Below are positions 1 through 64,000 of a stretch of 64,000 nt of DNA, piece after piece. Both the position numbers and the translations under genes were made by a program. The notes under the pieces were generated by a model. It had not been told where the DNA came from. It ran no database searches and was given only the letters and a program-made list of their open reading frames with translations. The DNA is from a virus. Positions within the stretch are counted from its first letter, which is position 1, and each line of letters begins with the position of its first letter. The stretch lies in the IMG/VR virus record IMGVR_UViG_3300028588_000820; one strand, given 5' to 3'.

Positions 1-897
1 ATGACGCTCTCTCCTGATCAAATGAAAGAAACCGCACTGCCACGTAAGCTGTTCGTAGGCAACAGCTACGAAACCATTTACACCGATATTCTGCGCGAGC
101 TGAAAGACACGCCGGAATTCACCCCAGTAACCCGCGGCATTGGCTGCCGTGAAATCACGAACCTGTCGATCGAGCTGACCGATCCACGCAATCGCTTCGT
201 CTGGAACAAAGCGCGTGACGTGAACTATGAGTTCGCGATGAAGTTCTTCCTGTGGATGCTGAATGGCGACACCGACTTCTCGTACGTTGCTGGTTCGAAT
301 GCCAATGCGCAGAACTTCGCCGACAAGAAGGATGACAAGGCGATGCCAGCAAACTTCTCGACCGCTTATGGTCCTCGCATCCAGAAGCAGCTGCCATACA
401 TCCTGGAAGAACTGAAGCGTGACAAGGAATCGCGTCGTGCAGTGATCCACATCCTGAACGAAGGCGATCTGGACATGCTGGGCACGAACACCAAGGAAGA
501 ATATCCTTGCACCGACTCGCTGACCTTCATGATCCGCGACAACAAGCTGCACATGTACACCCACATGCGTTCGAACAACATGGTTCTGACCATCTGCTAC
601 GACATGTTCAACTTCACCATGTTCCACGAGTATGTGCTGCGTGCACTGCAAGTGGCATACCCTGACCTCGAGCTGGGTACGTACTACCACAACATCGTGT
701 CGGCACACTACTTCGATCGTGAGCAAGCTCTCGTTGATGCAGTGCTGGCAAGTACCGAAGTTGGCATGAGCCAGAAGAAGCCAAAGGTGCTGACTGTCGA
801 TGTCGGTGACACCAAGCCAAGCGCGGTGAAAGCAGCCATCGAAAAGATCGTTGATGCTGTACGTCCTACTGGTACGAACTCGGCCGGTCCGCAGTAA
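1..897 (+). CDS. Thymidylate-synthase-family dCMP-modifying enzyme (RB69-type gp42, dCMP hydroxylase/hydroxymethylase-like)
   Basis: AYGPRI, SRRAV, EYPCTDS (catalytic Cys), MRSNNMVLTICYD with Asp at the ThyA Asn specificity position; start is at the window edge. Confidence 0.8.
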   Translation: MTLSPDQMKETALPRKLFVGNSYETIYTDILRELKDTPEFTPVTRGIGCREITNLSIELTDPRNRFVWNKARDVNYEFAMKFFLWMLNGDTDFSYVAGSNANAQNFADKKDDKAMPANFSTAYGPRIQKQLPYILEELKRDKESRRAVIHILNEGDLDMLGTNTKEEYPCTDSLTFMIRDNKLHMYTHMRSNNMVLTICYDMFNFTMFHEYVLRALQVAYPDLELGTYYHNIVSAHYFDREQALVDAVLASTEVGMSQKKPKVLTVDVGDTKPSAVKAAIEKIVDAVRPTGTNSAGPQ

Positions 898-907
898 TTT
901 TTCAATC

Positions 908-929
908 GAGGACCTACGGGTCCTCATTT
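908..929 (+). terminator. Hairpin/terminator
   Basis: GAGGACC-TACG-GGTCCTC followed by ATTTT. Confidence 0.6.
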
Positions 930-943
930 TGCAGGAAAATAAT

Positions 944-1177
944 ATGAAGAAGTTCATCGACCTCACCGTTGCCATCAAAGACTTTTCCGAGAAGGAGCTT
1001 ATTGAGCAGGCAATCAAGCACAAGAATGTTCACGTCAAGAGTAGCTACGCAGCTGGCTTGTTCCTGATCGTCGACACTGACCAAGGACTATTTCACCTGA
1101 AGTACCTTGAAGCCAAGGAGGTTAAAGGCGGACAACCGACCATCACTTATCGGGTGATGCGAGCAGTTGACCAATGA
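944..1177 (+). CDS. Small hypothetical protein
   Basis: ATG after AAAATAAT motif; similar to the next ORF. Confidence 0.7.
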   Translation: MKKFIDLTVAIKDFSEKELIEQAIKHKNVHVKSSYAAGLFLIVDTDQGLFHLKYLEAKEVKGGQPTITYRVMRAVDQ

Positions 1178-1392
1178 TCCAGATCGTTAAGATACACGCC
1201 AAATACTTTTCCAAAAAGGCAGTGGTTGAGATGGCACTTGAACAAGCTGGCATCTCTTTCACTAGCATCAACATCTACCATCGCGAGTACGAAGGTCTGT
1301 ACTCATTCGTGAAAACAAACGAGGGCGACTTCACGCTTTACGTTCGTGGCACCGAAGGTCCGATGATCTTCTTCGAGGTGACATACACATGA
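1174..1392 (+). CDS. Small hypothetical protein (paralogue of 944-1177)
   Basis: ATGA overlap coupling; shared motifs. Confidence 0.7.
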   Translation: MIQIVKIHAKYFSKKAVVEMALEQAGISFTSINIYHREYEGLYSFVKTNEGDFTLYVRGTEGPMIFFEVTYT

Positions 1393-2045
1393 AGCAATAT
1401 GAAAATTTAGTACACGCCCTCTCAAAGCCCCTGTTCGTCCCTGGGGTTGCGATGCTCCCTTATGCTGAAGACATAGTACAGACAGCCGAAGATATTCACC
1501 GGCGGCGTCCTTATGGTTCCTTGGATGATCAGGTAACTAAGTGTCTGATTGGTTCCGTTTGCGAACACGCAGCGAAGGAGATGCTGAACACCAAGGACGT
1601 ATGGTCGCGATTCTCTAAGCAAGAAACGTATGAAGATCGCATGTTCGATCTTGCGGTAATTCAGCGTGATAAGTATGAGCAATGGCTGCCTTACGAAACG
1701 AAAATTGACGTCAAGAGCAGCAACAAAGATTGCGCCGGACAATACTTCGCCTTCAACTGCTACGACACTTCGATTCAAGAAGAGTACGAGCCGCAAGATG
1801 GAAGGCCAGGTGCCAATCTGCATTTCTTCATTCGCAAATCGCTTGACACTGAATTGCTGTTGACGATGGACCGATTCGAACTCGCTGATGGATGGTTGGT
1901 GACTGCAAAGTACTTGATCCATCGCAAGGCATTCAACAAGATGTTCCGCGTCTCGCAGTTTGATCGAAGCCCATACTATTATCTTCGGTATGAGGATATG
2001 ATCCGCGATGGAACCTGTGTTAAAATTCCGCAACAACCCTCCTAA
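1389..2045 (+). CDS. Putative PD-(D/E)xK nuclease
   Basis: G..CE helix, FDLAV, KIDVKS pattern. Confidence 0.45.
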   Translation: MKQYENLVHALSKPLFVPGVAMLPYAEDIVQTAEDIHRRRPYGSLDDQVTKCLIGSVCEHAAKEMLNTKDVWSRFSKQETYEDRMFDLAVIQRDKYEQWLPYETKIDVKSSNKDCAGQYFAFNCYDTSIQEEYEPQDGRPGANLHFFIRKSLDTELLLTMDRFELADGWLVTAKYLIHRKAFNKMFRVSQFDRSPYYYLRYEDMIRDGTCVKIPQQPS

Positions 2046-2057
2046 GGAAATTCCCTA

Positions 2058-3134
2058 ATGAACGTATTATGGTTGCCCATCTTCTCGATGCGGTCCTATG
2101 ATACGGGACAATATGCCATCACCAAAGATGGCAACTTCCAACTCACGCTGTCCCGTATCCTCGCCTCCGACTTCGACGAACTCACTGTCGCAGTTCCACA
2201 TGACTGCTCCGACTTTGACGAGTTCAAAGCTCAAACCAAAGAAGCAATGTCTGGTAAGAACATTCAGTTCGTCCGCTTGCACTATGGTGAGAACGCAGTC
2301 GACACTCGCAACAAGTTCTGGAAGCTGAATGAAGGCTTCTTCTACTCGCACTACATCCTCAACTTTGATCTTCTGATCACCGACATCACTGGCTATACCG
2401 GTACGATGTCCTACGACATTCCGTTCATCAACAACTTCAACGTTACGAAGCTGCCTGAACTGAATCGTCCTTACATTGATCAGTTCTTCGAGACAGACAT
2501 CAAGAACATGGAAGCTGCGTTGTTCACGACCGTGATCAATCCACGCCAACGTGAATACATCCTTGAAGTTGCTCCGCATCTTAAGGACAAGGTCATCGCT
2601 TACACCAAAGTCGCTCACTACAGCTTGATGCCATCCGATAACAAGACGCGTATCTTCACCCCGTTGCGTACGATCTTCTGGCCGTTCCGCATCAGCGACA
2701 AGGCATATCAGTTCGATGCTTTCGTTGAGATGTTTGAGCGAGAGAAGTTGCACAAGCGTTGGAAGTTGGTCATCACTGATCCAAATGATTCGTACAAAGG
2801 CGACCACAAGTTCATCACCAAGATGAAGCTGTCGAAAGCTGAGTACTACGAGATGCTGCAGAAGAAGCCGGTCGTGGTTATGCTCGACGACATCGATACT
2901 GTGCTGCATCCCGGTACGATCGAGTTCTTCGTGTACAACTGCCCAGTGATTACTCTTCGCAATGAGCTTGTTAACAACGCGCTTCAAGCGGAATCGATCG
3001 ATCACATTCCACAGGTCCTTGCAGACATGGGGTATAATGATCTCACTAACGTGCGAGACTTTTACTACGTCGGTAGTGAAGTTAGCACGATTTACAACAA
3101 AAATAATATCGCCAAATGCTTACCAAATTCCTAA
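2058..3134 (+). CDS. Putative glycosyltransferase-like protein of a cytosine-modification cluster
   Basis: N-terminal PIFSMRSYDTGQYAITKDGNFQL recalled from RB69-like modification loci; GT-B-like C-terminal pattern (IFWPFR, HPGTIE..YNCPVI). Confidence 0.55.
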   Translation: MNVLWLPIFSMRSYDTGQYAITKDGNFQLTLSRILASDFDELTVAVPHDCSDFDEFKAQTKEAMSGKNIQFVRLHYGENAVDTRNKFWKLNEGFFYSHYILNFDLLITDITGYTGTMSYDIPFINNFNVTKLPELNRPYIDQFFETDIKNMEAALFTTVINPRQREYILEVAPHLKDKVIAYTKVAHYSLMPSDNKTRIFTPLRTIFWPFRISDKAYQFDAFVEMFEREKLHKRWKLVITDPNDSYKGDHKFITKMKLSKAEYYEMLQKKPVVVMLDDIDTVLHPGTIEFFVYNCPVITLRNELVNNALQAESIDHIPQVLADMGYNDLTNVRDFYYVGSEVSTIYNKNNIAKCLPNS

Positions 3135-3664
3135 TTTTTGATGGCGTTGATGAAGTGGGTAAAAGCACTTTCATCGAAACGCTAAAGATGAATCCGGAAT
3201 GCGTTGGTCGAGTTGTCGAACTGAACTTCCCAAAGCTACTTCCGAGTGGCAAACTGCTACGAATCAACGATGAGAAATCATTTGAGCTTCTGTTTGCAGC
3301 ATTCGACTATCTCAACCCGCATTACACCTACATCCTCGATCGCTTCATCACCTCGAATTTAGTCTACGACAAAGTCTTGCGTGATGAAGACATCAGTGAA
3401 TCACTTCACTACTGGAACGAGTTCCTCACTCGTTTCAATGTTCGCCAATACATCTTCACTCGCCCAGCGATTGATCACGACTTCGTCGATGACAAGATCA
3501 AGATGAGTCGTGACAAGTTCAATGGCTGCATCGAAGAGTACAAGAAGTATGGCACCAATTACATGTTGCTACAGCGCAATGCTACTGGCCAAGTCATCGG
3601 TGTCGACACTGAAATGAAAGCAGCTCTGACTGCCGAAATCGTGTCGTTCATCAACGATGTCTAA
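3116..3664 (+). CDS. dNMP (thymidylate-type) kinase
   Basis: P-loop DGVDEVGKST; LDRFITSNLVY. Confidence 0.8.
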   Translation: MLTKFLIFDGVDEVGKSTFIETLKMNPECVGRVVELNFPKLLPSGKLLRINDEKSFELLFAAFDYLNPHYTYILDRFITSNLVYDKVLRDEDISESLHYWNEFLTRFNVRQYIFTRPAIDHDFVDDKIKMSRDKFNGCIEEYKKYGTNYMLLQRNATGQVIGVDTEMKAALTAEIVSFINDV

Positions 3665-4067
3665 GTTCAAGAAAGTCATTATTGCTGGTTCACGTGACTT
3701 TGAGACCGAGGAGCATTACCTGCAACTCGAGTCTCAAATGGACCAACTGATCCTTACGTTTGGATTGCCAGACGAGATTGTGTCAGGCGCCGCCAGGGGT
3801 GCGGATCGGTTGGGTGAACGGTATGCAACATCAAATGGGATTAACATCGCCAGGTTCCTTCCTGATTGGGATAGGCATCCAAAACGTGCTGGCTTCATTC
3901 GCAACCAAGACATGGGTGACTATGCTGATACGCTAGTCGCATTCTGGGATGGTCATAGTAAGGGCACAAGGCATATGATTGAGTATGCCATAAAACGAGG
4001 ACTTGAAGTTATTGTGGTCCTGTTCAATAATAATAAAAATGGATCTGGAACTTTACCAGTATCTTAA
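3657..4067 (+). CDS. SLOG/YspA-like (DUF2493) protein
   Basis: IIAGSRDF, SGAARGAD, AGFIRN, FWDGHSKGT. Confidence 0.85.
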   Translation: MSKFKKVIIAGSRDFETEEHYLQLESQMDQLILTFGLPDEIVSGAARGADRLGERYATSNGINIARFLPDWDRHPKRAGFIRNQDMGDYADTLVAFWDGHSKGTRHMIEYAIKRGLEVIVVLFNNNKNGSGTLPVS

Positions 4068-4707
4068 TAACTATTCCCTTCACTCTACTCTCTCCACGAC
4101 TGAACAAACCCAGTCAGACATCAACCAAAAGAAATCAGAACGCTTAGCATCGAAGGATGTTGATTGGCCTGAAATTCATACCGCGACGATGGCTGGGTTT
4201 ATCCACAGTCCTCAACGCTTTGGGTTCGACGGATACGATGAAGTCCGTGGGCTGTATTGCGAAGTGAAAAGTTCATCAAAGATCATCAACAAGGATATTC
4301 TCCGCAAGTTCACGTTGGGTCACATCAGTCAGCGTAATCAGCTGATTGGCAATCCACTTGACGGCCGAGGTGTATTCAGTCTCTTCACGCACAACGCGTA
4401 CCAACGGTACATGGCCGAAGATGTTCGCATGCTAGTCAGTGCGTATGTTAACGGCGTGCTTATGTTCATCATCGAATTTCCTTTCAAGCATCCTACGTTT
4501 GAGCAACACATCAAACGCATGCTTGATCAGGCACTTCCCGATGGCGACAAGCCAGGCAGAGCTAAGACAATCAGCTTTGGTTACAGCCAATACAAAGATT
4601 GCGCTGATGCTAAGCTGTTGTATCTCACACATGACGGCAATCAACGAGTATTGAAGGGAGCGTGCTCTAAGCACTTCTACTCTTACCTTCTCTCGCTCTC
4701 CAACTGA
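4039..4707 (+). CDS. Putative PD-(D/E)xK nuclease
   Basis: GFDGYD...CEVKS pattern. Confidence 0.45.
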   Translation: MDLELYQYLNNYSLHSTLSTTEQTQSDINQKKSERLASKDVDWPEIHTATMAGFIHSPQRFGFDGYDEVRGLYCEVKSSSKIINKDILRKFTLGHISQRNQLIGNPLDGRGVFSLFTHNAYQRYMAEDVRMLVSAYVNGVLMFIIEFPFKHPTFEQHIKRMLDQALPDGDKPGRAKTISFGYSQYKDCADAKLLYLTHDGNQRVLKGACSKHFYSYLLSLSN

Positions 4708-4814
4708 TAATGCAGTGGGTCGATTCATTTCGGCTCACTGCATCCAACAATAAGTATCAGCAAAATACGTAGGCTATATCCACGAGTGGATATAATACGA
4801 CTCACAAGAATAAT

Positions 4815-5231
4815 ATGACGCCAAAGAACAAGAAGTTCTTTCGTTTGGCATCCCTCGCAGCAATCGCATCCACGTACCCTAAGTATCACATTGGGGCCGC
4901 GATCGTCCAAGGTCGTAAGGTCGTGTCCATCGGCACGAATAGGATGCGAACGCATACCAAACAAAAGAAGTACGCACCGTATCGCTATACCACCGCATGG
5001 GAAGCAGAAGCCGATAAGGGACGTTGCCATGCAGAGGTTGATGCGATCATCAAAGCAGGTCGCACCGATCTTACAGGGGCTTCTATCTATGTGTATCGTC
5101 AAGACCTGAATGGTCAATTGGCGAACTGTAGGCCATGTGGCGCATGTATGCAAGCAATCAAAGAGGCCGGAATCAAAGACGTGTTCTATACGTCGAGTGA
5201 TGGCTATAACCATTTGGAAATCGTCCAATGA
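4815..5231 (+). CDS. Cytidine/dCMP deaminase-family protein
   Basis: HAE and PCGAC zinc motifs. Confidence 0.85.
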   Translation: MTPKNKKFFRLASLAAIASTYPKYHIGAAIVQGRKVVSIGTNRMRTHTKQKKYAPYRYTTAWEAEADKGRCHAEVDAIIKAGRTDLTGASIYVYRQDLNGQLANCRPCGACMQAIKEAGIKDVFYTSSDGYNHLEIVQ

Positions 5232-5428
5232 ACGATCTAAAACAAACCAAAGCAGAATTGAAAGAGCTCAAGGAGAAGATGAAGATTATCGAAGACATCC
5301 TCGGTGAGTTCCTCATGAGAGATGCTTACTACCCAGATAGTGCGGTCGCAGCAGAGATGATTATGCGGATTCAAGTAACCAGTGGTGATGACAAGTTTGT
5401 AGGCGATTTGAAAAGACTTAAACGATGA
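5228..5428 (+). CDS. Small hypothetical protein
   Basis: Coupled ORF. Confidence 0.6.
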   Translation: MNDLKQTKAELKELKEKMKIIEDILGEFLMRDAYYPDSAVAAEMIMRIQVTSGDDKFVGDLKRLKR

Positions 5429-5724
5429 ATGATAAAGAAATGCTGAATGAGATTGAACGTGTTCTGTTTCAATTTCTCATTGCAACAGAGACTCACGAGG
5501 TCGCCAAAGCTATTGTCATGGAAATCCAAGGCAAGACCGGTGACGAAACGTTCGTAATGAATCCAGTCACCATGGGTTCTTATGCTAAGCCAGCAGTAGA
5601 GAAGCCAGCCACTCCGGTGTCCGTAGTGCGCGCCCTGAACGATCTAAAGCTTCGTGGCTATGAAGATGGCAAGAATACTGGTGTGGTCCTAGAACACATC
5701 CTGAAGCGCCTAGACTCGATCTAA
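5425..5724 (+). CDS. Small hypothetical protein (paralogue of 5228-5428)
   Basis: Coupled ORF; shared IE..L..FL...IQ..SGD..FV pattern. Confidence 0.6.
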   Translation: MNDKEMLNEIERVLFQFLIATETHEVAKAIVMEIQGKTGDETFVMNPVTMGSYAKPAVEKPATPVSVVRALNDLKLRGYEDGKNTGVVLEHILKRLDSI

Positions 5725-5729
5725 GCCGG

Positions 5730-6450
5730 TTGTACTTTCGCTCATACTACAAATTCTTTGTGGGAAGCCAGAGTCAATAACTGGTCCCATTGGTAGCCTG
5801 CTATGAGAGGTGAATCCATAAACGAACGAGTACGCGCCAGGCAACGATAGGCGTCGTTAACGAATCATCTAAATGTCCTTATGATGGTCGCTCGGTATAT
5901 TGGTTGGTTCAATATATAAATCTCCAGATCGATGGTTCAATTCCATCGAGCGCTATGCAAATTGAAAGTTATAGCATTAGCGGGTAAGCGTCACTGTATG
6001 CGGACCACACAAATCTCGGTAAAGCAGTACCTGGACGAGTTGGGAGTTAATCCCTGAAGTGTGAACTTTCTAGAACTACTGTTCTAGTCTTTGCGCCGAA
6101 AGGCGCTAGGGTATCCGGAGAGTTCGTAAGACGATCGATACACCTCTTCAGATAGACACAAATGAAGTAATACCAATGCAGTGATTAGTGAATGCCAATG
6201 AACTAATTGATGCATTAACGAGCTACGCGAGTGAGACCGAGATATTCATCGTGAGACAAATCCGATAGAAGATTTATGGTATTGCATTGGCATGCAAGTA
6301 TTGGATGCGTAGCAAGCTACTTCACCAATACGATTTCTTCATGTGTTCATTTCTCACTGGTAACAGCAATCGACGTATAATCCACTCACCAATTAGGTTA
6401 GATACCTGTCTTACCCGCATTGAGAAATTAGTGCAATAAATAGGTATCTA
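5730..6450 (+). ncRNA. Candidate structured ncRNA region including a tRNA-like element
   Basis: About 760 nt with no ORF in the track; many nested helices; T-arm GATGG-TTCAATT-CCATC at 5931-5947. Confidence 0.5.
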
Positions 6451-6512
6451 CGACTGGCTTGAGTTGTTCCTCAACGAGTCAGTCCTCATACAGAAAAATA
6501 ATATGGAGTTTT

Positions 6513-8405
6513 ATGACAAAGAACAAATCCATTGAGCAACAATACCGAAAGCTAGACGAAATCGACCACGTTCGTCAACGACCTGGTATGTATGTCGGCT
6601 CAATCGCAATGCATGAAGGAAACCAATGGGTCTACAATATTGAGACCAAACGGATGGAAAGAAAAGACATCGCCTATAATCCAGGTCTGATCAAAATCTT
6701 CTCTGAAATCCTGGACAACTCAATCGATGAACACAAGCGAAATCCAAATCGTCTTGACGTCATCAAGGTAGACATCAACGACGACGGTTCGCTATCCATC
6801 TACGACAACGGTGGTATCCCAGTCGAACTACATAAAGACGTCGGCCAATACGTTCCAGAAATGATCTTCTCCGAACTACGTGCCGGTTCGAACTTCAACG
6901 ATGAAGATGATCAAGCTCTGATCGGTACCAACGGTGTCGGTTCATGCCTTACCAACATCCTCTCCACTTCGTTTATCGTTGAGACCTGTGATGGCAAAAA
7001 GCTATTCAAGCAGGAATTCAATAATGGCATGCGTGAACGTTCCGAACCAAAGGTCAAGCCTAACGTAAAGAACTTTACTCGCATCACCTTCACTCCCGAT
7101 TACGAGTACTTCAAAACGAAGCTCGATGAAGGCAATAAGCTGAAGTTGATCAAACGAGTCATTGACAGTGCAGGTTGCAACCCAGGGATCAAATTCTACC
7201 TGAATGGTGAGAAAGTCAACCTCAAATCCTACGAAGACTACGTGGCGCTATACGCTGACGAATACGTCTATGAAGGCAATGATGAATGGAAGATCGCAGT
7301 AGCACATTCCGCTGAAGGCTTCGATCAGATTTCCTTCGTCAACTCGGTTGAGACATATACTGGTGGTACGCACGTCGATTACATCTACTTGCAAATCGCA
7401 CATCAGCTACGTGCATTCTTCCTGAAGAAGCACAAGGTCGACGTCAAGCCTGGCGACATCAAGCAACACCTCCGTCTGTTCATCTCTGCTTCGAACATCA
7501 ATCGTCCGAAGTTCTCGTCCCAGACGAAAGAGAACATGATCTCGGAAGTGAAGGACTACAAATCGTCCTACAAAGTCAGCGAAGACTTCATCAAGAAGTT
7601 GTCGAAGTCGAACGTCATCCGTGCCGTGCTTGATTGGGTGGCTGCCAAGACGCTGATGCTAGAACGCCAAGCTCTACGCGAACTCGACAAAGACACCGCA
7701 AAGCAAGACCCGAACCGTGTTCCAAAGTTCTGCGATGCGACCGAAAAGAAGGACCGTTCGAAGTGCATGCTGTTCATCACCGAAGGTGACTCGGCAGCAA
7801 AGGCAATCATCTCGGCAAAGACTGAAAAGAATGCTAAGTTCATTGGCTCATTCCCTCTGAAGGGTAAGCCACTAAACGTGAACGACATCGAGACCAAGAA
7901 GCTCGTTGCGAACCAAGAGTTCAAGAACTTCATGATCATTACTGGCCTGAAGCTCGGTGAAGAAGTCAAGGACGTCAAGGACCTACGCTTCGGCAAGATC
8001 ATCTTCATGTCTGACCAGGACTTGGACGGCTTCCACATTCGTGGTTTGCTGATTAACATGATCTACCGCTTCTGGCCTGAACTGTTCCGAATGGGTGTGA
8101 TCTACGCGTTCCGTACTCCGATTGTGCGCGTGTTCCTCGACAAGAAGAAGATCACCAACTTCTATACCGAGAACGATTTCAAGGCATGGGCCACGAAGAA
8201 CGTCGATACTAAGTACAAGATGAAGTACTACAAAGGTCTTGCAACATCGACTGCAACAGACTTCAAGTCGTACCTCGAAGACATGGACACCCACCTGGTT
8301 CCGTACACTGTCGAAGATGAAACCGACGTTGCCGCTATTGATCTAGCTTTCTCGAAAGAGAAGGGTGCTGCTGACAAACGAAAGGCGTGGTTGGCACTGG
8401 ATTAA
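6513..8405 (+). CDS. DNA topoisomerase II large subunit (T4 gp39+gp60 fused)
   Basis: RPGMYVGS, EILDNSID, GTNGVGS, TEGDSA, PLKGK, DQDLDG, YYKGL. Confidence 0.96.
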   Translation: MTKNKSIEQQYRKLDEIDHVRQRPGMYVGSIAMHEGNQWVYNIETKRMERKDIAYNPGLIKIFSEILDNSIDEHKRNPNRLDVIKVDINDDGSLSIYDNGGIPVELHKDVGQYVPEMIFSELRAGSNFNDEDDQALIGTNGVGSCLTNILSTSFIVETCDGKKLFKQEFNNGMRERSEPKVKPNVKNFTRITFTPDYEYFKTKLDEGNKLKLIKRVIDSAGCNPGIKFYLNGEKVNLKSYEDYVALYADEYVYEGNDEWKIAVAHSAEGFDQISFVNSVETYTGGTHVDYIYLQIAHQLRAFFLKKHKVDVKPGDIKQHLRLFISASNINRPKFSSQTKENMISEVKDYKSSYKVSEDFIKKLSKSNVIRAVLDWVAAKTLMLERQALRELDKDTAKQDPNRVPKFCDATEKKDRSKCMLFITEGDSAAKAIISAKTEKNAKFIGSFPLKGKPLNVNDIETKKLVANQEFKNFMIITGLKLGEEVKDVKDLRFGKIIFMSDQDLDGFHIRGLLINMIYRFWPELFRMGVIYAFRTPIVRVFLDKKKITNFYTENDFKAWATKNVDTKYKMKYYKGLATSTATDFKSYLEDMDTHLVPYTVEDETDVAAIDLAFSKEKGAADKRKAWLALD

Positions 8406-8414
8406 ATAACAAAT

Positions 8415-8449
8415 TGCGGTGTTGAAATGATCAAACATTCAACACCGCA
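8415..8449. other. 12-bp inverted repeat between the topoisomerase subunit genes
   Basis: TGCGGTGTTGAA...TTCAACACCGCA. Confidence 0.6.
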
Positions 8450-8481
8450 TGTTAAAATTTCTCCCATCACAAAAATAATAT

Positions 8482-9786
8482 ATGCGTCTAAAAACATTCT
8501 TTGACGAAGAGATGAAACTCTTCTCAATCTACGATAACGTCCGTTCCATTCCGGATGCGATCGACGGCTTCAAACCAAGCCAACGCAAGTGTATCTTCGG
8601 TATGTTGAAACGCGGTGAAAACGCCGCAGAGATTCGTGTCGAAAATGCTGCAAACCACATCGCTGCAATTTCCGATTATCACCACGGCGCTTCTGGTCTG
8701 ATTGGTACCATCGCTAAGATGGCCCAGACTTTCTCTGGTTCGAATAACGTGAACGTCTTCATGCCAAACGGCCAGTTTGGTTCACGTCTTGATCCTACGC
8801 CTGGTGCAGGTCGATACATCTTCACGGAGATGTCGAAGAACTTCCGTATGCTGTTCAAGAAAGATGACGATGCAATTCTGAATCATCTGACCAGCGACGA
8901 AATGGTTATCGAACCTGATCGCTACTTGCCATTGCTACCAATGATCTTGGTCAACGGTGCAAGCGGTACTGGTACTGGCTATGCTTGCGAAATCCTTTGC
9001 TACAACCCAGAAGATATTCGTGCCAACATCCTAGCGGTGTTGACTAAGAAGAAGCCAAAGGAAGTTTTGCCATGGTATCGTGGCTACAAAGGCAAGGTGT
9101 ATCGCAACGAAAAGCAAACTGTCTTTGAAGGTTCGTACGAAGTGGTGAACACTACCACCCTGCGTATCACCGAACTGCCAATAGGAACGTATCAGGACGA
9201 TTACAAAGAGCATTTGAATAACCTCAAAGACGCTGAAGTGATTAAGTCCTACGCGGACTCCTCGACGGAAGACGGGTTTGATTTTGAAGTGACTGTGCCA
9301 CGTACCACCACGGCACTCGATCACGACACGATCATGAAGACATTCAAGCTCATCGCTCGCGATACCGAGAACTTCACCTGCTGGGGTCATGATGGCAAGA
9401 TGAAGGTGTTCCAGAACGCTCAAGAAATCATCAACTACTTCGTCGACTTCCGTTTGGCAAAGTACGAAGAACGTCGGTTGAAGATGATCGAGAACCTGAA
9501 CATCGACCTCGAATGGGCAAATGAAAAGCTGCGCTTCATTCGTTTCTACCTGAAGAGCCCTTCCGACTTCTCGAAGAAATCGAAGACCGAGCTGTATGCT
9601 TTGCTGGAGAAGAATAAGTTCAAACAGATCGACCGTCTGCTCCAGATTCGAATCTACTCCCTTACCAAGGAAGAGATTGAAAAGCTAGAAGCCGAGATCA
9701 CTTCACTCGAAGATCAGATCAAGGTGCTGCAAAACACAACCAACCTCGAAATGTATGTGAAAGAGCTGAAAGAGCTCAAGTTCTAA
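8482..9786 (+). CDS. DNA topoisomerase II medium subunit (gp52-like)
   Basis: DGFKPSQRK, YHHG, GQFGSR, GRYI catalytic Tyr. Confidence 0.96.
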   Translation: MRLKTFFDEEMKLFSIYDNVRSIPDAIDGFKPSQRKCIFGMLKRGENAAEIRVENAANHIAAISDYHHGASGLIGTIAKMAQTFSGSNNVNVFMPNGQFGSRLDPTPGAGRYIFTEMSKNFRMLFKKDDDAILNHLTSDEMVIEPDRYLPLLPMILVNGASGTGTGYACEILCYNPEDIRANILAVLTKKKPKEVLPWYRGYKGKVYRNEKQTVFEGSYEVVNTTTLRITELPIGTYQDDYKEHLNNLKDAEVIKSYADSSTEDGFDFEVTVPRTTTALDHDTIMKTFKLIARDTENFTCWGHDGKMKVFQNAQEIINYFVDFRLAKYEERRLKMIENLNIDLEWANEKLRFIRFYLKSPSDFSKKSKTELYALLEKNKFKQIDRLLQIRIYSLTKEEIEKLEAEITSLEDQIKVLQNTTNLEMYVKELKELKF

Positions 9787-9788
9787 CA

Positions 9789-10019
9789 ATGACAAAATCA
9801 ATTCGCAAAGTCCCAGGTGTGCTATCCGTTATCGAACTCCGTGATGCTGGGTATGAATATGCACCTCCAATGGAGATGGCATTCGGTATGAGGACCGTCA
9901 TCGGCAAAGATGGCCGTCCAAAGAAATCAGCCGGACCGATTATGCCACCGGACTTTGCGATTGACAGATTCAACCACGTTGTTCTTGACATCGATCATCT
10001 CGATTACAAATTCCATTAA
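9789..10019 (+). CDS. Hypothetical protein
   Basis: Tightly packed ORF. Confidence 0.55.
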   Translation: MTKSIRKVPGVLSVIELRDAGYEYAPPMEMAFGMRTVIGKDGRPKKSAGPIMPPDFAIDRFNHVVLDIDHLDYKFH

Positions 10020-10020
10020 T

Positions 10021-10305
10021 ATGATGAACCGCAAGCTTAATGGACGTGAGATGGAACTGCTCGGTATCCTCCAAGAGGAGTGTGCCGAGATCATCCAAAT
10101 CATTTCCAAGATTCGACGTTTTGGTATCGATAGTACCTTCCAAAATGGCGTCTCAAATCAAACCCTCATGAACTACGAAATCGGCGACTTTCTTGGTGTG
10201 CTCCAAATGCTCACCGACATGCCTGATACCGTTATCATGCCAACCACTTTGGCCGAGCAAATCCCTACTAAAATCGCCAAAGTAAACCACTACCTACAAT
10301 CCTAA
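10021..10305 (+). CDS. MazG-like NTP pyrophosphohydrolase
   Basis: QEECAE...EIGD. Confidence 0.7.
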   Translation: MMNRKLNGREMELLGILQEECAEIIQIISKIRRFGIDSTFQNGVSNQTLMNYEIGDFLGVLQMLTDMPDTVIMPTTLAEQIPTKIAKVNHYLQS

Positions 10306-10306
10306 C

Positions 10307-10588
10307 ATGAAACTCTCTGTCAAACGTGATAGCGGCACCGTCAATGTAAATGTCACCCCTAACTGGCTTATGCTGCTAGGCGTGATCTTCATCCTGCTAA
10401 AGGTCGTGGGCGTCACCGCCGTCGCGACTTGGAGCTGGTGGTTGGTCCTTCTTCCGTTCTATATTGGTCTAGCGATCTTCGCTGGCTTTATGCTCCTAAT
10501 CGCTGGCGGTGCCGCAATCGTCATCGGTGGTGCATTCCTCCTGGATGGTATCACTAACCTCTGGCGCCGCATCAAGCGAGTGCTGTAA
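10307..10588 (+). CDS. Membrane protein
   Basis: FILLKV..WSWWLVLLP hydrophobic segments. Confidence 0.75.
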   Translation: MKLSVKRDSGTVNVNVTPNWLMLLGVIFILLKVVGVTAVATWSWWLVLLPFYIGLAIFAGFMLLIAGGAAIVIGGAFLLDGITNLWRRIKRVL

Positions 10589-10746
10589 TGGTTTGTCAGC
10601 ATTGCAGCCAAACTCATGGACACTATTCGAATGTCGAATTCAAATGTCCTGAAACCGGCAAGCCAACCAATGAAGACTATTGGTTCTGTCATTCTTGTGC
10701 ACTAATCGTGTACGAAACCGATCCTCACTATCAACCACAAAAATAA
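10588..10746 (+). CDS. Small zinc-finger protein (not in ORF track)
   Basis: MVCQHC...FCHSC, 52 aa, TAATG coupling at both ends. Confidence 0.6.
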   Translation: MVCQHCSQTHGHYSNVEFKCPETGKPTNEDYWFCHSCALIVYETDPHYQPQK

Positions 10747-10958
10747 TGAAATCATACTCAAACGAAGTTGCTGATACCAGCAAAGTGCAAGACGTTGAGC
10801 AACGTCTAACCGAAGCACTGTCCAAACAAGACGAAGCACAGAACACTCGCCTAGCCGCGCTCGAAAGCAAAGCAAAGCATCTTGGCTTCCGCGCCAACAT
10901 CCAATCAGTCCTTCTGTTCCTGATCGTCGTCACCGACATCATCCGCAACGGCTTCTAA
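10746..10958 (+). CDS. Small coiled-coil protein with C-terminal TM segment
   Basis: Coupled ORF. Confidence 0.6.
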   Translation: MKSYSNEVADTSKVQDVEQRLTEALSKQDEAQNTRLAALESKAKHLGFRANIQSVLLFLIVVTDIIRNGF

Positions 10959-10968
10959 GCTTCATCTC

Positions 10969-10986
10969 GAGGTGCTTCGGCACCTC
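10969..10986 (+). terminator. UUCG hairpin
   Basis: GAGGTGC-TTCG-GCACCTC. Confidence 0.55.
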
Positions 10987-11015
10987 TCCTCCTACAAAAA
11001 TAATAAGGGTCTCCC

Positions 11016-12095
11016 ATGTTTCCTGTCATCCGCCATCTGGATGATTTGCTTCCGCACATCCAACACAAACCCGAAATCTCGGTGAAGGTCGCACCAAATG
11101 GTTGCACCGTGGTTTGCTACGCAATCTCTGCACCAAACACGTTCGACGACCTATGGTCGCGTGAATGCCGAGGCATCACCTTCGCACCAGACGGAACCAT
11201 TCTGGCCCGTACTCTCGACAAGTTCTTCAACGTCGGCGAGAAGGAAGAAACCCAAGTCCACAACATTGATTGGTCGAAAGTCCGTCGTGTCATGGACAAG
11301 CGCGATGGCTCTATGATCGCCGCAATGGTACTGAACGACGAGGTAATTTGCAAGACCAAGAAGTCCTTTGAAACTTCGCAAGCAACCCGCGCGAACGAGT
11401 ACATCAAAGCGCGCCAAAACTACGACAGCTTTATTCGTCGTTGCGCAGTGCAAGGTTTCACTCCAACGTTTGAATGGACGTCACCTGAAGATCGAATTGT
11501 GTTAAAATACAACCACGACGAATTGGTGTTGCTTCACATTCGAAATAACGTTACCGGTGAATATGTTCTCGACGTAGAACCTCTAGCCAACCACTTCCGT
11601 ATCCCAGTAGTTCAAGACCTTACCCCAACCACTTTCAACCCAGCCGAATTCCTCGACAAAGCTGCTACCGAAGAGCTGATCGAAGGATGGATCATTCAGT
11701 TTGCAGACGGCCATATGGTCAAACTGAAAACGAAGTGGTACATCGACCTCCATCACTCTGTTACCTTCACTCGTGAACGCGACATTGCAGAGATGGTTGT
11801 CAACGAAACTGTTGATGACTTCAAATCGTACCTATCGAGCATCGGTGAGTCCTTAGACAAAGTCGAAGCAATCGAAAAGCGTGTCACTGATACGATCGCT
11901 AACATTGCAGCCACTATTGAACGTTTCTACGCGGACAACAATCATATGGTTGCGGATCGGAAAGAATTTGTCGAACGTGCCAAAGGTCATGACCTATTCG
12001 GTCTGATCATGATGCGATACTCTGGCAAAGAACTTCGTCTCAAAGAGCACTTCATCAAGTTCCACTTGCCAACCTACTCCTTGGAGACCGTGTAA
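11016..12095 (+). CDS. RNA ligase 1 (T4 RnlA-like)
   Basis: ECRG, KFFN, KRDGS, TFEW, EGWII, KLKTKWY. Confidence 0.92.
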   Translation: MFPVIRHLDDLLPHIQHKPEISVKVAPNGCTVVCYAISAPNTFDDLWSRECRGITFAPDGTILARTLDKFFNVGEKEETQVHNIDWSKVRRVMDKRDGSMIAAMVLNDEVICKTKKSFETSQATRANEYIKARQNYDSFIRRCAVQGFTPTFEWTSPEDRIVLKYNHDELVLLHIRNNVTGEYVLDVEPLANHFRIPVVQDLTPTTFNPAEFLDKAATEELIEGWIIQFADGHMVKLKTKWYIDLHHSVTFTRERDIAEMVVNETVDDFKSYLSSIGESLDKVEAIEKRVTDTIANIAATIERFYADNNHMVADRKEFVERAKGHDLFGLIMMRYSGKELRLKEHFIKFHLPTYSLETV

Positions 12096-12280
12096 TGCCT
12101 AGTCGTGTTTTTATGATTTGTGATGCGTACGAGAGTGGCTTCGGACACGGCCTGTACAATGATGCTCACGACGATGGAAAAGACCTCTACGCCGATCCTG
12201 AATTGGCAGAGGCATATACCCTTGGCTACCAAGCCGGCAATGAGAAGTTCCACGATGCATTGAGGAACAAGAATCGATGA
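12095..12280 (+). CDS. Hypothetical protein
   Basis: Coupled ORF. Confidence 0.55.
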   Translation: MPSRVFMICDAYESGFGHGLYNDAHDDGKDLYADPELAEAYTLGYQAGNEKFHDALRNKNR

Positions 12281-12666
12281 AACCTCTTGTTCACGCTAAG
12301 ATGACCGTGAAGAAGTATGGCGGGAAAGTTGAAGACTATCTCGCCATCCACAACTTCATCGATCACACCAAAATGTGCATGCCTGACATTCGGCATCGTG
12401 CACTACTCCACTCGAGCTTCGGCTGCTACTTGGTCGAACAGATGTTTGGGGTTTACATCACCAACTCCGAAGGCAAGGACGTTTCGACTCGAGACGTAGC
12501 CGAAGAGCATATCATCCAAGACCTTGGCTTCATCCCGACTGTTGAGAAATGGCTAGACAAACTGCCAATCGAAACGTGGATGTCCGGTGCAGCTAAGCGC
12601 AATGTCATGTCGTTCGACAATCAACCAACCATTCCTAAAAATGATCAACCAGTTTACTTCGACTGA
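12277..12666 (+). CDS. Conserved His-rich hypothetical protein (DUF6915-like)
   Basis: HA...KYGG..EDY..IH..RHR..LHS.FG..EEHI..DLG. Confidence 0.7.
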   Translation: MKPLVHAKMTVKKYGGKVEDYLAIHNFIDHTKMCMPDIRHRALLHSSFGCYLVEQMFGVYITNSEGKDVSTRDVAEEHIIQDLGFIPTVEKWLDKLPIETWMSGAAKRNVMSFDNQPTIPKNDQPVYFD

Positions 12667-13150
12667 TCCGGCAACCAAAGCCGACGCCAACAGCATCATC
12701 AATCAACTTGCCGAATTTGAAGTTCAAGTGAAGCGCCTCCGTGAAGATACCAAGACTCAAATGTCGAAGATCGTCGCGGATATGTTCAAGTCGTTCTTCG
12801 ACGCATTCCCGGAAATCAAGACCATCCATTGGCAGCAGTACACCCCGCTGTGGAACGACGGCGAGACCTGCGAGTTCCGTCTAGGCAGCATCGAGTTCAA
12901 CCGTGTCGAGTATGGCGCCGAACCCGTTGATGGTGAAGAAGTCGAAGAGTTCGACATCGGCGATGGCTTCGCTGTGAGCAAGTACGGCAACTCGCTAGGC
13001 CTGGAATACGAACTGTATCGCTCGTGCGTTGCAATCGAGAACGTCATCGAAAACATGGATGACGAATTCGAATCCATCCTTGGCAACAACGTGACCGTGT
13101 TCGTTACTCGCCGCGGCATTGATCTCGAAGACTATGAGCCAGAGTATTAA
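12641..13150 (+). CDS. Hypothetical protein
   Basis: W.QYTP.WNDGE.CEF motif. Confidence 0.7.
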   Translation: MINQFTSTDPATKADANSIINQLAEFEVQVKRLREDTKTQMSKIVADMFKSFFDAFPEIKTIHWQQYTPLWNDGETCEFRLGSIEFNRVEYGAEPVDGEEVEEFDIGDGFAVSKYGNSLGLEYELYRSCVAIENVIENMDDEFESILGNNVTVFVTRRGIDLEDYEPEY

Positions 13151-13424
13151 CCAAATCTATATCGCGCTTGACTATGATGACACCTATACCAAGGACCCAG
13201 AGTTCTGGTTGGAGTTCATTAAGAATGCACAAGCGCGAGGTCACATCGTCCGGGTAGCAACCATGCGTTGCTACTGGGAAGATGATATGGACCCGAGGCT
13301 GCTTGCTCTTATCCCAGTAGACTTCTGCTGCGGCAAGGCCAAGAAGATCACGCTAGCACAGCGTGGCCTGCATCCAGACATCTGGATCGACGATCGTCCC
13401 GACTGGATTGTTGGCGACGAATAA
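13134..13424 (+). CDS. HAD-superfamily phosphatase-like protein
   Basis: ALDYDDT, ATMR, WIDD. Confidence 0.7.
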   Translation: MSQSINQIYIALDYDDTYTKDPEFWLEFIKNAQARGHIVRVATMRCYWEDDMDPRLLALIPVDFCCGKAKKITLAQRGLHPDIWIDDRPDWIVGDE

Positions 13425-13449
13425 AAATAAAACTATAAGAATAATAAAA

Positions 13450-14139
13450 ATGACTACCACTACTACGACCACTACCACTACGACTGTTGTTACCCAAACC
13501 ACCACTTCGGCTAAGCAAAAGACTCGCCTGATCTTTGTACTAGATCGTTCGGGCTCGATGGGCGGTATCGCAAATGAAGCAATTGGCGGCTTCAACGCAT
13601 TCGTGGATGGCCAGAAGCAAGTCGAAGGCGAAGCAACTCTGTCTCTAGTGATCTTCGACAATGTCCTAGACACGATCCATGACAATGTGCCGCTGGCAAG
13701 TGTTCCAACTCTCACTAGCGAAATCTATATTCCACGCGGCATGACTTCGCTGTTTGACGCGATCGGTGTTACAATAGCTAAATACCTGGCAGTGCCAACC
13801 GATGAAAATACCAAAACCATTTTCGCAGTTCTAACTGACGGTGATGAGAACTCGAGCAAAGAGTTCTCTGGTAAGGCGGTGGCAGACCTCATCAAGAAGG
13901 TCGAGACCGAGCATCAATGGGAAGTCATGTTCCTAGGTGCGAACATCAATGTGGCTGAAATCGCCACTCAACTAAATGTCCAAACGTCTAAGTTCGCTGC
14001 ATTCGCTGCATCGGGCCGAGGCATTGACGACACCTTCAAATCCGTGAACGCATACGCAACCTCGCTACGTAGTGTTGCAAAAGGTGCCTCACTAGAAACG
14101 ACTCTACAAAGCACCTACGATTCGTTCGCTTCGCAATAA
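13450..14139 (+). CDS. vWA-domain protein with Thr-rich N-terminus
   Basis: DRSGSM, T.LFDAI, LTDGDEN. Confidence 0.9.
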   Translation: MTTTTTTTTTTTVVTQTTTSAKQKTRLIFVLDRSGSMGGIANEAIGGFNAFVDGQKQVEGEATLSLVIFDNVLDTIHDNVPLASVPTLTSEIYIPRGMTSLFDAIGVTIAKYLAVPTDENTKTIFAVLTDGDENSSKEFSGKAVADLIKKVETEHQWEVMFLGANINVAEIATQLNVQTSKFAAFAASGRGIDDTFKSVNAYATSLRSVAKGASLETTLQSTYDSFASQ

Positions 14140-14169
14140 TCCAACTCAAATAATATTCAAGGCTTTACA

Positions 14170-14622
14170 ATGACTCAAACTACCGGCTACCAAGACGTTC
14201 AAAACTTCCACGACAAATTTGCTGTGCCTCTGGCAACTGTCCCAACCCTGTTGGAAGGCGAAGCGTATAACTTCCGTCTCGGCTTCATGCAGGAAGAACT
14301 GCAAGAATTCGTGCAAGCACACTTCGACAACGATCTGGAAATGGCTTACGACTCACTGGTCGATCTGGTGTACGTTGCATACGGCACCGCACAGATGATG
14401 GGTTGCACTCCAGCCATGTGGCAAGAACTGTGGAATGCCGTGCAAGATGCCAACATGTCTAAGGTTCGTGCATCGTCCGCAGCAGACTCCAAGCGTGGCA
14501 CTTCGCTTGACGTGGTGAAACCAGCTGGATGGCAAGGTCCTGGCGTTAAGCACAAAGAAATTATCGCTCGCTATACCGCCGCTGCAAAGAATGCTACGAC
14601 TGTAGACTTCAAAGAAGTTTAA
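14170..14622 (+). CDS. MazG-like/all-alpha dNTP pyrophosphatase
   Basis: EELQE, DSLVDLVYV, ANMSK, KPAGW. Confidence 0.8.
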   Translation: MTQTTGYQDVQNFHDKFAVPLATVPTLLEGEAYNFRLGFMQEELQEFVQAHFDNDLEMAYDSLVDLVYVAYGTAQMMGCTPAMWQELWNAVQDANMSKVRASSAADSKRGTSLDVVKPAGWQGPGVKHKEIIARYTAAAKNATTVDFKEV

Positions 14623-14759
14623 TCCTGGAAATGTGAAATGCAAAGTGTCGAAATCGACACTTTGTGTTTCTTTTGGGGAATCCATTAGGTAGAATAGCAT
14701 CATTGGTTCTGCAATCATCGCAACAAGATTTGCGATGAATTCCTACAAAAATAATAGTT

Positions 14760-15806
14760 ATGACTAAACGTGATTACTACGAAGTTCTTGGCCTCGCCAA
14801 GGGCGCAACGGATGACGACATCAAGAAGGCTTATCGCAAGCTGGCTATGAAGTTTCATCCTGATCGAAATCCTGATGATCCTGCTAAAGCAGAGGAAGCT
14901 TTCAAAGAAGTAAAGGAAGCCTACGAACACTTGAGCGATCCTCAAAAGAAGGAATACTACGATCGCTTCGGACATAACGGAGCAGGTCAAAGTCAAGGCA
15001 CTCATGGTTTTGGTGCTGGTTGGGCTGATATGTTCCGTCGCTTCAATGAGATGCAACGTAAGCAGAAACAACCATCGGCACAGAAGAACACCGATGTTGT
15101 TGTCGACATCGACCTGACCCTGGAAGAAGCCGATGTTGGCTGCACCAAGAAGATCAAATACAAGCGTGCCATCGGTTGCAAGACCTGTGACTCGACTGGT
15201 TCCAAATCGAAGACCACTGAAACCTGCAAGTCGTGCAGCGGACATGGTCGCGTGAATTACGAAATCGCTCCTGGCTTCTACCAGCAAGGCGAATGCAACG
15301 TGTGTGAAGGTCGTGGCAAAACCGTTACCGATCCTTGTGATACTTGCAAAGGCGCTGGTGTGATCCTCGAAGATACTGAAGGCGAATTCACCATCCCTGC
15401 TGGCATGAACGAAAACGTCGTGATCAAGAGTGCTGGCCGTGGCAATATCGAGAAAGCATCGCTTCCACCAGGTGACCTGATCATTCGTGCTGACGTCAAG
15501 TACCACGACCGTTTCCAACGCATCATCGATGACCTCGCTTGCGAAATCTACATCGATCCGATCACCATGATGCTTGGCGGTGTGGTGAAGATCAAGAATC
15601 TGCGCGGTGACGTTCTCGAAGTGAACGTCAACGAGAATGCAGAATACGGCATCAAGATGCGTCTCAAAGGTCAAGGCATGAGCCGTCTGAATAGCAAAGA
15701 ACGTGGTGACTTGTTTGTCATCCCCGAGATTCGCTATCCAACCGTGACCGAAGAACAGAAGGACTTGCTCCGTAAGTTCAAAGCTCTCGAAGACGCTAAA
15801 AAATGA
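14760..15806 (+). CDS. dnaJ: DnaJ chaperone
   Basis: J-domain HPD, four CxxCxxxG repeats, C-terminal domain. Confidence 0.93.
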
Positions 15807-16405
15807 TGGACGCTCGAGCAATCAAGACCATCATTGATTTCACCAACGCTCTGTATCACGATGGTAACATCGACCGGATCAACAAGGAGGAAATTCGTGA
15901 CATGCTCTCCAGTGGCCAGCTTTACAGCAAAGGCTGGCTCATGGAAGAACTTGTTCGTTGTAAATACAACTTCAGCCATGCACGAACCGCTATCACTTGT
16001 GGTGGTTGGGTAGGTTTTCTTGCCCAGCTCATCAACAATTCATTCATCGACATCCAAGCTGATACCTTGGACTTAAGTGAAAACTCGACCGCTATCGCAC
16101 GAAGCGTTGTGGTCGATGGCCAGGCGATCCTAGGGGACATGTACTCCTTCGATTATGCTCCATATGACATCATCATCAATACGGCCGCTGAGCACATTCC
16201 TGACGTTCAGGCATGGTCTGATTCGCTATCAAAGGGGAAGATACTAGTCGTTCAAAGCAATGACGCTCGACATATCGAAGAACATGTAAGCTGTGTGGAC
16301 TCTGCCGAGGAGCTGGCAGAGAAAATGAATTTGTCTGAGGTGTATTACATGGGCTCGCTGAAGTTCAGTATGTACACCCGTTTTATGGTTATCGGAAAAA
16401 AATAA
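15803..16405 (+). CDS. SAM-dependent methyltransferase-like protein
   Basis: SK.WL, CGGWVG, INTAAEH, QSN. Confidence 0.65.
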
Positions 16406-16406
16406 T

Positions 16407-16664
16407 ATGAGCAAGCAACAAATCAAACTGTGCGTCCCTGGTGGTTGGTCAACTGCAGCACGTGAACATATGGTCGACCTGTGGGAAGCGCGCAAGCTGC
16501 CATTCATCGATCGTGCTGGCGTCGCCGACCGTACCCTCCTGAAGTGCGGCATCGACGTGATCAAGTACAAGGAAGGCATGAAACTGCCAGACGAATACGT
16601 GTTCTTCGGTCACCGTGGCATGGACGACCTGCCACACAACATCACCCTGAATCGAGGCACCTAA
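16407..16664 (+). CDS. Hypothetical protein
   Basis: AAAAATAATATG start. Confidence 0.6.
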   Translation: MSKQQIKLCVPGGWSTAAREHMVDLWEARKLPFIDRAGVADRTLLKCGIDVIKYKEGMKLPDEYVFFGHRGMDDLPHNITLNRGT

Positions 16665-16915
16665 TGCTCTTCCAGCTTGAATTGGCTGGTTGCATTGGTG
16701 AAGAGTTGTACGAGAAGAGCATTCCGCCCGAATGCTCTCTCCCAACTGCCGACGCTCACGCCAAGAACTTGATGCTGTGTTATGGATTGATGCATTCGAT
16801 TCGTAGTGGGCATCGTCACGATTGCTCTGGTTGCGATGTCACTAAAGACGAACAGCGCAAGATCATGGTCCGCATCGAACAACGCAAAAAAGAACGTGAG
16901 GCTAAAGCGTGCTAA
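16664..16915 (+). CDS. Cys-rich hypothetical protein
   Basis: TAATG coupling. Confidence 0.55.
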   Translation: MLFQLELAGCIGEELYEKSIPPECSLPTADAHAKNLMLCYGLMHSIRSGHRHDCSGCDVTKDEQRKIMVRIEQRKKEREAKAC

Positions 16916-17112
16916 CCCTATTCGTCATCTCTGCCATCGTGTCAGGCGCGATCATGATCTTTTGTGGTATAATGAATCTCTTTGATTTGGAATACTATGT
17001 TCCGATCATCGATACGCATGATACCGGATGGTATGCACTTGTTGCTTTCATCTTCTCGGTCGTTGCGGTAATTGCTACTGCGATCATAAACATTTCATTA
17101 AACCATCTATGA
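16909..17112 (+). CDS. Small membrane protein
   Basis: Two hydrophobic segments. Confidence 0.55.
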   Translation: MLTLFVISAIVSGAIMIFCGIMNLFDLEYYVPIIDTHDTGWYALVAFIFSVVAVIATAIINISLNHL

Positions 17113-17303
17113 GAAAATCAACCGTTTTACTTGCACTCTTGACGATTGTTCTATTGGTGTCCATTAGTCGTTGCGATGTCGCAATCCTGGCGCGTAAAGA
17201 CGCTTCTTCGTGCGGTACACAAGAGCAATGCGAAGAACTGGCGCGCCTGATGGCAATGCCTGAATTCCAAAACGTACCGTCGCCAGCTTCCATGCAACCT
17301 TAA
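17109..17303 (+). CDS. Small secreted/membrane protein
   Basis: Signal-like N-terminus. Confidence 0.5.
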   Translation: MRKSTVLLALLTIVLLVSISRCDVAILARKDASSCGTQEQCEELARLMAMPEFQNVPSPASMQP

Positions 17304-17322
17304 AAGCACTGCCCCTGGTGGA

Positions 17323-17330
17323 TATAAATA
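17323..17330 (+). promoter_or_regulatory. T4-like late promoter
   Basis: TATAAATA about 30 nt before ATG. Confidence 0.65.
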
Positions 17331-17360
17331 ATCCATACCATAAAAATATAGGGGCTTTGC

Positions 17361-18218
17361 ATGTCATACTACCAGATACTGGAGCTGTCTCCGGGATCGA
17401 CCACTGAAGAGGTGAAGAAGGCGTATCGCCGTCTCGCGATGAAGTGGCACCCAGACCGGAACAACAATAGTAAGGCGTCAGAAGAGCGCTTCAAGCTTAT
17501 CAAGCAAGCCTATGAAGCGCTCACTGATCCATCTTACAAATACGTTCCGCCTCCACCAAAGCCCGAACCAAAGCCGCAGAGTGCCAAGCAATATGCGTAC
17601 CAAAATCGCAACGTTGTCAAGGCCGAACCTGATGCATCCATCTTAGTCTCCCAATCCGAACTATACACGGGCGTTCTCAAACACGCTCGTAAGAAAACTT
17701 TATGTCCTGCCTGCAATGGAACGGGTAATAAAGAAGTGTTTCGACCTGGATCAATCGGCGAAACTGTTTGGCGAAACAAAGGCTACTCGCAATACAAAGG
17801 CGAGAACGATGATGGTCGCTGCAAACCATGTAAAGGTCTAGGCGAAATCGTTGCCTTCGACTGCTGGTTCGATATCCCTCCTGGCGTTCCTCATCAAGCA
17901 GTGATGCAACTATCACGGATGGATTCGAGTGGTCGTCATATAGGCGGCTTCAGCAATATCAAAGTCCACGTTGGTCAGAAAGGAGACCGCCTTGAATATC
18001 GAGATGGTCATCTTTACGATTCAGTCATGGTCAATAATCGCCAGTTACTTGAAGGTTTCAAGCATATGGTATACCTACCGAATGGTAGGCGTATTGAAGC
18101 GATTATTCCACAAGCTCTCGAAGATGGTATGACAGTTCGAGTCGCTAATGTGGGTCCTCCAAACTTCAACACTGGCGAACCTGGACATTTGTACCTAAAG
18201 CTCAAGAAGTATCTCTAA
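17361..18218 (+). CDS. Second DnaJ-like protein
   Basis: J-domain HPD; only two CxxCxGxG repeats. Confidence 0.85.
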   Translation: MSYYQILELSPGSTTEEVKKAYRRLAMKWHPDRNNNSKASEERFKLIKQAYEALTDPSYKYVPPPPKPEPKPQSAKQYAYQNRNVVKAEPDASILVSQSELYTGVLKHARKKTLCPACNGTGNKEVFRPGSIGETVWRNKGYSQYKGENDDGRCKPCKGLGEIVAFDCWFDIPPGVPHQAVMQLSRMDSSGRHIGGFSNIKVHVGQKGDRLEYRDGHLYDSVMVNNRQLLEGFKHMVYLPNGRRIEAIIPQALEDGMTVRVANVGPPNFNTGEPGHLYLKLKKYL

Positions 18219-18272
18219 CACAATATAATGGTGGAGCAACACTCCACCATTTCATAAAAATAATACTCCCAT

Positions 18273-19250
18273 ATGCAACAATATCTCGATCTAGTCAAAC
18301 TGACTATGGAAGAGGGCGAAGACAAGACCGACCGCACTGGTACTGGTACTCGCAGCATCTTCGCTCGTCAGATGCGCTTCAATCTGCGCAAAGCATTCCC
18401 AATCGAAAGCGCCAAGTTCACTGCTTTCCGTCTAGTCGCTACCGAGCTGCTCTGGCTCCTGTCCGGTGACACCAACATCAAATACTTGCTAGACAACAAC
18501 AACCACATCTGGGATGAATGGGCCGACGCAGACGGCAAGCTCGGTCCAGTGTACGGCGAACAATGGCGCAAGTGGAAAGGTTACGAGTTCTATGACGGCG
18601 GCAAGAATGAAATGCCAGAACTGTTCACTCAATATGAAATTGATCAGATCGCCGACCTGATCAACCAACTCAAGAACAATCCAGACAGCCGTCGCCTCAT
18701 CGTCTCGGCCTGGAACGTTGCTGACATTCCGAGCATGGCACTGCCACCATGCCATTCGTTCTTCCAGTTCTATGTGTCGAAGGTGCCACGTCAACGTCGA
18801 GTCGACCTGATGCTGACGAAGATGATCACTGCAACCGGTCGCGCCTTCTTCGAACCAGACGAAGACATTATGTCCGCTGAAGAGTTCGACAAGGTCATGG
18901 ACGATGCTGGTATCCCGCGCCAAGCGCTGTCGTGTCAACTGTACCAGCGTAGCGCAGACATGTTCCTGGGTGTTCCGTTCAACATCGCTTCGTACTCGCT
19001 ACTGACCCATATGATCGCACAAATCTGCGGCTACGACGTGAACGAGTTCATCTGGACTGGCGGCGACATCCACGTGTATCACAACCACTTCGACCAAGTT
19101 AAAGAGATGCTGTCCCGGCTGCCGATTGAAGAAAATGCACAGTTGATCCTGGACCCTTCGATCACGGATATCGACTCGTTCAAATTGGAACACATCAAGC
19201 TGGAAAACTACGTGTATCATAAAGCCATTAAGGCTCCCGTTGCCGTATAA
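18273..19250 (+). CDS. thyA: Thymidylate synthase
   Basis: [29 protein letters not shown]; contains an insertion. Confidence 0.97.
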
Positions 19251-19480
19251 TGAGTTGCTCTCCAAAACAACGAAAGTTGATTGAGGACTTAATGGATGAG
19301 GGTGCTCCGATACCGGCACACCCTCATTCAGATCAACCGGATTTTTCCATGTTTGATTCTGTTCAGTCAGCTGACAAATACATTAAAGACAACTACCACC
19401 ACCTTAATCGAAAGATCGCACAGATTGCAGTAAGCAAACGAATGCGTCCTGACGAATGGGGTGGGATTCCAAATCACTAG
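19250..19480 (+). CDS. Hypothetical protein
   Basis: Coupled ORF. Confidence 0.55.
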   Translation: MSCSPKQRKLIEDLMDEGAPIPAHPHSDQPDFSMFDSVQSADKYIKDNYHHLNRKIAQIAVSKRMRPDEWGGIPNH

Positions 19481-19483
19481 ATT

Positions 19484-19975
19484 ATGCCACGAAACTTTGA
19501 CTTGCCGTCTAAAGCAGCAATGCTTAAAGAAGGACCTGAACAAGATTGCCCTAAGTGTGGAGCTCCGTGTCTTCATAGCGATGGCGAGAAACAAGGCTTT
19601 GCATACGATGCTTTGCAAGAAGCAGCCGAATGGTATAACCGGCTACTCCATGACAATTTCGTCTACCAATACCTTCCACCGTTCGTAGACGGCGAACCCA
19701 TTCGTGTTCCATTCACGACGCAAGAGCAATTGCTCGGCATGGGTTGGATCGATCGCTGGACCAAGCTGACCGGCTTCAAACGCTTTGTTCTGATGCAGAT
19801 TCATCCCGATGTAACACAGCATAAGGCAGAATACGCCCTGGGAGCGGAGTTTGATCAGACGGCTAACGAGCATCATCGCCGCCGAAGCCCTTGGCTGATC
19901 GCGTTCCTGCAAAACAAGAACGGCATTAACTTTGAAGTTCTTCGCCACTGGCAAGAACAAGGACCAGCATACTGA
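19484..19975 (+). CDS. Hypothetical protein
   Basis: Packed ORF. Confidence 0.6.
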   Translation: MPRNFDLPSKAAMLKEGPEQDCPKCGAPCLHSDGEKQGFAYDALQEAAEWYNRLLHDNFVYQYLPPFVDGEPIRVPFTTQEQLLGMGWIDRWTKLTGFKRFVLMQIHPDVTQHKAEYALGAEFDQTANEHHRRRSPWLIAFLQNKNGINFEVLRHWQEQGPAY

Positions 19976-20346
19976 TGGCTGGCGTAACGATTCGTGATAA
20001 GGACATGGTCATCCGCATCCATGTCCCTGACGGCGATACCTACTTTGTAGTGGATGGCAAGCGTATCTACATGACGTTCCACAATTACTGTGGTCCATCC
20101 TTCTACAAGGACAAGTGGCACAACGAGCAAGTCAACTACGACGACTATCCACCCGAGCATAAACTGTGGGAGCACTTCGGACGTTGGCATAAGAAGTACG
20201 AAGCAGCTAAAAAGAGAAAACAAGAAGAATATGAAAATTCTCGTAACCGGAGCAGCGGGGTTCATCGGGATGAACCTGTGCAACTCTCTCTTGGCCTTAG
20301 GCCACCACGTCCACGGTCTGGACAATTTGAGCGCCGACTATCTTGA
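19975..20346 (+). CDS. Hypothetical protein (3' end overlaps the epimerase)
   Basis: TGATG coupling; FHNYCGP.F motif. Confidence 0.55.
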   Translation: MAGVTIRDKDMVIRIHVPDGDTYFVVDGKRIYMTFHNYCGPSFYKDKWHNEQVNYDDYPPEHKLWEHFGRWHKKYEAAKKRKQEEYENSRNRSSGVHRDEPVQLSLGLRPPRPRSGQFERRLS

Positions 20347-21226
20347 ACTAAAGAAAGCGCGCCTTGCAGTTCTTCAGCAACATCCGAACTTCCGGTTCTA
20401 CCACTATGATGTTGCAGTACGCCATCACCTAGATGATGCGTTTCAAGTAGCAAACGGATTTGATGCCGTCTATCACCTAGCAGCAAACGCTGGTGTGACA
20501 CAATCGATGCTCAATCCCGAACCGTACACCACCAACAACCTAGTCGGCTTCGCAAACCTTCTGGAAACGTGTGCGATCTGGGAAACACCACATCTGATCT
20601 TCGCCAGCTCCTCCAGTGTCTACGGCACAGCCGAATGGGCAAGCTCGGAAGACGACAATACTGACAGCCCCAAGAGTTACTACGCAGCGACCAAGAAGGC
20701 TAACGAGATCATGGCCGCATCGTATACCAGTATGCACAACATGCGTATCACTGGCGTCAGGTTCTTCACCGTCTTCGGTCCATGGGGTCGTCCCGACATG
20801 GCTACTTGGAAGTTCACGAAATCGATCCTCGAGCATAAGCCTATCACCGTCTATGATGGTGGTCTACTCTCTAGAGATTTTACGTACATCGATGATGCGG
20901 TGGGCTGCTTGATCAAGTTGTCCGACTGTCCGTCAATTCGTCCACACCTCAGCAACCTCAGTAGATTCCAAATCTATAACATCGGGTCTGGTCGACCAAT
21001 CACAGTGAATGGATTCCTCAGTATTCTTGAGGAAGTAACCGGAGAGGTAGCTTTGCGAGTTTCCAAGCCGGTGTCGCCTACTGAGGCGTTGAGAACGCAC
21101 TGTGACATGACGAAGTTCCGTCGACATTACTCGTCGGAAATTAAGCAGACGAATTTGCGGACGGGCTTGCAGAATTTCGTGGATTGGTACCGCAACAAAG
21201 ATATGTACAAGCTCGATACCGCATGA
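20231..21226 (+). CDS. NAD-dependent epimerase (UDP-glucuronate 4-epimerase-like)
   Basis: TGAAGFIG, SSSSVYG, YAATKK, GPWGRPDMA, RDFTYIDD. Confidence 0.9.
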   Translation: MKILVTGAAGFIGMNLCNSLLALGHHVHGLDNLSADYLELKKARLAVLQQHPNFRFYHYDVAVRHHLDDAFQVANGFDAVYHLAANAGVTQSMLNPEPYTTNNLVGFANLLETCAIWETPHLIFASSSSVYGTAEWASSEDDNTDSPKSYYAATKKANEIMAASYTSMHNMRITGVRFFTVFGPWGRPDMATWKFTKSILEHKPITVYDGGLLSRDFTYIDDAVGCLIKLSDCPSIRPHLSNLSRFQIYNIGSGRPITVNGFLSILEEVTGEVALRVSKPVSPTEALRTHCDMTKFRRHYSSEIKQTNLRTGLQNFVDWYRNKDMYKLDTA

Positions 21227-21278
21227 TATGATGCTTCTACGGTATGACTGAAACGTATCTTTACTAAAGGAAACATTC

Positions 21279-21911
21279 ATGAACAACGATAAATGGGGAC
21301 CTGGCGATTACCTTACTGTAGCCGGCATCGGTAACCTGTTGTACATGGTGTTTCGAGACTTAGGTAGTGTTACTGCATCTGGTGTCTTCCTGTTTAGGTA
21401 CATCACGTTGGCATTCATCGCCGCGTGGATTACCATTCTGGGATACTTAATTATTGAAGTCACCCCGTGGTGGGTGTACGCCATTATTACAGTTGCAGCA
21501 GGTACACTTATGTTTCTGGTTGGATATAATGGACACATCGCTAAGAAGAAAAATATTGAATCACAGAGACAGCAACAGCAAGCACACGAGGAAAACCTTT
21601 TCTTCGTGGAAACTTACCTCGCCAATCTTGACTTTCATTATTTTGATTTCGAAAAGAAACAGTATGTTGAGTGGTTAATTTCACGAGGCTTCCTGAATCA
21701 TTTCAAAGATTGGAGCGATACCGATCGGCTTCAGACGATGGGTGAAGTTACAGGTAAGTTTTACGTTTGTGTTCTGGCTTCCATGTCGCCAGAACAGAAG
21801 GTAGCAAAACGTGAAGCAGCCTGGAATGGAGAACGTAGGAAACAGCGTGAGAAGCAACTGAAGATTAACGCTGAACAAAAAATTGCTCGCCGTAATGGGA
21901 GAGCCACATAA
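21279..21911 (+). CDS. Membrane protein
   Basis: N-terminal TM segments. Confidence 0.65.
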   Translation: MNNDKWGPGDYLTVAGIGNLLYMVFRDLGSVTASGVFLFRYITLAFIAAWITILGYLIIEVTPWWVYAIITVAAGTLMFLVGYNGHIAKKKNIESQRQQQQAHEENLFFVETYLANLDFHYFDFEKKQYVEWLISRGFLNHFKDWSDTDRLQTMGEVTGKFYVCVLASMSPEQKVAKREAAWNGERRKQREKQLKINAEQKIARRNGRAT

Positions 21912-21948
21912 TATTCTTTCCAAAGCTGTAGAATTAAAGGAGTAGTAC

Positions 21949-22413
21949 ATGGAATTAGGTTGCGTCGCCTCGGGTCTCATCCACACTTTCCGTTTTTTCC
22001 GTGGAAGTGCGGTTGTCTCTAATAAACTCGGACACGTTAGCGTGGAGCGTCACACCAAAGGTGGTATCTGTTTCTTCTTCCAGATCGATTACAACAAGAA
22101 GGAACTGCTGTTCACCGCGTCAATCACTCGTGATGACGAACGCTTCAACAGGAAAGAAGGTCGTCGCATCTGCTTCGACCGCGCACAGAACGATGCAGCA
22201 CGTACCTTCAGGATGCCGTATACCGAAGGTTACGAACTGCTCGACCAGGTCTTCACCAACCTGACCCGCGCGGAAGAAACCGGTGAGCTGCAGGAGAAAC
22301 CATTCCTGCGTACGCTCCTCGCCAAGATGCGCGTCTATGAACAACAGAACGGCGAGTCGGCCGCTTTGTATCAAGACCTTCTCGATACCGGTGTCATCGT
22401 CATCGTCGAGTAA
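21949..22413 (+). CDS. Hypothetical protein
   Basis: AAGGAG SD; D.FNRK.GR motif. Confidence 0.6.
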   Translation: MELGCVASGLIHTFRFFRGSAVVSNKLGHVSVERHTKGGICFFFQIDYNKKELLFTASITRDDERFNRKEGRRICFDRAQNDAARTFRMPYTEGYELLDQVFTNLTRAEETGELQEKPFLRTLLAKMRVYEQQNGESAALYQDLLDTGVIVIVE

Positions 22414-22532
22414 TACAGCTTAAGCAGTAAAAAGGACGCCATCAGGTCGATGGCTCCTTCAACATCCCCGTAGTACCCAAAGACGCCGTCCAGGCGTCTT
22501 TCACCATCTCCCCCTCTGCAACAAAAATAATA

Positions 22533-23015
22533 ATGATTATCGAAAATTCGGGCAACGTCCTGGACGTGCCTCATGGCGTCATTGTGCATGGCTGCAATAG
22601 TCATGGCATCATGCGTTCTGGAATCGCTAAGGAAGTCGTCAGGCGCTTCCCAGGAGCGTTTCAGGTTTATGCAGATGAATACAACCGTTGCCTAGCACAA
22701 GGTCTCCCTGGCCTTATCCTAGGGACTTTCACTGTTCATTGGGTAACTCCAACCAAAGCCATTGTCAACGCGATTACCCAGAAGGACTATGGGCGCGACC
22801 CAAATCGCATCTATGTCGACTACGAAGCTCTCGGCAAAGCGTTCCTTGAACTGTCCACCACCAACAAGAACCTACGGACTGTAGGCCTCATGTACGGCAT
22901 CCACTTCCCAAAAATCGGCTGCGGTCTAGCTAACGGTGACTGGGACATCGTCAAGCCACTGATCGACGAAGTCGTATCAGATGATTTCAAGAAACACTAC
23001 TGGGAGTTCCAATGA
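22533..23015 (+). CDS. Macrodomain (ADP-ribose hydrolase-like) protein
   Basis: HGCN..G.M.SGIA, FPKIGCGLANGDW. Confidence 0.88.
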   Translation: MIIENSGNVLDVPHGVIVHGCNSHGIMRSGIAKEVVRRFPGAFQVYADEYNRCLAQGLPGLILGTFTVHWVTPTKAIVNAITQKDYGRDPNRIYVDYEALGKAFLELSTTNKNLRTVGLMYGIHFPKIGCGLANGDWDIVKPLIDEVVSDDFKKHYWEFQ

Positions 23016-23503
23016 AGCTAAATGATTTTTCATTCAGCGGCTTCTCGTCATTTTCTCGAGTGTTCATAGTTCGTGACTTGGCTGAAGCCAAGAAAGTCGA
23101 TCGATTTCTCGGCAATGACAACTACTTCCTACGCGCCTTTGAAACCTATGGCGCTGGCAAGTACTACGTTAGAGTGAACGAGGGGTGGGATCGCGCCGGC
23201 GACTACAGCATTAAGGATGTCACATTCATCCCGGAAGATGTCATGACCTGGGAGGAGACGGTAAAGCAAATCAAGTCATTGAAGAAGACTGTCGACAATC
23301 TGAACGAACCGTTCATTGTGGCCGAACGCCTTCAGCGCGACGCACGAGCCAAAGGCCTTTCATATAATGAAGCGGTCGAGGCGTTGCTGACTCCGAAAGA
23401 GCAGAAGGCGTATGCCCGTATGGATTGCAACGCGCATGAGGAAGCAAGAAACGTATTAGAAAACTTCATGAACGGATTTGGCTTCGAACGCGATGAAGAA
23501 TAA
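23012..23503 (+). CDS. Hypothetical protein
   Basis: Coupled ORF. Confidence 0.6.
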   Translation: MKLNDFSFSGFSSFSRVFIVRDLAEAKKVDRFLGNDNYFLRAFETYGAGKYYVRVNEGWDRAGDYSIKDVTFIPEDVMTWEETVKQIKSLKKTVDNLNEPFIVAERLQRDARAKGLSYNEAVEALLTPKEQKAYARMDCNAHEEARNVLENFMNGFGFERDEE

Positions 23504-23508
23504 AGTCC

Positions 23509-23516
23509 TATAAATA
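23509..23516 (+). promoter_or_regulatory. T4-like late promoter
   Basis: TATAAATA. Confidence 0.6.
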
Positions 23517-23572
23517 AAATCACATGTCGTGTGCCATCAAGCCACGTTATAGGACAAATTCAAAAACATATC

Positions 23573-24067
23573 ATGAATAAGAACGCCAGCTTCAGTCAAG
23601 CTCCAGCTTACCTAACCAAGGTTAAAAAAGACGTATCCAAAGGAGCTTCGAAATCGCAGCGAGCCGAACCGGTTCAAGAGAAGCGACACGAGAAGATTAA
23701 CTTCAAGCAATATCTCCGTGACCTACAAGAAAGTCAATCATCGATCAACGATGAATTCTTTGACATCCATCCACTCAGCCTTAATTCTGCTGTCAAACAC
23801 GACGTCCGTGACCAAGATGATTCCCTAATCGAACACCTTCGCGTTATCAACTTCGGTGGCGCGGAAGAGAATCAACTCGCGATCAAAGAAGAAGATTGGG
23901 CACAAATTGCTGATCTTCATCTAGACGAATCACTAACCGTATATTCGGATCATGACATCCGTTGGTATGTGACACGTTCGCCTTCAAATCATCTCGTGTT
24001 TGAATGCCACGAACTCAATGAAGCCGGCAAATTTGAATTCGCTACGGTCGTCAAACGACTAGCATAA
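23573..24067 (+). CDS. Hypothetical late protein
   Basis: Follows TATAAATA; internal FKQYL...E motif. Confidence 0.65.
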   Translation: MNKNASFSQAPAYLTKVKKDVSKGASKSQRAEPVQEKRHEKINFKQYLRDLQESQSSINDEFFDIHPLSLNSAVKHDVRDQDDSLIEHLRVINFGGAEENQLAIKEEDWAQIADLHLDESLTVYSDHDIRWYVTRSPSNHLVFECHELNEAGKFEFATVVKRLA

Positions 24068-24175
24068 CTTCAAGTTGCGTTTTCGTCAGAAATCCTCGTT
24101 GCAAAAGTATAATAGCTTCATCAGTTCGACATGCAGTTCGAACCAAACAAAAATAATATTTTTAGAGGATTTTTC

Positions 24176-24763
24176 ATGGAACTAGTTCTACGTTCAGCAC
24201 GTCGTCTTGAGCGCGAAATCGAAGCCGAGATTCAGCTGCAAACCAACGCCATCAATACTCGTGGCGTTGCAGTTTCGATCTACGGTGACTTCGATGCCAC
24301 CATCGCCCAGCTCCAAGAGCAAGGCGAAGCTCGTATGGCCAAGCTGTCGAATCTGATCGAGATTCGTGCATCGATCCGCAAAGCGATCGAAACCAAGAAC
24401 GAGACTTCCGGTCTCAACGTCAAGATCAATCGCGAAGCGATGCTCAAGGCGAAAGCCAAAGTGTTGACCCAACTGGTTGGCGCTGAGCTGACTGACGGCG
24501 AACGCCTGATCGCCTCCAAGCGTTTCGAAGCGCTGAAGAATTCCGGCGGTACGGTGTCGGACTACGGTTCGCACAATGACACGGTCCAAGTGCCGCATGT
24601 CATGAGCGCAGCTTCGGTTGCTGGCTACAATGCTCAAGCCAAAGAGATTCAGCGTGAGCTGCTGAAACTGGTCGACGAAATGACCGCGATCAACACTTCG
24701 GTGACGATCACGGTAAGCGATGATGATGTCGCTTACCTCGAAGCAAATAGCTTCGTGCTGTAA
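24176..24763 (+). CDS. Long helical coiled-coil protein (DIP1984-like architecture)
   Basis: GAGGA SD; IRKAI...N and L.DE...IN...TI patterns. Confidence 0.65.
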   Translation: MELVLRSARRLEREIEAEIQLQTNAINTRGVAVSIYGDFDATIAQLQEQGEARMAKLSNLIEIRASIRKAIETKNETSGLNVKINREAMLKAKAKVLTQLVGAELTDGERLIASKRFEALKNSGGTVSDYGSHNDTVQVPHVMSAASVAGYNAQAKEIQRELLKLVDEMTAINTSVTITVSDDDVAYLEANSFVL

Positions 24764-24770
24764 AAGTTGT

Positions 24771-25005
24771 GAGAGGACCATCCAGATATTGATTTGATTG
24801 TGCGCTTTTTAGGCAGTCATTATTCAAAAATATTGGATGAAGTTCTTGTTAGCGGTCTCAAACATATCGGTTCTTGTTCTCTACCAAAGAGTGTTTTCCT
24901 GTCCCCGCTTTCTGAACTTTCTGTTTGCATGTTATTTTGTTGGGCTCTCGCCATGTTCCCAATGATTTTGCCTGCACCTTCTATTGATTGAAGGTTGGTT
25001 CTCTC
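24771..25005 (+). ncRNA. Candidate U-rich structured RNA
   Basis: GAGAGGACCA/TGGTTCTCTC closing helix with nested stems. Confidence 0.5.
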
Positions 25006-25015
25006 CTTTACGTTT

Positions 25016-25140
25016 CATCATCAAAGCTCTTTCAGCGAACTAGTCATTCGTTGTGGGTGGATCAAGTTAGACTGACTTGGGACCCTATACACGACTCGCC
25101 AGCATAGCTGGAGTGAGACAGTGAGAGAGCCTTGATGATG
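25016..25140 (+). ncRNA. Candidate multibranch RNA
   Basis: CATCATCAAAGCTCTTTCA/TGAGAGAGCCTTGATGATG closing stem. Confidence 0.45.
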
Positions 25141-25149
25141 TAACGCCCC

Positions 25150-25157
25150 TATAAATA
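25150..25157 (+). promoter_or_regulatory. T4-like late promoter
   Basis: TATAAATA. Confidence 0.65.
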
Positions 25158-25192
25158 ATCTCACAAACAACCGAGATTATAGGATAGAGGAA

Positions 25193-25684
25193 ATGCTAGT
25201 TGTCCCACTCAAAGGTGATACGATCACCACCAAAGATGGTCCTGAGTTTTCTGTAGATTCCTACACGAACTACAAGACCGACCCTGCTGTTTACGTCGAC
25301 GTCCCACCTGGGCAAAACTCGATTGTATACTTCCAAGACATTGACCAAATCAATGGCGTAAAAGTCGAATACAACAAGAGCTCCAAGGTGTTCACTGCGC
25401 TCGGCACAATCAAACGCAAATACAATCTTCCTCAGCCGAAAGACATTATTACCGTAGAGCTTCCTGGTAGCCCAGACGATGCTGGCGATAATGACACGGC
25501 TGTGAAAACGCCTAAGCTCCATAGTCGCGCTATCGGGCTATCAAGGGGGTTGGTCTTGATTGATGTCGACGATAACGTATTCAACTTGTCCGATGTCATT
25601 GACATCGACCGTGAAGTAGGCGGAGAACACTTCGACCGCAAGAAATTCGCAAAGTACTACAAAGATTATATGGGACGAGCATGA
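25193..25684 (+). CDS. Hypothetical late protein
   Basis: GAGG SD, late promoter. Confidence 0.7.
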   Translation: MLVVPLKGDTITTKDGPEFSVDSYTNYKTDPAVYVDVPPGQNSIVYFQDIDQINGVKVEYNKSSKVFTALGTIKRKYNLPQPKDIITVELPGSPDDAGDNDTAVKTPKLHSRAIGLSRGLVLIDVDDNVFNLSDVIDIDREVGGEHFDRKKFAKYYKDYMGRA

Positions 25685-25908
25685 TGACCCGTGATGAATG
25701 CGTAGCTATTTTCAAAAAGTATGGATTCACTGAAGATCAAATCGTGAATCTCGTAGTGCAAATCCTTGGCGCAAAGACCGGTTCGATGATCGAACTAAAA
25801 GGAACTCCGATGACCTGCTATCTAACCACTGCGTTGGACATCGTTTACAAAGGCGGCAAGCGATACAACAAACTAGAAGAGGCCATCAAGACTTTTGTCG
25901 CGATGTAA
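25681..25908 (+). CDS. Hypothetical protein
   Basis: Coupled ORF. Confidence 0.6.
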   Translation: MMTRDECVAIFKKYGFTEDQIVNLVVQILGAKTGSMIELKGTPMTCYLTTALDIVYKGGKRYNKLEEAIKTFVAM

Positions 25909-25914
25909 AAGAAA

Positions 25915-26454
25915 ATGAGACTAGAAGAACTACTGATGGTCGCTGAAGATGTCAGCCAACTGCAAGCCGCACGTAAACAAGCCAACTTCAAAGCCGAACA
26001 AGATGCCGCATACGCACGTTCCAAATGGCACAAAGCTCAAGCACAGAAATACAAAGGCAAGGATGATCCAGAAAGCCAAGCAGCTTTCAAAGCTCATGAC
26101 GAAGCAGAGACCGATTGGTTGATGATTAGTCAAGAATACTTGCACAAGAATCCGACAGTTGCGATGAGAGAAGAACAACGAGCTCATATCAAGATCGAGA
26201 AGTCGAAGTTGGCTTTGAAGGATGTTGAGGCGTACAAGAAAGGCTTATCCGAAGGCATGTCCGGTGAACGAGCAGAGTTTGCTGACTACGAAGATTGGAA
26301 GAATGCTTTGCCACAAAAGCATAAACTTTTCAAGAATGGTCAGAATGAAAAGGCTCGCACCACTGGCGAAGCAATTGACGGAGTGATTGGCGAGTTCGAC
26401 CACAACAAGAAGTTTGGTTGGATTTATGCAGCTCACACAAAAATGAATAAATAA
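25915..26454 (+). CDS. Putative head internal protein
   Basis: Late operon; MRLEELLMVAE N-terminus. Confidence 0.55.
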   Translation: MRLEELLMVAEDVSQLQAARKQANFKAEQDAAYARSKWHKAQAQKYKGKDDPESQAAFKAHDEAETDWLMISQEYLHKNPTVAMREEQRAHIKIEKSKLALKDVEAYKKGLSEGMSGERAEFADYEDWKNALPQKHKLFKNGQNEKARTTGEAIDGVIGEFDHNKKFGWIYAAHTKMNK

Positions 26455-26491
26455 CCTACACATTCCCTTAGGTCTGTGTATAATGCTTCTC

Positions 26492-26802
26492 ATCGATTGG
26501 CACCGTGTGATTGACAGAAGGGATTCAGATGTCACGCTAAGTTAATCGATAGTTGAGGAACGACAACCTTAGAGCTCAATGCACAAGCTGGCTTGAGATT
26601 GGATTGTCTGATCGGAGATTTGATGGTAGCCAGCCAACGCCGGAGCCTGATTGGTTAATTCCATAATGCTGATCTAACTTAATATGGCCAATCCACCTCG
26701 TGGTCGTGCACGCATAAAGGCCAACTCGAACAACCTACGCGCATAGGACTCGGTATACGAACAGTTTGTTCTGGTTAAACTTCGTATTCACCATGAACCA
26801 GA
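26492..26802 (+). ncRNA. Candidate structured RNA upstream of tmRNA
   Basis: Follows TGTGTATAAT; series of stems; no ORF. Confidence 0.45.
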
Positions 26803-26808
26803 TTTATT

Positions 26809-27143
26809 GTTGTATGAAGTTGATAAAAAGGTGTTCAAGCACGCGGGTTCGATTCCCGCCAGGTCCACCATAAGGAATAGTCGAACGTTGTGGCCACAAC
26901 GCGTTATGGAGTAATCCATTCCCCTCTTTGCATGGGCATTGAGATTTCGAGATTCCTTATGATGGGCCTGAACATGGTCTCGATTGGGCGCATGAGTATT
27001 GATACGGACAACACGTCACAGTGGACGTAAAACCTAAACTGTAATACCTGCAAACGATAATTCGTTCCGCGTGGCTGCCTGATCCTAACGGATCAAGCGT
27101 AAGCCGGAGTTTTGGAGGTTGAACTTAGCAACAGGATCAACCC
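26809..27143 (+). ncRNA. ssrA: Circularly permuted (two-piece) tmRNA
   Basis: Acceptor piece with T-arm GCGGG-TTCGATT-CCCGC and CAGGTCCACCA ending 26870; coding piece starts GGGCCTG at 26964 (G3:U70); pk1 27013-27042; tag ANDNSFRVAA* 27050-27082; outer ends approximate. Confidence 0.92.
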
Positions 27144-27147
27144 AATG

Positions 27148-27175
27148 AAAGAGGAGACTTCGGTCTCCTCTTTCT
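27148..27175 (+). terminator. Intrinsic terminator after tmRNA
   Basis: GAGGAGAC-TTCG-GTCTCCTC-TTT. Confidence 0.85.
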
Positions 27176-27220
27176 GTTTCTGCTTCATGAACGCATAAAT
27201 AAAAGAAAAAAGTTCATAGC

Positions 27221-27793
27221 ATGAAACTATCATTCAAACAATATATTGAAGAGCGTAAAGATCATCACGACACTGAACAGTTCAAGACATGGTTCGGTCT
27301 CAGCAAAGCTGTCGACAAAGATGGCAACCCTCAAGTTCTCTACCATGCTACACCGCATGACTTTGAAGCGTTCAAAGTAGGCGGTGTCGATCCAAAGATC
27401 AGTGGCCATGCAATTTGGTTAACTAACGACAAGCATAAGCAGCCAGCAGGACACAACACCAACAGCATCAAGAACAAATATCGCGAAGGCACCAACGTGA
27501 TGCCGGTATACGCGAAAATTCTACGTCCACTCGTCATCGACGATAAGGACATGCTTGAATGGGCGCAGGCAGTATTTGCGGATGGCTCGAAAGAATTTCC
27601 ACAGTTCATGCCAAAGGCGTGGAAGGATGAAGTAACGAAGGATGGTGAATACGACAGCATCATCTTTGACGGTAAGAAGCTTTGGGGTGACAGCGCACAC
27701 GTTGAAATCATCGTGTTCGATCCTAAGCAAATCAAGTCAGCAATCGGCAACGATGGCCAATACAACCCAGATGACGAGCGTATCACAAAATGA
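27221..27793 (+). CDS. ADP-ribosyltransferase-fold protein (ART-PolyVal-like), probably virion-packaged
   Basis: FKTWFG.S..VD..G.P.V.YH.T, VMPVY, YDSII, EIIVF.P.QIKSA.GN.G; CATAAATA at 27194. Confidence 0.75.
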   Translation: MKLSFKQYIEERKDHHDTEQFKTWFGLSKAVDKDGNPQVLYHATPHDFEAFKVGGVDPKISGHAIWLTNDKHKQPAGHNTNSIKNKYREGTNVMPVYAKILRPLVIDDKDMLEWAQAVFADGSKEFPQFMPKAWKDEVTKDGEYDSIIFDGKKLWGDSAHVEIIVFDPKQIKSAIGNDGQYNPDDERITK

Positions 27794-28332
27794 AATCATT
27801 CAAGAATTATGTAATTACAGAGGAAGCTAAGGCTAAACACGCACTTCGCTTTCTAGACTACGAACACAAAGAGCACGCGAGCATCGCCAAGAAAGTTCGC
27901 GATGAACTAGAAAAGGCCTGGACCAAGATAGCAGCGAAGTACGAACCAGTTGATGCGGCAGATATTGAGGAAGATTCGAAGTACTTCGATCAGGTTGAGT
28001 TCACTTCAAAGGAAGCAAAGGTCGGACGTTTCGGCGATAAGAGTGCCGTGTATCCATCCGTGAAGATCGGTGGAGCGTACGACAAGAATACGCGTAATGA
28101 GTGCAAGAGGGCACTCATGGGTGAGGCACATAAGATACTGGACAAGTACAAGGATAAATTGAACCAGGACGTTCCTGGTAAGCCCTTCGCCGTTTCTCAA
28201 GAGGACGGACCGTTGGGTGAGATTCGTCTGAAGTTCAAAACGGGCGAATACACCAAAACGATCTTTATGGCAGCAGTGGAACCTGGCTACAAATTTGAGC
28301 GAGTGTACCTAAAGGATTATTTGGAGAAATAA
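27790..28332 (+). CDS. Putative head internal protein
   Basis: MKSFKNYVITEE N-terminus. Confidence 0.6.
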   Translation: MKSFKNYVITEEAKAKHALRFLDYEHKEHASIAKKVRDELEKAWTKIAAKYEPVDAADIEEDSKYFDQVEFTSKEAKVGRFGDKSAVYPSVKIGGAYDKNTRNECKRALMGEAHKILDKYKDKLNQDVPGKPFAVSQEDGPLGEIRLKFKTGEYTKTIFMAAVEPGYKFERVYLKDYLEK

Positions 28333-28488
28333 GCAGGAAAACATCCGTTGATTGTATAATTGACTCACTGCGAAATGTCCTTGTTTCGTAGTGATGACCA
28401 TCGAAAAACTGCTTCATAAATATCATTGAAGCTGATGCTTCGAGGATCAAGCAAAACTCATAACAAAAATAATAAAAGGAAGACCCAG

Positions 28489-29151
28489 ATGACTGCTCCA
28501 CCAAACTCACCACAAGACATCGTTCTTTTGGATAGTGTTTCACTAACCAATCTTGGTGCGTATATGCTTTTCGAAGATATTAACGAAGACTCTGCACTGC
28601 GTCTTTGTGAGTATTTGCTTAAAGCAAATATGATTTGCGATCCACGTGATACGCTAACTCTATTCATCAACTCACCAGGCGGATCAGTTACCGATGGCTG
28701 GGCTATCATCGACGTGATGGAATCATCGCGCGTTGACATCCAAACTGTCGCACTAGGTTGCATCGCATCAATGGGCGTCTTGATCTTCGTTGCTGGTTCT
28801 AAAGGCAAACGTGTCATGGCTCCTAAGACTGCTGTGATGACTCACCAGTTCTCAACTGCGTTCTATGGCAAGCAACATGAATTGATCGCGGCTCGCAAGT
28901 TCCACGATACTCTCGAACAGCAATTCATTGCTCACTTCCTACGTCACACTAAGATGACGGAAAAGCAAATTCGTGAAATCCTTCTACGTCCAAGCGATAC
29001 TTGGCTCACCGCAGAAGAATGCTTGAAACTAGGCATCTGCGATGAAATCCGCAATCCGTTTGACGATGAAGAAGAGCCAGCAACTCCTGCCAAGAAGAAG
29101 ACAGCCAAGAAAAAGAAGGCTGCCCCTGTCTCGGAAGAAGAAGCTGCTTAA
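28489..29151 (+). CDS. clpP: ClpP protease subunit
   Basis: INSPGGSV, ASMG (Ser), MTHQ (His), DTWL.AEE. Confidence 0.9.
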   Translation: MTAPPNSPQDIVLLDSVSLTNLGAYMLFEDINEDSALRLCEYLLKANMICDPRDTLTLFINSPGGSVTDGWAIIDVMESSRVDIQTVALGCIASMGVLIFVAGSKGKRVMAPKTAVMTHQFSTAFYGKQHELIAARKFHDTLEQQFIAHFLRHTKMTEKQIREILLRPSDTWLTAEECLKLGICDEIRNPFDDEEEPATPAKKKTAKKKKAAPVSEEEAA

Positions 29152-29336
29152 CGATCGCCTAGAATGAGGGAGTCGAGTCTTGCGATTCCCTCAAGCATCA
29201 TCTGTGCTTGTTGCTTGTATCCCTTGCGGATCATGAATTCATAGCGATCAAGCATGATGGTTTTCTGCGTGATAAGCTGATCGGGAGTCATTTGATCCCA
29301 CTCATTTGGTTTTACCTCTTTCTTTTCGTTTTCCAT
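29148..29336 (-). CDS. Small hypothetical protein
   Basis: TAAGGAG SD and AATAAATA upstream on minus strand; MENEKKEV start. Confidence 0.65.
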   Translation of the reverse strand: MENEKKEVKPNEWDQMTPDQLITQKTIMLDRYEFMIRKGYKQQAQMMLEGIARLDSLILGDR

Positions 29337-29354
29337 TTTACTTCTCCTTATTTT

Positions 29355-29756
29355 ATGTTTAACGTATTTATTGGTATCATCCTTGGCTGTATTGCCTACT
29401 ACGTAAGCGTCGACCTCGCAATCGGTCTTGGCTTGCTTCTCCTCATCCTCAACCCGCGCATCGTTGTAAAACGTGTCGTGCCAAAAGTCGATCAAAAAGC
29501 TTTGAAAGAAGAACTCGACAAACAACCAATTGAACAATACTCCGATAACATCATCGGCAAGTATATGGACAATCCAATCCACGAATTCATCGTGGTCAAA
29601 AATCAAGCGACAGGAATTTGCCGTCGTTTCGACTATTTTGATATTATTCCTTGCAACAACTCCGGTGATTTCATTGCCGCTCCCTCACCCGGTCAAGTGT
29701 TCCTTAGCACTGGTCTTATCTACCAAGATTCCGGCGTCGTTGTTCAACCTCAATAA
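29355..29756 (+). CDS. Membrane-anchored hypothetical protein
   Basis: N-terminal TM segments. Confidence 0.6.
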   Translation: MFNVFIGIILGCIAYYVSVDLAIGLGLLLLILNPRIVVKRVVPKVDQKALKEELDKQPIEQYSDNIIGKYMDNPIHEFIVVKNQATGICRRFDYFDIIPCNNSGDFIAAPSPGQVFLSTGLIYQDSGVVVQPQ

Positions 29757-29767
29757 TCAAAAATAAT

Positions 29768-30937
29768 ATGGATCACTCGATCGTACCGATCGAATGGAAG
29801 AAATTCCTTTCGACTGTTCAAACGCTGTTCCCTGATGCCGTCATTGCTGGCGGTGCTCTTCGAGACCTTATCGTTGAGAAGCAAGTCAAAGACGTCGACA
29901 TCTTCGTCTCCGACATGGATATGAATGTCAACATCATCGAGAATGGCCAGCTCCAAAAGCTAGCCGAGACCCTCGGTATCGTGTACCTCAACGAAGACGA
30001 AGAATCTGATCGCGACTTCGTTCGAGTCGATAACGACTTCAAACAGGTCAAGACGGACATTTTCGATCGCAATGTCAAAGCCGCAATCAAATCGTCTGAG
30101 TACATGGACGGCGACGATCAGCGATCCATCTACGAGTCGTTCATCAACTACATCGTTACCGTCAAGTACAACAGCGTTCTGTACCAACTGATCTTCATCG
30201 AAGCTCCGACGAAGCAGTATGTCTACAACGACTTCGACTTCGGCATCTGCAAAATCTTCTTCGATGGTAACAAGCTTACCGTCACTGAAGAATTCTGGTA
30301 TGACCTCGAGAACAAGCAAATCACCTTTGCCGGCAAGTTCTCAACCGGTCAAGCAATCCACACTCTATTCGTCCATCGCGAGAACATGGTCAAGAAATTC
30401 CCAGGTTGGAAGGTCGTGATCGATGATCTGAAAAAGCGTGGACCGGACGAAATGCCTCCTTCGTACCGCAACATGACGGAACGGGTTGCTAAAGAAGTGG
30501 AGCGCGCTATTGAGCGTGAAAAAGCCAAGGTCGTGATCACCACCAGTCAGGTCAATGAAGATGGTAATGGTGTGTACTACGATGCCAACTCTGGTATGTA
30601 CATCGACTCGAAATCGGGCGACATGTTCGTGCAAGGTGCAGACGGCAAGAAGATTCGTTTGGTTGACTTCGCTAATAAATGGCAAACACCAGATGACCCG
30701 TATGAGGTCAAGAATCTCTGGGACCAACATGCGCTGAAGCCACAAAATCCTTGGATCGATACCGATTCGGTTTATCAAAACCTCAAGGAAGCCGAGCGCA
30801 AAGCAATGATGGAGACGAGAATAAAAGTCGACATGTCACAATACTTCGGCGACATTGAAAAAGCCAAGATGATGGGTATGAGCATCGACGAGTACTACGA
30901 AATTCGCGAAAGCCTCGAAAGAGAAGCATTCGACTAA
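29768..30937 (+). CDS. tRNA nucleotidyltransferase/poly(A) polymerase-like protein with unusual C-terminal tail
   Basis: IAGGALRD...KDVDIF, FDFGICK. Confidence 0.75.
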   Translation: MDHSIVPIEWKKFLSTVQTLFPDAVIAGGALRDLIVEKQVKDVDIFVSDMDMNVNIIENGQLQKLAETLGIVYLNEDEESDRDFVRVDNDFKQVKTDIFDRNVKAAIKSSEYMDGDDQRSIYESFINYIVTVKYNSVLYQLIFIEAPTKQYVYNDFDFGICKIFFDGNKLTVTEEFWYDLENKQITFAGKFSTGQAIHTLFVHRENMVKKFPGWKVVIDDLKKRGPDEMPPSYRNMTERVAKEVERAIEREKAKVVITTSQVNEDGNGVYYDANSGMYIDSKSGDMFVQGADGKKIRLVDFANKWQTPDDPYEVKNLWDQHALKPQNPWIDTDSVYQNLKEAERKAMMETRIKVDMSQYFGDIEKAKMMGMSIDEYYEIRESLEREAFD

Positions 30938-30953
30938 CACACAAAGGAAATAT

Positions 30954-31586
30954 ATGATTCAAATTCTAGCAGAGCCACGTTTGCCAGCAACCGAGCCAGG
31001 CAATGCCCTAACCCTCGATGCAAGCCTAATCGCACCGACCAATCTGATCGACGATGCGAAGATTGCAATCGAAATTTCGGTAAACGATGGTCAGCCAGCA
31101 ACCGAGAACTCGGATGAGGTGCCACCAACCCAGCTGTACTTCATGATGTCGCTGAACGAGACTGCTGAACTGATCGACGAATTGGTTGGTCTACGCGACC
31201 AAGCAATGCTGGAGCGATCAGCTGTTCTTGAACAGGCACTCGAGTTCCGCAGCGCCCAGCTCGCATGCGCAAAAGGTCAAGTGGGTGCACTTGAGGTGCT
31301 CAAGGTCGCCGACAGTGACCGCGGAGCAGTAGGCTTTGGTTTCTACAACCTCATCTACACCGATGACTCAGGCGACAACACGGTGATCGCTCACGTCAAA
31401 GATATCGAGTGCTACGTTCCGTTCATCGAAGAAGAACAGTACGAATGGCTCCGCACTTTGGTCGGTGGCAATCATGCCTACACCACTTCGATCAAGATTC
31501 AGCTGACCGGCTTCAATCTCGAAGACATCCGCAACAACTTTATTCAAGACCTGACTGCAAACCTGGAGGCCCAACGCAATGCGTAA
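30954..31586 (+). CDS. Hypothetical acidic protein
   Basis: AAGGA SD. Confidence 0.7.
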   Translation: MIQILAEPRLPATEPGNALTLDASLIAPTNLIDDAKIAIEISVNDGQPATENSDEVPPTQLYFMMSLNETAELIDELVGLRDQAMLERSAVLEQALEFRSAQLACAKGQVGALEVLKVADSDRGAVGFGFYNLIYTDDSGDNTVIAHVKDIECYVPFIEEEQYEWLRTLVGGNHAYTTSIKIQLTGFNLEDIRNNFIQDLTANLEAQRNA

Positions 31587-31956
31587 TATTTTCCAGGCAC
31601 AGCTGGATAACAGCACTCCGACCGACGGCAACTTTCTGCAGTCAGTGACGCGTGAGCAAATGCTTGAGACCTTTGCGACTCTGCAGCGGATGGACCCCGT
31701 CACGTATGCAAATCCAGAAGCATATCTGGATGCCAAGATGGCTGATTACAAAAAGCATCTTGGCGAAAAGGTCGTGTACTTTCTGGCATACCACGCACCA
31801 AAGGCAATGCCTGATGGTACGGAAGCACGATGCAGCGTGTATCGTGCATGGGAAAGCGAAATCGATTCGCTAGCTGATACGTGGGAAGTTCTGCAGCCGA
31901 CCTTCGTCGATAACTCGACCCTACCACGCTTGAAGGAGAAAGGCAACTATGAGTAA
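31579..31956 (+). CDS. Hypothetical protein
   Basis: GGAGG SD. Confidence 0.65.
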   Translation: MRNIFQAQLDNSTPTDGNFLQSVTREQMLETFATLQRMDPVTYANPEAYLDAKMADYKKHLGEKVVYFLAYHAPKAMPDGTEARCSVYRAWESEIDSLADTWEVLQPTFVDNSTLPRLKEKGNYE

Positions 31957-32344
31957 TCGTAGCTACCCAAGTATCCATAGCGAAGAGTATCAGCGCATCG
32001 TCGACCTCGTCAAAAACTCGAAGACCGATATCGAGTATCGCAAAGCTTGTCAAGAGCTTTTGATCTATACCGACTTGCACATCGACAAGATTTGTGCCGA
32101 ATACGAAAAGCGTGTTGGTGTTCGTCCTTATCAAGCAGGCACCATGGTGTACTGCAAGGTCGAAGGACACTTGGTTCGCAACGGTCGTGTTTACGGTCAT
32201 CGTGTAACCGAGGTTAGTGGTCATGAACCAAAGCTCGAGTACTACGTCCAGCTGTTCTACGAAGGTGTGGTGCCAAGCGATCGTGACGTTGCATTCCTAT
32301 CGTCAAATCAGGTTTTCGATAAAGCCGAGGAAGCATTCGCATGA
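31949..32344 (+). CDS. Hypothetical protein
   Basis: Coupled ORF. Confidence 0.65.
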   Translation: MSNRSYPSIHSEEYQRIVDLVKNSKTDIEYRKACQELLIYTDLHIDKICAEYEKRVGVRPYQAGTMVYCKVEGHLVRNGRVYGHRVTEVSGHEPKLEYYVQLFYEGVVPSDRDVAFLSSNQVFDKAEEAFA

Positions 32345-32536
32345 AGAAAATCGACCGTACAGCGTTGTTGAGAACTGTATGGATTGCTAGTGCGATCGCA
32401 GCAGTTTTTACCCATAGCGGGGTATACTGTCTACTACCAGCTGCGGTGGTAACGTTCTTTGCGTTCCTCACCGAAGACTAAGAGACAAAACTCGGGGATA
32501 AATACCTTCATCAGTGGTTATCCCCGAGAACAAAAT

Positions 32537-32905
32537 ATGAAACTACAAGAATTAAGACTCAACGAAGGCTTGGTAGACATTTCAGTTTTGATGACTATCC
32601 GTTCAGTAGCAATGAATGGAGTGTCAAGCAATGCAGATGTGTTCACCATGTCAAAAGCGTTAATGGCAATCGAGAAGGGTTATACCTTCAATGCTTCAAA
32701 CTTCAATGCGTACTATAACGAATTTTCACCTCCGAAAACCGTTATCGATGCAGTGAAAGGATTGTCAGCCGACAACGCAAAGCAATTGGCTCTATTCCTA
32801 CTTCAAACCCTTGAAGCTAAGAACACCCAATTGGCATCATTAGGCTCTTTCAAGAGCATTGGCGAAATCATAGCTTATGCTACAAGAGCAGAGGCTAATG
32901 ACTAA
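32537..32905 (+). CDS. Putative late/virion protein
   Basis: GATAAATA at 32497; MKLQELRLNE. Confidence 0.65.
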   Translation: MKLQELRLNEGLVDISVLMTIRSVAMNGVSSNADVFTMSKALMAIEKGYTFNASNFNAYYNEFSPPKTVIDAVKGLSADNAKQLALFLLQTLEAKNTQLASLGSFKSIGEIIAYATRAEAND

Positions 32906-32942
32906 ACCATCATCCTAAAACAATAATAATAAAGGAATACTG

Positions 32943-33656
32943 ATGCCTAAGAAGAAATATGATGCGCCTGTAAAAGATACTTTCATGCGCAATAAGCTAC
33001 AAGCAAAGAACTATTCGCAAGAGTTGTACATGCAACATTTGCGAGATGATCCGGTTATTCTGGGTCAAGGTCCTGCTGGTTCTGGTAAGACGTTCATCGC
33101 TACCGGTATTGCAGTTGAAAAACTGCTAGCGAATGAGATTTCGAAAATCGTACTGACTCGTCCAGTTGTTGAGTCTGGTGAGAAGCTTGGCTTCCTACCT
33201 GGTACGCTTGAAGAAAAGATTCATCCATATTTGCTTCCTCTACTCGATGGACTTAACGTGCATTTAGGTCCGAAAAAGGTGCAGGATTTCCTAGCTGATG
33301 GTAAAATTGAAATCGCTCCATTGGCATATATGCGAGGAAGAACATTTGATAATTGTTTCGTGATTTTAGATGAAGCCGAAAACACGACGATCGATCAAAT
33401 GAAGCTGTTTCTCACTCGCATAGGTTATAATACAACCATGGCAATCAACGGTGATCATACGCAAACCGACTTAGATAAGCGTGTGGAAAACGGATTGACA
33501 TGGGCAGTACGAAAGCTCCGCGGCAAATCTGAAATGATCAGTGTCGTTGAGTTCTCGAAGAGTGATATCGTGCGTTCGCCTTTGATCGCAGTGTTGCTCA
33601 CCCATCTGGAATCTCCAGATGTCAAGGACCCGAAGCCTAAACAATTGAATGGCTAA
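32943..33656 (+). CDS. phoH: PhoH-family ATPase
   Basis: GPAGSGKT, LGFLPG, MRGRTF, LDEA. Confidence 0.95.
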   Translation: MPKKKYDAPVKDTFMRNKLQAKNYSQELYMQHLRDDPVILGQGPAGSGKTFIATGIAVEKLLANEISKIVLTRPVVESGEKLGFLPGTLEEKIHPYLLPLLDGLNVHLGPKKVQDFLADGKIEIAPLAYMRGRTFDNCFVILDEAENTTIDQMKLFLTRIGYNTTMAINGDHTQTDLDKRVENGLTWAVRKLRGKSEMISVVEFSKSDIVRSPLIAVLLTHLESPDVKDPKPKQLNG

Positions 33657-33697
33657 CGGTTATTTTTCTTAAATCAAAATAATATAGAGGTATCATC

Positions 33698-33955
33698 ATG
33701 GCAGTTATCGCACACACCACCCAATTCGCAAAAGTCGTCGAGGACCTGACCGAGCGTTTCGCAAAGGCAACCAAAGGCCTGCGCAACAACACTCGTGGGA
33801 CCCAACTGCACAAGTGGCAGTCCGACTTTGCTTACTACGTGAACGAGATCGTCACCGGCCCAGTCTACATCGCGCCGAAGATCATCGACAATGCGAATCG
33901 CTACATCGACGGCATCATCAAGCAACGTAAGGAAGAAGCAGCTCAAGCAGCATAA
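33698..33955 (+). CDS. Hypothetical protein
   Basis: GAGG SD, followed by terminator. Confidence 0.7.
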   Translation: MAVIAHTTQFAKVVEDLTERFAKATKGLRNNTRGTQLHKWQSDFAYYVNEIVTGPVYIAPKIIDNANRYIDGIIKQRKEEAAQAA

Positions 33956-33977
33956 TCGCTTCCAACTTCGTTCTCTG

Positions 33978-34006
33978 AAAAAGGCTACCAATTGGTAGCC
34001 TTTTTT
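33978..34006 (+). terminator. Intrinsic terminator
   Basis: AAAAAGGCTACC-AATT-GGTAGCCTTTTTT. Confidence 0.85.
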
Positions 34007-34133
34007 GCATCCAGCAAAATCATCCAGTAATACATTGACTGTGGTACTATAGTCAAGTAGCATCTCACCTCATCCTCCATTGCGAGGAATAACCTCCTTC
34101 CTAAACGACCACACAGATGGTCGAAAAATAAGA

Positions 34134-34751
34134 ATGACTAAAATCATCGGTATGTCTGGCGCCCATGGGACGGGCAAGTCAGCAACTCTCGAGTACATCA
34201 AAAACGATCCCATCATCGACAACATCAAAGTCGATGAATACAAGTTCTCACGCTCGGTTCTCAAATCACTCGGTCAAACTCTAGAAGAAGCGACCGCAAC
34301 AGTCGAATCAACCAAGTCGTACCAAACCAAAGTCTTAGACTCGGTTCGTCGCAGGAATTATCTCCTGAAGCTCCTAGAGCCCCAAGGGGACGTTACCGTC
34401 AATTTGGTTGACAGATCAGTAGCCGACGTCTACGCGTACACCAGGCTATGGTCTGAGAAGAATAACATCGATGCCGAATGGTTCGAGAAGTTCGAAGCGA
34501 AATGTGCAGAGATGGTATCAGCCTATGATATTATTTTTCTGTTCCCAACCGGCAAAATTCCATTCGTTGACGATGGAGTTCGCGCCAAAGAGGATACTCA
34601 AGCCTCAATTGCTCAATACATCAGCGAGTTCCTTGCAAAGTACGCAAAGCGCTACTACGTTGTTCAATCAACCTCGATTGAAGACAGAGCATCAGAAATT
34701 CAAATCGTTCTACACATGCTTTCGCTACGCCCTCCTGTTGCGCAAGCGTAA
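34134..34751 (+). CDS. P-loop nucleotide kinase (AAA_28/NadR-like)
   Basis: GAHGTGKS, DRSVAD..AY, DDGVR. Confidence 0.8.
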   Translation: MTKIIGMSGAHGTGKSATLEYIKNDPIIDNIKVDEYKFSRSVLKSLGQTLEEATATVESTKSYQTKVLDSVRRRNYLLKLLEPQGDVTVNLVDRSVADVYAYTRLWSEKNNIDAEWFEKFEAKCAEMVSAYDIIFLFPTGKIPFVDDGVRAKEDTQASIAQYISEFLAKYAKRYYVVQSTSIEDRASEIQIVLHMLSLRPPVAQA

Positions 34752-34774
34752 AATAACTTCAAACAAAAATAATA

Positions 34775-35368
34775 ATGCAACTGACTCAACGTCCTCTACC
34801 TAAATACGGCTTTGGCATTGACTGGGAAACCTCGGGCTCTGCCTGGGGTGAAGACTCCACCATTGATTATCAAGGCGTTTCGTTTGGCGCAGTGGTATTT
34901 GACCTGGCAACATTTGAGCCAGTAGAAACCATCTACCGTGAAATCAAGTTCGATGCGACTCGGTACAAATGGTCCGAAGGTGCACAGAAAGTCCACGGGC
35001 TATCACGTGAACACCTAGAAGCAAATGGCGTCACTCAAGAAGAAGCTTCGGTCGCCTTGATGGAAATGTACATCAAGTACTTCGCACCAGACGAACGTGT
35101 CTTCATCATCGGTCACCACACCGACTTCGACATCAAGTTCACGCAACAACTGCTTGAACAGTTCGGCATCATGTTCCAAGTTGGCGCCACCATCATGGAC
35201 ACGGCCGGCACTGGCTTGATCAACTTCGGCATTCACAAGTCGGAAGACTTGTTCCAATTCCTCGGTCTACCGGCTCGCACCACTCACAATGCGCTTGAAG
35301 ACATTCTTCTGACCTTGAAGGCTGCGCAAACGATGCGTGCGATCTTCAACGCTGCACTGAACGGCTGA
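34775..35368 (+). CDS. DEDDh 3'-5' exonuclease
   Basis: DWETSG, H..FD, HNALED. Confidence 0.88.
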   Translation: MQLTQRPLPKYGFGIDWETSGSAWGEDSTIDYQGVSFGAVVFDLATFEPVETIYREIKFDATRYKWSEGAQKVHGLSREHLEANGVTQEEASVALMEMYIKYFAPDERVFIIGHHTDFDIKFTQQLLEQFGIMFQVGATIMDTAGTGLINFGIHKSEDLFQFLGLPARTTHNALEDILLTLKAAQTMRAIFNAALNG

Positions 35369-35370
35369 TC

Positions 35371-35583
35371 ATGATCAGCTTCGAACTTCACAACGCGATC
35401 GCGAATGAGCGAATCAAGCTGAAGGCGAAGAATCATCCTCGTATCAAGGTCGAAGGGAACACTGTTCACATCGATGCTTGGTGCGATGGTGACGAGGAAG
35501 AAGCGAACCGCGTCATCCTCATGACTCGCAAGTATCGCACACTCGTTGAGCAAGCATACCAACTTCAACAGGATCAAGCATAA
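35371..35583 (+). CDS. Hypothetical protein
   Basis: Packed ORF. Confidence 0.55.
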   Translation: MISFELHNAIANERIKLKAKNHPRIKVEGNTVHIDAWCDGDEEEANRVILMTRKYRTLVEQAYQLQQDQA

Positions 35584-35963
35584 TGTTTGGCATGGGCAGT
35601 TTCTACGAAACACAAGCATACGAGTCGGCCGAGAGCGAATACTTCGATGGAGAATGTAGTGGCCCACGCTACTATCCTTCTGTTCGGAAGACTTGTAAGC
35701 ATTGTGGCCAAGGTGGATTCACCTGGAAGATGCATGCAGGAAATTGGCGAATGGTCGACTCAAGTGGTAAAATCCATGCGTGCCTAACCGAAAAGGCGGC
35801 AGCAAATAAGAAGGCGAAAGCCGCATCAATATCGAAGACCGATAACCTCGTCTTCGTCAAGAAACAATCTCCATATCGTCCCGACGAACAAACCATCGAC
35901 GACTTTGTCGACTTGATGCTGCAGGAGATGGAGCTTGAATTGATGCACGAATTCAACCACTAA
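35583..35963 (+). CDS. Zinc-ribbon hypothetical protein
   Basis: CKHCG...W...H.C. Confidence 0.6.
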   Translation: MFGMGSFYETQAYESAESEYFDGECSGPRYYPSVRKTCKHCGQGGFTWKMHAGNWRMVDSSGKIHACLTEKAAANKKAKAASISKTDNLVFVKKQSPYRPDEQTIDDFVDLMLQEMELELMHEFNH

Positions 35964-35992
35964 CATACACTTCCTCTACGGTTTAATGTACA

Positions 35993-36268
35993 ATGACTAT
36001 CTGGGATAAAGACTCGATCAAACAGAAGATTGCTGGTTCCAACGCTTGGGTTGCCAGAGCAATTTGGGTTCTTGCTGATGCGGGAACTTCGCTTCGCTTG
36101 GACACCCCTGAGCTGGAACAACAGGCAAAGGATGACGTGAAGTTCTTCCAGAACTTGCGTGACTTCTTCAAAGACAATGGCTTCTTCACTGATCGCCACA
36201 TTTCAGTGGCACGAAACAAAATTCGTGAGCCTTACTTCGATTATCTGACAATGGCAGCAAACTGTTAA
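35993..36268 (+). CDS. Hypothetical protein
   Basis: ORF. Confidence 0.6.
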   Translation: MTIWDKDSIKQKIAGSNAWVARAIWVLADAGTSLRLDTPELEQQAKDDVKFFQNLRDFFKDNGFFTDRHISVARNKIREPYFDYLTMAANC

Positions 36269-36278
36269 AGGAAACTTC

Positions 36279-36566
36279 ATGGCAATGTATAACGTCTCCA
36301 CTACGCAACTCATCGTTGCAACCGTCTTCTCTGCACTGATCGGTGCTGGTGCGGTTGTCAGCTACATGCAGTTCAAGGAAAAGCAGGCGTGGCCAGTCGT
36401 CCACACGAGCACTGATGGTTCGTGCACGAAGGTCATGAACCTCCGCAATGGTGACGCATACAACTGCGAGGACGTCGATGTGCTGCTCCGTCAGTACCGT
36501 GTCGAAGCTGCAGTGCCAGAAGTCAAGGCGAAAGAAGAAACTACGCAAGAAGTCGCCAAATCCTAA
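36279..36566 (+). CDS. Membrane-anchored hypothetical protein
   Basis: AAGGA SD; N-terminal TM. Confidence 0.65.
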   Translation: MAMYNVSTTQLIVATVFSALIGAGAVVSYMQFKEKQAWPVVHTSTDGSCTKVMNLRNGDAYNCEDVDVLLRQYRVEAAVPEVKAKEETTQEVAKS

Positions 36567-36612
36567 GAGGTCTGGCGTGGGATAAATAAGGAAAACATCC
36601 TTATGAGTAACC

Positions 36613-37692
36613 ATGTCAAACTTCGAAGTATTCAAGTGCAGCGTATGTAATCGCCACATCGAAAAACAAGTCGATCAAAAAAGAGCGCCGATCAGCAAGT
36701 GTACCATCACGTACAAATGCGTCGGCACTCTCCTCAAGGTAAGCGAAAGCGACTCCAAAACTATGACCGGTCCGGCAACGGACGTAGCACTCGCTAACTG
36801 GGTGCCACGTGGTCAAAGTGCCTCAAATACTTCCGTCGAATCTGTCTCTGGCCCAGTCACGATCAATACTGCGCAGGACACTTTGTCCATTGCAGTTCGT
36901 GATGATCTTCAAACTGCTGATGAACTATCGGCGCGCTTTGAAATCAAGAAGCTGACTAACGCCTCGTACGTTGAGTATTTCTACAATCGTCCATCGAACA
37001 CCATCTTGATTTCTGGTCAGGATGATTCATCCAAGCGCCTCGCACTTCGCTTCGTGAATGGTACTACTCCGGATAAGATCGCTGTGTATCTGAACGGAGT
37101 TGAAATGGATGCGTCAGGATACGATAGGAGCGTCCCAGGACGCATCGTGTTCAATCAGGCATTGGTTGACGAGACAAATCAAATCAGAGTCCTGGTGTAC
37201 AAACAGGATGCTTCCTCGTACCTTACTCTGACTTTCGCGAGAAATGATTTGTCGACAGTGAAGAACCATTCAGTCTCAGCATGGGGCAATGTTGAATCAG
37301 TTGCATTCCCGAAATATAAGTGCTCAGTGTTTACCTGCACGGATGTCTCTATCGTGCCGATCAATTCAAAACTTGTATTGGTCGATGTTTCTGTCAAGAG
37401 CACCGGAGAAGTATTGGCGCCAAACGCTGGCTATCTGGTCATCGCGGACGCTCCATACTCGTCATACGACCGCAACCTCAATAACGCGATTAGCCTTTTC
37501 TCGTTAATCGGCAACGCCGTAATTGTGGAGTATAAGAAGGACGTAAAGAATTCGCCTAAGTTCTACGTGGTTCACGATGCGATCCAAAGTATCTTCCCGC
37601 CTATAGCGATTCTTTCAAAAGCTTCCGATGATATTGACACTAATAAAGTCAACGATTCGAATACGAAGTTGATGAATGCGTTTATCACCTAA
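36613..37692 (+). CDS. Late protein, probably structural
   Basis: GATAAATA at 36581; N-terminal CxxC..C..C; beta-rich VYLNGVE. Confidence 0.65.
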   Translation: MSNFEVFKCSVCNRHIEKQVDQKRAPISKCTITYKCVGTLLKVSESDSKTMTGPATDVALANWVPRGQSASNTSVESVSGPVTINTAQDTLSIAVRDDLQTADELSARFEIKKLTNASYVEYFYNRPSNTILISGQDDSSKRLALRFVNGTTPDKIAVYLNGVEMDASGYDRSVPGRIVFNQALVDETNQIRVLVYKQDASSYLTLTFARNDLSTVKNHSVSAWGNVESVAFPKYKCSVFTCTDVSIVPINSKLVLVDVSVKSTGEVLAPNAGYLVIADAPYSSYDRNLNNAISLFSLIGNAVIVEYKKDVKNSPKFYVVHDAIQSIFPPIAILSKASDDIDTNKVNDSNTKLMNAFIT

Positions 37693-37742
37693 GGCGAAAT
37701 CCGAATGGTATAATTAGCTCTGCAGTTCATAACAACAATAAT

Positions 37743-38138
37743 ATGCTAGACCTAAAATTCTTCTATATTGTAGAGCTAAATCTACAACACCGAGCCGTTC
37801 AGCGACTTCCGATTGCCCAAGAGTTCAGCGAACAATCATGGCTTGCCCTCACCTCCGAAGCCTTCACCAGCGATATTGAATGTATCGCTGCGTGCAAGAA
37901 GCTGATGAAAGACAAAACCAAGTTCTTCAATGAAGATCAACGAGTAAAGTTCTCCTTTGCGGAGAACCCAGCTCTAAGCTGCCCGATTGAAAAATTGGAC
38001 GACTTAGACCTCAACGGCTTCAACGATGATTCTCTAGTCGAGATGTACGTTAAAGACGTGGATGATGAATGGATTATGCGTTCGTCGGTTCAAGTCTTTA
38101 GCATCGACTTCCCAACCGTTGATCGGAGACTCCACTAA
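37743..38138 (+). CDS. Hypothetical protein
   Basis: ACAATAATATG start. Confidence 0.65.
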   Translation: MLDLKFFYIVELNLQHRAVQRLPIAQEFSEQSWLALTSEAFTSDIECIAACKKLMKDKTKFFNEDQRVKFSFAENPALSCPIEKLDDLDLNGFNDDSLVEMYVKDVDDEWIMRSSVQVFSIDFPTVDRRLH

Positions 38139-38533
38139 TGAATGGCCTCAAGTTCTATTCAATGTTCGAGTTCCCAAAGAACAACGAGCATTTCCCGCAG
38201 CTAGCTTGGGACACTGAATTCCCAGGCATCAAGCAAGCAATTGCTGGTTCGGCAGAGTACCAAACATACGAAGCTTGTACCGAAGCTGCAATCAAGTTCC
38301 TGAAACAGAAACTTGCTGTTCTAAATGCGACCGAAGAGCGCTACAAAATCTACTTCGAAAAGAATCAGTTCAACGATACACAGAGCAGTTTCGAACAAAA
38401 CGAAGTGGTGAAAATTTATATCGCTGATTCGCTCGAAACCGTTTATAATAATGTGTTCCAAGCTCGAGTATACTTCGTCAAATCGCTTGACGATGCTGCA
38501 TCATACTTCGACGCGCCAACTACCCTCCAGTAA
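38138..38533 (+). CDS. Hypothetical protein (paralogue of 37743-38138)
   Basis: Same length; shared motifs. Confidence 0.65.
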   Translation: MNGLKFYSMFEFPKNNEHFPQLAWDTEFPGIKQAIAGSAEYQTYEACTEAAIKFLKQKLAVLNATEERYKIYFEKNQFNDTQSSFEQNEVVKIYIADSLETVYNNVFQARVYFVKSLDDAASYFDAPTTLQ

Positions 38534-38570
38534 CACCTCCCACCTTCATTCAAAAATAATAGGAAATATC

Positions 38571-38933
38571 ATGCGTCCACCAAAACAGAAAAAGCCAGAC
38601 TTCAACATCGACACCATCCTGAAAAACCCGGTCGATGCTCGTATGCTGAAATGTCTGATCGACACCGCTCTGATCAGCAAGACCAAAATCGATCTGGAAA
38701 ACGCAGCAATCGCTGACCAACGTAATGAAGCTAAGGACAAGCTAGGCATGCCACCGGCAGTGTTCAACAAGCTGGTGAGCGTGAAGCACAACCAAAGCCT
38801 CGCACAAGAACGGGCCAAGATGGAAACCACCGATGCAACTCTGGTTTCACTATACGGCGAAAACGGTGGCATCCTCGGCCCAGTGGCTGACTTCGACGGT
38901 GCAGACGACGACCTGTCCGGCGACTACGAGTAA
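38571..38933 (+). CDS. T4 DsbA-like dsDNA-binding protein
   Basis: I.D...EAK.KLG.P...FNKL...H pattern. Confidence 0.55.
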   Translation: MRPPKQKKPDFNIDTILKNPVDARMLKCLIDTALISKTKIDLENAAIADQRNEAKDKLGMPPAVFNKLVSVKHNQSLAQERAKMETTDATLVSLYGENGGILGPVADFDGADDDLSGDYE

Positions 38934-39310
38934 TGTCGAGCAATGTCAACGAGGCGTTGGCTAAGCAAGACATTGATACTCTACTAGCCTTCGCTGCATT
39001 TCGCGACACTCTCAAGTTCGATCGCTTCGACAACCTAGAGCCAGCCCAAATGGCTGCACTGACCAAATGGGTTGAAGACTTGATGCAAAACATCACACCA
39101 GCACAAATGGTCAACATCGTGTTGTATTACGAAACACGGTTAGCGAAGCTTGATGTTGAATCCGCTCGGCATAATATCCTCAAACAGGCAGTACGCGAAG
39201 TATTAGCCGAGCAATCATCAAAGTGCAATCATCAGTGGACGAAGATGTCAGGAAGCATGGCTGAATCTCACTATCGATGCACGGTCTGCGGTGAAGACGA
39301 TTGGCGATAA
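38933..39310 (+). CDS. Hypothetical protein with C-terminal zinc ribbon
   Basis: CNH...CTVC. Confidence 0.6.
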   Translation: MSSNVNEALAKQDIDTLLAFAAFRDTLKFDRFDNLEPAQMAALTKWVEDLMQNITPAQMVNIVLYYETRLAKLDVESARHNILKQAVREVLAEQSSKCNHQWTKMSGSMAESHYRCTVCGEDDWR

Positions 39311-39337
39311 GCCATAACAAAAATAATAGGAAATCTA

Positions 39338-42043
39338 TTGCCACGTAATTTTGTAGGCGCGCAATACAGTAGCTTTTCTCAAGAAGTTCTGGTGTGGGAA
39401 CGCGACAGCGACCACCCAGAACAAGGCCGAGCGTTGAAGAGGTACAAAGCACCGTACTACTTCTACATTCCGGACGAGAACGGTGAACACGAGTCGATGT
39501 ATGGCATGAAGCTGAAGCTTCTGACGTTCGAAGACAAGGACACTTTCGATAAGGCATTGCAACAATATGCCACGCGCCAAAAACACGAAAGTGACATCAG
39601 TCCAGTGGACAAGATTCTGATGTCGAACTACTACAACGTAGACGCTCCGAACCTCCACTACACCCTCCTGGATATTGAGGTTGACTACGACAAAGAACGT
39701 GGTTTCTCCTCACCAGAAAATCCATACGCTCCAATCAACGCCATTACCTTGTACAATCAATGGAACAAGGAATACCTGACCTTTGCTGTGCCACCGAAGT
39801 CATGGGCCGACAAAGACTGGGATGCGATGCTGGACAAAACTCTCCCGTCGAAGGTTACGCTGTTCGATAGTGAGAAGGACCTACTCAAAGCCACGCTACT
39901 GGCAATCGAAGATTCAGACGTCATCTCTGGATGGAACTCGGACTTCTTCGATATGCCGTACCTTGTCAAACGTACCGAAATGGTTCTTGGCAAGGACGCT
40001 GCTCGACTCTGGTGCTTCCGCAACTGTCCGGCACCGCGATTCGAAGAGGTGGAACGATTCAACGAGAAGCGAGTTACTGTTCGACTATACGGTCGTTCAC
40101 ATCTTGATTTCTTGCAATTGTTCAAGAAGTTTGCATTCGGTGGTCGTTCGTCCTACTCGTTGAAAGCAATTTCCGAGGAAGAGCTGCCGGACATGACAAA
40201 GATTGAGTATGCTGGCACGCTGGAGAACCTGTACAACGAGGACTTCAACTTCTTCCTGCGATACAACATTCGAGACACCGAAATTCTGGACAAGCTCGAT
40301 GCTAAGTTCAAGTACATCGAACTAGCAAACGAGATCACCCACGCCAACACGGTTACGTTGGATGGTGCACTAGGTTCAGTGCGACTGATCGACACTGGCA
40401 TTGTGAACTACTGCCACCACGAGCTAAAGCTACGAGTGCCAGATCGCAACACCAAAGTTGGCCCGACGATTGAAGGCGCTCTAGTCTTGAATCCGAAAGT
40501 CGGTATGCACCAGTGGATCGGTTCTGTCGACATCAACTCGCTATATCCGTCAACGATGCGTTCGCTGAACATCTCGCCAGAGAAGATCATCGGACAGTTC
40601 ACTCAGAACACTGGCATCATGCAGATTGATGGTGAAGCGGACTGGATTGGCATCTCGAACAAGGACAATCTGCTTCATGTCCTATACTTCGAAGATGGCA
40701 CCTATGCTGAACACACTGGTGCTGAATGGTACGAAATCCTGAAAGCCAGAAAGTGGGCAATCTCAGCATTCGGTACCGTGTTCGATCAAGGCAATGGCCA
40801 AGGCGTTATCCCGGGTCTGCTGACTTCGTGGTACGCTGAACGTAAGAGCCTGCAGAAGTTGAAGCTTGAGTGGGACAACAAAGCTGACCTTGAAAAGCCT
40901 GGTTCGCCAGAGTATATCAAGTGCAAGTACATGGTTGAGTACTACGACAAGAAGCAGATGGTCAAGAAGCTGCTGCTGAACTCGTTGTACGGCGCTGTGA
41001 TTAACGAATACGATCGATTCTTCGATCCACGCATGGGTGCTAGTACCACCGCAACTGGACGTAAGATTACCGGTCACATGATTTCGAAAATCTCAGAGCT
41101 ACTGACTGGTGAATATGCACAGGTCCTCAAGACCGTGACCATCGATAAAGATGGTGAGCCAGAGAACGTGTACACCTGCGAATCCAAAGCAGCGATCTAC
41201 TCCGACACTGACTCGTGCTACTTCAACACTTTTGCTGACAATAAGGAAGAAGCGATTCTCGTCGCTGATACTGTTGGCGATCAGGTCAATGACTCGTTCA
41301 TTCCGTTCATGCAAGACAAGTTCCTGTGCCAGCCGACTTATGATGTGCTGATCAAAGCAGGTCGTGAAGTTGTTGCCGACCGAGGCATCTTCCAAGCGAA
41401 GAAGAAGTACGTTCTTCGTGTGGTGAACCTTGACGGCAAAGATGTGAAGCCTGGTTCGGCAAAGTCACTGAAGGTCATGGGCGGCGAGATCAAAAAGTCC
41501 GACACGCCTAAGGTTATTCAGGCCTTCCTCAAGGAGACCACCTTACGTATCCTGGACGGCGCTACGTACCAAGAGATTGAAGAGTACGTCAACTCGGAAC
41601 GTAAGAAGTTTAAGACCACGACTGACTTGATGACCATCGGTATTCCGAAGGGTTGCAACAAGCTCGAAATGTATTACGACGAGTTCGTTCGGTACGAAAA
41701 GCCCGGCATCAAGAAGGTTCGCTTGCCTGGCCACGTTCGCTCCGCCATCAACTTCAATGAGCACCTCAAAGAAGTCGGTGACAAGGTGATTCAGCCGATT
41801 AAGTCTGGCAACAAGATCAAGGTGTTCTACTTGAAGCCGAACGACATGCAGTACACCAGCATTGGCGTTCCTGTTGACTTGGAAGAACTACCAACGTGGT
41901 TCAAAGAAGACTTCGCGATTGACATCAAGAAGACTGAAGAGAAACTGATCGACCTAAAGTTGGAAAGTATTTTCGGTCCAATGGGTTGGGTGGTTCCGAC
42001 TCCACAAACTGCTCGCAACAACAAACTGCTAGCATGGGATTGA
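39338..42043 (+). CDS. Family B DNA polymerase (gp43-like), TTG start
   Basis: LDIEV, GWNSDFFD, DINSLYPS, KLLLNSLYG, YSDTDS, KKKY. Confidence 0.97.
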   Translation: MPRNFVGAQYSSFSQEVLVWERDSDHPEQGRALKRYKAPYYFYIPDENGEHESMYGMKLKLLTFEDKDTFDKALQQYATRQKHESDISPVDKILMSNYYNVDAPNLHYTLLDIEVDYDKERGFSSPENPYAPINAITLYNQWNKEYLTFAVPPKSWADKDWDAMLDKTLPSKVTLFDSEKDLLKATLLAIEDSDVISGWNSDFFDMPYLVKRTEMVLGKDAARLWCFRNCPAPRFEEVERFNEKRVTVRLYGRSHLDFLQLFKKFAFGGRSSYSLKAISEEELPDMTKIEYAGTLENLYNEDFNFFLRYNIRDTEILDKLDAKFKYIELANEITHANTVTLDGALGSVRLIDTGIVNYCHHELKLRVPDRNTKVGPTIEGALVLNPKVGMHQWIGSVDINSLYPSTMRSLNISPEKIIGQFTQNTGIMQIDGEADWIGISNKDNLLHVLYFEDGTYAEHTGAEWYEILKARKWAISAFGTVFDQGNGQGVIPGLLTSWYAERKSLQKLKLEWDNKADLEKPGSPEYIKCKYMVEYYDKKQMVKKLLLNSLYGAVINEYDRFFDPRMGASTTATGRKITGHMISKISELLTGEYAQVLKTVTIDKDGEPENVYTCESKAAIYSDTDSCYFNTFADNKEEAILVADTVGDQVNDSFIPFMQDKFLCQPTYDVLIKAGREVVADRGIFQAKKKYVLRVVNLDGKDVKPGSAKSLKVMGGEIKKSDTPKVIQAFLKETTLRILDGATYQEIEEYVNSERKKFKTTTDLMTIGIPKGCNKLEMYYDEFVRYEKPGIKKVRLPGHVRSAINFNEHLKEVGDKVIQPIKSGNKIKVFYLKPNDMQYTSIGVPVDLEELPTWFKEDFAIDIKKTEEKLIDLKLESIFGPMGWVVPTPQTARNNKLLAWD

Positions 42044-42105
42044 TGTTATAATTCTCACTCACGGATGACGATGGAAACGTCGTTATCCGTCCTAACAAAA
42101 ATAAT

Positions 42106-42429
42106 ATGTCTGACAAACTCCTCCTCGTCAAGTTCGATCTGGACTTGTACTACTCCCACGCAATTGGCGTCTTCACCATCACTGCTGACAAACTTCAACT
42201 AATCCTTGAAGAAAATCCTTCTGTTTACCTAGGCGAAATCTCTGGTAAGCACTCCGAAATCGAAGAGCGCATTGCCAGGAACCTATTGGTTCTAAGCGAT
42301 GACATCGAGTACATCAAAGACTTCCAAGCGAAGTGTGGTCTACCCGAAAGTGAAATCGGTCAAGAAGGCAAAGTGTTCGGTATCGATCCAATCTCCCACC
42401 TCGAAGAATCTGGCTTCTTCGACGACTAA
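42106..42429 (+). CDS. Hypothetical protein
   Basis: YLGEISGKHSEI motif. Confidence 0.65.
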   Translation: MSDKLLLVKFDLDLYYSHAIGVFTITADKLQLILEENPSVYLGEISGKHSEIEERIARNLLVLSDDIEYIKDFQAKCGLPESEIGQEGKVFGIDPISHLEESGFFDD

Positions 42430-42447
42430 TCCTCCCACAAAAATAAT

Positions 42448-43194
42448 ATGAAGCTATCACAAGCATCCGTTCTCAAACTCAAGACCCTGCTGCAAACCGT
42501 TTCGCTGGTCAAGATCGATCGCCTGATCATCGAACCAAACCTGATCCGTGGTGTCGATGAAGATCAAACCGTCGTCATCGTGTCGGATCAAAACGTGCCT
42601 GATTTCGGTGGTGCCAAAGTTGGTCTGAATCGTCTATCGATTCTGGCAAACCGTATCGCACTGTTCGATTCAGACGAAGCATTCGCTGTCGAAGCAGTTG
42701 AAGCACCATCCCGTGACGATGATGGCACCGACATCTCGTCGTTCAAGCTGGCATCGAAAGGTTCGAAGTTCGAATATAAGACCGCTCGTGTTGGCACCAT
42801 CAAAGCACCAAAGCGTGTTAATGATTCGTTCGTCTGGGCAGTGACTGTTCCTGTCGAAGCTGTCAAGCTGGCAATCAGCGCAGCAAACACCATGGGCAGT
42901 GATCAACTGGCTCTGGTCTCGAAAGCGTCCGGCGAAGTGCTGTTCGAAATCGTCGACAGCGCAACTCAAGACACCTTCACTACCAAGATTGCTGACGAAG
43001 CAACCTGGATTCCTGAAGATGAAGATCAGCCATCGCAATCGTTCGTTCACTACTATGCTGTCAAAGCTCTGATGCCTCTGCTGAAAGCATCGTCGGCACA
43101 AGGCGAACCAGTCCTACTGGTCGGCGAAGAAGGCATGCTGCAGGTGACAGTCAACGGCTACACCATGACCCTACTGCCACGCGAAAGCGAGTAA
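42448..43194 (+). CDS. Probable sliding clamp (gp45-like)
   Basis: 248 aa, MKLS start, clamp-like alternating pattern, between polymerase and RNase H. Confidence 0.55.
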   Translation: MKLSQASVLKLKTLLQTVSLVKIDRLIIEPNLIRGVDEDQTVVIVSDQNVPDFGGAKVGLNRLSILANRIALFDSDEAFAVEAVEAPSRDDDGTDISSFKLASKGSKFEYKTARVGTIKAPKRVNDSFVWAVTVPVEAVKLAISAANTMGSDQLALVSKASGEVLFEIVDSATQDTFTTKIADEATWIPEDEDQPSQSFVHYYAVKALMPLLKASSAQGEPVLLVGEEGMLQVTVNGYTMTLLPRESE

Positions 43195-43197
43195 GCA

Positions 43198-43731
43198 ATG
43201 ATGGACTTCTTGAAGAAACTATTCGGGAAGAAGGAGCAACTCGCTCCTCCATCGCCCACCGTTCTGTCGTTCACCGTTGAGGTGACCAAAGACGAAAAAG
43301 GTGAAGACGTAAACTTCGTTGGTCTTCAACTCAAGGATGCTGCTGGCTTCTTGAACTTCTTACGCAATAGTGAGTTCCCACTTGATCCGCGTCTGTACTC
43401 GGACAAGGAACTGGCTCACGTGTTCATCTATCAGTACTGCCAAAACTGGCTGGCTGATAACCTGAAACAGCCGATGTTCGTTGAGACCCATACGTTCCAA
43501 GCGCATGGTGAAATCAAGTACGAACGTGTGTGGAATACTGCATTCGCCGAATCGGTTGCTAAGGTCGGCTTCGACACTTTGCCTCCGACTGAAGACGAGA
43601 TGATGGAGATGTACATGAACTACATCTACGGCACTCGTTTGATGGAAGAAATGGAAATGGCTGAATCAGCCAATCCACAATCGGTTGCTCACCCACAGCT
43701 GACCAGCCCAGAAAATCAATTCAAAGGTTAA
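43198..43731 (+). CDS. Hypothetical protein
   Basis: Packed ORF. Confidence 0.65.
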   Translation: MMDFLKKLFGKKEQLAPPSPTVLSFTVEVTKDEKGEDVNFVGLQLKDAAGFLNFLRNSEFPLDPRLYSDKELAHVFIYQYCQNWLADNLKQPMFVETHTFQAHGEIKYERVWNTAFAESVAKVGFDTLPPTEDEMMEMYMNYIYGTRLMEEMEMAESANPQSVAHPQLTSPENQFKG

Positions 43732-43737
43732 ACCCAC

Positions 43738-44760
43738 ATGGCAACCAAAATGGTTATCGACACCGCCAACCTACTGTTCCGAGTAGCAGCGGTGAATAAA
43801 GGTACGAACTTTGGTACTCCCGAGGAACAGGCTGGACTGGCGCTACACATGGCCTTCCAGACTGTCCACAAGTACTACAAGAAGTTCAAACCAGACCAGA
43901 TCGCTTTCACCTTCGAAGGTGGACGCAACTGGCGCAAGACTTACACCAAATCATCCGAAGCAGTATCAGGTAACATCTACAAAGCGAACCGTGTCAAGGA
44001 CGCTTCGATGGAGCCGTACTTCCAGATGATGGACTCATTCCGTGAAGTCATGACCGCTCACACCTCTGCAATCATTCTTCGCAATGACTTGTGTGAAGGT
44101 GACGATATGTTCGCTGCATACGTTCAGGCCAACTCTAACGGCGTAGATACGATCATCGGCATTTCTGGCGATAGAGACTTCGTCCAATTGTTGAAGTTCC
44201 CTGGCTTCCGCCTGATCAATCCTGACAATGGCAAAGATCGCAATCAGCCAGGCGACAAAGAGTACTACGACGACATCGACTACTTCGTGTTCAAGAAGTG
44301 TGTCCGAGGCGATATGGGTGACTATGTGTTCAGCGCATATCCTCGTGTTCGCGAAGACAAGATCAAGAAGGCATATGCTGATCCACTGTACCGCGCGGAG
44401 TTCATGCGCAATACGTGGGACATCAAGGATGATGACGGCAACGTCGTGAAGACCAATGTGGTCGGTGAACTCTTCGAAGAGAATCGCCTACTGATGGACT
44501 TGACTGCCCAGCCAGACAACATCCGCGAACTGATGATGCAAACGGTTCGTGAAGCCGAAGCCAATATCGGTACGTACAGCAACTTCCACTTCCTACGATT
44601 CCTCGGCAAAAACGGTTTGAACACCATTGCCGAACACATCGACCAGTATACCGAGATGCTTTGCGCAAATACTCGATACAAGAAGAAGCTGGAACAAATC
44701 GCTGCTGGTGAACTTCCACCAGAGCCAGTCAAAGTAAAGAAAGTTCTACTGGATTTCTAA
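43738..44760 (+). CDS. RNase H / 5'-3' flap exonuclease (T4 Rnh-like)
   Basis: IDTAN, WRK, YKANR, EGDD, SGDRDF.QL, GDMGD. Confidence 0.9.
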   Translation: MATKMVIDTANLLFRVAAVNKGTNFGTPEEQAGLALHMAFQTVHKYYKKFKPDQIAFTFEGGRNWRKTYTKSSEAVSGNIYKANRVKDASMEPYFQMMDSFREVMTAHTSAIILRNDLCEGDDMFAAYVQANSNGVDTIIGISGDRDFVQLLKFPGFRLINPDNGKDRNQPGDKEYYDDIDYFVFKKCVRGDMGDYVFSAYPRVREDKIKKAYADPLYRAEFMRNTWDIKDDDGNVVKTNVVGELFEENRLLMDLTAQPDNIRELMMQTVREAEANIGTYSNFHFLRFLGKNGLNTIAEHIDQYTEMLCANTRYKKKLEQIAAGELPPEPVKVKKVLLDF

Positions 44761-44761
44761 C

Positions 44762-45118
44762 ATGTCCGACGATACCTGGAATAGACAGATTCAAACTGAA
44801 AAAGGCAAGTACATGCAAAAGCTGTTTCCATACCGCGATGCATATCTTGCCGACTCCGACCTGGCTGAGCTAGTCGACGCCATTGCAACATCAGCAGCTA
44901 CACGTGCGCTGAATGCAGCGTATGGCGGTGAACACAATGATGGAGGTGCAAGCTCTGAGATTCGTCAGCTAAGTGCCTTCCTTGACGGTGTGCTTTACGC
45001 TGAGACTGGCAAGCTGCTAGGCCCATATGCTGAAGCGCTGAAGAACATCAAGATGCAACAAGACCCAGAGTACCAGAAGTTCTTGGAACTCAAGAAGAAA
45101 TTCGAAGGCAAAGAATGA
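44762..45118 (+). CDS. Hypothetical protein
   Basis: DPEYQKFLELKKKF tail. Confidence 0.6.
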   Translation: MSDDTWNRQIQTEKGKYMQKLFPYRDAYLADSDLAELVDAIATSAATRALNAAYGGEHNDGGASSEIRQLSAFLDGVLYAETGKLLGPYAEALKNIKMQQDPEYQKFLELKKKFEGKE

Positions 45119-45471
45119 GCTCACGCTACGCAATCCATCCAATGGAACAGAAGTTTCGTGAAGACATGATCGAGCAAGCGAAACGGGATGCTTATATCAA
45201 AGATATTTTTGCCGAGTGTGAAGAGCTAGGAATTACCGAACCTTCACGCATCGCCAAACGTGCATTCATCATGGGTCAGTATTATGAGAACCTAAAGAAG
45301 GCTGTGGTTCCGCGTCCTAATCCGATTCGCACGTACGAAGAATGGCTTGATACAAAAGTCGGCGCAATGGTCGAAGATACTGAAATCTGCATCCGTCACT
45401 ACATCGGCCCAGACCAGCACATGATCGCAAAGCTCGTCTACGAAACCTTGATGAAAGAACTTGCAAAATGA
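45115..45471 (+). CDS. Hypothetical protein
   Basis: Coupled ORF. Confidence 0.6.
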   Translation: MSSRYAIHPMEQKFREDMIEQAKRDAYIKDIFAECEELGITEPSRIAKRAFIMGQYYENLKKAVVPRPNPIRTYEEWLDTKVGAMVEDTEICIRHYIGPDQHMIAKLVYETLMKELAK

Positions 45472-45791
45472 TTGCGATGTTGTTCCTGATGATTGTGGGA
45501 CATTACTTGGCAGATTATCCTCTCCAAGGGGATTTTCTAGCCAAGGCAAAGAATCGCAATACCGATGTTGGTAAGGAACATTGGGTTCATGCCTTAACGG
45601 CGCACTCAATGATCCATGCAGGCATGGTTGCGATGGTTACCGGAAATATGTGGCTCGGTCTAGCTGAAGCCATTGTTCATGGTAGTACCGACTTCCTTAA
45701 GTGTGAAGGTAAGATTTCTCTGAACCAAGACCAAGCAATCCATTTAGTAAGTAAAGTGGTTTGGGCAGTTTTTGCTGTCTGGTTCGCATAA
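45468..45791 (+). CDS. DUF3307-like membrane protein
   Basis: HYLADYPLQ, H..D..K, DQAIH. Confidence 0.8.
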   Translation: MIAMLFLMIVGHYLADYPLQGDFLAKAKNRNTDVGKEHWVHALTAHSMIHAGMVAMVTGNMWLGLAEAIVHGSTDFLKCEGKISLNQDQAIHLVSKVVWAVFAVWFA

Positions 45792-45867
45792 AGATTAGGA
45801 AGCAGTGTACAACGTTAAAAAGGCTGGGTATGATTGCTACATCGTTAACCACATAGTGGAGATTGCA

Positions 45868-46068
45868 ATGAGCACCAACAACCCAGACCAGCCAAGCGTT
45901 TACCAATTCGCGATCAACAATGTCAAGGCTCGCATCCGCGGCGACGAGAACAAGTCGAAGGCTGAACAAGGCACTGGCGCCCTGACCGCTTTCGCTGCAG
46001 CCGATATCCTGGCTACGGCGTTCATGAAGCCGTACGGTGAAGTCGTCAGCGACCTGATCCGAGTCTAA
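45868..46068 (+). CDS. Hypothetical protein
   Basis: GGAG SD. Confidence 0.55.
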   Translation: MSTNNPDQPSVYQFAINNVKARIRGDENKSKAEQGTGALTAFAAADILATAFMKPYGEVVSDLIRV

Positions 46069-46070
46069 TC

Positions 46071-46388
46071 ATGCCAACCAACCATGTCTCGGGAGTAGCC
46101 GATCTTCGCCGTGCGAATCTCAGAGCATGGATGGAAGGCAAGCGCATTCCCAAGGAAGAGAGAAGTTATTTCAGTCAACTTCTCTCTGGCTCGGCTTCGT
46201 TCGGTGAGCGTGCAGCTCGTCGCATCGAGAATGATTACGGAATGGAAAAGGGTTTTCTTGACCTCCCAATCGTTAATGAACCTGAAAAAGAACGATCCAA
46301 AGAGGAAATAATCAACATCATCGTTCAAAAGTTGGGTAAAATGTCTGTACGCAAACTAACAGCGCTATCGACGTTGTTGGACGAATAA
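46071..46388 (+). CDS. CI-repressor-like HTH protein
   Basis: RRANLR...SYFSQLL.G...FGERAARRIE..YGM..G.LD. Confidence 0.75.
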   Translation: MPTNHVSGVADLRRANLRAWMEGKRIPKEERSYFSQLLSGSASFGERAARRIENDYGMEKGFLDLPIVNEPEKERSKEEIINIIVQKLGKMSVRKLTALSTLLDE

Positions 46389-46410
46389 TATAGACATAGG
46401 AGTAGTAGAA

Positions 46411-46590
46411 ATGCTGTGGTACCTGTTTAAGCTGAAGAGCACCAATTTCGTTATCGTCATGGCTCAAACCCGTGATGCAGCAAAGGAAAAGTTCAAGGCC
46501 GTATGGCCGAACGAGAAAGCCAAGGTCGCTGAAGCCGGTGACGATCCAAACGACATGCCGGAAGGCGCCATCGAAATTCTGCACGCATGA
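46411..46590 (+). CDS. Small hypothetical protein (not in ORF track)
   Basis: AGGAG SD; MLWYLFKLK..., 59 aa, ATGA coupling. Confidence 0.6.
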   Translation: MLWYLFKLKSTNFVIVMAQTRDAAKEKFKAVWPNEKAKVAEAGDDPNDMPEGAIEILHA

Positions 46591-46940
46591 AAAACATCGC
46601 CGAGGTGTCACCAACCCGCCTCATGGAACTTGCCATTCAGGCCGGCCATGAGAATCCTGATCAGATGAAGCCGAACGTAATTTCGGAAGCGCAGCAGGCA
46701 ATCTACACCAAGTTCGCCAATCTGATTGGTGCGGCACTGCAAGAAGTTGGTGGCAATGCGATCGACTTGATGTTGACATATATCGACGACCTAACGATCG
46801 AAGCTGGAGATTCGTTCTACGTGATCGACTTCAAAACTCCAGGTGCAACCATCGATACGATGGCTTTGTATCGTTCGGAGAAGCGTAAAGGAATGTACTA
46901 TCATTTCACCGCGCTGATCGCAAAAGAACTTCGCGAATAA
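46587..46940 (+). CDS. Hypothetical protein
   Basis: Coupled ORF. Confidence 0.6.
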   Translation: MKNIAEVSPTRLMELAIQAGHENPDQMKPNVISEAQQAIYTKFANLIGAALQEVGGNAIDLMLTYIDDLTIEAGDSFYVIDFKTPGATIDTMALYRSEKRKGMYYHFTALIAKELRE

Positions 46941-46956
46941 GCCGTTTCACAAAAAC

Positions 46957-46983
46957 AAAAAAGGACCCATTGGGTCCTTTTTT
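46957..46983. terminator. Bidirectional terminator
   Basis: AAAAAAGGACCC-ATT-GGGTCCTTTTTT between convergent genes. Confidence 0.85.
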
Positions 46984-47097
46984 GTGTTTCTCATAAGCTT
47001 CTGCGTTGCCTAGTCCGTAGACCACAACCCCATACTGTTACCGCATCCAATTACATCCCTAGGGAATCCTCTTATACGGTGCAGTCGCTTTAATCGA

Positions 47098-47538
47098 TTA
47101 GCCTAGATCAGCTGGGATCGCTTCAGCTGGGTTGCTGAATTCCATACCTGGCATCTTGGTGTCTTTCGAGATCGAAGCTGCAGCTAGACCACCACCAAAC
47201 TGGGTTGAAGTGGTACCGGTACCGCGCTTGACTTTGATTAGGTTTGAGTGGAAGAAATCTAGAGCGTTCATGCCGTTCTCTAGTTTTGACTGAGCTAGTA
47301 GTTCCCATAGTGGGTACTTGTCAGCGTGCTGCGAAGTCACGATGCGCTTTAGGCGAGCTTTATCGATCACGTCTAGTGGAGCGATATCGATGTAGTGTAG
47401 GGTGCCATCTTCAGCGCGCTTGACAACCGCGATTTCTTCCAGAACACCGTCGTTATTCACGTCGACGTATTCGATGTGATTTAGGGTTGGAGCTGCCTTA
47501 GGAGCAGCGGCTTGACGGGTTGATAGTTGGTTCTTCAT
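47098..47538 (-). CDS. Conserved late protein
   Basis: AGGAG SD; TATAAATA on minus strand at 47575-47582. Confidence 0.8.
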   Translation of the reverse strand: MKNQLSTRQAAAPKAAPTLNHIEYVDVNNDGVLEEIAVVKRAEDGTLHYIDIAPLDVIDKARLKRIVTSQHADKYPLWELLAQSKLENGMNALDFFHSNLIKVKRGTGTTSTQFGGGLAAASISKDTKMPGMEFSNPAEAIPADLG

Positions 47539-47713
47539 TTGTTCTCCTGTTATTTGAGATGGAATTTATGTTTATATTTATAGCCCCAGGAAGCGGTCTG
47601 TTTTGCTTCGTGGAGAACGCAATCTGCATAATTCTATTTATCTAGCGAAAAAAGCTCACTTTTAGGAGTTTCCGCAATAAAATACGTCGTACCCTATACT
47701 CCACAAAAATAAT

Positions 47714-47926
47714 ATGAACGACCTCGAACATCAATACTTGTTCGACAAAGTCGTTTCGGCTGCCGCTGAAATGGTTTATGTCGAAGCCAATATCACGTTG
47801 GATGAAGCCAAGAAGCGCGCATCCGATGCTCTGACCGCACTCTGGTCCTATGACCTTTCGCGCAACCTCAACAAGCGAGGTGTAATCGCCGAGCTCACCA
47901 AATCCATTGCAGACCAAATCAAATAA
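47714..47926 (+). CDS. Hypothetical protein
   Basis: CAAAAATAATATG start. Confidence 0.65.
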   Translation: MNDLEHQYLFDKVVSAAAEMVYVEANITLDEAKKRASDALTALWSYDLSRNLNKRGVIAELTKSIADQIK

Positions 47927-47927
47927 T

Positions 47928-49127
47928 ATGAACGCAAAAACTTTGCTTCGAGACTTTGTCTCTTCTATCACGACACCGACAATTCAACGTCGGCAAGTGA
48001 TGGAATACTTCAGCACCAAAGGTGACCTCGAGCGTATGCTCAACATCATCAAGGCGACCTGCGCCGATGCGATCGTATCGACCGAGCCAACCGTGTACAA
48101 CACCGACAAATTCATGAAATGTGTCGAAGCTATCAGCGATGATGCGGTTGCTGCTCCAGCACAACTTGAAGCAAAGCCAGCGTTCAATGTCGTCGATGGG
48201 CGTGCTGATCCGAACCAGCCAGATGTTATCAAAACGGCATCATATCTGGAACTTGAAGAACTGATCGATCCGCAGTACCCGATCAACATCTATGTCACTG
48301 GCGAGACCGGCCTCGGCAAGACGACTTCGATCTTCGCGATCGGCAAGAAGTTCAATAAGCCAGTGGTTCGCGTGAACATGTCCGGCTCCACCGACCTGGA
48401 TGACTTGATCGGCGGTATCCGTATCGTTGATGGCAACACCGTCTTCGATCCTGGTCCAGTCGCTCTTGCAATGGAGATGGGCGCGATCCTTTTGCTTGAC
48501 GAATGCGATGCTGGTAAGCCGCAAGTCATGATCGACCTCCACCCAGTCCTCGAGCGTAAAGGCGTCCTCGCCAAGAAAGCTCGCAAGATGATCTACCCAG
48601 CACCCGGGTTCTGTGTCATCGCAACCGGTAACTCGAAAGGCTCGGGTGATGTAACTGGTAAATACATTGGTGTAAATACCATGAATCACGCGTTCATGCA
48701 ACGCTTCGCCGCCGTTGTAGACTTCATAGCGCCCAATCGTGTTGAGATTGAGCATATCATCAGAGGTAACCAACCGAAGCTCCCTTACTCCGTCCTGGCG
48801 AACCTGTGCAACTGGTATCAGCACGTTCGCGAGTCGTACGAAGCTGGCACCGTATCTGAGTACATCAATGCTCGTAAGATGCAAGACATCGCAGCCATTT
48901 GCATGATCTATCGTGCGAAGAACGGTACCGACACTTGCGTCTTGAAAGCTCTGCGCAAAGCGCTTGCTCAATACGAACAATCGGTGGTCGATGCTCTGGT
49001 TCAACTGTACGACACGATCGTCGAAGACATCGACGAAAAGCAAGCACTGCAAGCGGCATCGGCACCGAGCCAACTTGCATCCGAACCAGCTCGGGTTGAC
49101 GAGACTGGACAGCCAATCCCATTCTAA
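47928..49127 (+). CDS. CobS-like MoxR AAA+ ATPase
   Basis: GETGLGKT, LLLDECD, ATGNSKG, AFMQRF. Confidence 0.9.
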   Translation: MNAKTLLRDFVSSITTPTIQRRQVMEYFSTKGDLERMLNIIKATCADAIVSTEPTVYNTDKFMKCVEAISDDAVAAPAQLEAKPAFNVVDGRADPNQPDVIKTASYLELEELIDPQYPINIYVTGETGLGKTTSIFAIGKKFNKPVVRVNMSGSTDLDDLIGGIRIVDGNTVFDPGPVALAMEMGAILLLDECDAGKPQVMIDLHPVLERKGVLAKKARKMIYPAPGFCVIATGNSKGSGDVTGKYIGVNTMNHAFMQRFAAVVDFIAPNRVEIEHIIRGNQPKLPYSVLANLCNWYQHVRESYEAGTVSEYINARKMQDIAAICMIYRAKNGTDTCVLKALRKALAQYEQSVVDALVQLYDTIVEDIDEKQALQAASAPSQLASEPARVDETGQPIPF

Positions 49128-49129
49128 AC

Positions 49130-49369
49130 ATGATGCATAATCCTAAAATCGAAACCAAGCTGATGCTCGGTACCACTGAAATAGCAAAAGCTTTCTTGCT
49201 TGTTGTTCCAGATCGTGCCGAACGCATCGACATCGACGGCGCCGAGTACCAAGTTCTGGAACGTCGCTTTCATCTGAAGACTTCATACAACGGCGGCACG
49301 CCTTGCGGCTTCTCGCAATCTTGCACCCTTACCGTCAAGGCATTTAAACAGCCCACCCTGAATTGCTGA
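49130..49369 (+). CDS. Hypothetical protein
   Basis: Packed ORF. Confidence 0.55.
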   Translation: MMHNPKIETKLMLGTTEIAKAFLLVVPDRAERIDIDGAEYQVLERRFHLKTSYNGGTPCGFSQSCTLTVKAFKQPTLNC

Positions 49370-49370
49370 C

Positions 49371-51371
49371 ATGAACAAGAATCTTAAACCTGCAATCTCG
49401 AAGTCCGCTATGATGCTGCGGAACATGTATGACCTGTATGCGAAGATGCTTGCCGTCGAAAACATCCAGGTTGTCTTCGACGAAGCGATCGATGCTCCGG
49501 CGCAGTTCGACATTCTGAACCGAATTCTGTACATCGCGCCGGTTCATGCTACGCAGGTTGAATTGATTCCTGGCCTCGTGATTCATGAAGTCGGTCATGC
49601 TCTGTTCTCGACACTCACGCCAGAAGAACTGAAGAAGCTCAAGCGGATTTCGAAGTTGCTGAACATCATCGATGACGGCTATCAAGAACGAATGATGTGC
49701 AAGAAGTACGCGAACTCCAAGAAGCATTTGTTCACGATCTTCGACCACTTCTTCTTGCAGTTGAAGGAAGATGTTTATAACACGCCTAACAAGCTCGTAA
49801 ACATTGTCAACATCCTGAACTTCAACTGCAAGGGCTTTAAACATGGTCACTACAAAAAGTATCCATCGTATGTCCTTGAAGAGGACGTAAAGCTGCTTCA
49901 AGAGGCAGAGCAAATCGCTTTGCCAAAACTGATTGAACGCGATGAGTTCGCCAAGAAACTTGCACAAGCTTTGAAGAAGTACGGTGATATGGCCGAAGAT
50001 GGTACAGACTTGGATTCCGGGAAAGGAAAAGATTCTAAGTCTGGCCCGACTGACAAAGGCGAGCCAGATGACGCCGATGGTGAATCCGAAGATGGTGAAT
50101 CCGAAGATGGTGAATCCGAAGATGGCGAAAGTGGCGAGAGCGGCGATGATGCGGATGACGAGAGCGACCAGACTGGTGCTGGTGGCAATGGAGCTGCTGA
50201 AGACGATGTCGAAGAAATGCTCGAGAAGAACTCGGACAAGCTGAACGACCATCACAAGAAGTTTGAGCAAAACATGGGCGGCGCCGGGTCCTATGAATTG
50301 CCAACTGGCAAAGAGATTCTGGACTTCAGTCGCGTCATAGACATCTACGAGAAAGATAGTCAGGTTGACAGAGCCATAGCCAATGCCGGTGTGGACATTG
50401 CTGACAAGTATCGTCGTTGCCAGAAAGAGGCGAAACGTGTCGCGACCCAAATCTTCACGAAGTTCAATATGCGCCTTCAAGCGCAGAACTACGCGAACAC
50501 TCAGTTCAAGAAATCTGGTTCGCTTGATCCAGAACGCTGCGCTCTGTACCAAGTCTACGATGACGTCTTCGTCAAAGAAGCAATCGAGCCAAATCAAGTG
50601 AACAACGCTTACTCTGTGATCCTTGACTGGAGTGGTTCGATGAACAGTTCGGTCTATGCTCTGGTCCTCCGGATCATGGAGCTGACCTACTTCGCGAAGA
50701 TGGCCAACGTCGAAATCGAAGTTTGGATGTACACGACCAATGACGGAGCAGTCAGCTACAAGGGATGTCGTCGCAACATCGCTTTGACCAATTCGAAGAT
50801 GATCAAGGTCTTGAATACGAAGCAGCACAATCAGCTCGAGACCGAGACTCGACTGAAGCATCTCTGGTACATCACGCGCACCATCACGAACATGTCGCCA
50901 AAGCTTCAAGGTATTGACGGCTATACGTCGAGATATACCCTTAGCGGAACAAACATCCTTGAGGGCTTGATTCTTGGTCATTATGTTCTGTCTAAGATGG
51001 ACGCTGAGAAGAAGGCTTGCTTCTTGCTTACAGATGGCGATGACACGAGCGTGTTCAACGTTCTGTATCGTGCGGACGGCGGCCCATCCAAGAACTATGC
51101 CCCAGATGCGAAGATTTATTTGCATGGAATCAACGTGTCGCAGGCGTATAAGCGGAACCATGTGCGAGCATCGTCCTCAGCAGCGATAGCAGAGCTTTAC
51201 GCTGCGGCTGGTCAGAAAACTATTGGCATCGCATGGAATTGCCAGGGCGCCGCTATGGATGGCTATGCACACAATGTGATTCGTGTGTCTACCGGCGCGC
51301 AAGTGATTGAAGATGGCTACATCCATGCGCCGAATGTCTTCGTGGACGAAGTCGTCAAAAATTTGCTGTGA
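49371..51371 (+). CDS. CobT-like protein (HExxH domain, acidic linker, vWA)
   Basis: HEVGHA, DWSGSM, LTDG; next to CobS. Confidence 0.85.
   Translation: MNKNLKPAISKSAMMLRNMYDLYAKMLAVENIQVVFDEAIDAPAQFDILNRILYIAPVHATQVELIPGLVIHEVGHALFSTLTPEELKKLKRISKLLNIIDDGYQERMMCKKYANSKKHLFTIFDHFFLQLKEDVYNTPNKLVNIVNILNFNCKGFKHGHYKKYPSYVLEEDVKLLQEAEQIALPKLIERDEFAKKLAQALKKYGDMAEDGTDLDSGKGKDSKSGPTDKGEPDDADGESEDGESEDGESEDGESGESGDDADDESDQTGAGGNGAAEDDVEEMLEKNSDKLNDHHKKFEQNMGGAGSYELPTGKEILDFSRVIDIYEKDSQVDRAIANAGVDIADKYRRCQKEAKRVATQIFTKFNMRLQAQNYANTQFKKSGSLDPERCALYQVYDDVFVKEAIEPNQVNNAYSVILDWSGSMNSSVYALVLRIMELTYFAKMANVEIEVWMYTTNDGAVSYKGCRRNIALTNSKMIKVLNTKQHNQLETETRLKHLWYITRTITNMSPKLQGIDGYTSRYTLSGTNILEGLILGHYVLSKMDAEKKACFLLTDGDDTSVFNVLYRADGGPSKNYAPDAKIYLHGINVSQAYKRNHVRASSSAAIAELYAAAGQKTIGIAWNCQGAAMDGYAHNVIRVSTGAQVIEDGYIHAPNVFVDEVVKNLL
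50076..50125 (+). repeat. 15-bp tandem repeat x3.3 (DGESE)
   Basis: GATGGTGAATCCGAA repeated exactly. Confidence 0.9.
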
Positions 51372-51421
51372 TTAGATTTCATATGTTATAATTGTTCCAA
51401 TTGGAAATAGAGAGAACAAAA

Positions 51422-51871
51422 ATGTCTATCACAGATAACCGTAAAGCTCGACATGACTATCACATCGAAGATCGTGTCGAAGCCGGCATCATGCTTCAAG
51501 GCTGGGAGGTTAAGGCGATTCACGCCAAACAAATCTCGCTGCAAGAAGCGTACGTGATCAGCAAGAATGGTTCGTTGCATCTGTTGGGTGCAACTATCAC
51601 CCCGCTGATCCAGGCGTCCTCGCACATCGCTAAGGAACCTAGCCGTACTCGTCAGCTGCTCTTGCATAAGAAAGAAATCGAGAATCTGACCGAGAAGGTC
51701 AAGCGCGCTGGCTACACCCTGGTGCCACTCAACATGCATTACAAGGATGGCAAGATCAAGTTGGAAATCGGTCTCGCCAAAGGCAAGAAACAACACGACA
51801 AGCGTGATGCTCAACAAGAGCGTGACGTCAAGCGCGACATCGATCGCGCAATGAAAGGCCACTGTGAGTAA
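51422..51871 (+). CDS. smpB: SsrA-binding protein SmpB
   Basis: NRKARHDY, EAG..L.GWEVK, RTR.LLLHK.EI, GYTLVPL, AKGKKQHDKR. Confidence 0.96.
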   Translation: MSITDNRKARHDYHIEDRVEAGIMLQGWEVKAIHAKQISLQEAYVISKNGSLHLLGATITPLIQASSHIAKEPSRTRQLLLHKKEIENLTEKVKRAGYTLVPLNMHYKDGKIKLEIGLAKGKKQHDKRDAQQERDVKRDIDRAMKGHCE

Positions 51872-52133
51872 GAAATATGACGGCGATGGCGTCATCGTTA
51901 AGTACGACGGTGCGCCATACGACAGTGAGTACCACTATCTCGTTGATATCGGGTACTTCGGTAAGATCATCAACCTTCGCACTTATGCAAAGGAGCCACG
52001 TCCACTTACCATGAACGGCAAGCATGTGGTATCTCGCTGGGTTGCATGCGCGATGATCGATGTGATCAAAGAGCAGTTTCCTCATGAGAACTTCAACTAC
52101 CTCGTGATCGAAAATGAACCAAACATTCTTTGA
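51864..52133 (+). CDS. Hypothetical protein
   Basis: Overlapping GTG start. Confidence 0.5.
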   Translation: MSKKYDGDGVIVKYDGAPYDSEYHYLVDIGYFGKIINLRTYAKEPRPLTMNGKHVVSRWVACAMIDVIKEQFPHENFNYLVIENEPNIL

Positions 52134-52317
52134 ACATGCAATGAAGATCATTGACAACCTGACCGATGAAGAAATCTTCAACGGCTTGGTTAAAGCTGGC
52201 TTTGATCCAGACAGCATCACCATTCGCCAATATCCTGAAATGCCTGAGGGCTATGATCCTCAGGCCAAAGCACCACCGCAAACATTCCCGTTCCACGAAC
52301 CGCTGTTCTGCGGATAA
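52114..52317 (+). CDS. Hypothetical protein
   Basis: Packed ORF. Confidence 0.5.
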   Translation: MNQTFFEHAMKIIDNLTDEEIFNGLVKAGFDPDSITIRQYPEMPEGYDPQAKAPPQTFPFHEPLFCG

Positions 52318-52342
52318 CTTAAATTCCAAACACAAAAATAAT

Positions 52343-52657
52343 ATGGGTACTGTCAATATCAACGGCAAAATCTATCAGGGCAACAACATCGAAATCAACG
52401 GCAATAAGATCATCATCGACGGCGTCGAGCGGCGCGAAGATGTGAGCGGTGTCGTTGAAGTCCGTATCATGTCTGGTGAACCAGTCAATGTTTCAAGCGA
52501 CGCTTCGATTACTTGCAACAACGTGAAGGGCAATCTCTCCGCTGGCGGCAGTGTCAATTGCGATGATGTTGGTGGCAATGTGAGCGCTGGCGGCTCGGTC
52601 AATTGTGACAATATCGGCGGCAACGTAAGCGCTGGTGGTTCGGTGCGCTATGGCTGA
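52343..52657 (+). CDS. Beta-helix repeat protein
   Basis: GNVSAGGSVNCD repeats x3. Confidence 0.75.
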   Translation: MGTVNINGKIYQGNNIEINGNKIIIDGVERREDVSGVVEVRIMSGEPVNVSSDASITCNNVKGNLSAGGSVNCDDVGGNVSAGGSVNCDNIGGNVSAGGSVRYG

Positions 52658-52853
52658 TAAGCCAGAACCGTACAAGATGGAAGGCCACAATTTCGCCTAC
52701 GTGGTGCGCGGTACTGCCTATCGGTATTGCGTGACCTGCGGCCTAGTGGCCTTCAAGAACGAGCTGACGCGGTGGGCGATTGATAAAGGTTGCAACTACA
52801 AAGATCACCCAAGCTACAAGAACAAACTGTCCATCACCAATCCATTCCTATGA
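52650..52853 (+). CDS. Small zinc-binding protein
   Basis: H...CVTCGL...GC. Confidence 0.6.
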   Translation: MADKPEPYKMEGHNFAYVVRGTAYRYCVTCGLVAFKNELTRWAIDKGCNYKDHPSYKNKLSITNPFL

Positions 52854-53128
52854 ACAAAAAAATTACTGTGCTTGAAGTCAAGCAAGGTGACAAAATCAAG
52901 TATGTTGGGCCGTATGAATACGGTTATCGTCCTGAGCTTGTCGACTCGATCCTCGGCGCTGGCGACTTCACGAATAGCCCATCGGGAACATTCGGTCATC
53001 TCGGTGGTGCATTCCGTTTGCCAACCGATAAGGTATTTGCCTTCTCGGCCATTTCGGTCGACTCAATCGAAATGGTTGAAGTTGAGCTTACTGCGACCGA
53101 AGTATCTCGTAAATCAGTACGTCCGTAA
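52850..53128 (+). CDS. Hypothetical protein
   Basis: Coupled ORF. Confidence 0.55.
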   Translation: MNKKITVLEVKQGDKIKYVGPYEYGYRPELVDSILGAGDFTNSPSGTFGHLGGAFRLPTDKVFAFSAISVDSIEMVEVELTATEVSRKSVRP

Positions 53129-53275
53129 TGGACTATAAATAAAATTGGTGTATAATTCACCAACACGACTTTTAAAAGGAACTTTAAGTACTTTAATCAT
53201 TTTTCATAAAACAGAGTAATTCGCGATGTAATTCGTGTGTTACCTTTAACGCTAAACGTGAAAGGAGAGCTACGT

Positions 53276-53965
53276 ATGAAAACGACATTATTTTTGCTGT
53301 CAACTATTGTCACATTAATTCTGTCTTCGGTAACAGTCAATGAACTAAACATTCATGAGAAAGTTACGAAACACGGGACTGCGGTCATTGCCGCAAAAAC
53401 ACATATTAAAGGTGGAGACAAGAATGTTTTAATTCTTCCTCCGAATTTAACCGCAAAGCAGGCTGAAAACCTAACCTACGCATATCGTGTAGCAAAGGAA
53501 GATGGCCACAAACATCCAGAGTACTACCAAGGACTGATTTACCAAGAGTCCAAAGCAGGCGGTATGAAGGGCTATGCGGTTGCCGGTCAAGAGTTTGGTT
53601 TGAAACCCATGGAGCGATACTATGGAGTCCCGCAAATCAAGCTAGGCGCAACCAAAGATGTCCTTAAAAAGTATCCAGTCCTTGGGGCATTTAGGACCGA
53701 TGAGGAAATCATCGCCAAGCTTATCTACGATGATAAGTGGGCGATCCGAGTTGGAAGTAAATATTTTAAGATGGTCGGGGAGAGCCCAGTTGCCTACAAC
53801 AAAGGTCCTTCGGGAGCTAAAGGTGTCGACCCATCCACAAACGATTATGCGATCAAAGTCGCTAATCACGTAAGAACTGTAGTAAAATCTGTCAACGGCA
53901 GGAACATGTCTTCGCTGAAGCTGTTCAATGGTAAAGCCGACAAGCAGTTAGCATCAGCCCTCTGA
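53276..53965 (+). CDS. Lysozyme-like/lytic transglycosylase with N-terminal signal anchor
   Basis: QES, YGVPQI, AYNKGP; TATAAATA at 53134; AAGGAG SD. Confidence 0.75.
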   Translation: MKTTLFLLSTIVTLILSSVTVNELNIHEKVTKHGTAVIAAKTHIKGGDKNVLILPPNLTAKQAENLTYAYRVAKEDGHKHPEYYQGLIYQESKAGGMKGYAVAGQEFGLKPMERYYGVPQIKLGATKDVLKKYPVLGAFRTDEEIIAKLIYDDKWAIRVGSKYFKMVGESPVAYNKGPSGAKGVDPSTNDYAIKVANHVRTVVKSVNGRNMSSLKLFNGKADKQLASAL

Positions 53966-53968
53966 TGT

Positions 53969-53988
53969 AAGGGGACTTCGGTCCCCTT
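53969..53988 (+). terminator. UUCG hairpin terminator
   Basis: AAGGGGAC-TTCG-GTCCCCTT. Confidence 0.7.
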
Positions 53989-54016
53989 CATTCCTCTTCT
54001 CAAATCCCACAATATC

Positions 54017-54559
54017 ATGTCTAATCAAAAGCCACGCTTTGGCGTCTTTTTGGCGCTAACATTCGAAGACGAAATTTACAAGGACTACCCTCAAGTCTGT
54101 CCGACGATTCAAAATCACAAGTTCCAGAATCTCCTGATCACGCTACGTGAAGACGGCTACTTCGGTTTCCTTGGTGGTTCGGCCGATGAAGGCGAGACGG
54201 AACTCCAGGCATTGGTACGTGAGTGCAAGGAAGAAGGCAACATCGACCTGGCATGGTTGCTGTCTGTTTTGCCTCCAGACGCCCTGTCGCGTTCCTGCGA
54301 ACACACGCTCAACGATGGGTATAAGGTCATCTTGTACCATTTGCGAATCACCAAGCATCTGGCAAAGAACATCATTCGTAACTCGGTCAACGCGCCTCAC
54401 TTCTTTGTCGAGACCGCAGGCATTGTCAGCGTTGCAATCCACAACAAATCCTCGTTCCATCAAAACAAATTCTTGTCGTGCATGGGAGATGAATTCAAGG
54501 AAGTCGCGAAGCTGATCGACTCCACCATCCTCGACACATGGGGTAATCTAATCGAATGA
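54017..54559 (+). CDS. Nudix hydrolase
   Basis: GGSADEGETELQALVRECKEEGN. Confidence 0.85.
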   Translation: MSNQKPRFGVFLALTFEDEIYKDYPQVCPTIQNHKFQNLLITLREDGYFGFLGGSADEGETELQALVRECKEEGNIDLAWLLSVLPPDALSRSCEHTLNDGYKVILYHLRITKHLAKNIIRNSVNAPHFFVETAGIVSVAIHNKSSFHQNKFLSCMGDEFKEVAKLIDSTILDTWGNLIE

Positions 54560-55548
54560 ACATGAATACTGACATGGAAGCTCTTATCAAGCAAAGTGTC
54601 AGGTTCGAAGGTCGTTCAAAAGGTTGGGAGCATTGCAAATGCAAGGTTTGCAATGACTATAAGGTTCGTGCTTCATTCGCATTCGAAGACGACCGCATCA
54701 AGTACAACTGCTTCAACTGCGGTCTATCGCAGTCCTACAAACGAGGCAGCACCTTCATGGCGCAGGAGTTCAGAGACATCCTCCATGCGTACACCATCAC
54801 CGACAACGACATCGACCTGATCCTCGGTAAGAACTTCTTCAATAAGGACGTCATCACCCTGGCGAAGAAGAAGGCCGAAAGTAAGATCGCCGAAGTAGAA
54901 CTACCTCCCAATTGCTATCCGATCCCTGACGTCGATCCTGACGATATGTGGACAATCGTAGCAAAAGAATACCTCGAAGAACGAGGACTATCCCTACAAG
55001 ATCATACGTGGTATTTGTCGACACATTTAGAATATCGCGATCGGCTCGTCATTCCCTACTACAAGGACGGAAAGGTGATATATTGGCAGGCGAGGTCATT
55101 TGATGACAACGCCAAAAAGCGATACATCAACCCTAACGTCCCAATCGAACCTATTCTTTTCGGGTATGAGGAATTAGAAAAGTCCGCTCAACAACCGCTG
55201 TTCATTATGGAAGGTGTCTTTGACGCTATCTCCATTGGTGGTGTGAGTATGCTTGGCAGTAAACTGTACAAGCAGAGGATCGATGCCTTTACTCGTAGTC
55301 GTCGACGCAAAATCTTTGTGATCGACAAGAAGGATAAGCAAAACAACGGATACAAGTTAGGCGTTGACGCTTTGAAGAACGGATGGGAGATTACATTCGT
55401 ATCTGGCGCTGACACCAAGGACGTCAATCATAGTGTTAGTAAATACGGCAAGCTATGGACGATCCAGAATCTAATGGAAAACGCCTGTGGTGGATTTGAA
55501 GCTCAAGTAGCTTTAGAAACGATTTGCAAGAATCACGCCGTCAAGTAA
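54556..55548 (+). CDS. DNA primase (gp61-like)
   Basis: CKVC..CFNC zinc, IPY, YWQAR, EGVFDA Toprim. Confidence 0.9.
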   Translation: MNMNTDMEALIKQSVRFEGRSKGWEHCKCKVCNDYKVRASFAFEDDRIKYNCFNCGLSQSYKRGSTFMAQEFRDILHAYTITDNDIDLILGKNFFNKDVITLAKKKAESKIAEVELPPNCYPIPDVDPDDMWTIVAKEYLEERGLSLQDHTWYLSTHLEYRDRLVIPYYKDGKVIYWQARSFDDNAKKRYINPNVPIEPILFGYEELEKSAQQPLFIMEGVFDAISIGGVSMLGSKLYKQRIDAFTRSRRRKIFVIDKKDKQNNGYKLGVDALKNGWEITFVSGADTKDVNHSVSKYGKLWTIQNLMENACGGFEAQVALETICKNHAVK

Positions 55549-55571
55549 CACTACTATAACAAGAATAATAT

Positions 55572-56873
55572 ATGAATATTGAGAAGCAGCGTTTGCTGAT
55601 TTCTTATTTGTCTTCGGACAGCGATTTGTTTGCCCGCTGCAATGCAATCGTCGATCCGAACTATTTTGATCCAGAAGTTCGTCATTCAGTTCACTTCCTA
55701 AAGGAGTACTACGAAACCTATCGTGCGCTGCCATCTGCTGAGCAGATTAGCGCCGAGACTGGCAATCACTTCGCGGCACGTCCGCTGACAAAGACAGAAA
55801 TCGAGTATGGTCTACGTGAAGTAGAAACGTATTGCCGAAACAAGGCAATCGAAAAAGCAATCTTGGCATCACCTAAACTCCTTGATAAGGGTGACTTCGA
55901 CAAGATTCTGGTCAACATGAAAGATGCAATTTCAGTGGCCATCAACCGTGAATTGGGTTTGGATTACTTCGCCAATCCTGAGGAACGTCTAGCCAGAATG
56001 CTTCAAATGAATGCATTGATTCCAACTGGCTACAAGGAACTGGACGAATTCCTGAATGGTGGTATCTCTCGTAAAGAGTTGCTGCTGTTTATGGCAGGTT
56101 CAGGCGTTGGTAAGTCGATCTTTATGTCAAACATCGCCATCAACTTCCTGATGCAGAAGCTTAACGTGTGCTACATCACGCTAGAGCTAGCTGAAGAGGT
56201 CGTTGCAAAGCGTTTTGACACGATGATCACCGGTATCGGTCAAAAAGAAATCTTTGACAAGATGTCGAAAGTCCACGCAGAACTTGAGCAACTGCGCCCA
56301 CAAATGGGTAAGCTGTTTATCAAGCGTATGCCAGAGAGTACCACGAATGCTAACCACATTCGTGCATACCTCAAAGAGTTCGAGATGATCCATGGCTTCC
56401 TACCAGATGTCATCGTCGTCGACTACATGGACCTAATGACCTCGAATCAGAAAATCTCGGCCGAGAACCTATTCGTGAAAGACAAGTACGTTGCTGAAGA
56501 GCTACGTTCGATCGGCAACGAATACAATCTGCTGATGGTAAGTGCATCACAGATGAACCGTGCAGCAATTGGCGCAGATGACATCGACCAAAGTAATATC
56601 GCTGGTGGTCTATCGAAGATCAACACCTGCGACAACTTGATCGCTATTATCCAAACCGATGCAATGAAAGCAGCTGGCGAATACATGCTGAAGCTAGTCA
56701 AAACTCGTAACTCGGGTGGTGTTGGCAAAGTGATGATGTTACGCTGGAGCCCTGTTTCATTGCGTGTCACCGACCTTGACCATAGAGATAAGGACAAGAT
56801 CGAATTCGTACGAAGCGATGATGCTAAGAAGGGTAAGAAGAAAGACTTACTCGACCTAATGAAAGACGTTTAA
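55572..56873 (+). CDS. Replicative helicase (gp41/DnaB-like)
   Basis: AGSGVGKS, ITLEL, VVDYMD, ASQMNR, KTRN. Confidence 0.93.
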   Translation: MNIEKQRLLISYLSSDSDLFARCNAIVDPNYFDPEVRHSVHFLKEYYETYRALPSAEQISAETGNHFAARPLTKTEIEYGLREVETYCRNKAIEKAILASPKLLDKGDFDKILVNMKDAISVAINRELGLDYFANPEERLARMLQMNALIPTGYKELDEFLNGGISRKELLLFMAGSGVGKSIFMSNIAINFLMQKLNVCYITLELAEEVVAKRFDTMITGIGQKEIFDKMSKVHAELEQLRPQMGKLFIKRMPESTTNANHIRAYLKEFEMIHGFLPDVIVVDYMDLMTSNQKISAENLFVKDKYVAEELRSIGNEYNLLMVSASQMNRAAIGADDIDQSNIAGGLSKINTCDNLIAIIQTDAMKAAGEYMLKLVKTRNSGGVGKVMMLRWSPVSLRVTDLDHRDKDKIEFVRSDDAKKGKKKDLLDLMKDV

Positions 56874-56883
56874 GGATACCATA

Positions 56884-58749
56884 ATGGAAAATAATATTTT
56901 GAAGCTGGATGGCATGGAAAAGATCGAGTCGGACAAGGCAGTTTACCTGCCGTCGAAGAGCCGCCTCACTACCGAAAGCGAACTCGCCAAAGAGAAACGC
57001 AAATCGCCATTCGACTTCTTCAAACTGCCGAAGGATGCAACCATTCGGTTCCTGCCAGACAGCACCGGTCCGCTGACCACGTCAAGGGACTATCTTAGCC
57101 GGTATGTCGACGTCTACAGTATGTATAACATCGCTGAAGACTGCGTCATCACTCCGCTGGACATGAGTGGCTCAATGGCCAGCGCAGTCACCGAAACCGG
57201 CAGGGAAGCTGTTCGCAAAATCATGGATGATTACCTGAAACATGCGAAAGGTATGAAGTCTCTGTACTACACCCGTTCGTCCAAGCCGGTTGATCCGATT
57301 ATCACCATCGACTCGCTGAGCATGATCGTCGACTCGATGAAGACCTACCGCGAGGAAGAAGCGACCGATACGCTGCGCATGAAAATCCTGAAGGATCGTG
57401 ACCATCGCCAAGCTGAAGGCTGCTTCTACGCCCCGTACATCCCAGAAGGTCTTGGCAAGAACGAGTACAAAGTAGTGGAGCCGATCGGGTCGACCGACAC
57501 TCTGTCGAAGGAAGAATTCACGGCCGAGCCACGAGACCTGGCTCAAAACAATCTGTGCCAAGAAATCCATGATCACATGATCAACCTCGAGGTCAGCTTC
57601 GACTTTCCGCTGAAAGGTAAGAAAGTCAATCCTTTCATCTGGGACATGGACATCAACTGCTTGTACGATCGAGTCAGCCCCGTTTTCGACATTGAAAAGC
57701 CGCTGAATCCATGTAATGAAATCCCACTGGGCAAGCCGATGAACGGAGTAATGTTCGACAGTGATGTGGACCTGACGCAGAACGAAAATTGGAAGTCGTG
57801 GTTCGAGACGAACACCAACTGCAACTTCTTCGACGCCGAAACCACCTTCGTCCGGCTACCAACAACCATCACCACTGGCAACGACTACCTGGACATCTTG
57901 TTTGGCAATGGACTGAAGCCTGGATCGGTGACCTTAATCGCAGGTCAGGCAGGCCTCGGCAAATCGGCACTGGCTAAGAACGCAGCTGCTGGTCTGTCGG
58001 TGAATGGCACCGAGTTCCTGTACGTGACCGTTGAAGAATCTGCAGACAAAGTTATCGAACGCATTCAAGCTCTGAACAACCACAACGTCGATACGAACTA
58101 CAAAGTCGTTCGTGCTGGCGATTGGTGCCTCAATGGCCTGATCAACCTGATTCGTGAAGAGACTGAAGACCTGGCAAATCCACGCGTTGTGATCGTCGAC
58201 GGACTGGACTTCTTCAAAGATGCTGGTGCGCATATCCTGGGACGCCAACTGCGTACCCTCGCTATGGACCTCGATGTCGCAATCGTCGGCACCAATCAGC
58301 TGGCTCGTGCTAGTAAATACGACATCAAGCCGCTACTGCCAAGTGGTGACTATGGTCTGCTGGCTGAAGTCGATGCTGCGGTTGCAATCACTCGCAATGG
58401 TTGCGAAACTGAACTGTCGATCATGAAGAATCGTCACAGCCACACCAATGCCAAGTTCTTGTTCGATGCAGGTAGCAACCTGATCTGGGAGCCACTGAAG
58501 GTCGCTGCGGTGAATACCGAAGTGTTCGAATGCACCTTCCCGAAGCAAAGCGAAGGACGCGGTTCACGCGTTACCGAGTTGCCAGGAGGCAACGCAGAAG
58601 TGATGGAAATTGCTGACATCGAATTCTTCAAAGGTAAGCTTCTGACGAATCTGAAAATGCCAGTCTCGAAGAAAGTAACCTTCGCTGACCTGAAAGCAGC
58701 ATTCGCTCCAAAGGTCGAACCAGACTACCCAGTCGCCGACTGGCTCTAA
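56884..58749 (+). CDS. Second DnaB/RecA-fold ATPase with N-terminal motif-mosaic region
   Basis: C-half: TGNDYLD, GQAGLGKS, VTVEES, IVDGLD, TNQLAR, KNRH; N-half described in findings. Confidence 0.8.
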   Translation: MENNILKLDGMEKIESDKAVYLPSKSRLTTESELAKEKRKSPFDFFKLPKDATIRFLPDSTGPLTTSRDYLSRYVDVYSMYNIAEDCVITPLDMSGSMASAVTETGREAVRKIMDDYLKHAKGMKSLYYTRSSKPVDPIITIDSLSMIVDSMKTYREEEATDTLRMKILKDRDHRQAEGCFYAPYIPEGLGKNEYKVVEPIGSTDTLSKEEFTAEPRDLAQNNLCQEIHDHMINLEVSFDFPLKGKKVNPFIWDMDINCLYDRVSPVFDIEKPLNPCNEIPLGKPMNGVMFDSDVDLTQNENWKSWFETNTNCNFFDAETTFVRLPTTITTGNDYLDILFGNGLKPGSVTLIAGQAGLGKSALAKNAAAGLSVNGTEFLYVTVEESADKVIERIQALNNHNVDTNYKVVRAGDWCLNGLINLIREETEDLANPRVVIVDGLDFFKDAGAHILGRQLRTLAMDLDVAIVGTNQLARASKYDIKPLLPSGDYGLLAEVDAAVAITRNGCETELSIMKNRHSHTNAKFLFDAGSNLIWEPLKVAAVNTEVFECTFPKQSEGRGSRVTELPGGNAEVMEIADIEFFKGKLLTNLKMPVSKKVTFADLKAAFAPKVEPDYPVADWL

Positions 58750-58765
58750 TAATAACAAGGAAAAC

Positions 58766-59011
58766 ATGACTACTGAAACCACCCAAAACGTCGTTACCAT
58801 CAACGGCAAAGAGTACGAAATCGCCAATCTGTCTGACACTGCAAAAAGTCTGCTGCAGATTTTTAACCAGTGGCAGAACGAGCGTGATGAATCAGCCACC
58901 GCCCTAACCAAGGCGAAGGTTGAGCTGGCAAAGAACGAGGCAGCACTACGTGACTTGTCCCGCGAAATCGTCGAGCTAATCGAGAACGAAGAAGCCGCAC
59001 CAGCTGCCTAA
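58766..59011 (+). CDS. Small conserved coiled-coil protein
   Basis: VTINGKEYEI..LSD.AK; AAGGA SD. Confidence 0.75.
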   Translation: MTTETTQNVVTINGKEYEIANLSDTAKSLLQIFNQWQNERDESATALTKAKVELAKNEAALRDLSREIVELIENEEAAPAA

Positions 59012-59029
59012 TCATTTCGTCGATTAAAG

Positions 59030-59056
59030 AAAGGAGGCCAATTGGCCTCCTTTTTT
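59030..59056 (+). terminator. Intrinsic terminator
   Basis: AAGGAGGCC-AATT-GGCCTCCTTTTTT. Confidence 0.85.
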
Positions 59057-59098
59057 CGTATCCGATAAATATTCGTGAACCCATACATAGACATCATC

Positions 59099-60838
59099 AT
59101 GCCATCACAATCATTTAAAGATTATCTCGACGACAACGATTACAAGCCAACGCTGAAATCAAAGTCTAAGTCGATCGAATACCTAGAAGACCTCAGCGTC
59201 AAAGACTTCATCGATGCTATCCGCAATCTTCACAAAAGCATCGTGGCCGAAAAGCTAGACGGTACCGCATTGACATTCGGTCTTGACGATGATGGCGAGT
59301 TTTATACCACTCGCTCTGGCAAAGGCAGTTCGGACAAGCTATGCTACAAAGCTGCTGACTGGGGCATCTCCGCCGCATCGAATGGCTTCAAGGCCACTCA
59401 CGCTGCGTTGAAGAAGCATTTGGAAACCATTAAGACGGTGATGCAACCAGGTGAAGCGATGGACGTGGAAATCATGTTCGGTCGTCAACCAAATACCATC
59501 GTCTACGGCCTCGATGGCTACAACTACATCGCGTTCCTCAAATCCACTCCGGGCACCAATAAAGAATTGAAGGTCGATCAAAAGAAAGTCAAGAAGCTTT
59601 TCAACAAGCTGAAGGATGAAACTTCTGACGTCCGCACTATCAACGTCGATACAACCGATGGCGAGAACCTGGTCCAAGCACCGACTGTCACCAATTGGAA
59701 ATTTACCACCCCAGAATTCATTGACACTAAGCACTTCGAAGACTCTGACGTTAAGGCAGAACTCGAAAAGCTTGAGAAGTTTCTCAACAAGAGAAATGAC
59801 AAGATGTCTGACATTCTAAATCGTGATGTCACCAACTTCGAAGCGGCTCAAGTCCCATTGACCGATGTTCGTACTGCAATTCGCAGTCAAGCTAAAGCAG
59901 CAAAAGAGGACATCAACGATGCGATCATGAACAAATACAAGTTGCCAATCAAGCAGACATTGCTTGACAAATTTGTCCGTACGGTGAAGCCACGTTTGCA
60001 AGATCGCGATGTTGAGCCAGCGGAAGACTTGGGCATGGAAGGTATTGTCGTTCTTGATCCTAAGACACAGAAACAGTTCAAGATCGTAGACAAAGAAACC
60101 TTCACCACTTTGAACCGTTTCAACTACGAGGTCCGCAATAACATTCGTGGCGTTGTTCGCTCCGAAGATGAAGATGCTCCATTGAACCTGCGTGGCGGTT
60201 TGCTCGGCACTGCTAAGATTCGCATCGCTCGCTTGTTCAACATGCCAGGTCTCGGCAAAGGTTACACCACTAAGAAGGTCATCGCGAAGTTCAAAGGCGC
60301 TAATGCTGATGAGACTGTTGCAAACCTAGCACAATCGCTACAAGATGCTGATTGGAGAGCTTACAAGGAAAAGATCAACGCGATTATCGTTGACACTTTG
60401 AAAGAGCTTCAAGAGGCATTGGATAACTTCAAAGAGAATTTCCACGATTACAAAGTCAAGTTGGAAAGCGGTAAAGAAGTTGGCTACACACAAGAGGTTG
60501 TTCGTCGTACACTTCTAGTGTTTGCCGAGACTCGTCAATCTTTGAAGCGTATGCAAAGCAAGATCGACGAAGCTCAGGGCATGGAAGACATCATCGTCGG
60601 TATGTTCGGCAAATCGATTAAGCAACTATTCGGTGACACGCCTGAGGCCGGAGAGGACTCAATCACCGAAGATGAAGGTGGAGCTGGAGAACCAGTCGGT
60701 ACCGTCTCCCCTTTGGGCCCTGGTACGTTCAGCGGTGCCATTGCTCCACTACCGAAGCGTTTGTTCCCTGGCAAGATGATCCGTCGCATTGTCAAGACCG
60801 GCGTGAAGGTAAAGCGCAAAAAGAAGTCAAATAAATAA
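59099..60838 (+). CDS. Late protein with RNA/DNA-ligase-type nucleotidyltransferase motifs
   Basis: EKLDG, EGIVV, FKIVDK; GATAAATA at 59064. Confidence 0.6.
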   Translation: MPSQSFKDYLDDNDYKPTLKSKSKSIEYLEDLSVKDFIDAIRNLHKSIVAEKLDGTALTFGLDDDGEFYTTRSGKGSSDKLCYKAADWGISAASNGFKATHAALKKHLETIKTVMQPGEAMDVEIMFGRQPNTIVYGLDGYNYIAFLKSTPGTNKELKVDQKKVKKLFNKLKDETSDVRTINVDTTDGENLVQAPTVTNWKFTTPEFIDTKHFEDSDVKAELEKLEKFLNKRNDKMSDILNRDVTNFEAAQVPLTDVRTAIRSQAKAAKEDINDAIMNKYKLPIKQTLLDKFVRTVKPRLQDRDVEPAEDLGMEGIVVLDPKTQKQFKIVDKETFTTLNRFNYEVRNNIRGVVRSEDEDAPLNLRGGLLGTAKIRIARLFNMPGLGKGYTTKKVIAKFKGANADETVANLAQSLQDADWRAYKEKINAIIVDTLKELQEALDNFKENFHDYKVKLESGKEVGYTQEVVRRTLLVFAETRQSLKRMQSKIDEAQGMEDIIVGMFGKSIKQLFGDTPEAGEDSITEDEGGAGEPVGTVSPLGPGTFSGAIAPLPKRLFPGKMIRRIVKTGVKVKRKKKSNK

Positions 60839-60866
60839 CCCAATAAACTGGATAACGGAGTCCACT

Positions 60867-61754
60867 ATGGATTTTCTAAAAGAACTACTATCACTAAAAG
60901 AACAAGAACCCGAAAAGGCAGTGTCAGCATCAGACGTTAAAGTCGATGACGAAGTCCATGCACAATTGGATGGCGCTGCAAAAGAGGATGACATGGATGC
61001 TCAATGCTTCGGCCTCGAAATGGAGGACGGCAAAGTCGTTAAGGTCTACGTCAAGCAGGAAGATGCTGAGGAATTCGAAGAAGCAATGTCGAAACGCCTT
61101 GGTGAAGACGATGACATCGAAACTGCCCTAGAAGAGCTTGGCAAAGACTTCGAAATCCTTGACATCAAATGGCCAGACGAAGAGTCGGAAGATGAGGAAT
61201 CTGAAGATGAGGAAAATGAAGACGGCGGCGAATCCCTAAACCCAGACGTCAATTATGACGACACTGAAGAGGAAGAACCAAAGCAAGAACAACGTCTATC
61301 ACTTGGCCAACGTTTCGCAAAACGTCTAACTGAATTGAAGTGGTCGGATGAAGACTCAAGCGAATACGAACGTGCTCGCAACGAAGCTAATCCACGCGGT
61401 AAGGAAGATGAAGAAGCTGAAGGCGATGAAGAAATTCCTGATGTTGACGATGATCCTCGTGCTCCAAAGCCAGAGGCTCCTCAAGCAACTAAGTCTTCGT
61501 GGAAGATCGACAAAGACGAGAAGGGTGGCATGGCAATCGGTAATGATCGCTTCTCCATCGAGCTCGACGACAGCGAAACAATGGAACTGATGAATGCAAT
61601 CACTGACAAGAAAATTGCACGCTTCAAAAACGAACATGGCAAAGTGGTGTACGTGTTTACACCAAAAGGCTCTGAATACATTTTGAAAACGCCAGAATAC
61701 CAAGGCGGTTTCAGACTACCAAAGGACGTCGTGGATCAAATCCTAGACAACTAA
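60867..61754 (+). CDS. Acidic late protein (possible head core/internal protein)
   Basis: AATAAATA at 60830; GGAG SD; MDFLKELLSLKE. Confidence 0.65.
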   Translation: MDFLKELLSLKEQEPEKAVSASDVKVDDEVHAQLDGAAKEDDMDAQCFGLEMEDGKVVKVYVKQEDAEEFEEAMSKRLGEDDDIETALEELGKDFEILDIKWPDEESEDEESEDEENEDGGESLNPDVNYDDTEEEEPKQEQRLSLGQRFAKRLTELKWSDEDSSEYERARNEANPRGKEDEEAEGDEEIPDVDDDPRAPKPEAPQATKSSWKIDKDEKGGMAIGNDRFSIELDDSETMELMNAITDKKIARFKNEHGKVVYVFTPKGSEYILKTPEYQGGFRLPKDVVDQILDN

Positions 61755-61755
61755 G

Positions 61756-62412
61756 ATGGACAAGTTTAACTATCCGAACATTGATACTGTCAACTACAAT
61801 GGACAGCGCTGGTACTCATGTGAGGAGGGTGTTGCGTACCCAAGTATCACGACGATTCTTGGGTTCACAATGCCAGAAGAAAAGAAGAAGAGCTTAGAGA
61901 ACTGGCGTACAATGTTGGGCCCAATCGTCGCTGAAAAGAAGATGAAGCAGGCTACGACACGTGGTACGCACGTTCACGAAATGCTCGAACAGTTCCTCAA
62001 AGGTGAGCCGGTCAAAACGGCTGGCATTCCACCAGAGGACATCGATGTCTTCAACTCACTCAAACTAAGCCTTCGTGGCATCACAGAAATCTACGGCCAA
62101 GAGATGGCCTTGTACTCTGACGTTTTGCAAGTTGCAGGCCGTTGTGACTTGGCTGGACGTTGGAAGGGTGAAGAAGCGATCATCGACTTCAAAACATCCG
62201 GTCGCTTCAAAGAAGAAAAAGAGATTCAAGACTATTGGGTCCAATGTGCATTTTATGCACTAGCTCACAATGAACAGTACGGAACGAACATCGAGAAGGG
62301 CGTGATCCTAATGGGTGTTGCTGGTGGCCTACCACAAGTCTTCGTAAAGGACTTGATGCCATATGTTTCGATCCTAGTTGAGCGAATCGAGAAATTCTAC
62401 AATTCACTGTAA
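61756..62412 (+). CDS. PD-(D/E)xK exonuclease (Cas4/RecB-like)
   Basis: YPSITTIL, RGT.VH, AGRCD, IIDFKTS, Q..FY. Confidence 0.88.
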   Translation: MDKFNYPNIDTVNYNGQRWYSCEEGVAYPSITTILGFTMPEEKKKSLENWRTMLGPIVAEKKMKQATTRGTHVHEMLEQFLKGEPVKTAGIPPEDIDVFNSLKLSLRGITEIYGQEMALYSDVLQVAGRCDLAGRWKGEEAIIDFKTSGRFKEEKEIQDYWVQCAFYALAHNEQYGTNIEKGVILMGVAGGLPQVFVKDLMPYVSILVERIEKFYNSL

Positions 62413-62465
62413 AAATCCTTTTTTGGACGGTGAAAGATAAATATAAGTACCTATAGGAAAAAATC

Positions 62466-62903
62466 ATGTCAAAACAAACTCTAAATGAAGCAACCCTCCT
62501 AGCTCCAGTGTTCAACGGCTCTGACGAAGAAGTTGTCGCTGCTACCCAAGCGTGGTCATCGGTCATCTCAAGCTTGACCTACGCTTGCGGTCCATCATAT
62601 GGCATCGGCGGCACCATTCAAATGTCCGCAGAGAATAAGCGTGCATTGCTAGTCGCGATGCAAGCGTATTTGACCTCGAAGATGGATGAAGTCAACAACG
62701 TGACTACCCCTCCAGTTCCAGCTCCGACCGTTCCATTCGTTCCTCCAGTTGTCGCTGTTCCGACCGACCAATGCCCGACCGAGATCGAAATCTCCTACGA
62801 GCAGAAGGAAGAACAAAAACAACCAGTGAAAGAATCAGTGAGCCCGGCACTAAAGCGTATGCTTGAGCTAGCTCGTATTCCACACTCTGGCAACTACGTA
62901 TAA
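62466..62903 (+). CDS. Hypothetical late protein
   Basis: GATAAATA at 62436; MSKQTLNE; RMLELA tail. Confidence 0.65.
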   Translation: MSKQTLNEATLLAPVFNGSDEEVVAATQAWSSVISSLTYACGPSYGIGGTIQMSAENKRALLVAMQAYLTSKMDEVNNVTTPPVPAPTVPFVPPVVAVPTDQCPTEIEISYEQKEEQKQPVKESVSPALKRMLELARIPHSGNYV

Positions 62904-62912
62904 GAGGATCAC

Positions 62913-64000
62913 ATGCGAATTGGCGTACTAACAGAAGAACCAAAGAACGAAGACGTCGCCATTGCTTTGAAAGAAGCCGGTGAAAAGTTAGGTGCGGAGA
63001 TTGTTATCATCGACCTCAACGAATGTGCCGTCGTGAACAACGCTGAACCTCTAGTCCTTTATCAAGGCAAGCCACTAGACAATCTTGACGCTTGTCTAGT
63101 GCGTGGCTCTGAAAGTAAGTTGGAGTTCCGTACTCACATCGTCGACTACTTGACCAAGCAAGGCGTTCGCATGATCAACAAATCAGATGCGATCAAGATT
63201 TGCGACAACAAGTTCGCGACTCAATCGCTACTGAACGGCATCGGCGTTAAGACTCCAAAGACCGTGACCGTTGTTCAGATCGAACAGCTTGATGCAGCAG
63301 TCGCCTACATCGGTGACAAGTTCCCTATGATCGTGAAGACCGTTTCGGGTTCGCACGGCGTTGGTGTTATCAAAGTTGAATCATATGAAAGCTTGAAGTC
63401 AATCACCCAGTACTTGCTAGCTGAGAAGACTGATCTAATGGTTCAAGAATTTATTCCGCATAAGGAATCAGGCCGCATCATGATTCTTGGTGACAAGATT
63501 GTGGCTGCAGTGATGCGTACCATTCCAGACGGAGACTTCCGTTCAAACATGGATCAAGGCGCAGAACTAAAGAAGCACACTGCGACCGACATGGAAACAG
63601 AAATTGCGTTGAAGGTATCTAAGGCACTAGGCTGCGAACTATCGGCAATCGACTACATCATGGACGAAGGCGGCGAAATGGTTATCTTCGAAGCCAATAG
63701 CTCACCAGGCTTGAAAGGCATCCAAAGCGTGAACGAGGAAATCGACATTGCTAAGGAAATCATGACCTTCATCGTTGGCAACAACGCAGTCGCATCAGCA
63801 CCAAACGATGTTGACTTGACTAAAGGCCCAGCGGTAGTTTCCACTGAGAAATCAGAAGAGGAAGAAGAGGAAGAAAAGAAGAAGCCTGGCTACATCGCGA
63901 TCGAAGTGCCAAGTGACGTAGAGATGAAATCAGGCGCCGCTGGGGACGTTAGTGGTGAAGGCAATGATGAATCAGGTTCGAAAGACGAAGAAAGTGCCCA
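62913..64000 (+). CDS. RimK-like ATP-grasp ligase (runs off the window; not in ORF track)
   Basis: Read by hand: MRIGVL..., DNKF, FPMIVKT.SGSHGVGV, VQEFI, DFRSN..QG, FEANSSPGLKGI; GAGG SD. Confidence 0.88.
   Translation, partial: MRIGVLTEEPKNEDVAIALKEAGEKLGAEIVIIDLNECAVVNNAEPLVLYQGKPLDNLDACLVRGSESKLEFRTHIVDYLTKQGVRMINKSDAIKICDNKFATQSLLNGIGVKTPKTVTVVQIEQLDAAVAYIGDKFPMIVKTVSGSHGVGVIKVESYESLKSITQYLLAEKTDLMVQEFIPHKESGRIMILGDKIVAAVMRTIPDGDFRSNMDQGAELKKHTATDMETEIALKVSKALGCELSAIDYIMDEGGEMVIFEANSSPGLKGIQSVNEEIDIAKEIMTFIVGNNAVASAPNDVDLTKGPAVVSTEKSEEEEEEEKKKPGYIAIEVPSDVEMKSGAAGDVSGEGNDESGSKDEESA

Follow-up and report, generated by a model that had tools for sequence, protein, structure and literature searches.

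Short look-alikes of core phage proteins on a RecA-type ATPase of a jumbo phage, a possible case of molecular mimicry

The gene, its locus and its ATPase core

The stretch of DNA analysed here, called the window in the following, comprises 64,000 nucleotides of a giant soil phage, an RsoM2USA-like jumbo phage. Inside its replication module lies a gene, single-copy in its own record, whose product consists of a 325-aa N-terminal extension, a RecA-superfamily ATPase core and a 75-aa C-terminal extension. The features of the gene itself are:

56872..56876, + strand: ribosome-binding site AAGGA, read from the sequence, overlapping the helicase stop codon (56871-56873) and 7 nt 5' of the ATG
56884..58749, + strand: open reading frame (P0001) of 621 aa, stop codon counted in, adjoining the replicative helicase gene on its downstream side
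57859..58521, + strand: RecA-superfamily ATPase core, aa 326-546, with Walker A GQAGLGKS, catalytic Glu, Walker B VVIVDG, TNQ and KNR

No promoter or terminator consensus was found between the helicase gene and this reading frame, so that a common transcript with the Nudix, primase and helicase genes is probable.

A preliminary description of the locus had recognized a second helicase-type domain in the protein, and Pfam, phrog_19 and hhalign all identify it as a RecA/DnaB-type ATPase. The Pfam models for the KaiC-type ATPase (E 7e-10) and for DnaB_C (E 3e-9) both score above cut-off, the latter with 37.3 bits against a cut-off of 27 bits and over profile positions 2-107 only. The match to phrog_19 has an E-value of 7e-20, and hhalign aligns the core with the gp41-type helicase family over 217 columns (97% probability, E 4e-11). 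Walker A, Walker B and arginine finger, which mark the RecA-fold C-terminal ATPase of DnaB-like helicases, are all present, and the ATPase motifs are invariant across alignment A3. To judge from its sequence the core (DnaB-C/RadA/KaiC-like) is probably active.

With gp41/DnaB helicases (PF03796, phrog_19) and RadA/Sms the protein shares the RecA-fold core with Walker A, Walker B, catalytic Glu and KNR, but it has neither the N-terminal domain of DnaB nor the zinc finger or Lon-like domain of RadA. The primase-binding DnaB N-domain (PF00772) is matched neither in Pfam nor in the PHROGs, the N-terminal half does not resemble the gp41 helicase family (hhalign, E 0.25), and the full-length DnaB models reach 31.5 bits against a cut-off of 498.65 (TIGR03600) and 21.1 against 385 (TIGR00665). 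The RadA model TIGR00416 scores 43.6 bits against a cut-off of 403 bits, in the P-loop region only; PF18073 and PF13541, both expected in RadA and exemplified by the true RadA matches P0007-P0009, are not matched, and the KNRFG of RadA reads KNRHS. Scores lie far under every NCBIfam equivalog cut-off, and the identity to the adjoining true helicase is only about 20%.

Look-alike blocks outside the ATPase core

As one domain the N-terminal half is recognized neither by Pfam, PHROGs, NCBIfam and PDB sequences nor by phmmer against 1.8 billion representatives. No family matches the N-terminal 325 or the C-terminal 75 residues end to end; what is found are short local matches to unrelated core proteins. 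The preliminary description had stated that no single domain is recognizable, which holds for the libraries, although aa 84-325, as modelled with low confidence in the ESM Atlas, resemble von Willebrand factor A-type (vWA) folds. It had further described a string of signature peptides from unrelated core phage proteins joined to the second ATPase. This anatomy is supported and extends to the C-terminal tail, which carries a portal block and a copy of the gp32 N-terminal helix. The quoted peptides all lie in the one reading frame (ATIRFLPD at aa 52, nt 57037; YVDVYSMY at 57103; DMDINCLY at 57643), and their counterparts elsewhere in the window are real (GSVDINSLYPS and ASTTATGR in the polymerase, LDWSGSM and LDRSGSM in vWA proteins, FPLKGKPLN in the topoisomerase).

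The pieces are short (about 10-55 aa), in-frame and diverged. Well supported are the portal piece, the two gp32 pieces (the N-terminal strand block, and the N-terminal helix at the C-end), the gp23 piece and the Toprim loop of topoisomerase II; weaker are the vWA metal-ion-dependent adhesion site (MIDAS) segment, the UvsX Walker B segment and the catalytic loop of ribonucleotide reductase (RNR). In order along the gene they are:

56884..56994, + strand: family-specific N-terminus, aa 1-37 (LDGMEKIE...YLPSKSRLTT), with invariant columns in alignment A1, conserved in all four orthologues
56995..57075, + strand: gp32 (SSB) block 1, aa 38-64 (KRKSPFDFFKLPKDATIRFLPDSTGPL), cf. gp32 consensus YPFWKMPxDxxAVVRFLPDADEDNP
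57103..57159, + strand: candidate gp32 block 2, aa 74-92 (YVDVYSMYNIAEDCVITPL), by eye, cf. gp32 consensus VPCLSMYGExCPIC
57136..57237, + strand: vWA-type strand, MIDAS (D93-x-S95-x-S97), then helix, aa 85-118, by hhalign
57235..57276, + strand: weak look-alike of the RNR large-subunit C-terminus, aa 118-131, KGMKSLYY, cf. YGIKTLYY
57289..57363, + strand: UvsX/RecA Walker-B-type block, aa 136-160 (PIITIDSLSMIVDSMKTY, cf. VLIALDSLDMLITDTENEH), hhalign E 0.012
57391..57453, + strand: gp23 major-capsid block, aa 170-190 (KDRDHRQAEGCFYAPYIPEGL, cf. KGGDGETDTGYFYCPYIPLES), by hhalign
57439..57516, + strand: most conserved island of the N-terminal half, aa 186-211 (KNEYKVVEPIGSTDTLSKEEF), near-invariant in P0001, P0003 and P0004
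57517..57567, + strand: look-alike of the RNR catalytic loop, aa 212-228 (QNNLCQEI, cf. SNLCxEI), 8-mer score 31
57595..57663, + strand: topoisomerase II (Toprim) block, aa 238-260 (FPLKGKKVNPFIWDMDINCL; own topoisomerase FPLKGKPLNVNDIETKKL), by hhalign
58525..58683, + strand: portal block, aa 548-600 (SEGRGSRVTELPGGNAEVMEIADIEFFKGKLLTNLKMPVS), Pfam Portal_T4; partly deleted in P0003 and P0004, absent in P0005
58675..58746, + strand: copy of the gp32 N-terminal helix (TFADLKAAFAPKVE), then the C-end EPDYPVADWL, aa 598-621, by hhalign

The cognate gp32, gp23 and portal genes are absent from the 103-kb record, and the sources of the pieces were judged from relatives. No source was assigned to aa 1-37, which match no family, or to the island at aa 186-211, for which tblastn gave no matches.

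The peptide ATIRFLPD had been proposed to derive from a gp32-type SSB, and the A2 profile does match a 92-sequence gp32 alignment over 23 columns (hhalign, E 2.6e-5, probability 75%); 8-mer scores of this block are 30-32. With a gp32 HMM built here, P0001 and P0003 outscore each of 2000 shuffles and some 860 natural proteins, the match of P0001 to the HMM of 120 sequences covering positions 19-49 only (9.7 bits). Full gp32 (PF08804, OB-fold core and zinc-binding subdomain) is not matched in Pfam. By eye, against the A4 consensus and RsoM2USA gp32, aa 74-92 possibly correspond to the zinc-finger block of gp32, which no program flagged; YVDVYSMY, earlier read as region II of a family B DNA polymerase (PolB), is unsupported as such and fits here.

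The assignment of GCFYAPYIP to the major capsid protein stands as well: hhalign matches the block to 120 gp23 sequences over 18 columns (E 5.6e-5, probability 66%), its 8-mer score is 36 and seven of the eight core residues are invariant. Partial matches to the same region of the Pfam Gp23 profile occur in P0005 (E 0.009) and P0004 (E 0.02); for the full HK97-type capsid (PF07068) only profile positions of about 289-329 are matched, below cut-off, in these two proteins. The topoisomerase block matches a 5-sequence topoisomerase profile (hhalign, E 7.7e-5, probability 62%), and its hexapeptide FPLKGK is identical in the phage's own topoisomerase gene (6459-8405). The codons of the two copies differ, as had been reported, namely at three third positions and nowhere else. 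DMDINCLY, a second presumed PolB region II, is not supported as one; DMDINCL continues the topoisomerase block.

In the tail the portal block reaches 24.6 bits with Pfam Portal_T4 (E 1.3e-5), above the cut-off of 22.9 bits. It is also matched by phrog_213 and by hhalign (E 6.8e-5), retrieves phage portal genes with tblastn, and aligns with the RsoM2USA portal with a Smith-Waterman z of 8.5 and a blastp E of 0.002. Only positions 260-302 of the portal fold (PF07230) are covered, 43 out of 433, so that it is a fragment and not a portal. The end of the tail matches residues 1-15 of gp32 (hhalign, E 0.0024), whose homologues start with ..LADLASAFASK.. or ..KALQAAFAPK...

The remaining likenesses are graded lower. 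LDMSGSM was read as a vWA MIDAS motif; D93, S95, G96, S97 and M98 are invariant and aa 85-118 match the CobT-like vWA protein of the phage (hhalign, E 2.4e-3) and a 258-aa vWA protein (E 0.012), but the match is a weaker one and no Pfam vWA model recognizes it. SAVTETGR, compared before with ASTTATGR of the polymerase, sits in the helix following this motif. GMKSLYYTRS as the C-terminus of NrdA has an 8-mer score of 29 against RsoM2USA NrdA, but hhalign gives only E 0.1; the corresponding YPIKNMYY of P0004 scores 34 against T4 YGIKNFYY. For ITIDSL as the RecA/UvsX Walker B the hhalign match is likewise weak; P0004 aligns with RsoM2USA UvsX in a Smith-Waterman comparison (Gumbel P 0.008), and end-to-end UvsX homology is unsupported in the orthologues (z <= 3.3). 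NNLCQEI as the RNR catalytic loop, graded weaker too, matches 82 NrdA sequences over 10 columns (hhalign, E 0.005), and all eight residues of QNNLCQEI are invariant among the orthologues. MKILKDR, FDIE/FDAETT and NPCNEIPL, suggested to be a helicase arginine finger, exonuclease motifs and a further RNR loop, are each indistinguishable from chance, and ENWKSWFE and GVMFDS are not conserved in the orthologues.

Comparison with shuffled and natural controls

The rate of peptide matches is higher in the 8-mer tests than in shuffled sequence and in natural controls, and with hhalign than in column-shuffled controls. The former used 443 conserved T4 8-mers, i.e. those retained in RsoM2USA or in homologues of the phage itself, a set defined without the protein under study. 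At scores of at least 24, 26, 28 and 30 the N-terminal half contains 9, 5, 4 and 3 clusters, compared with 2.0, 0.8, 0.3 and 0.1 in shuffles, none of 1000 reaching the observed numbers, and with maxima of 5, 4, 3 and 1 in 114 natural segments. The sum of its five best 8-mer scores is 152 (shuffles 116.9+-6.5, reached by one in 20,000; maximum of 247 natural windows 139). The other five reading frames show at most one cluster each. Among 18 core families hhalign finds six with E<0.02, and never more than one in 16 column-shuffled controls. The 8-mer test against the partial proteome of the phage itself gave no excess. The pieces exist, exceed chance, are read in the coding frame only and are kept by selection at the peptide level.

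Orthologues, conservation and evolution

Syntenic orthologues are P0003 (71% identity), P0004 (45%) and P0005, which has a shorter N-terminal half; RsoM2USA does not contain the gene. The alignment of the orthologues, which the preliminary description had suggested, indicates that the module content differs, P0005 being devoid of most N-terminal blocks and of the portal block, while the ATPase motifs are invariant. Orthologues can do without the portal block, the strongest piece of all; conservation in the family is highest at aa 598-621, which are invariant in all four.

The primase and helicase encoded next to the gene share 95-98% identity with those of L013/L014. For the ATPase gene the identities are 74% and 53% with 30 and 100 gap columns, and dN exceeds that of the helicase by a factor of 8-12. 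Its rate of evolution is roughly tenfold that of the adjoining genes. Omega is 0.22-0.23 for the N-terminal half and 0.08-0.12 for aa 176-232, where dN is 0.09-0.14 and dS about 1.1, i.e. synonymous sites are saturated. In the four strongest motif cores 26 of 32 positions (81%) are invariant as compared to 106 of 293 (36%) elsewhere (P 1.5e-6); by a loose definition including all windows scoring at least 24 the motif windows are no more conserved than the remainder (42/94 versus 90/231, P 0.38).

The copies look like those of the phage's own lineage, since the portal block is nearer to RsoM2USA than to T4, FPLKGK equals the phage's own topoisomerase and the C-terminal helix is of the gp32 type of this clade. 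The gene is a fast-evolving, lineage-specific accessory gene of RsoM2USA-like jumbo phages, and its rapid evolution, module turnover and presence or absence among relatives fit a conflict gene.

Possible functions

The reading we prefer, with a probability of roughly 0.4, is molecular mimicry, in which the copied blocks would act as docking or bait peptides on the ATPase. An oligomeric ATPase would present them in several copies, where they would engage the normal contacts of the same blocks in the parent proteins. The C-terminal helix would dock the ATPase onto SSB-coated DNA; the other pieces may act likewise, as decoys for host factors aimed at core phage proteins or by interfering with related phages. 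The best-supported single case is the predicted role of the C-terminal helix. In T4 gp32 the N-terminal helix lies within the N-terminal B-domain needed for co-operative binding. A complex prediction of a gp32 core (P0014, residues 17-240, 92-row alignment) with aa 587-621 of the tail scored 0.59, the best of three controls 0.02; at least 57% of the contacts agreed between runs and the partner pLDDT was at least 56. Among solved complexes 58 of 80 attained the mark applied, among mismatched pairs 2 of 110; at scores of 0.60 or less it was attained by only seven of the 80 solved complexes and by both passing mismatches. The fold test thus lends weak support to a binding of the tail to gp32.

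Several points speak against mimicry. Bacterial STAND sensors detect the major capsid protein, portal, DNA polymerase and helicase/RecA-type ATPases, but the published Avs sensors read conserved core folds and not short peptides (PMC13581612); unfolded pieces of 10-50 aa may be poor imitators of such folds. In their parent proteins many of the copied blocks lie buried as catalytic or core strands (RNR loop, Walker B, Toprim loop) and are not known as surfaces of interaction. To go by the profile and 8-mer comparisons, the number of blocks significant by themselves is only four or five, with weak signals for NrdA, UvsX and vWA. The loss of the portal block in orthologues and the ordinary conservation of motif windows under the loose definition count against it too, as does the judging of sources from relatives. 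Finally, a vWA-like fold in part of the N-terminal half, as modelled, may turn several pieces into ordinary domain elements.

This last point leads to the main rival, a divergent vWA scaffold, which we consider possible and somewhat less probable than mimicry. Here aa ~85-315 would be one highly diverged vWA (MIDAS) domain on a RecA-type ATPase in an ordinary two-domain, adaptor- or chaperone-like protein, similar in principle to pairings of vWA proteins with ATPases; most signature peptides would be normal strands and loops with a few chance likenesses, and true foreign pieces would be confined to the tail. Among the ten ESM Atlas structures closest to the Atlas model for aa 84-325, nine have a vWA-type fold, but the model is poor (pLDDT 0.43) with TM-scores of only 0.28-0.37, and an AlphaFold2 model has a pLDDT of 30. 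The DxSxS at 93-97 is invariant, with T/S161 (+68) and D205 (+112) conserved as well, offsets which we take to be near the usual MIDAS spacing from integrin I-domains. The most conserved island (KVVEPIGSTD in aa 186-211) could then be strand 4 with the MIDAS aspartate D205. In the PDB the first matches of the A2 profile are the vWA domains of ITIH1/ITIH4 (E 0.36-0.61), and hhalign picks out the MIDAS strand in the vWA proteins of the phage itself; however, these matches extend no further than the first strand, MIDAS motif and a single helix, and with the Pfam models VWA, VWA_2 and CoxE no orthologue is matched up to E 10. In P0005 the putative domain lacks its second half, and the gp23, topoisomerase and gp32 matches (E < 1e-4) as well as the excess over 247 natural windows are left unexplained.

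A wider form of mimicry appears unlikely. In it an oligomeric ATPase would display peptide copies of those blocks that tolerate mutation least in the phage's own SSB, capsid, portal, topoisomerase and nucleotide enzymes, and would either intercept host factors (putatively immune sensors, proteases or modifiers recognizing the copied blocks) or dock to and regulate the parent proteins. To our knowledge a poly-epitope decoy of this kind is undescribed for phages.

Still less probable are dominant-negative or co-aggregating peptides which, with the ATPase as scaffold, would poison SSB, capsid, portal and enzymes of rival phages during co-infection. Fast evolution and module turnover would suit such a role, as would the self-assembly of several sources (gp32, gp23, portal, UvsX) and the weakly predicted docking of the tail on a gp32 core, which could also cap SSB filaments, and homing endonucleases nearby in a relative indicate that competition between phages is active there. 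However, the copies resemble the own lineage and would hit the phage's own proteins too, and several sources are monomeric catalytic loops and not interfaces.

The notion that the protein is an accessory ATPase whose linker, partly disordered and evolving fast, resembles other proteins by chance has very little left in its favour. FDIE, FDAETT, MKILKDR and ENWKSWFE are individually no better than chance, no excess was seen against the phage's own partial proteome, and small ORFs can attain similar match densities by chance. For the set as a whole the tests reject this reading: the top-5 sum is not reached in any of the 247 natural windows, six families stand against at most one in the shuffled controls, deep profiles bring gp32, gp23 and topoisomerase to E < 1e-4, and the portal block clears the curated Pfam cut-off.

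Conserved motifs are typical homing sites, as for the T4 seg/mob endonucleases and inteins, and a GIY-YIG endonuclease gene lies between primase and helicase in the P0005 contig. Nevertheless the earlier idea of a DNA-level record or decoy array, taken here as gene snippets captured at breaks or mimics of homing-endonuclease or intein targets with the frame kept to avoid polarity, is the least probable of all, because synonymous sites are saturated while the peptides persist; moreover the look-alikes occur in the coding frame only with the other five at background, the DNA identity to the own topoisomerase and polymerase genes does not exceed what the shared peptide demands, and no Hint, intein or endonuclease domain was found in or beside the gene in this window (Pfam, PHROG, NCBIfam).

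Bacterial immune receptors sense most of the core proteins that are conserved in tailed phages (PMC13581612). Here one protein unites copies of invariant blocks taken from several such targets, evolves like a conflict gene and carries them on an ATPase. As a decoy it would stand for a counter-defence principle that is new, and would supply probes with which to ask what the sensors or other host factors recognize; as a docking adaptor, for which the C-terminal copy of the SSB cooperativity helix is the best candidate, it would show a phage building partner-binding modules from copied pieces of its own proteins. In either case short local matches to several families, missed by domain searches, are detectable and statistically testable.

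Comparison with known systems

Accessory genes of Bodo saltans virus, reported in 2018, join in-frame fragments of the virus' own essential proteins to an unrelated domain and evolve fast, and the authors read these fragments, as a hypothesis, as decoys for host factors (PMC5871332). The phage gene likewise places fast-evolving in-frame fragments of essential proteins on an unrelated carrier. However, Bodo saltans virus is a eukaryotic giant virus with an ankyrin-repeat carrier, not a RecA-type ATPase, and its ORFs have catalytic-domain fragments at the 5' end and occur as 148 tandem duplicates at the genome ends (PMC5871332). The phage gene lies in a replication operon, single-copy and with no tandem duplication in its own record, and unites at least five to eight parents in one polypeptide with much shorter pieces.

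Decoy action of the proposed kind is known from DSAD1, a phage inhibitor of DSR2, which competes with the tail tube protein, a conserved structural protein, for the binding site of the immune sensor; in the abstract of that report it is not described as tail-tube-derived (PMC11087589). A decoy role of the phage ATPase is a proposal from sequence.

With vWA-ATPase pairs such as the CobS/CobT-like pair of the same phage (47907-51371) the protein shares the DxSGSM MIDAS with its helix and the association with an ATPase, and further T and D residues may be spaced as in a MIDAS site. Unlike in these pairs no vWA model matches, the ATPase is RecA-type and not AAA+/MoxR, and the capsid and topoisomerase look-alikes break up the putative vWA domain, which is truncated in P0005.

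The small T4 proteins Srd and Srh, which the NC_000866 annotation lists as postulated decoys, have in common with the phage protein the resemblance to a segment of another protein, in their case as annotated, and a postulated decoy role. The annotation relates them to host sigma factors, whereas the phage ATPase carries look-alikes of the phage's own proteins.

Genomic context of the mosaic gene

The gene encoding the mosaic protein (P0001) follows the gene of the replicative helicase at a distance of a few nucleotides.

55572-56873: DnaB-type replicative helicase gene, directly upstream of the mosaic gene
56884-58749, + strand: mosaic ORF, 621 aa, start 10 nt past the helicase stop codon

Since a good ribosome-binding site is located upstream of its start and no promoter or terminator consensus could be found between the helicase gene and the mosaic gene, the latter can be assigned to a putative operon which encodes a Nudix hydrolase, the primase, the helicase, the mosaic protein, an 81-aa coiled-coil protein and an RNA-ligase-like protein. 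The virus record that contains the window comprises 103.6 kb with an estimated completeness of 30%. The nearest deposited genome is that of Ralstonia phage RsoM2USA (344 kb), with 53% identity for the DNA polymerase and 47% for the helicase.

The Nudix hydrolase (54017-54559) is NUDT16-like (Pfam PF22327, E 1e-8) and its gene overlaps the start of the primase gene (54556-55548) by 4 nt; a Nudix gene beside the primase gene is also kept in the relatives' contigs L013 and L014. In these relatives an SmpB-like gene (PF01668; L013 899-1348, L014 254-703) precedes the Nudix gene by about 2.6 kb, and L014 shows a weak match to ribosome modulation factor at 946-1119. Neither of the two was identified by Pfam in four scanned ORFs of at least 50 aa at 51864-53962 of the window. 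The 81-aa coiled-coil protein (58766-59011), encoded immediately 3' of the mosaic gene, has a weak DUF6447 match, is 85-90% identical in the relatives and is a constant companion of the mosaic gene. It is followed by a 587-aa protein (59075-60838) whose C-end is rich in lysine and which has a weak match to RNA-ligase nucleotidyl-transferase; its counterpart is apparently RsoM2USA_438. A PD-(D/E)XK nuclease (61756-62412, E 7e-8) is encoded farther downstream.

The ATPase core

Residues 326-546 form a RecA-superfamily ATPase. The Pfam models for KaiC-type ATPases and DnaB_C both match over cut-off, phrog_19 matches with E 7e-20, and the gp41-type helicase family is found with a probability of 97% (hhalign), while the matches to NCBIfam RadA, KaiC, ArlH and RadB are far under their cut-offs. 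Walker A, the catalytic Glu, Walker B, TNQ and KNR do not vary among the orthologues, and the protein is probably an active ATPase. The preliminary description had assigned a second helicase domain to this region. A RecA-type ATPase core is indeed present; however, it should not be read as a helicase, since it shares only about 20% identity with the neighbouring helicase and the mosaic protein contains no DnaB N-domain. A RadA zinc finger and a Lon-like domain were likewise absent. When the protein was tested for membership of the DnaB helicase, RadA, portal, gp32 and gp23 families, the outcome was negative in every case. Because PADLOC returned only a marginal P-loop match (mad8), the protein is not counted as a known defence component.

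Look-alike blocks of core phage proteins

The N-half (aa 1-325) contains no domain that is recognised by any library (Pfam, PHROGs, NCBIfam, PDB, phmmer). A phmmer search against 1.8 billion representatives returned nothing beyond the orthologues and a spurious repeat protein (P0010), and Pfam searches with ten overlapping 45-aa windows gave no match; pieces this short do not pass the strict filters of HMMER. An origin of the N-half by duplication and decay of the ATPase domain can be rejected (hhalign probability 0.4%). According to the preliminary description it carries a string of signature peptides from unrelated core proteins. Every quoted peptide is present at its position, the cross-references to the phage's own polymerase, vWA proteins and topoisomerase are correct, and FPLKGK differs from the topoisomerase gene at three synonymous positions.

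Chance was assessed with T4 and nearly all of RsoM2USA as comparison genomes, using 443 T4 8-mers which score at least 30 (BLOSUM62) in RsoM2USA or own-phage homologues; the mosaic protein was not used to define this hallmark set. At scores of at least 24, 26, 28 and 30 the N-half contains 9, 5, 4 and 3 hallmark clusters, compared to 2.0, 0.8, 0.3 and 0.1 in shuffles, of which 0 of 1000 reached the observed values. The match rate is thus above that of the shuffled control proposed in the preliminary description. Natural 325-aa segments from proteins without T4 homologues contain at most 5, 4, 3 and 1 clusters. The sum of the five best hallmark scores is 152 for P0001 and 152, 160 and 138 for its syntenic orthologues P0003 (71% identity), P0004 (45%) and P0005 (shorter N-half). 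For shuffles it is 116.9±6.5, with 1 of 20,000 reaching 152, and the maximum among 247 natural windows is 139. The remaining five reading frames of the mosaic-gene DNA stay at background level. With an alignment of the N-half, hhalign gave E<0.02 for six out of 18 small core-family alignments, whereas column-shuffled controls (n=16) never matched more than one; nine unclaimed core families gave E 0.09-0.8. Against the proteome of the own 103-kb record no 8-mer excess over shuffles was seen, most parent genes being absent from it. Because of this absence copies of less conserved parts would be invisible, and the apparent restriction to the most conserved blocks may in part be a detection effect.

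Pieces of the mosaic protein that resemble core phage proteins. Match strengths of the gp32, gp23 and topoisomerase pieces were sharpened with deeper family alignments.

aa 42-64: gp32 strand block, YPFWKMPxDxxAVVRFLPD, E 2.6e-5, probability 75%
aa 170-187: gp23 block, KGG..GYFYCPYIP, E 5.6e-5, probability 66%
aa 241-260: topoisomerase II block, FPLKGKPLNV..D.., E 7.7e-5
aa 548-600 (C-terminal tail): portal block, Pfam Portal_T4 E 1.3e-5, over cut-off
last 24 residues, starting TFADLKAAFAPK: copy of the gp32 N-terminal helix, E 0.0024
weaker: vWA strand, MIDAS motif and helix, E 2.4e-3 and 0.012
weaker: UvsX Walker-B-type piece in the N-half
weaker: RNR loop QNNLCQEI, E 0.005 over ten columns, 8/8 invariant
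weaker: RNR C-terminal YY block, E 0.1

In a ranking by the gp32 HMM, P0001 and P0003 come next after the true gp32 proteins, ahead of 2000 shuffles and about 860 natural proteins. P0004 and P0005 show partial Pfam Gp23 matches in the same profile region. For the portal block, comparison with the RsoM2USA portal gives a Smith-Waterman z of 8.5, and hhalign gives E 6.8e-5. Residues 514-596 share 29-32% identity with the portal genes that unrelated environmental phages carry (IMG/VR L016-L018, 3001-3237), a further source which confirms the putative portal origin of the tail block. The helix at the C-end can be compared with the gp32 N-terminal helix of the clade, which reads ..LADLASAFASK.. or ..KALQAAFAPK...

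Not every assignment was retained. DMDINCL, described as polymerase region II, is instead absorbed by the topoisomerase II alignment, and TATGR, the helicase arginine finger, FDIE, FDAETT and the second NxCxE are individually unsupported. ENWKSWFE and GVMFDS resemble T4 gp60 and gp20, yet are unconserved in the orthologues. We also looked for an end-to-end UvsX/RecA domain in the N-half. P0001 gave Smith-Waterman z values of 4-6, but two alignments differ in register, the orthologues reach at most 3.3, and the PHROG and Pfam RecA/UvsX models match the C-half only, so that such a domain was rejected and the resemblance reduces to the Walker-B-type piece. The look-alike string as a whole is confirmed: the mosaic protein is an ATPase in which blocks from several core proteins are present as peptide-level copies.

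Is the N-half a vWA domain?

Several of these pieces could be ordinary elements of one vWA domain that makes up the N-half, a reading which we consider doubtful. In an ESM Atlas model of aa 84-325 nine of the ten nearest structures are vWA-type, with TM scores of 0.28-0.37 at low confidence (pLDDT 0.43). The invariant D93-x-S95-x-S97, T/S at 161 and D at 205 approximately show the spacing of a MIDAS site, and strand 4 together with the MIDAS aspartate could correspond to the conserved island KVVEPIGSTD. In that case MIDAS, the TETGR helix, ITIDSL and MKILKDR would be parts of one domain, and the capsid and topoisomerase look-alikes would be placed in its loops, which is compatible with a mosaic of the form "scaffold plus grafts". 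However, vWA models match in none of the orthologues, the similarity to real vWA proteins ends after the first helix, and P0005 lacks the second half of the putative domain. No vWA match was obtained when the N-half of P0001 and that of P0004 were each searched as a single sequence against the PDB, and an AlphaFold2 model from a 4-sequence alignment was unusable (mean pLDDT 30). Genuine vWA comparators are encoded in the window by a 666-aa CobT-like protein (LDWSGSM; 49371-51371), which adjoins a CobS/MoxR-like AAA+ ATPase (47907-49127), and by a second small vWA protein (LDRSGSM; 13363-14139).

Distribution and evolution

In a set of 5.8 billion clustered and 1.8 billion representative proteins, the mosaic family has only four members. 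Each of them comes from a soil or environmental metagenome, and the gene order is identical. In deposited phages megablast and tblastn revealed no orthologue, only partial ATPase and portal matches, and the conserved island aa 170-240 gave no tblastn match. RsoM2USA contains at the corresponding position (L002 7591-8297), between helicase and RNA-ligase-like gene, two small unrelated ORFs, RsoM2USA_440 and RsoM2USA_439 (108 and 125 aa as annotated). Among larger contigs of the clade only a 36-kb contig with the P0003 form was found, and the cognate capsid, portal and SSB genes were not recovered.

Primase and helicase are 95-98% identical to those of L014 and L013 (dN 0.01-0.035, omega 0.04-0.06). 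For the mosaic gene the identities are 74% and 53% with 30 and 100 gap columns, dN is 0.18 and 0.41, and omega 0.24-0.30, with similar substitution values for N-half, ATPase and tail. This contrast indicates that the mosaic gene is under purifying selection, yet changes about 10 times faster than its neighbours. The module content varies between the orthologues, a comparison which the preliminary description had proposed. P0005 keeps the ATPase, the N-terminus, the MIDAS-like piece, the gp23 piece and the gp32-helix end, and lacks the gp32 strand block, the RNR pieces, the topoisomerase piece and the portal block; in P0003 and P0004 the portal block has an internal deletion. Among P0001, P0003 and P0004, 26 of the 32 positions in the four strongest motif cores are invariant versus 106/293 elsewhere (P 1.5e-6), and 52/96 in the twelve quoted cores versus 80/229 (P 0.002). 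Only strong cores stand out, motif windows at the loose threshold (score of at least 24) being no different from the rest (P 0.38). The evolution of the mosaic gene resembles that of a conflict or accessory gene, and the copies are kept by selection.

The contig of the P0005 relative (Logan SRR23086401) carries, in this relative only, a GIY-YIG (LEM-3 type) homing-endonuclease gene between primase and helicase on the opposite strand (479-1102); mobile endonucleases are therefore active in the neighbourhood. A function of the copies at the DNA level, as captured snippets or homing-site decoys (both considered in the preliminary description) or as recombination templates, is unlikely, since the look-alike signal is confined to the coding frame, amino acids are retained in the best-conserved island (dN about 0.1) at saturated synonymous sites (dS about 1.1), and the DNA identity to the own topoisomerase and polymerase genes is no more than the peptides demand.

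Possible function and comparison with known systems

The copied blocks may act by mimicry, an explanation to which we give a probability of roughly 0.4. The most concrete case would be the C-end, the most conserved part of the family, as a copy of the gp32 N-terminal helix. In T4 this helix lies within the N-terminal B-domain, which is needed for cooperative gp32 binding. A predicted complex of a gp32 core (P0014 17-240, 92 aligned homologues) with the tail 587-621 scored 0.59, the best of three controls 0.02. Of 80 solved complexes 58 reach the mark for such scores, as do 2 of 110 mismatched pairs; at 0.60 or under it is reached by only 7 of the 80 and by both passing mismatches. At least 57% of the contacts are shared between the runs, and the partner pLDDT is at least 56. 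The prediction gives a weak hint that the tail might dock on a gp32 core.

The remaining pieces could be a decoy for host factors aimed at invariant parts of core proteins, or could interfere with related phages. A specific multi-target decoy seems improbable to us. For the decoy idea a parallel has been published from Bodo saltans virus (PMC5871332). The idea would also fit the sensing of MCP, portal, DNA polymerase and helicase/RecA-type ATPases by bacterial STAND receptors (PMC13581612). The same paper, however, emphasises fold recognition (PMC13581612), and short pieces would hardly be able to imitate folds.

A full-text literature search revealed no account of a comparable phage protein. 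Bodo saltans virus, with its fragment-bearing fusion ORFs, provides the closest likeness to the mosaic protein; this kind of protein is itself still hypothetical. The fusion ORFs differ from the mosaic protein in the domain of the host, the carrier, the copy number, and the number and size of the pieces.
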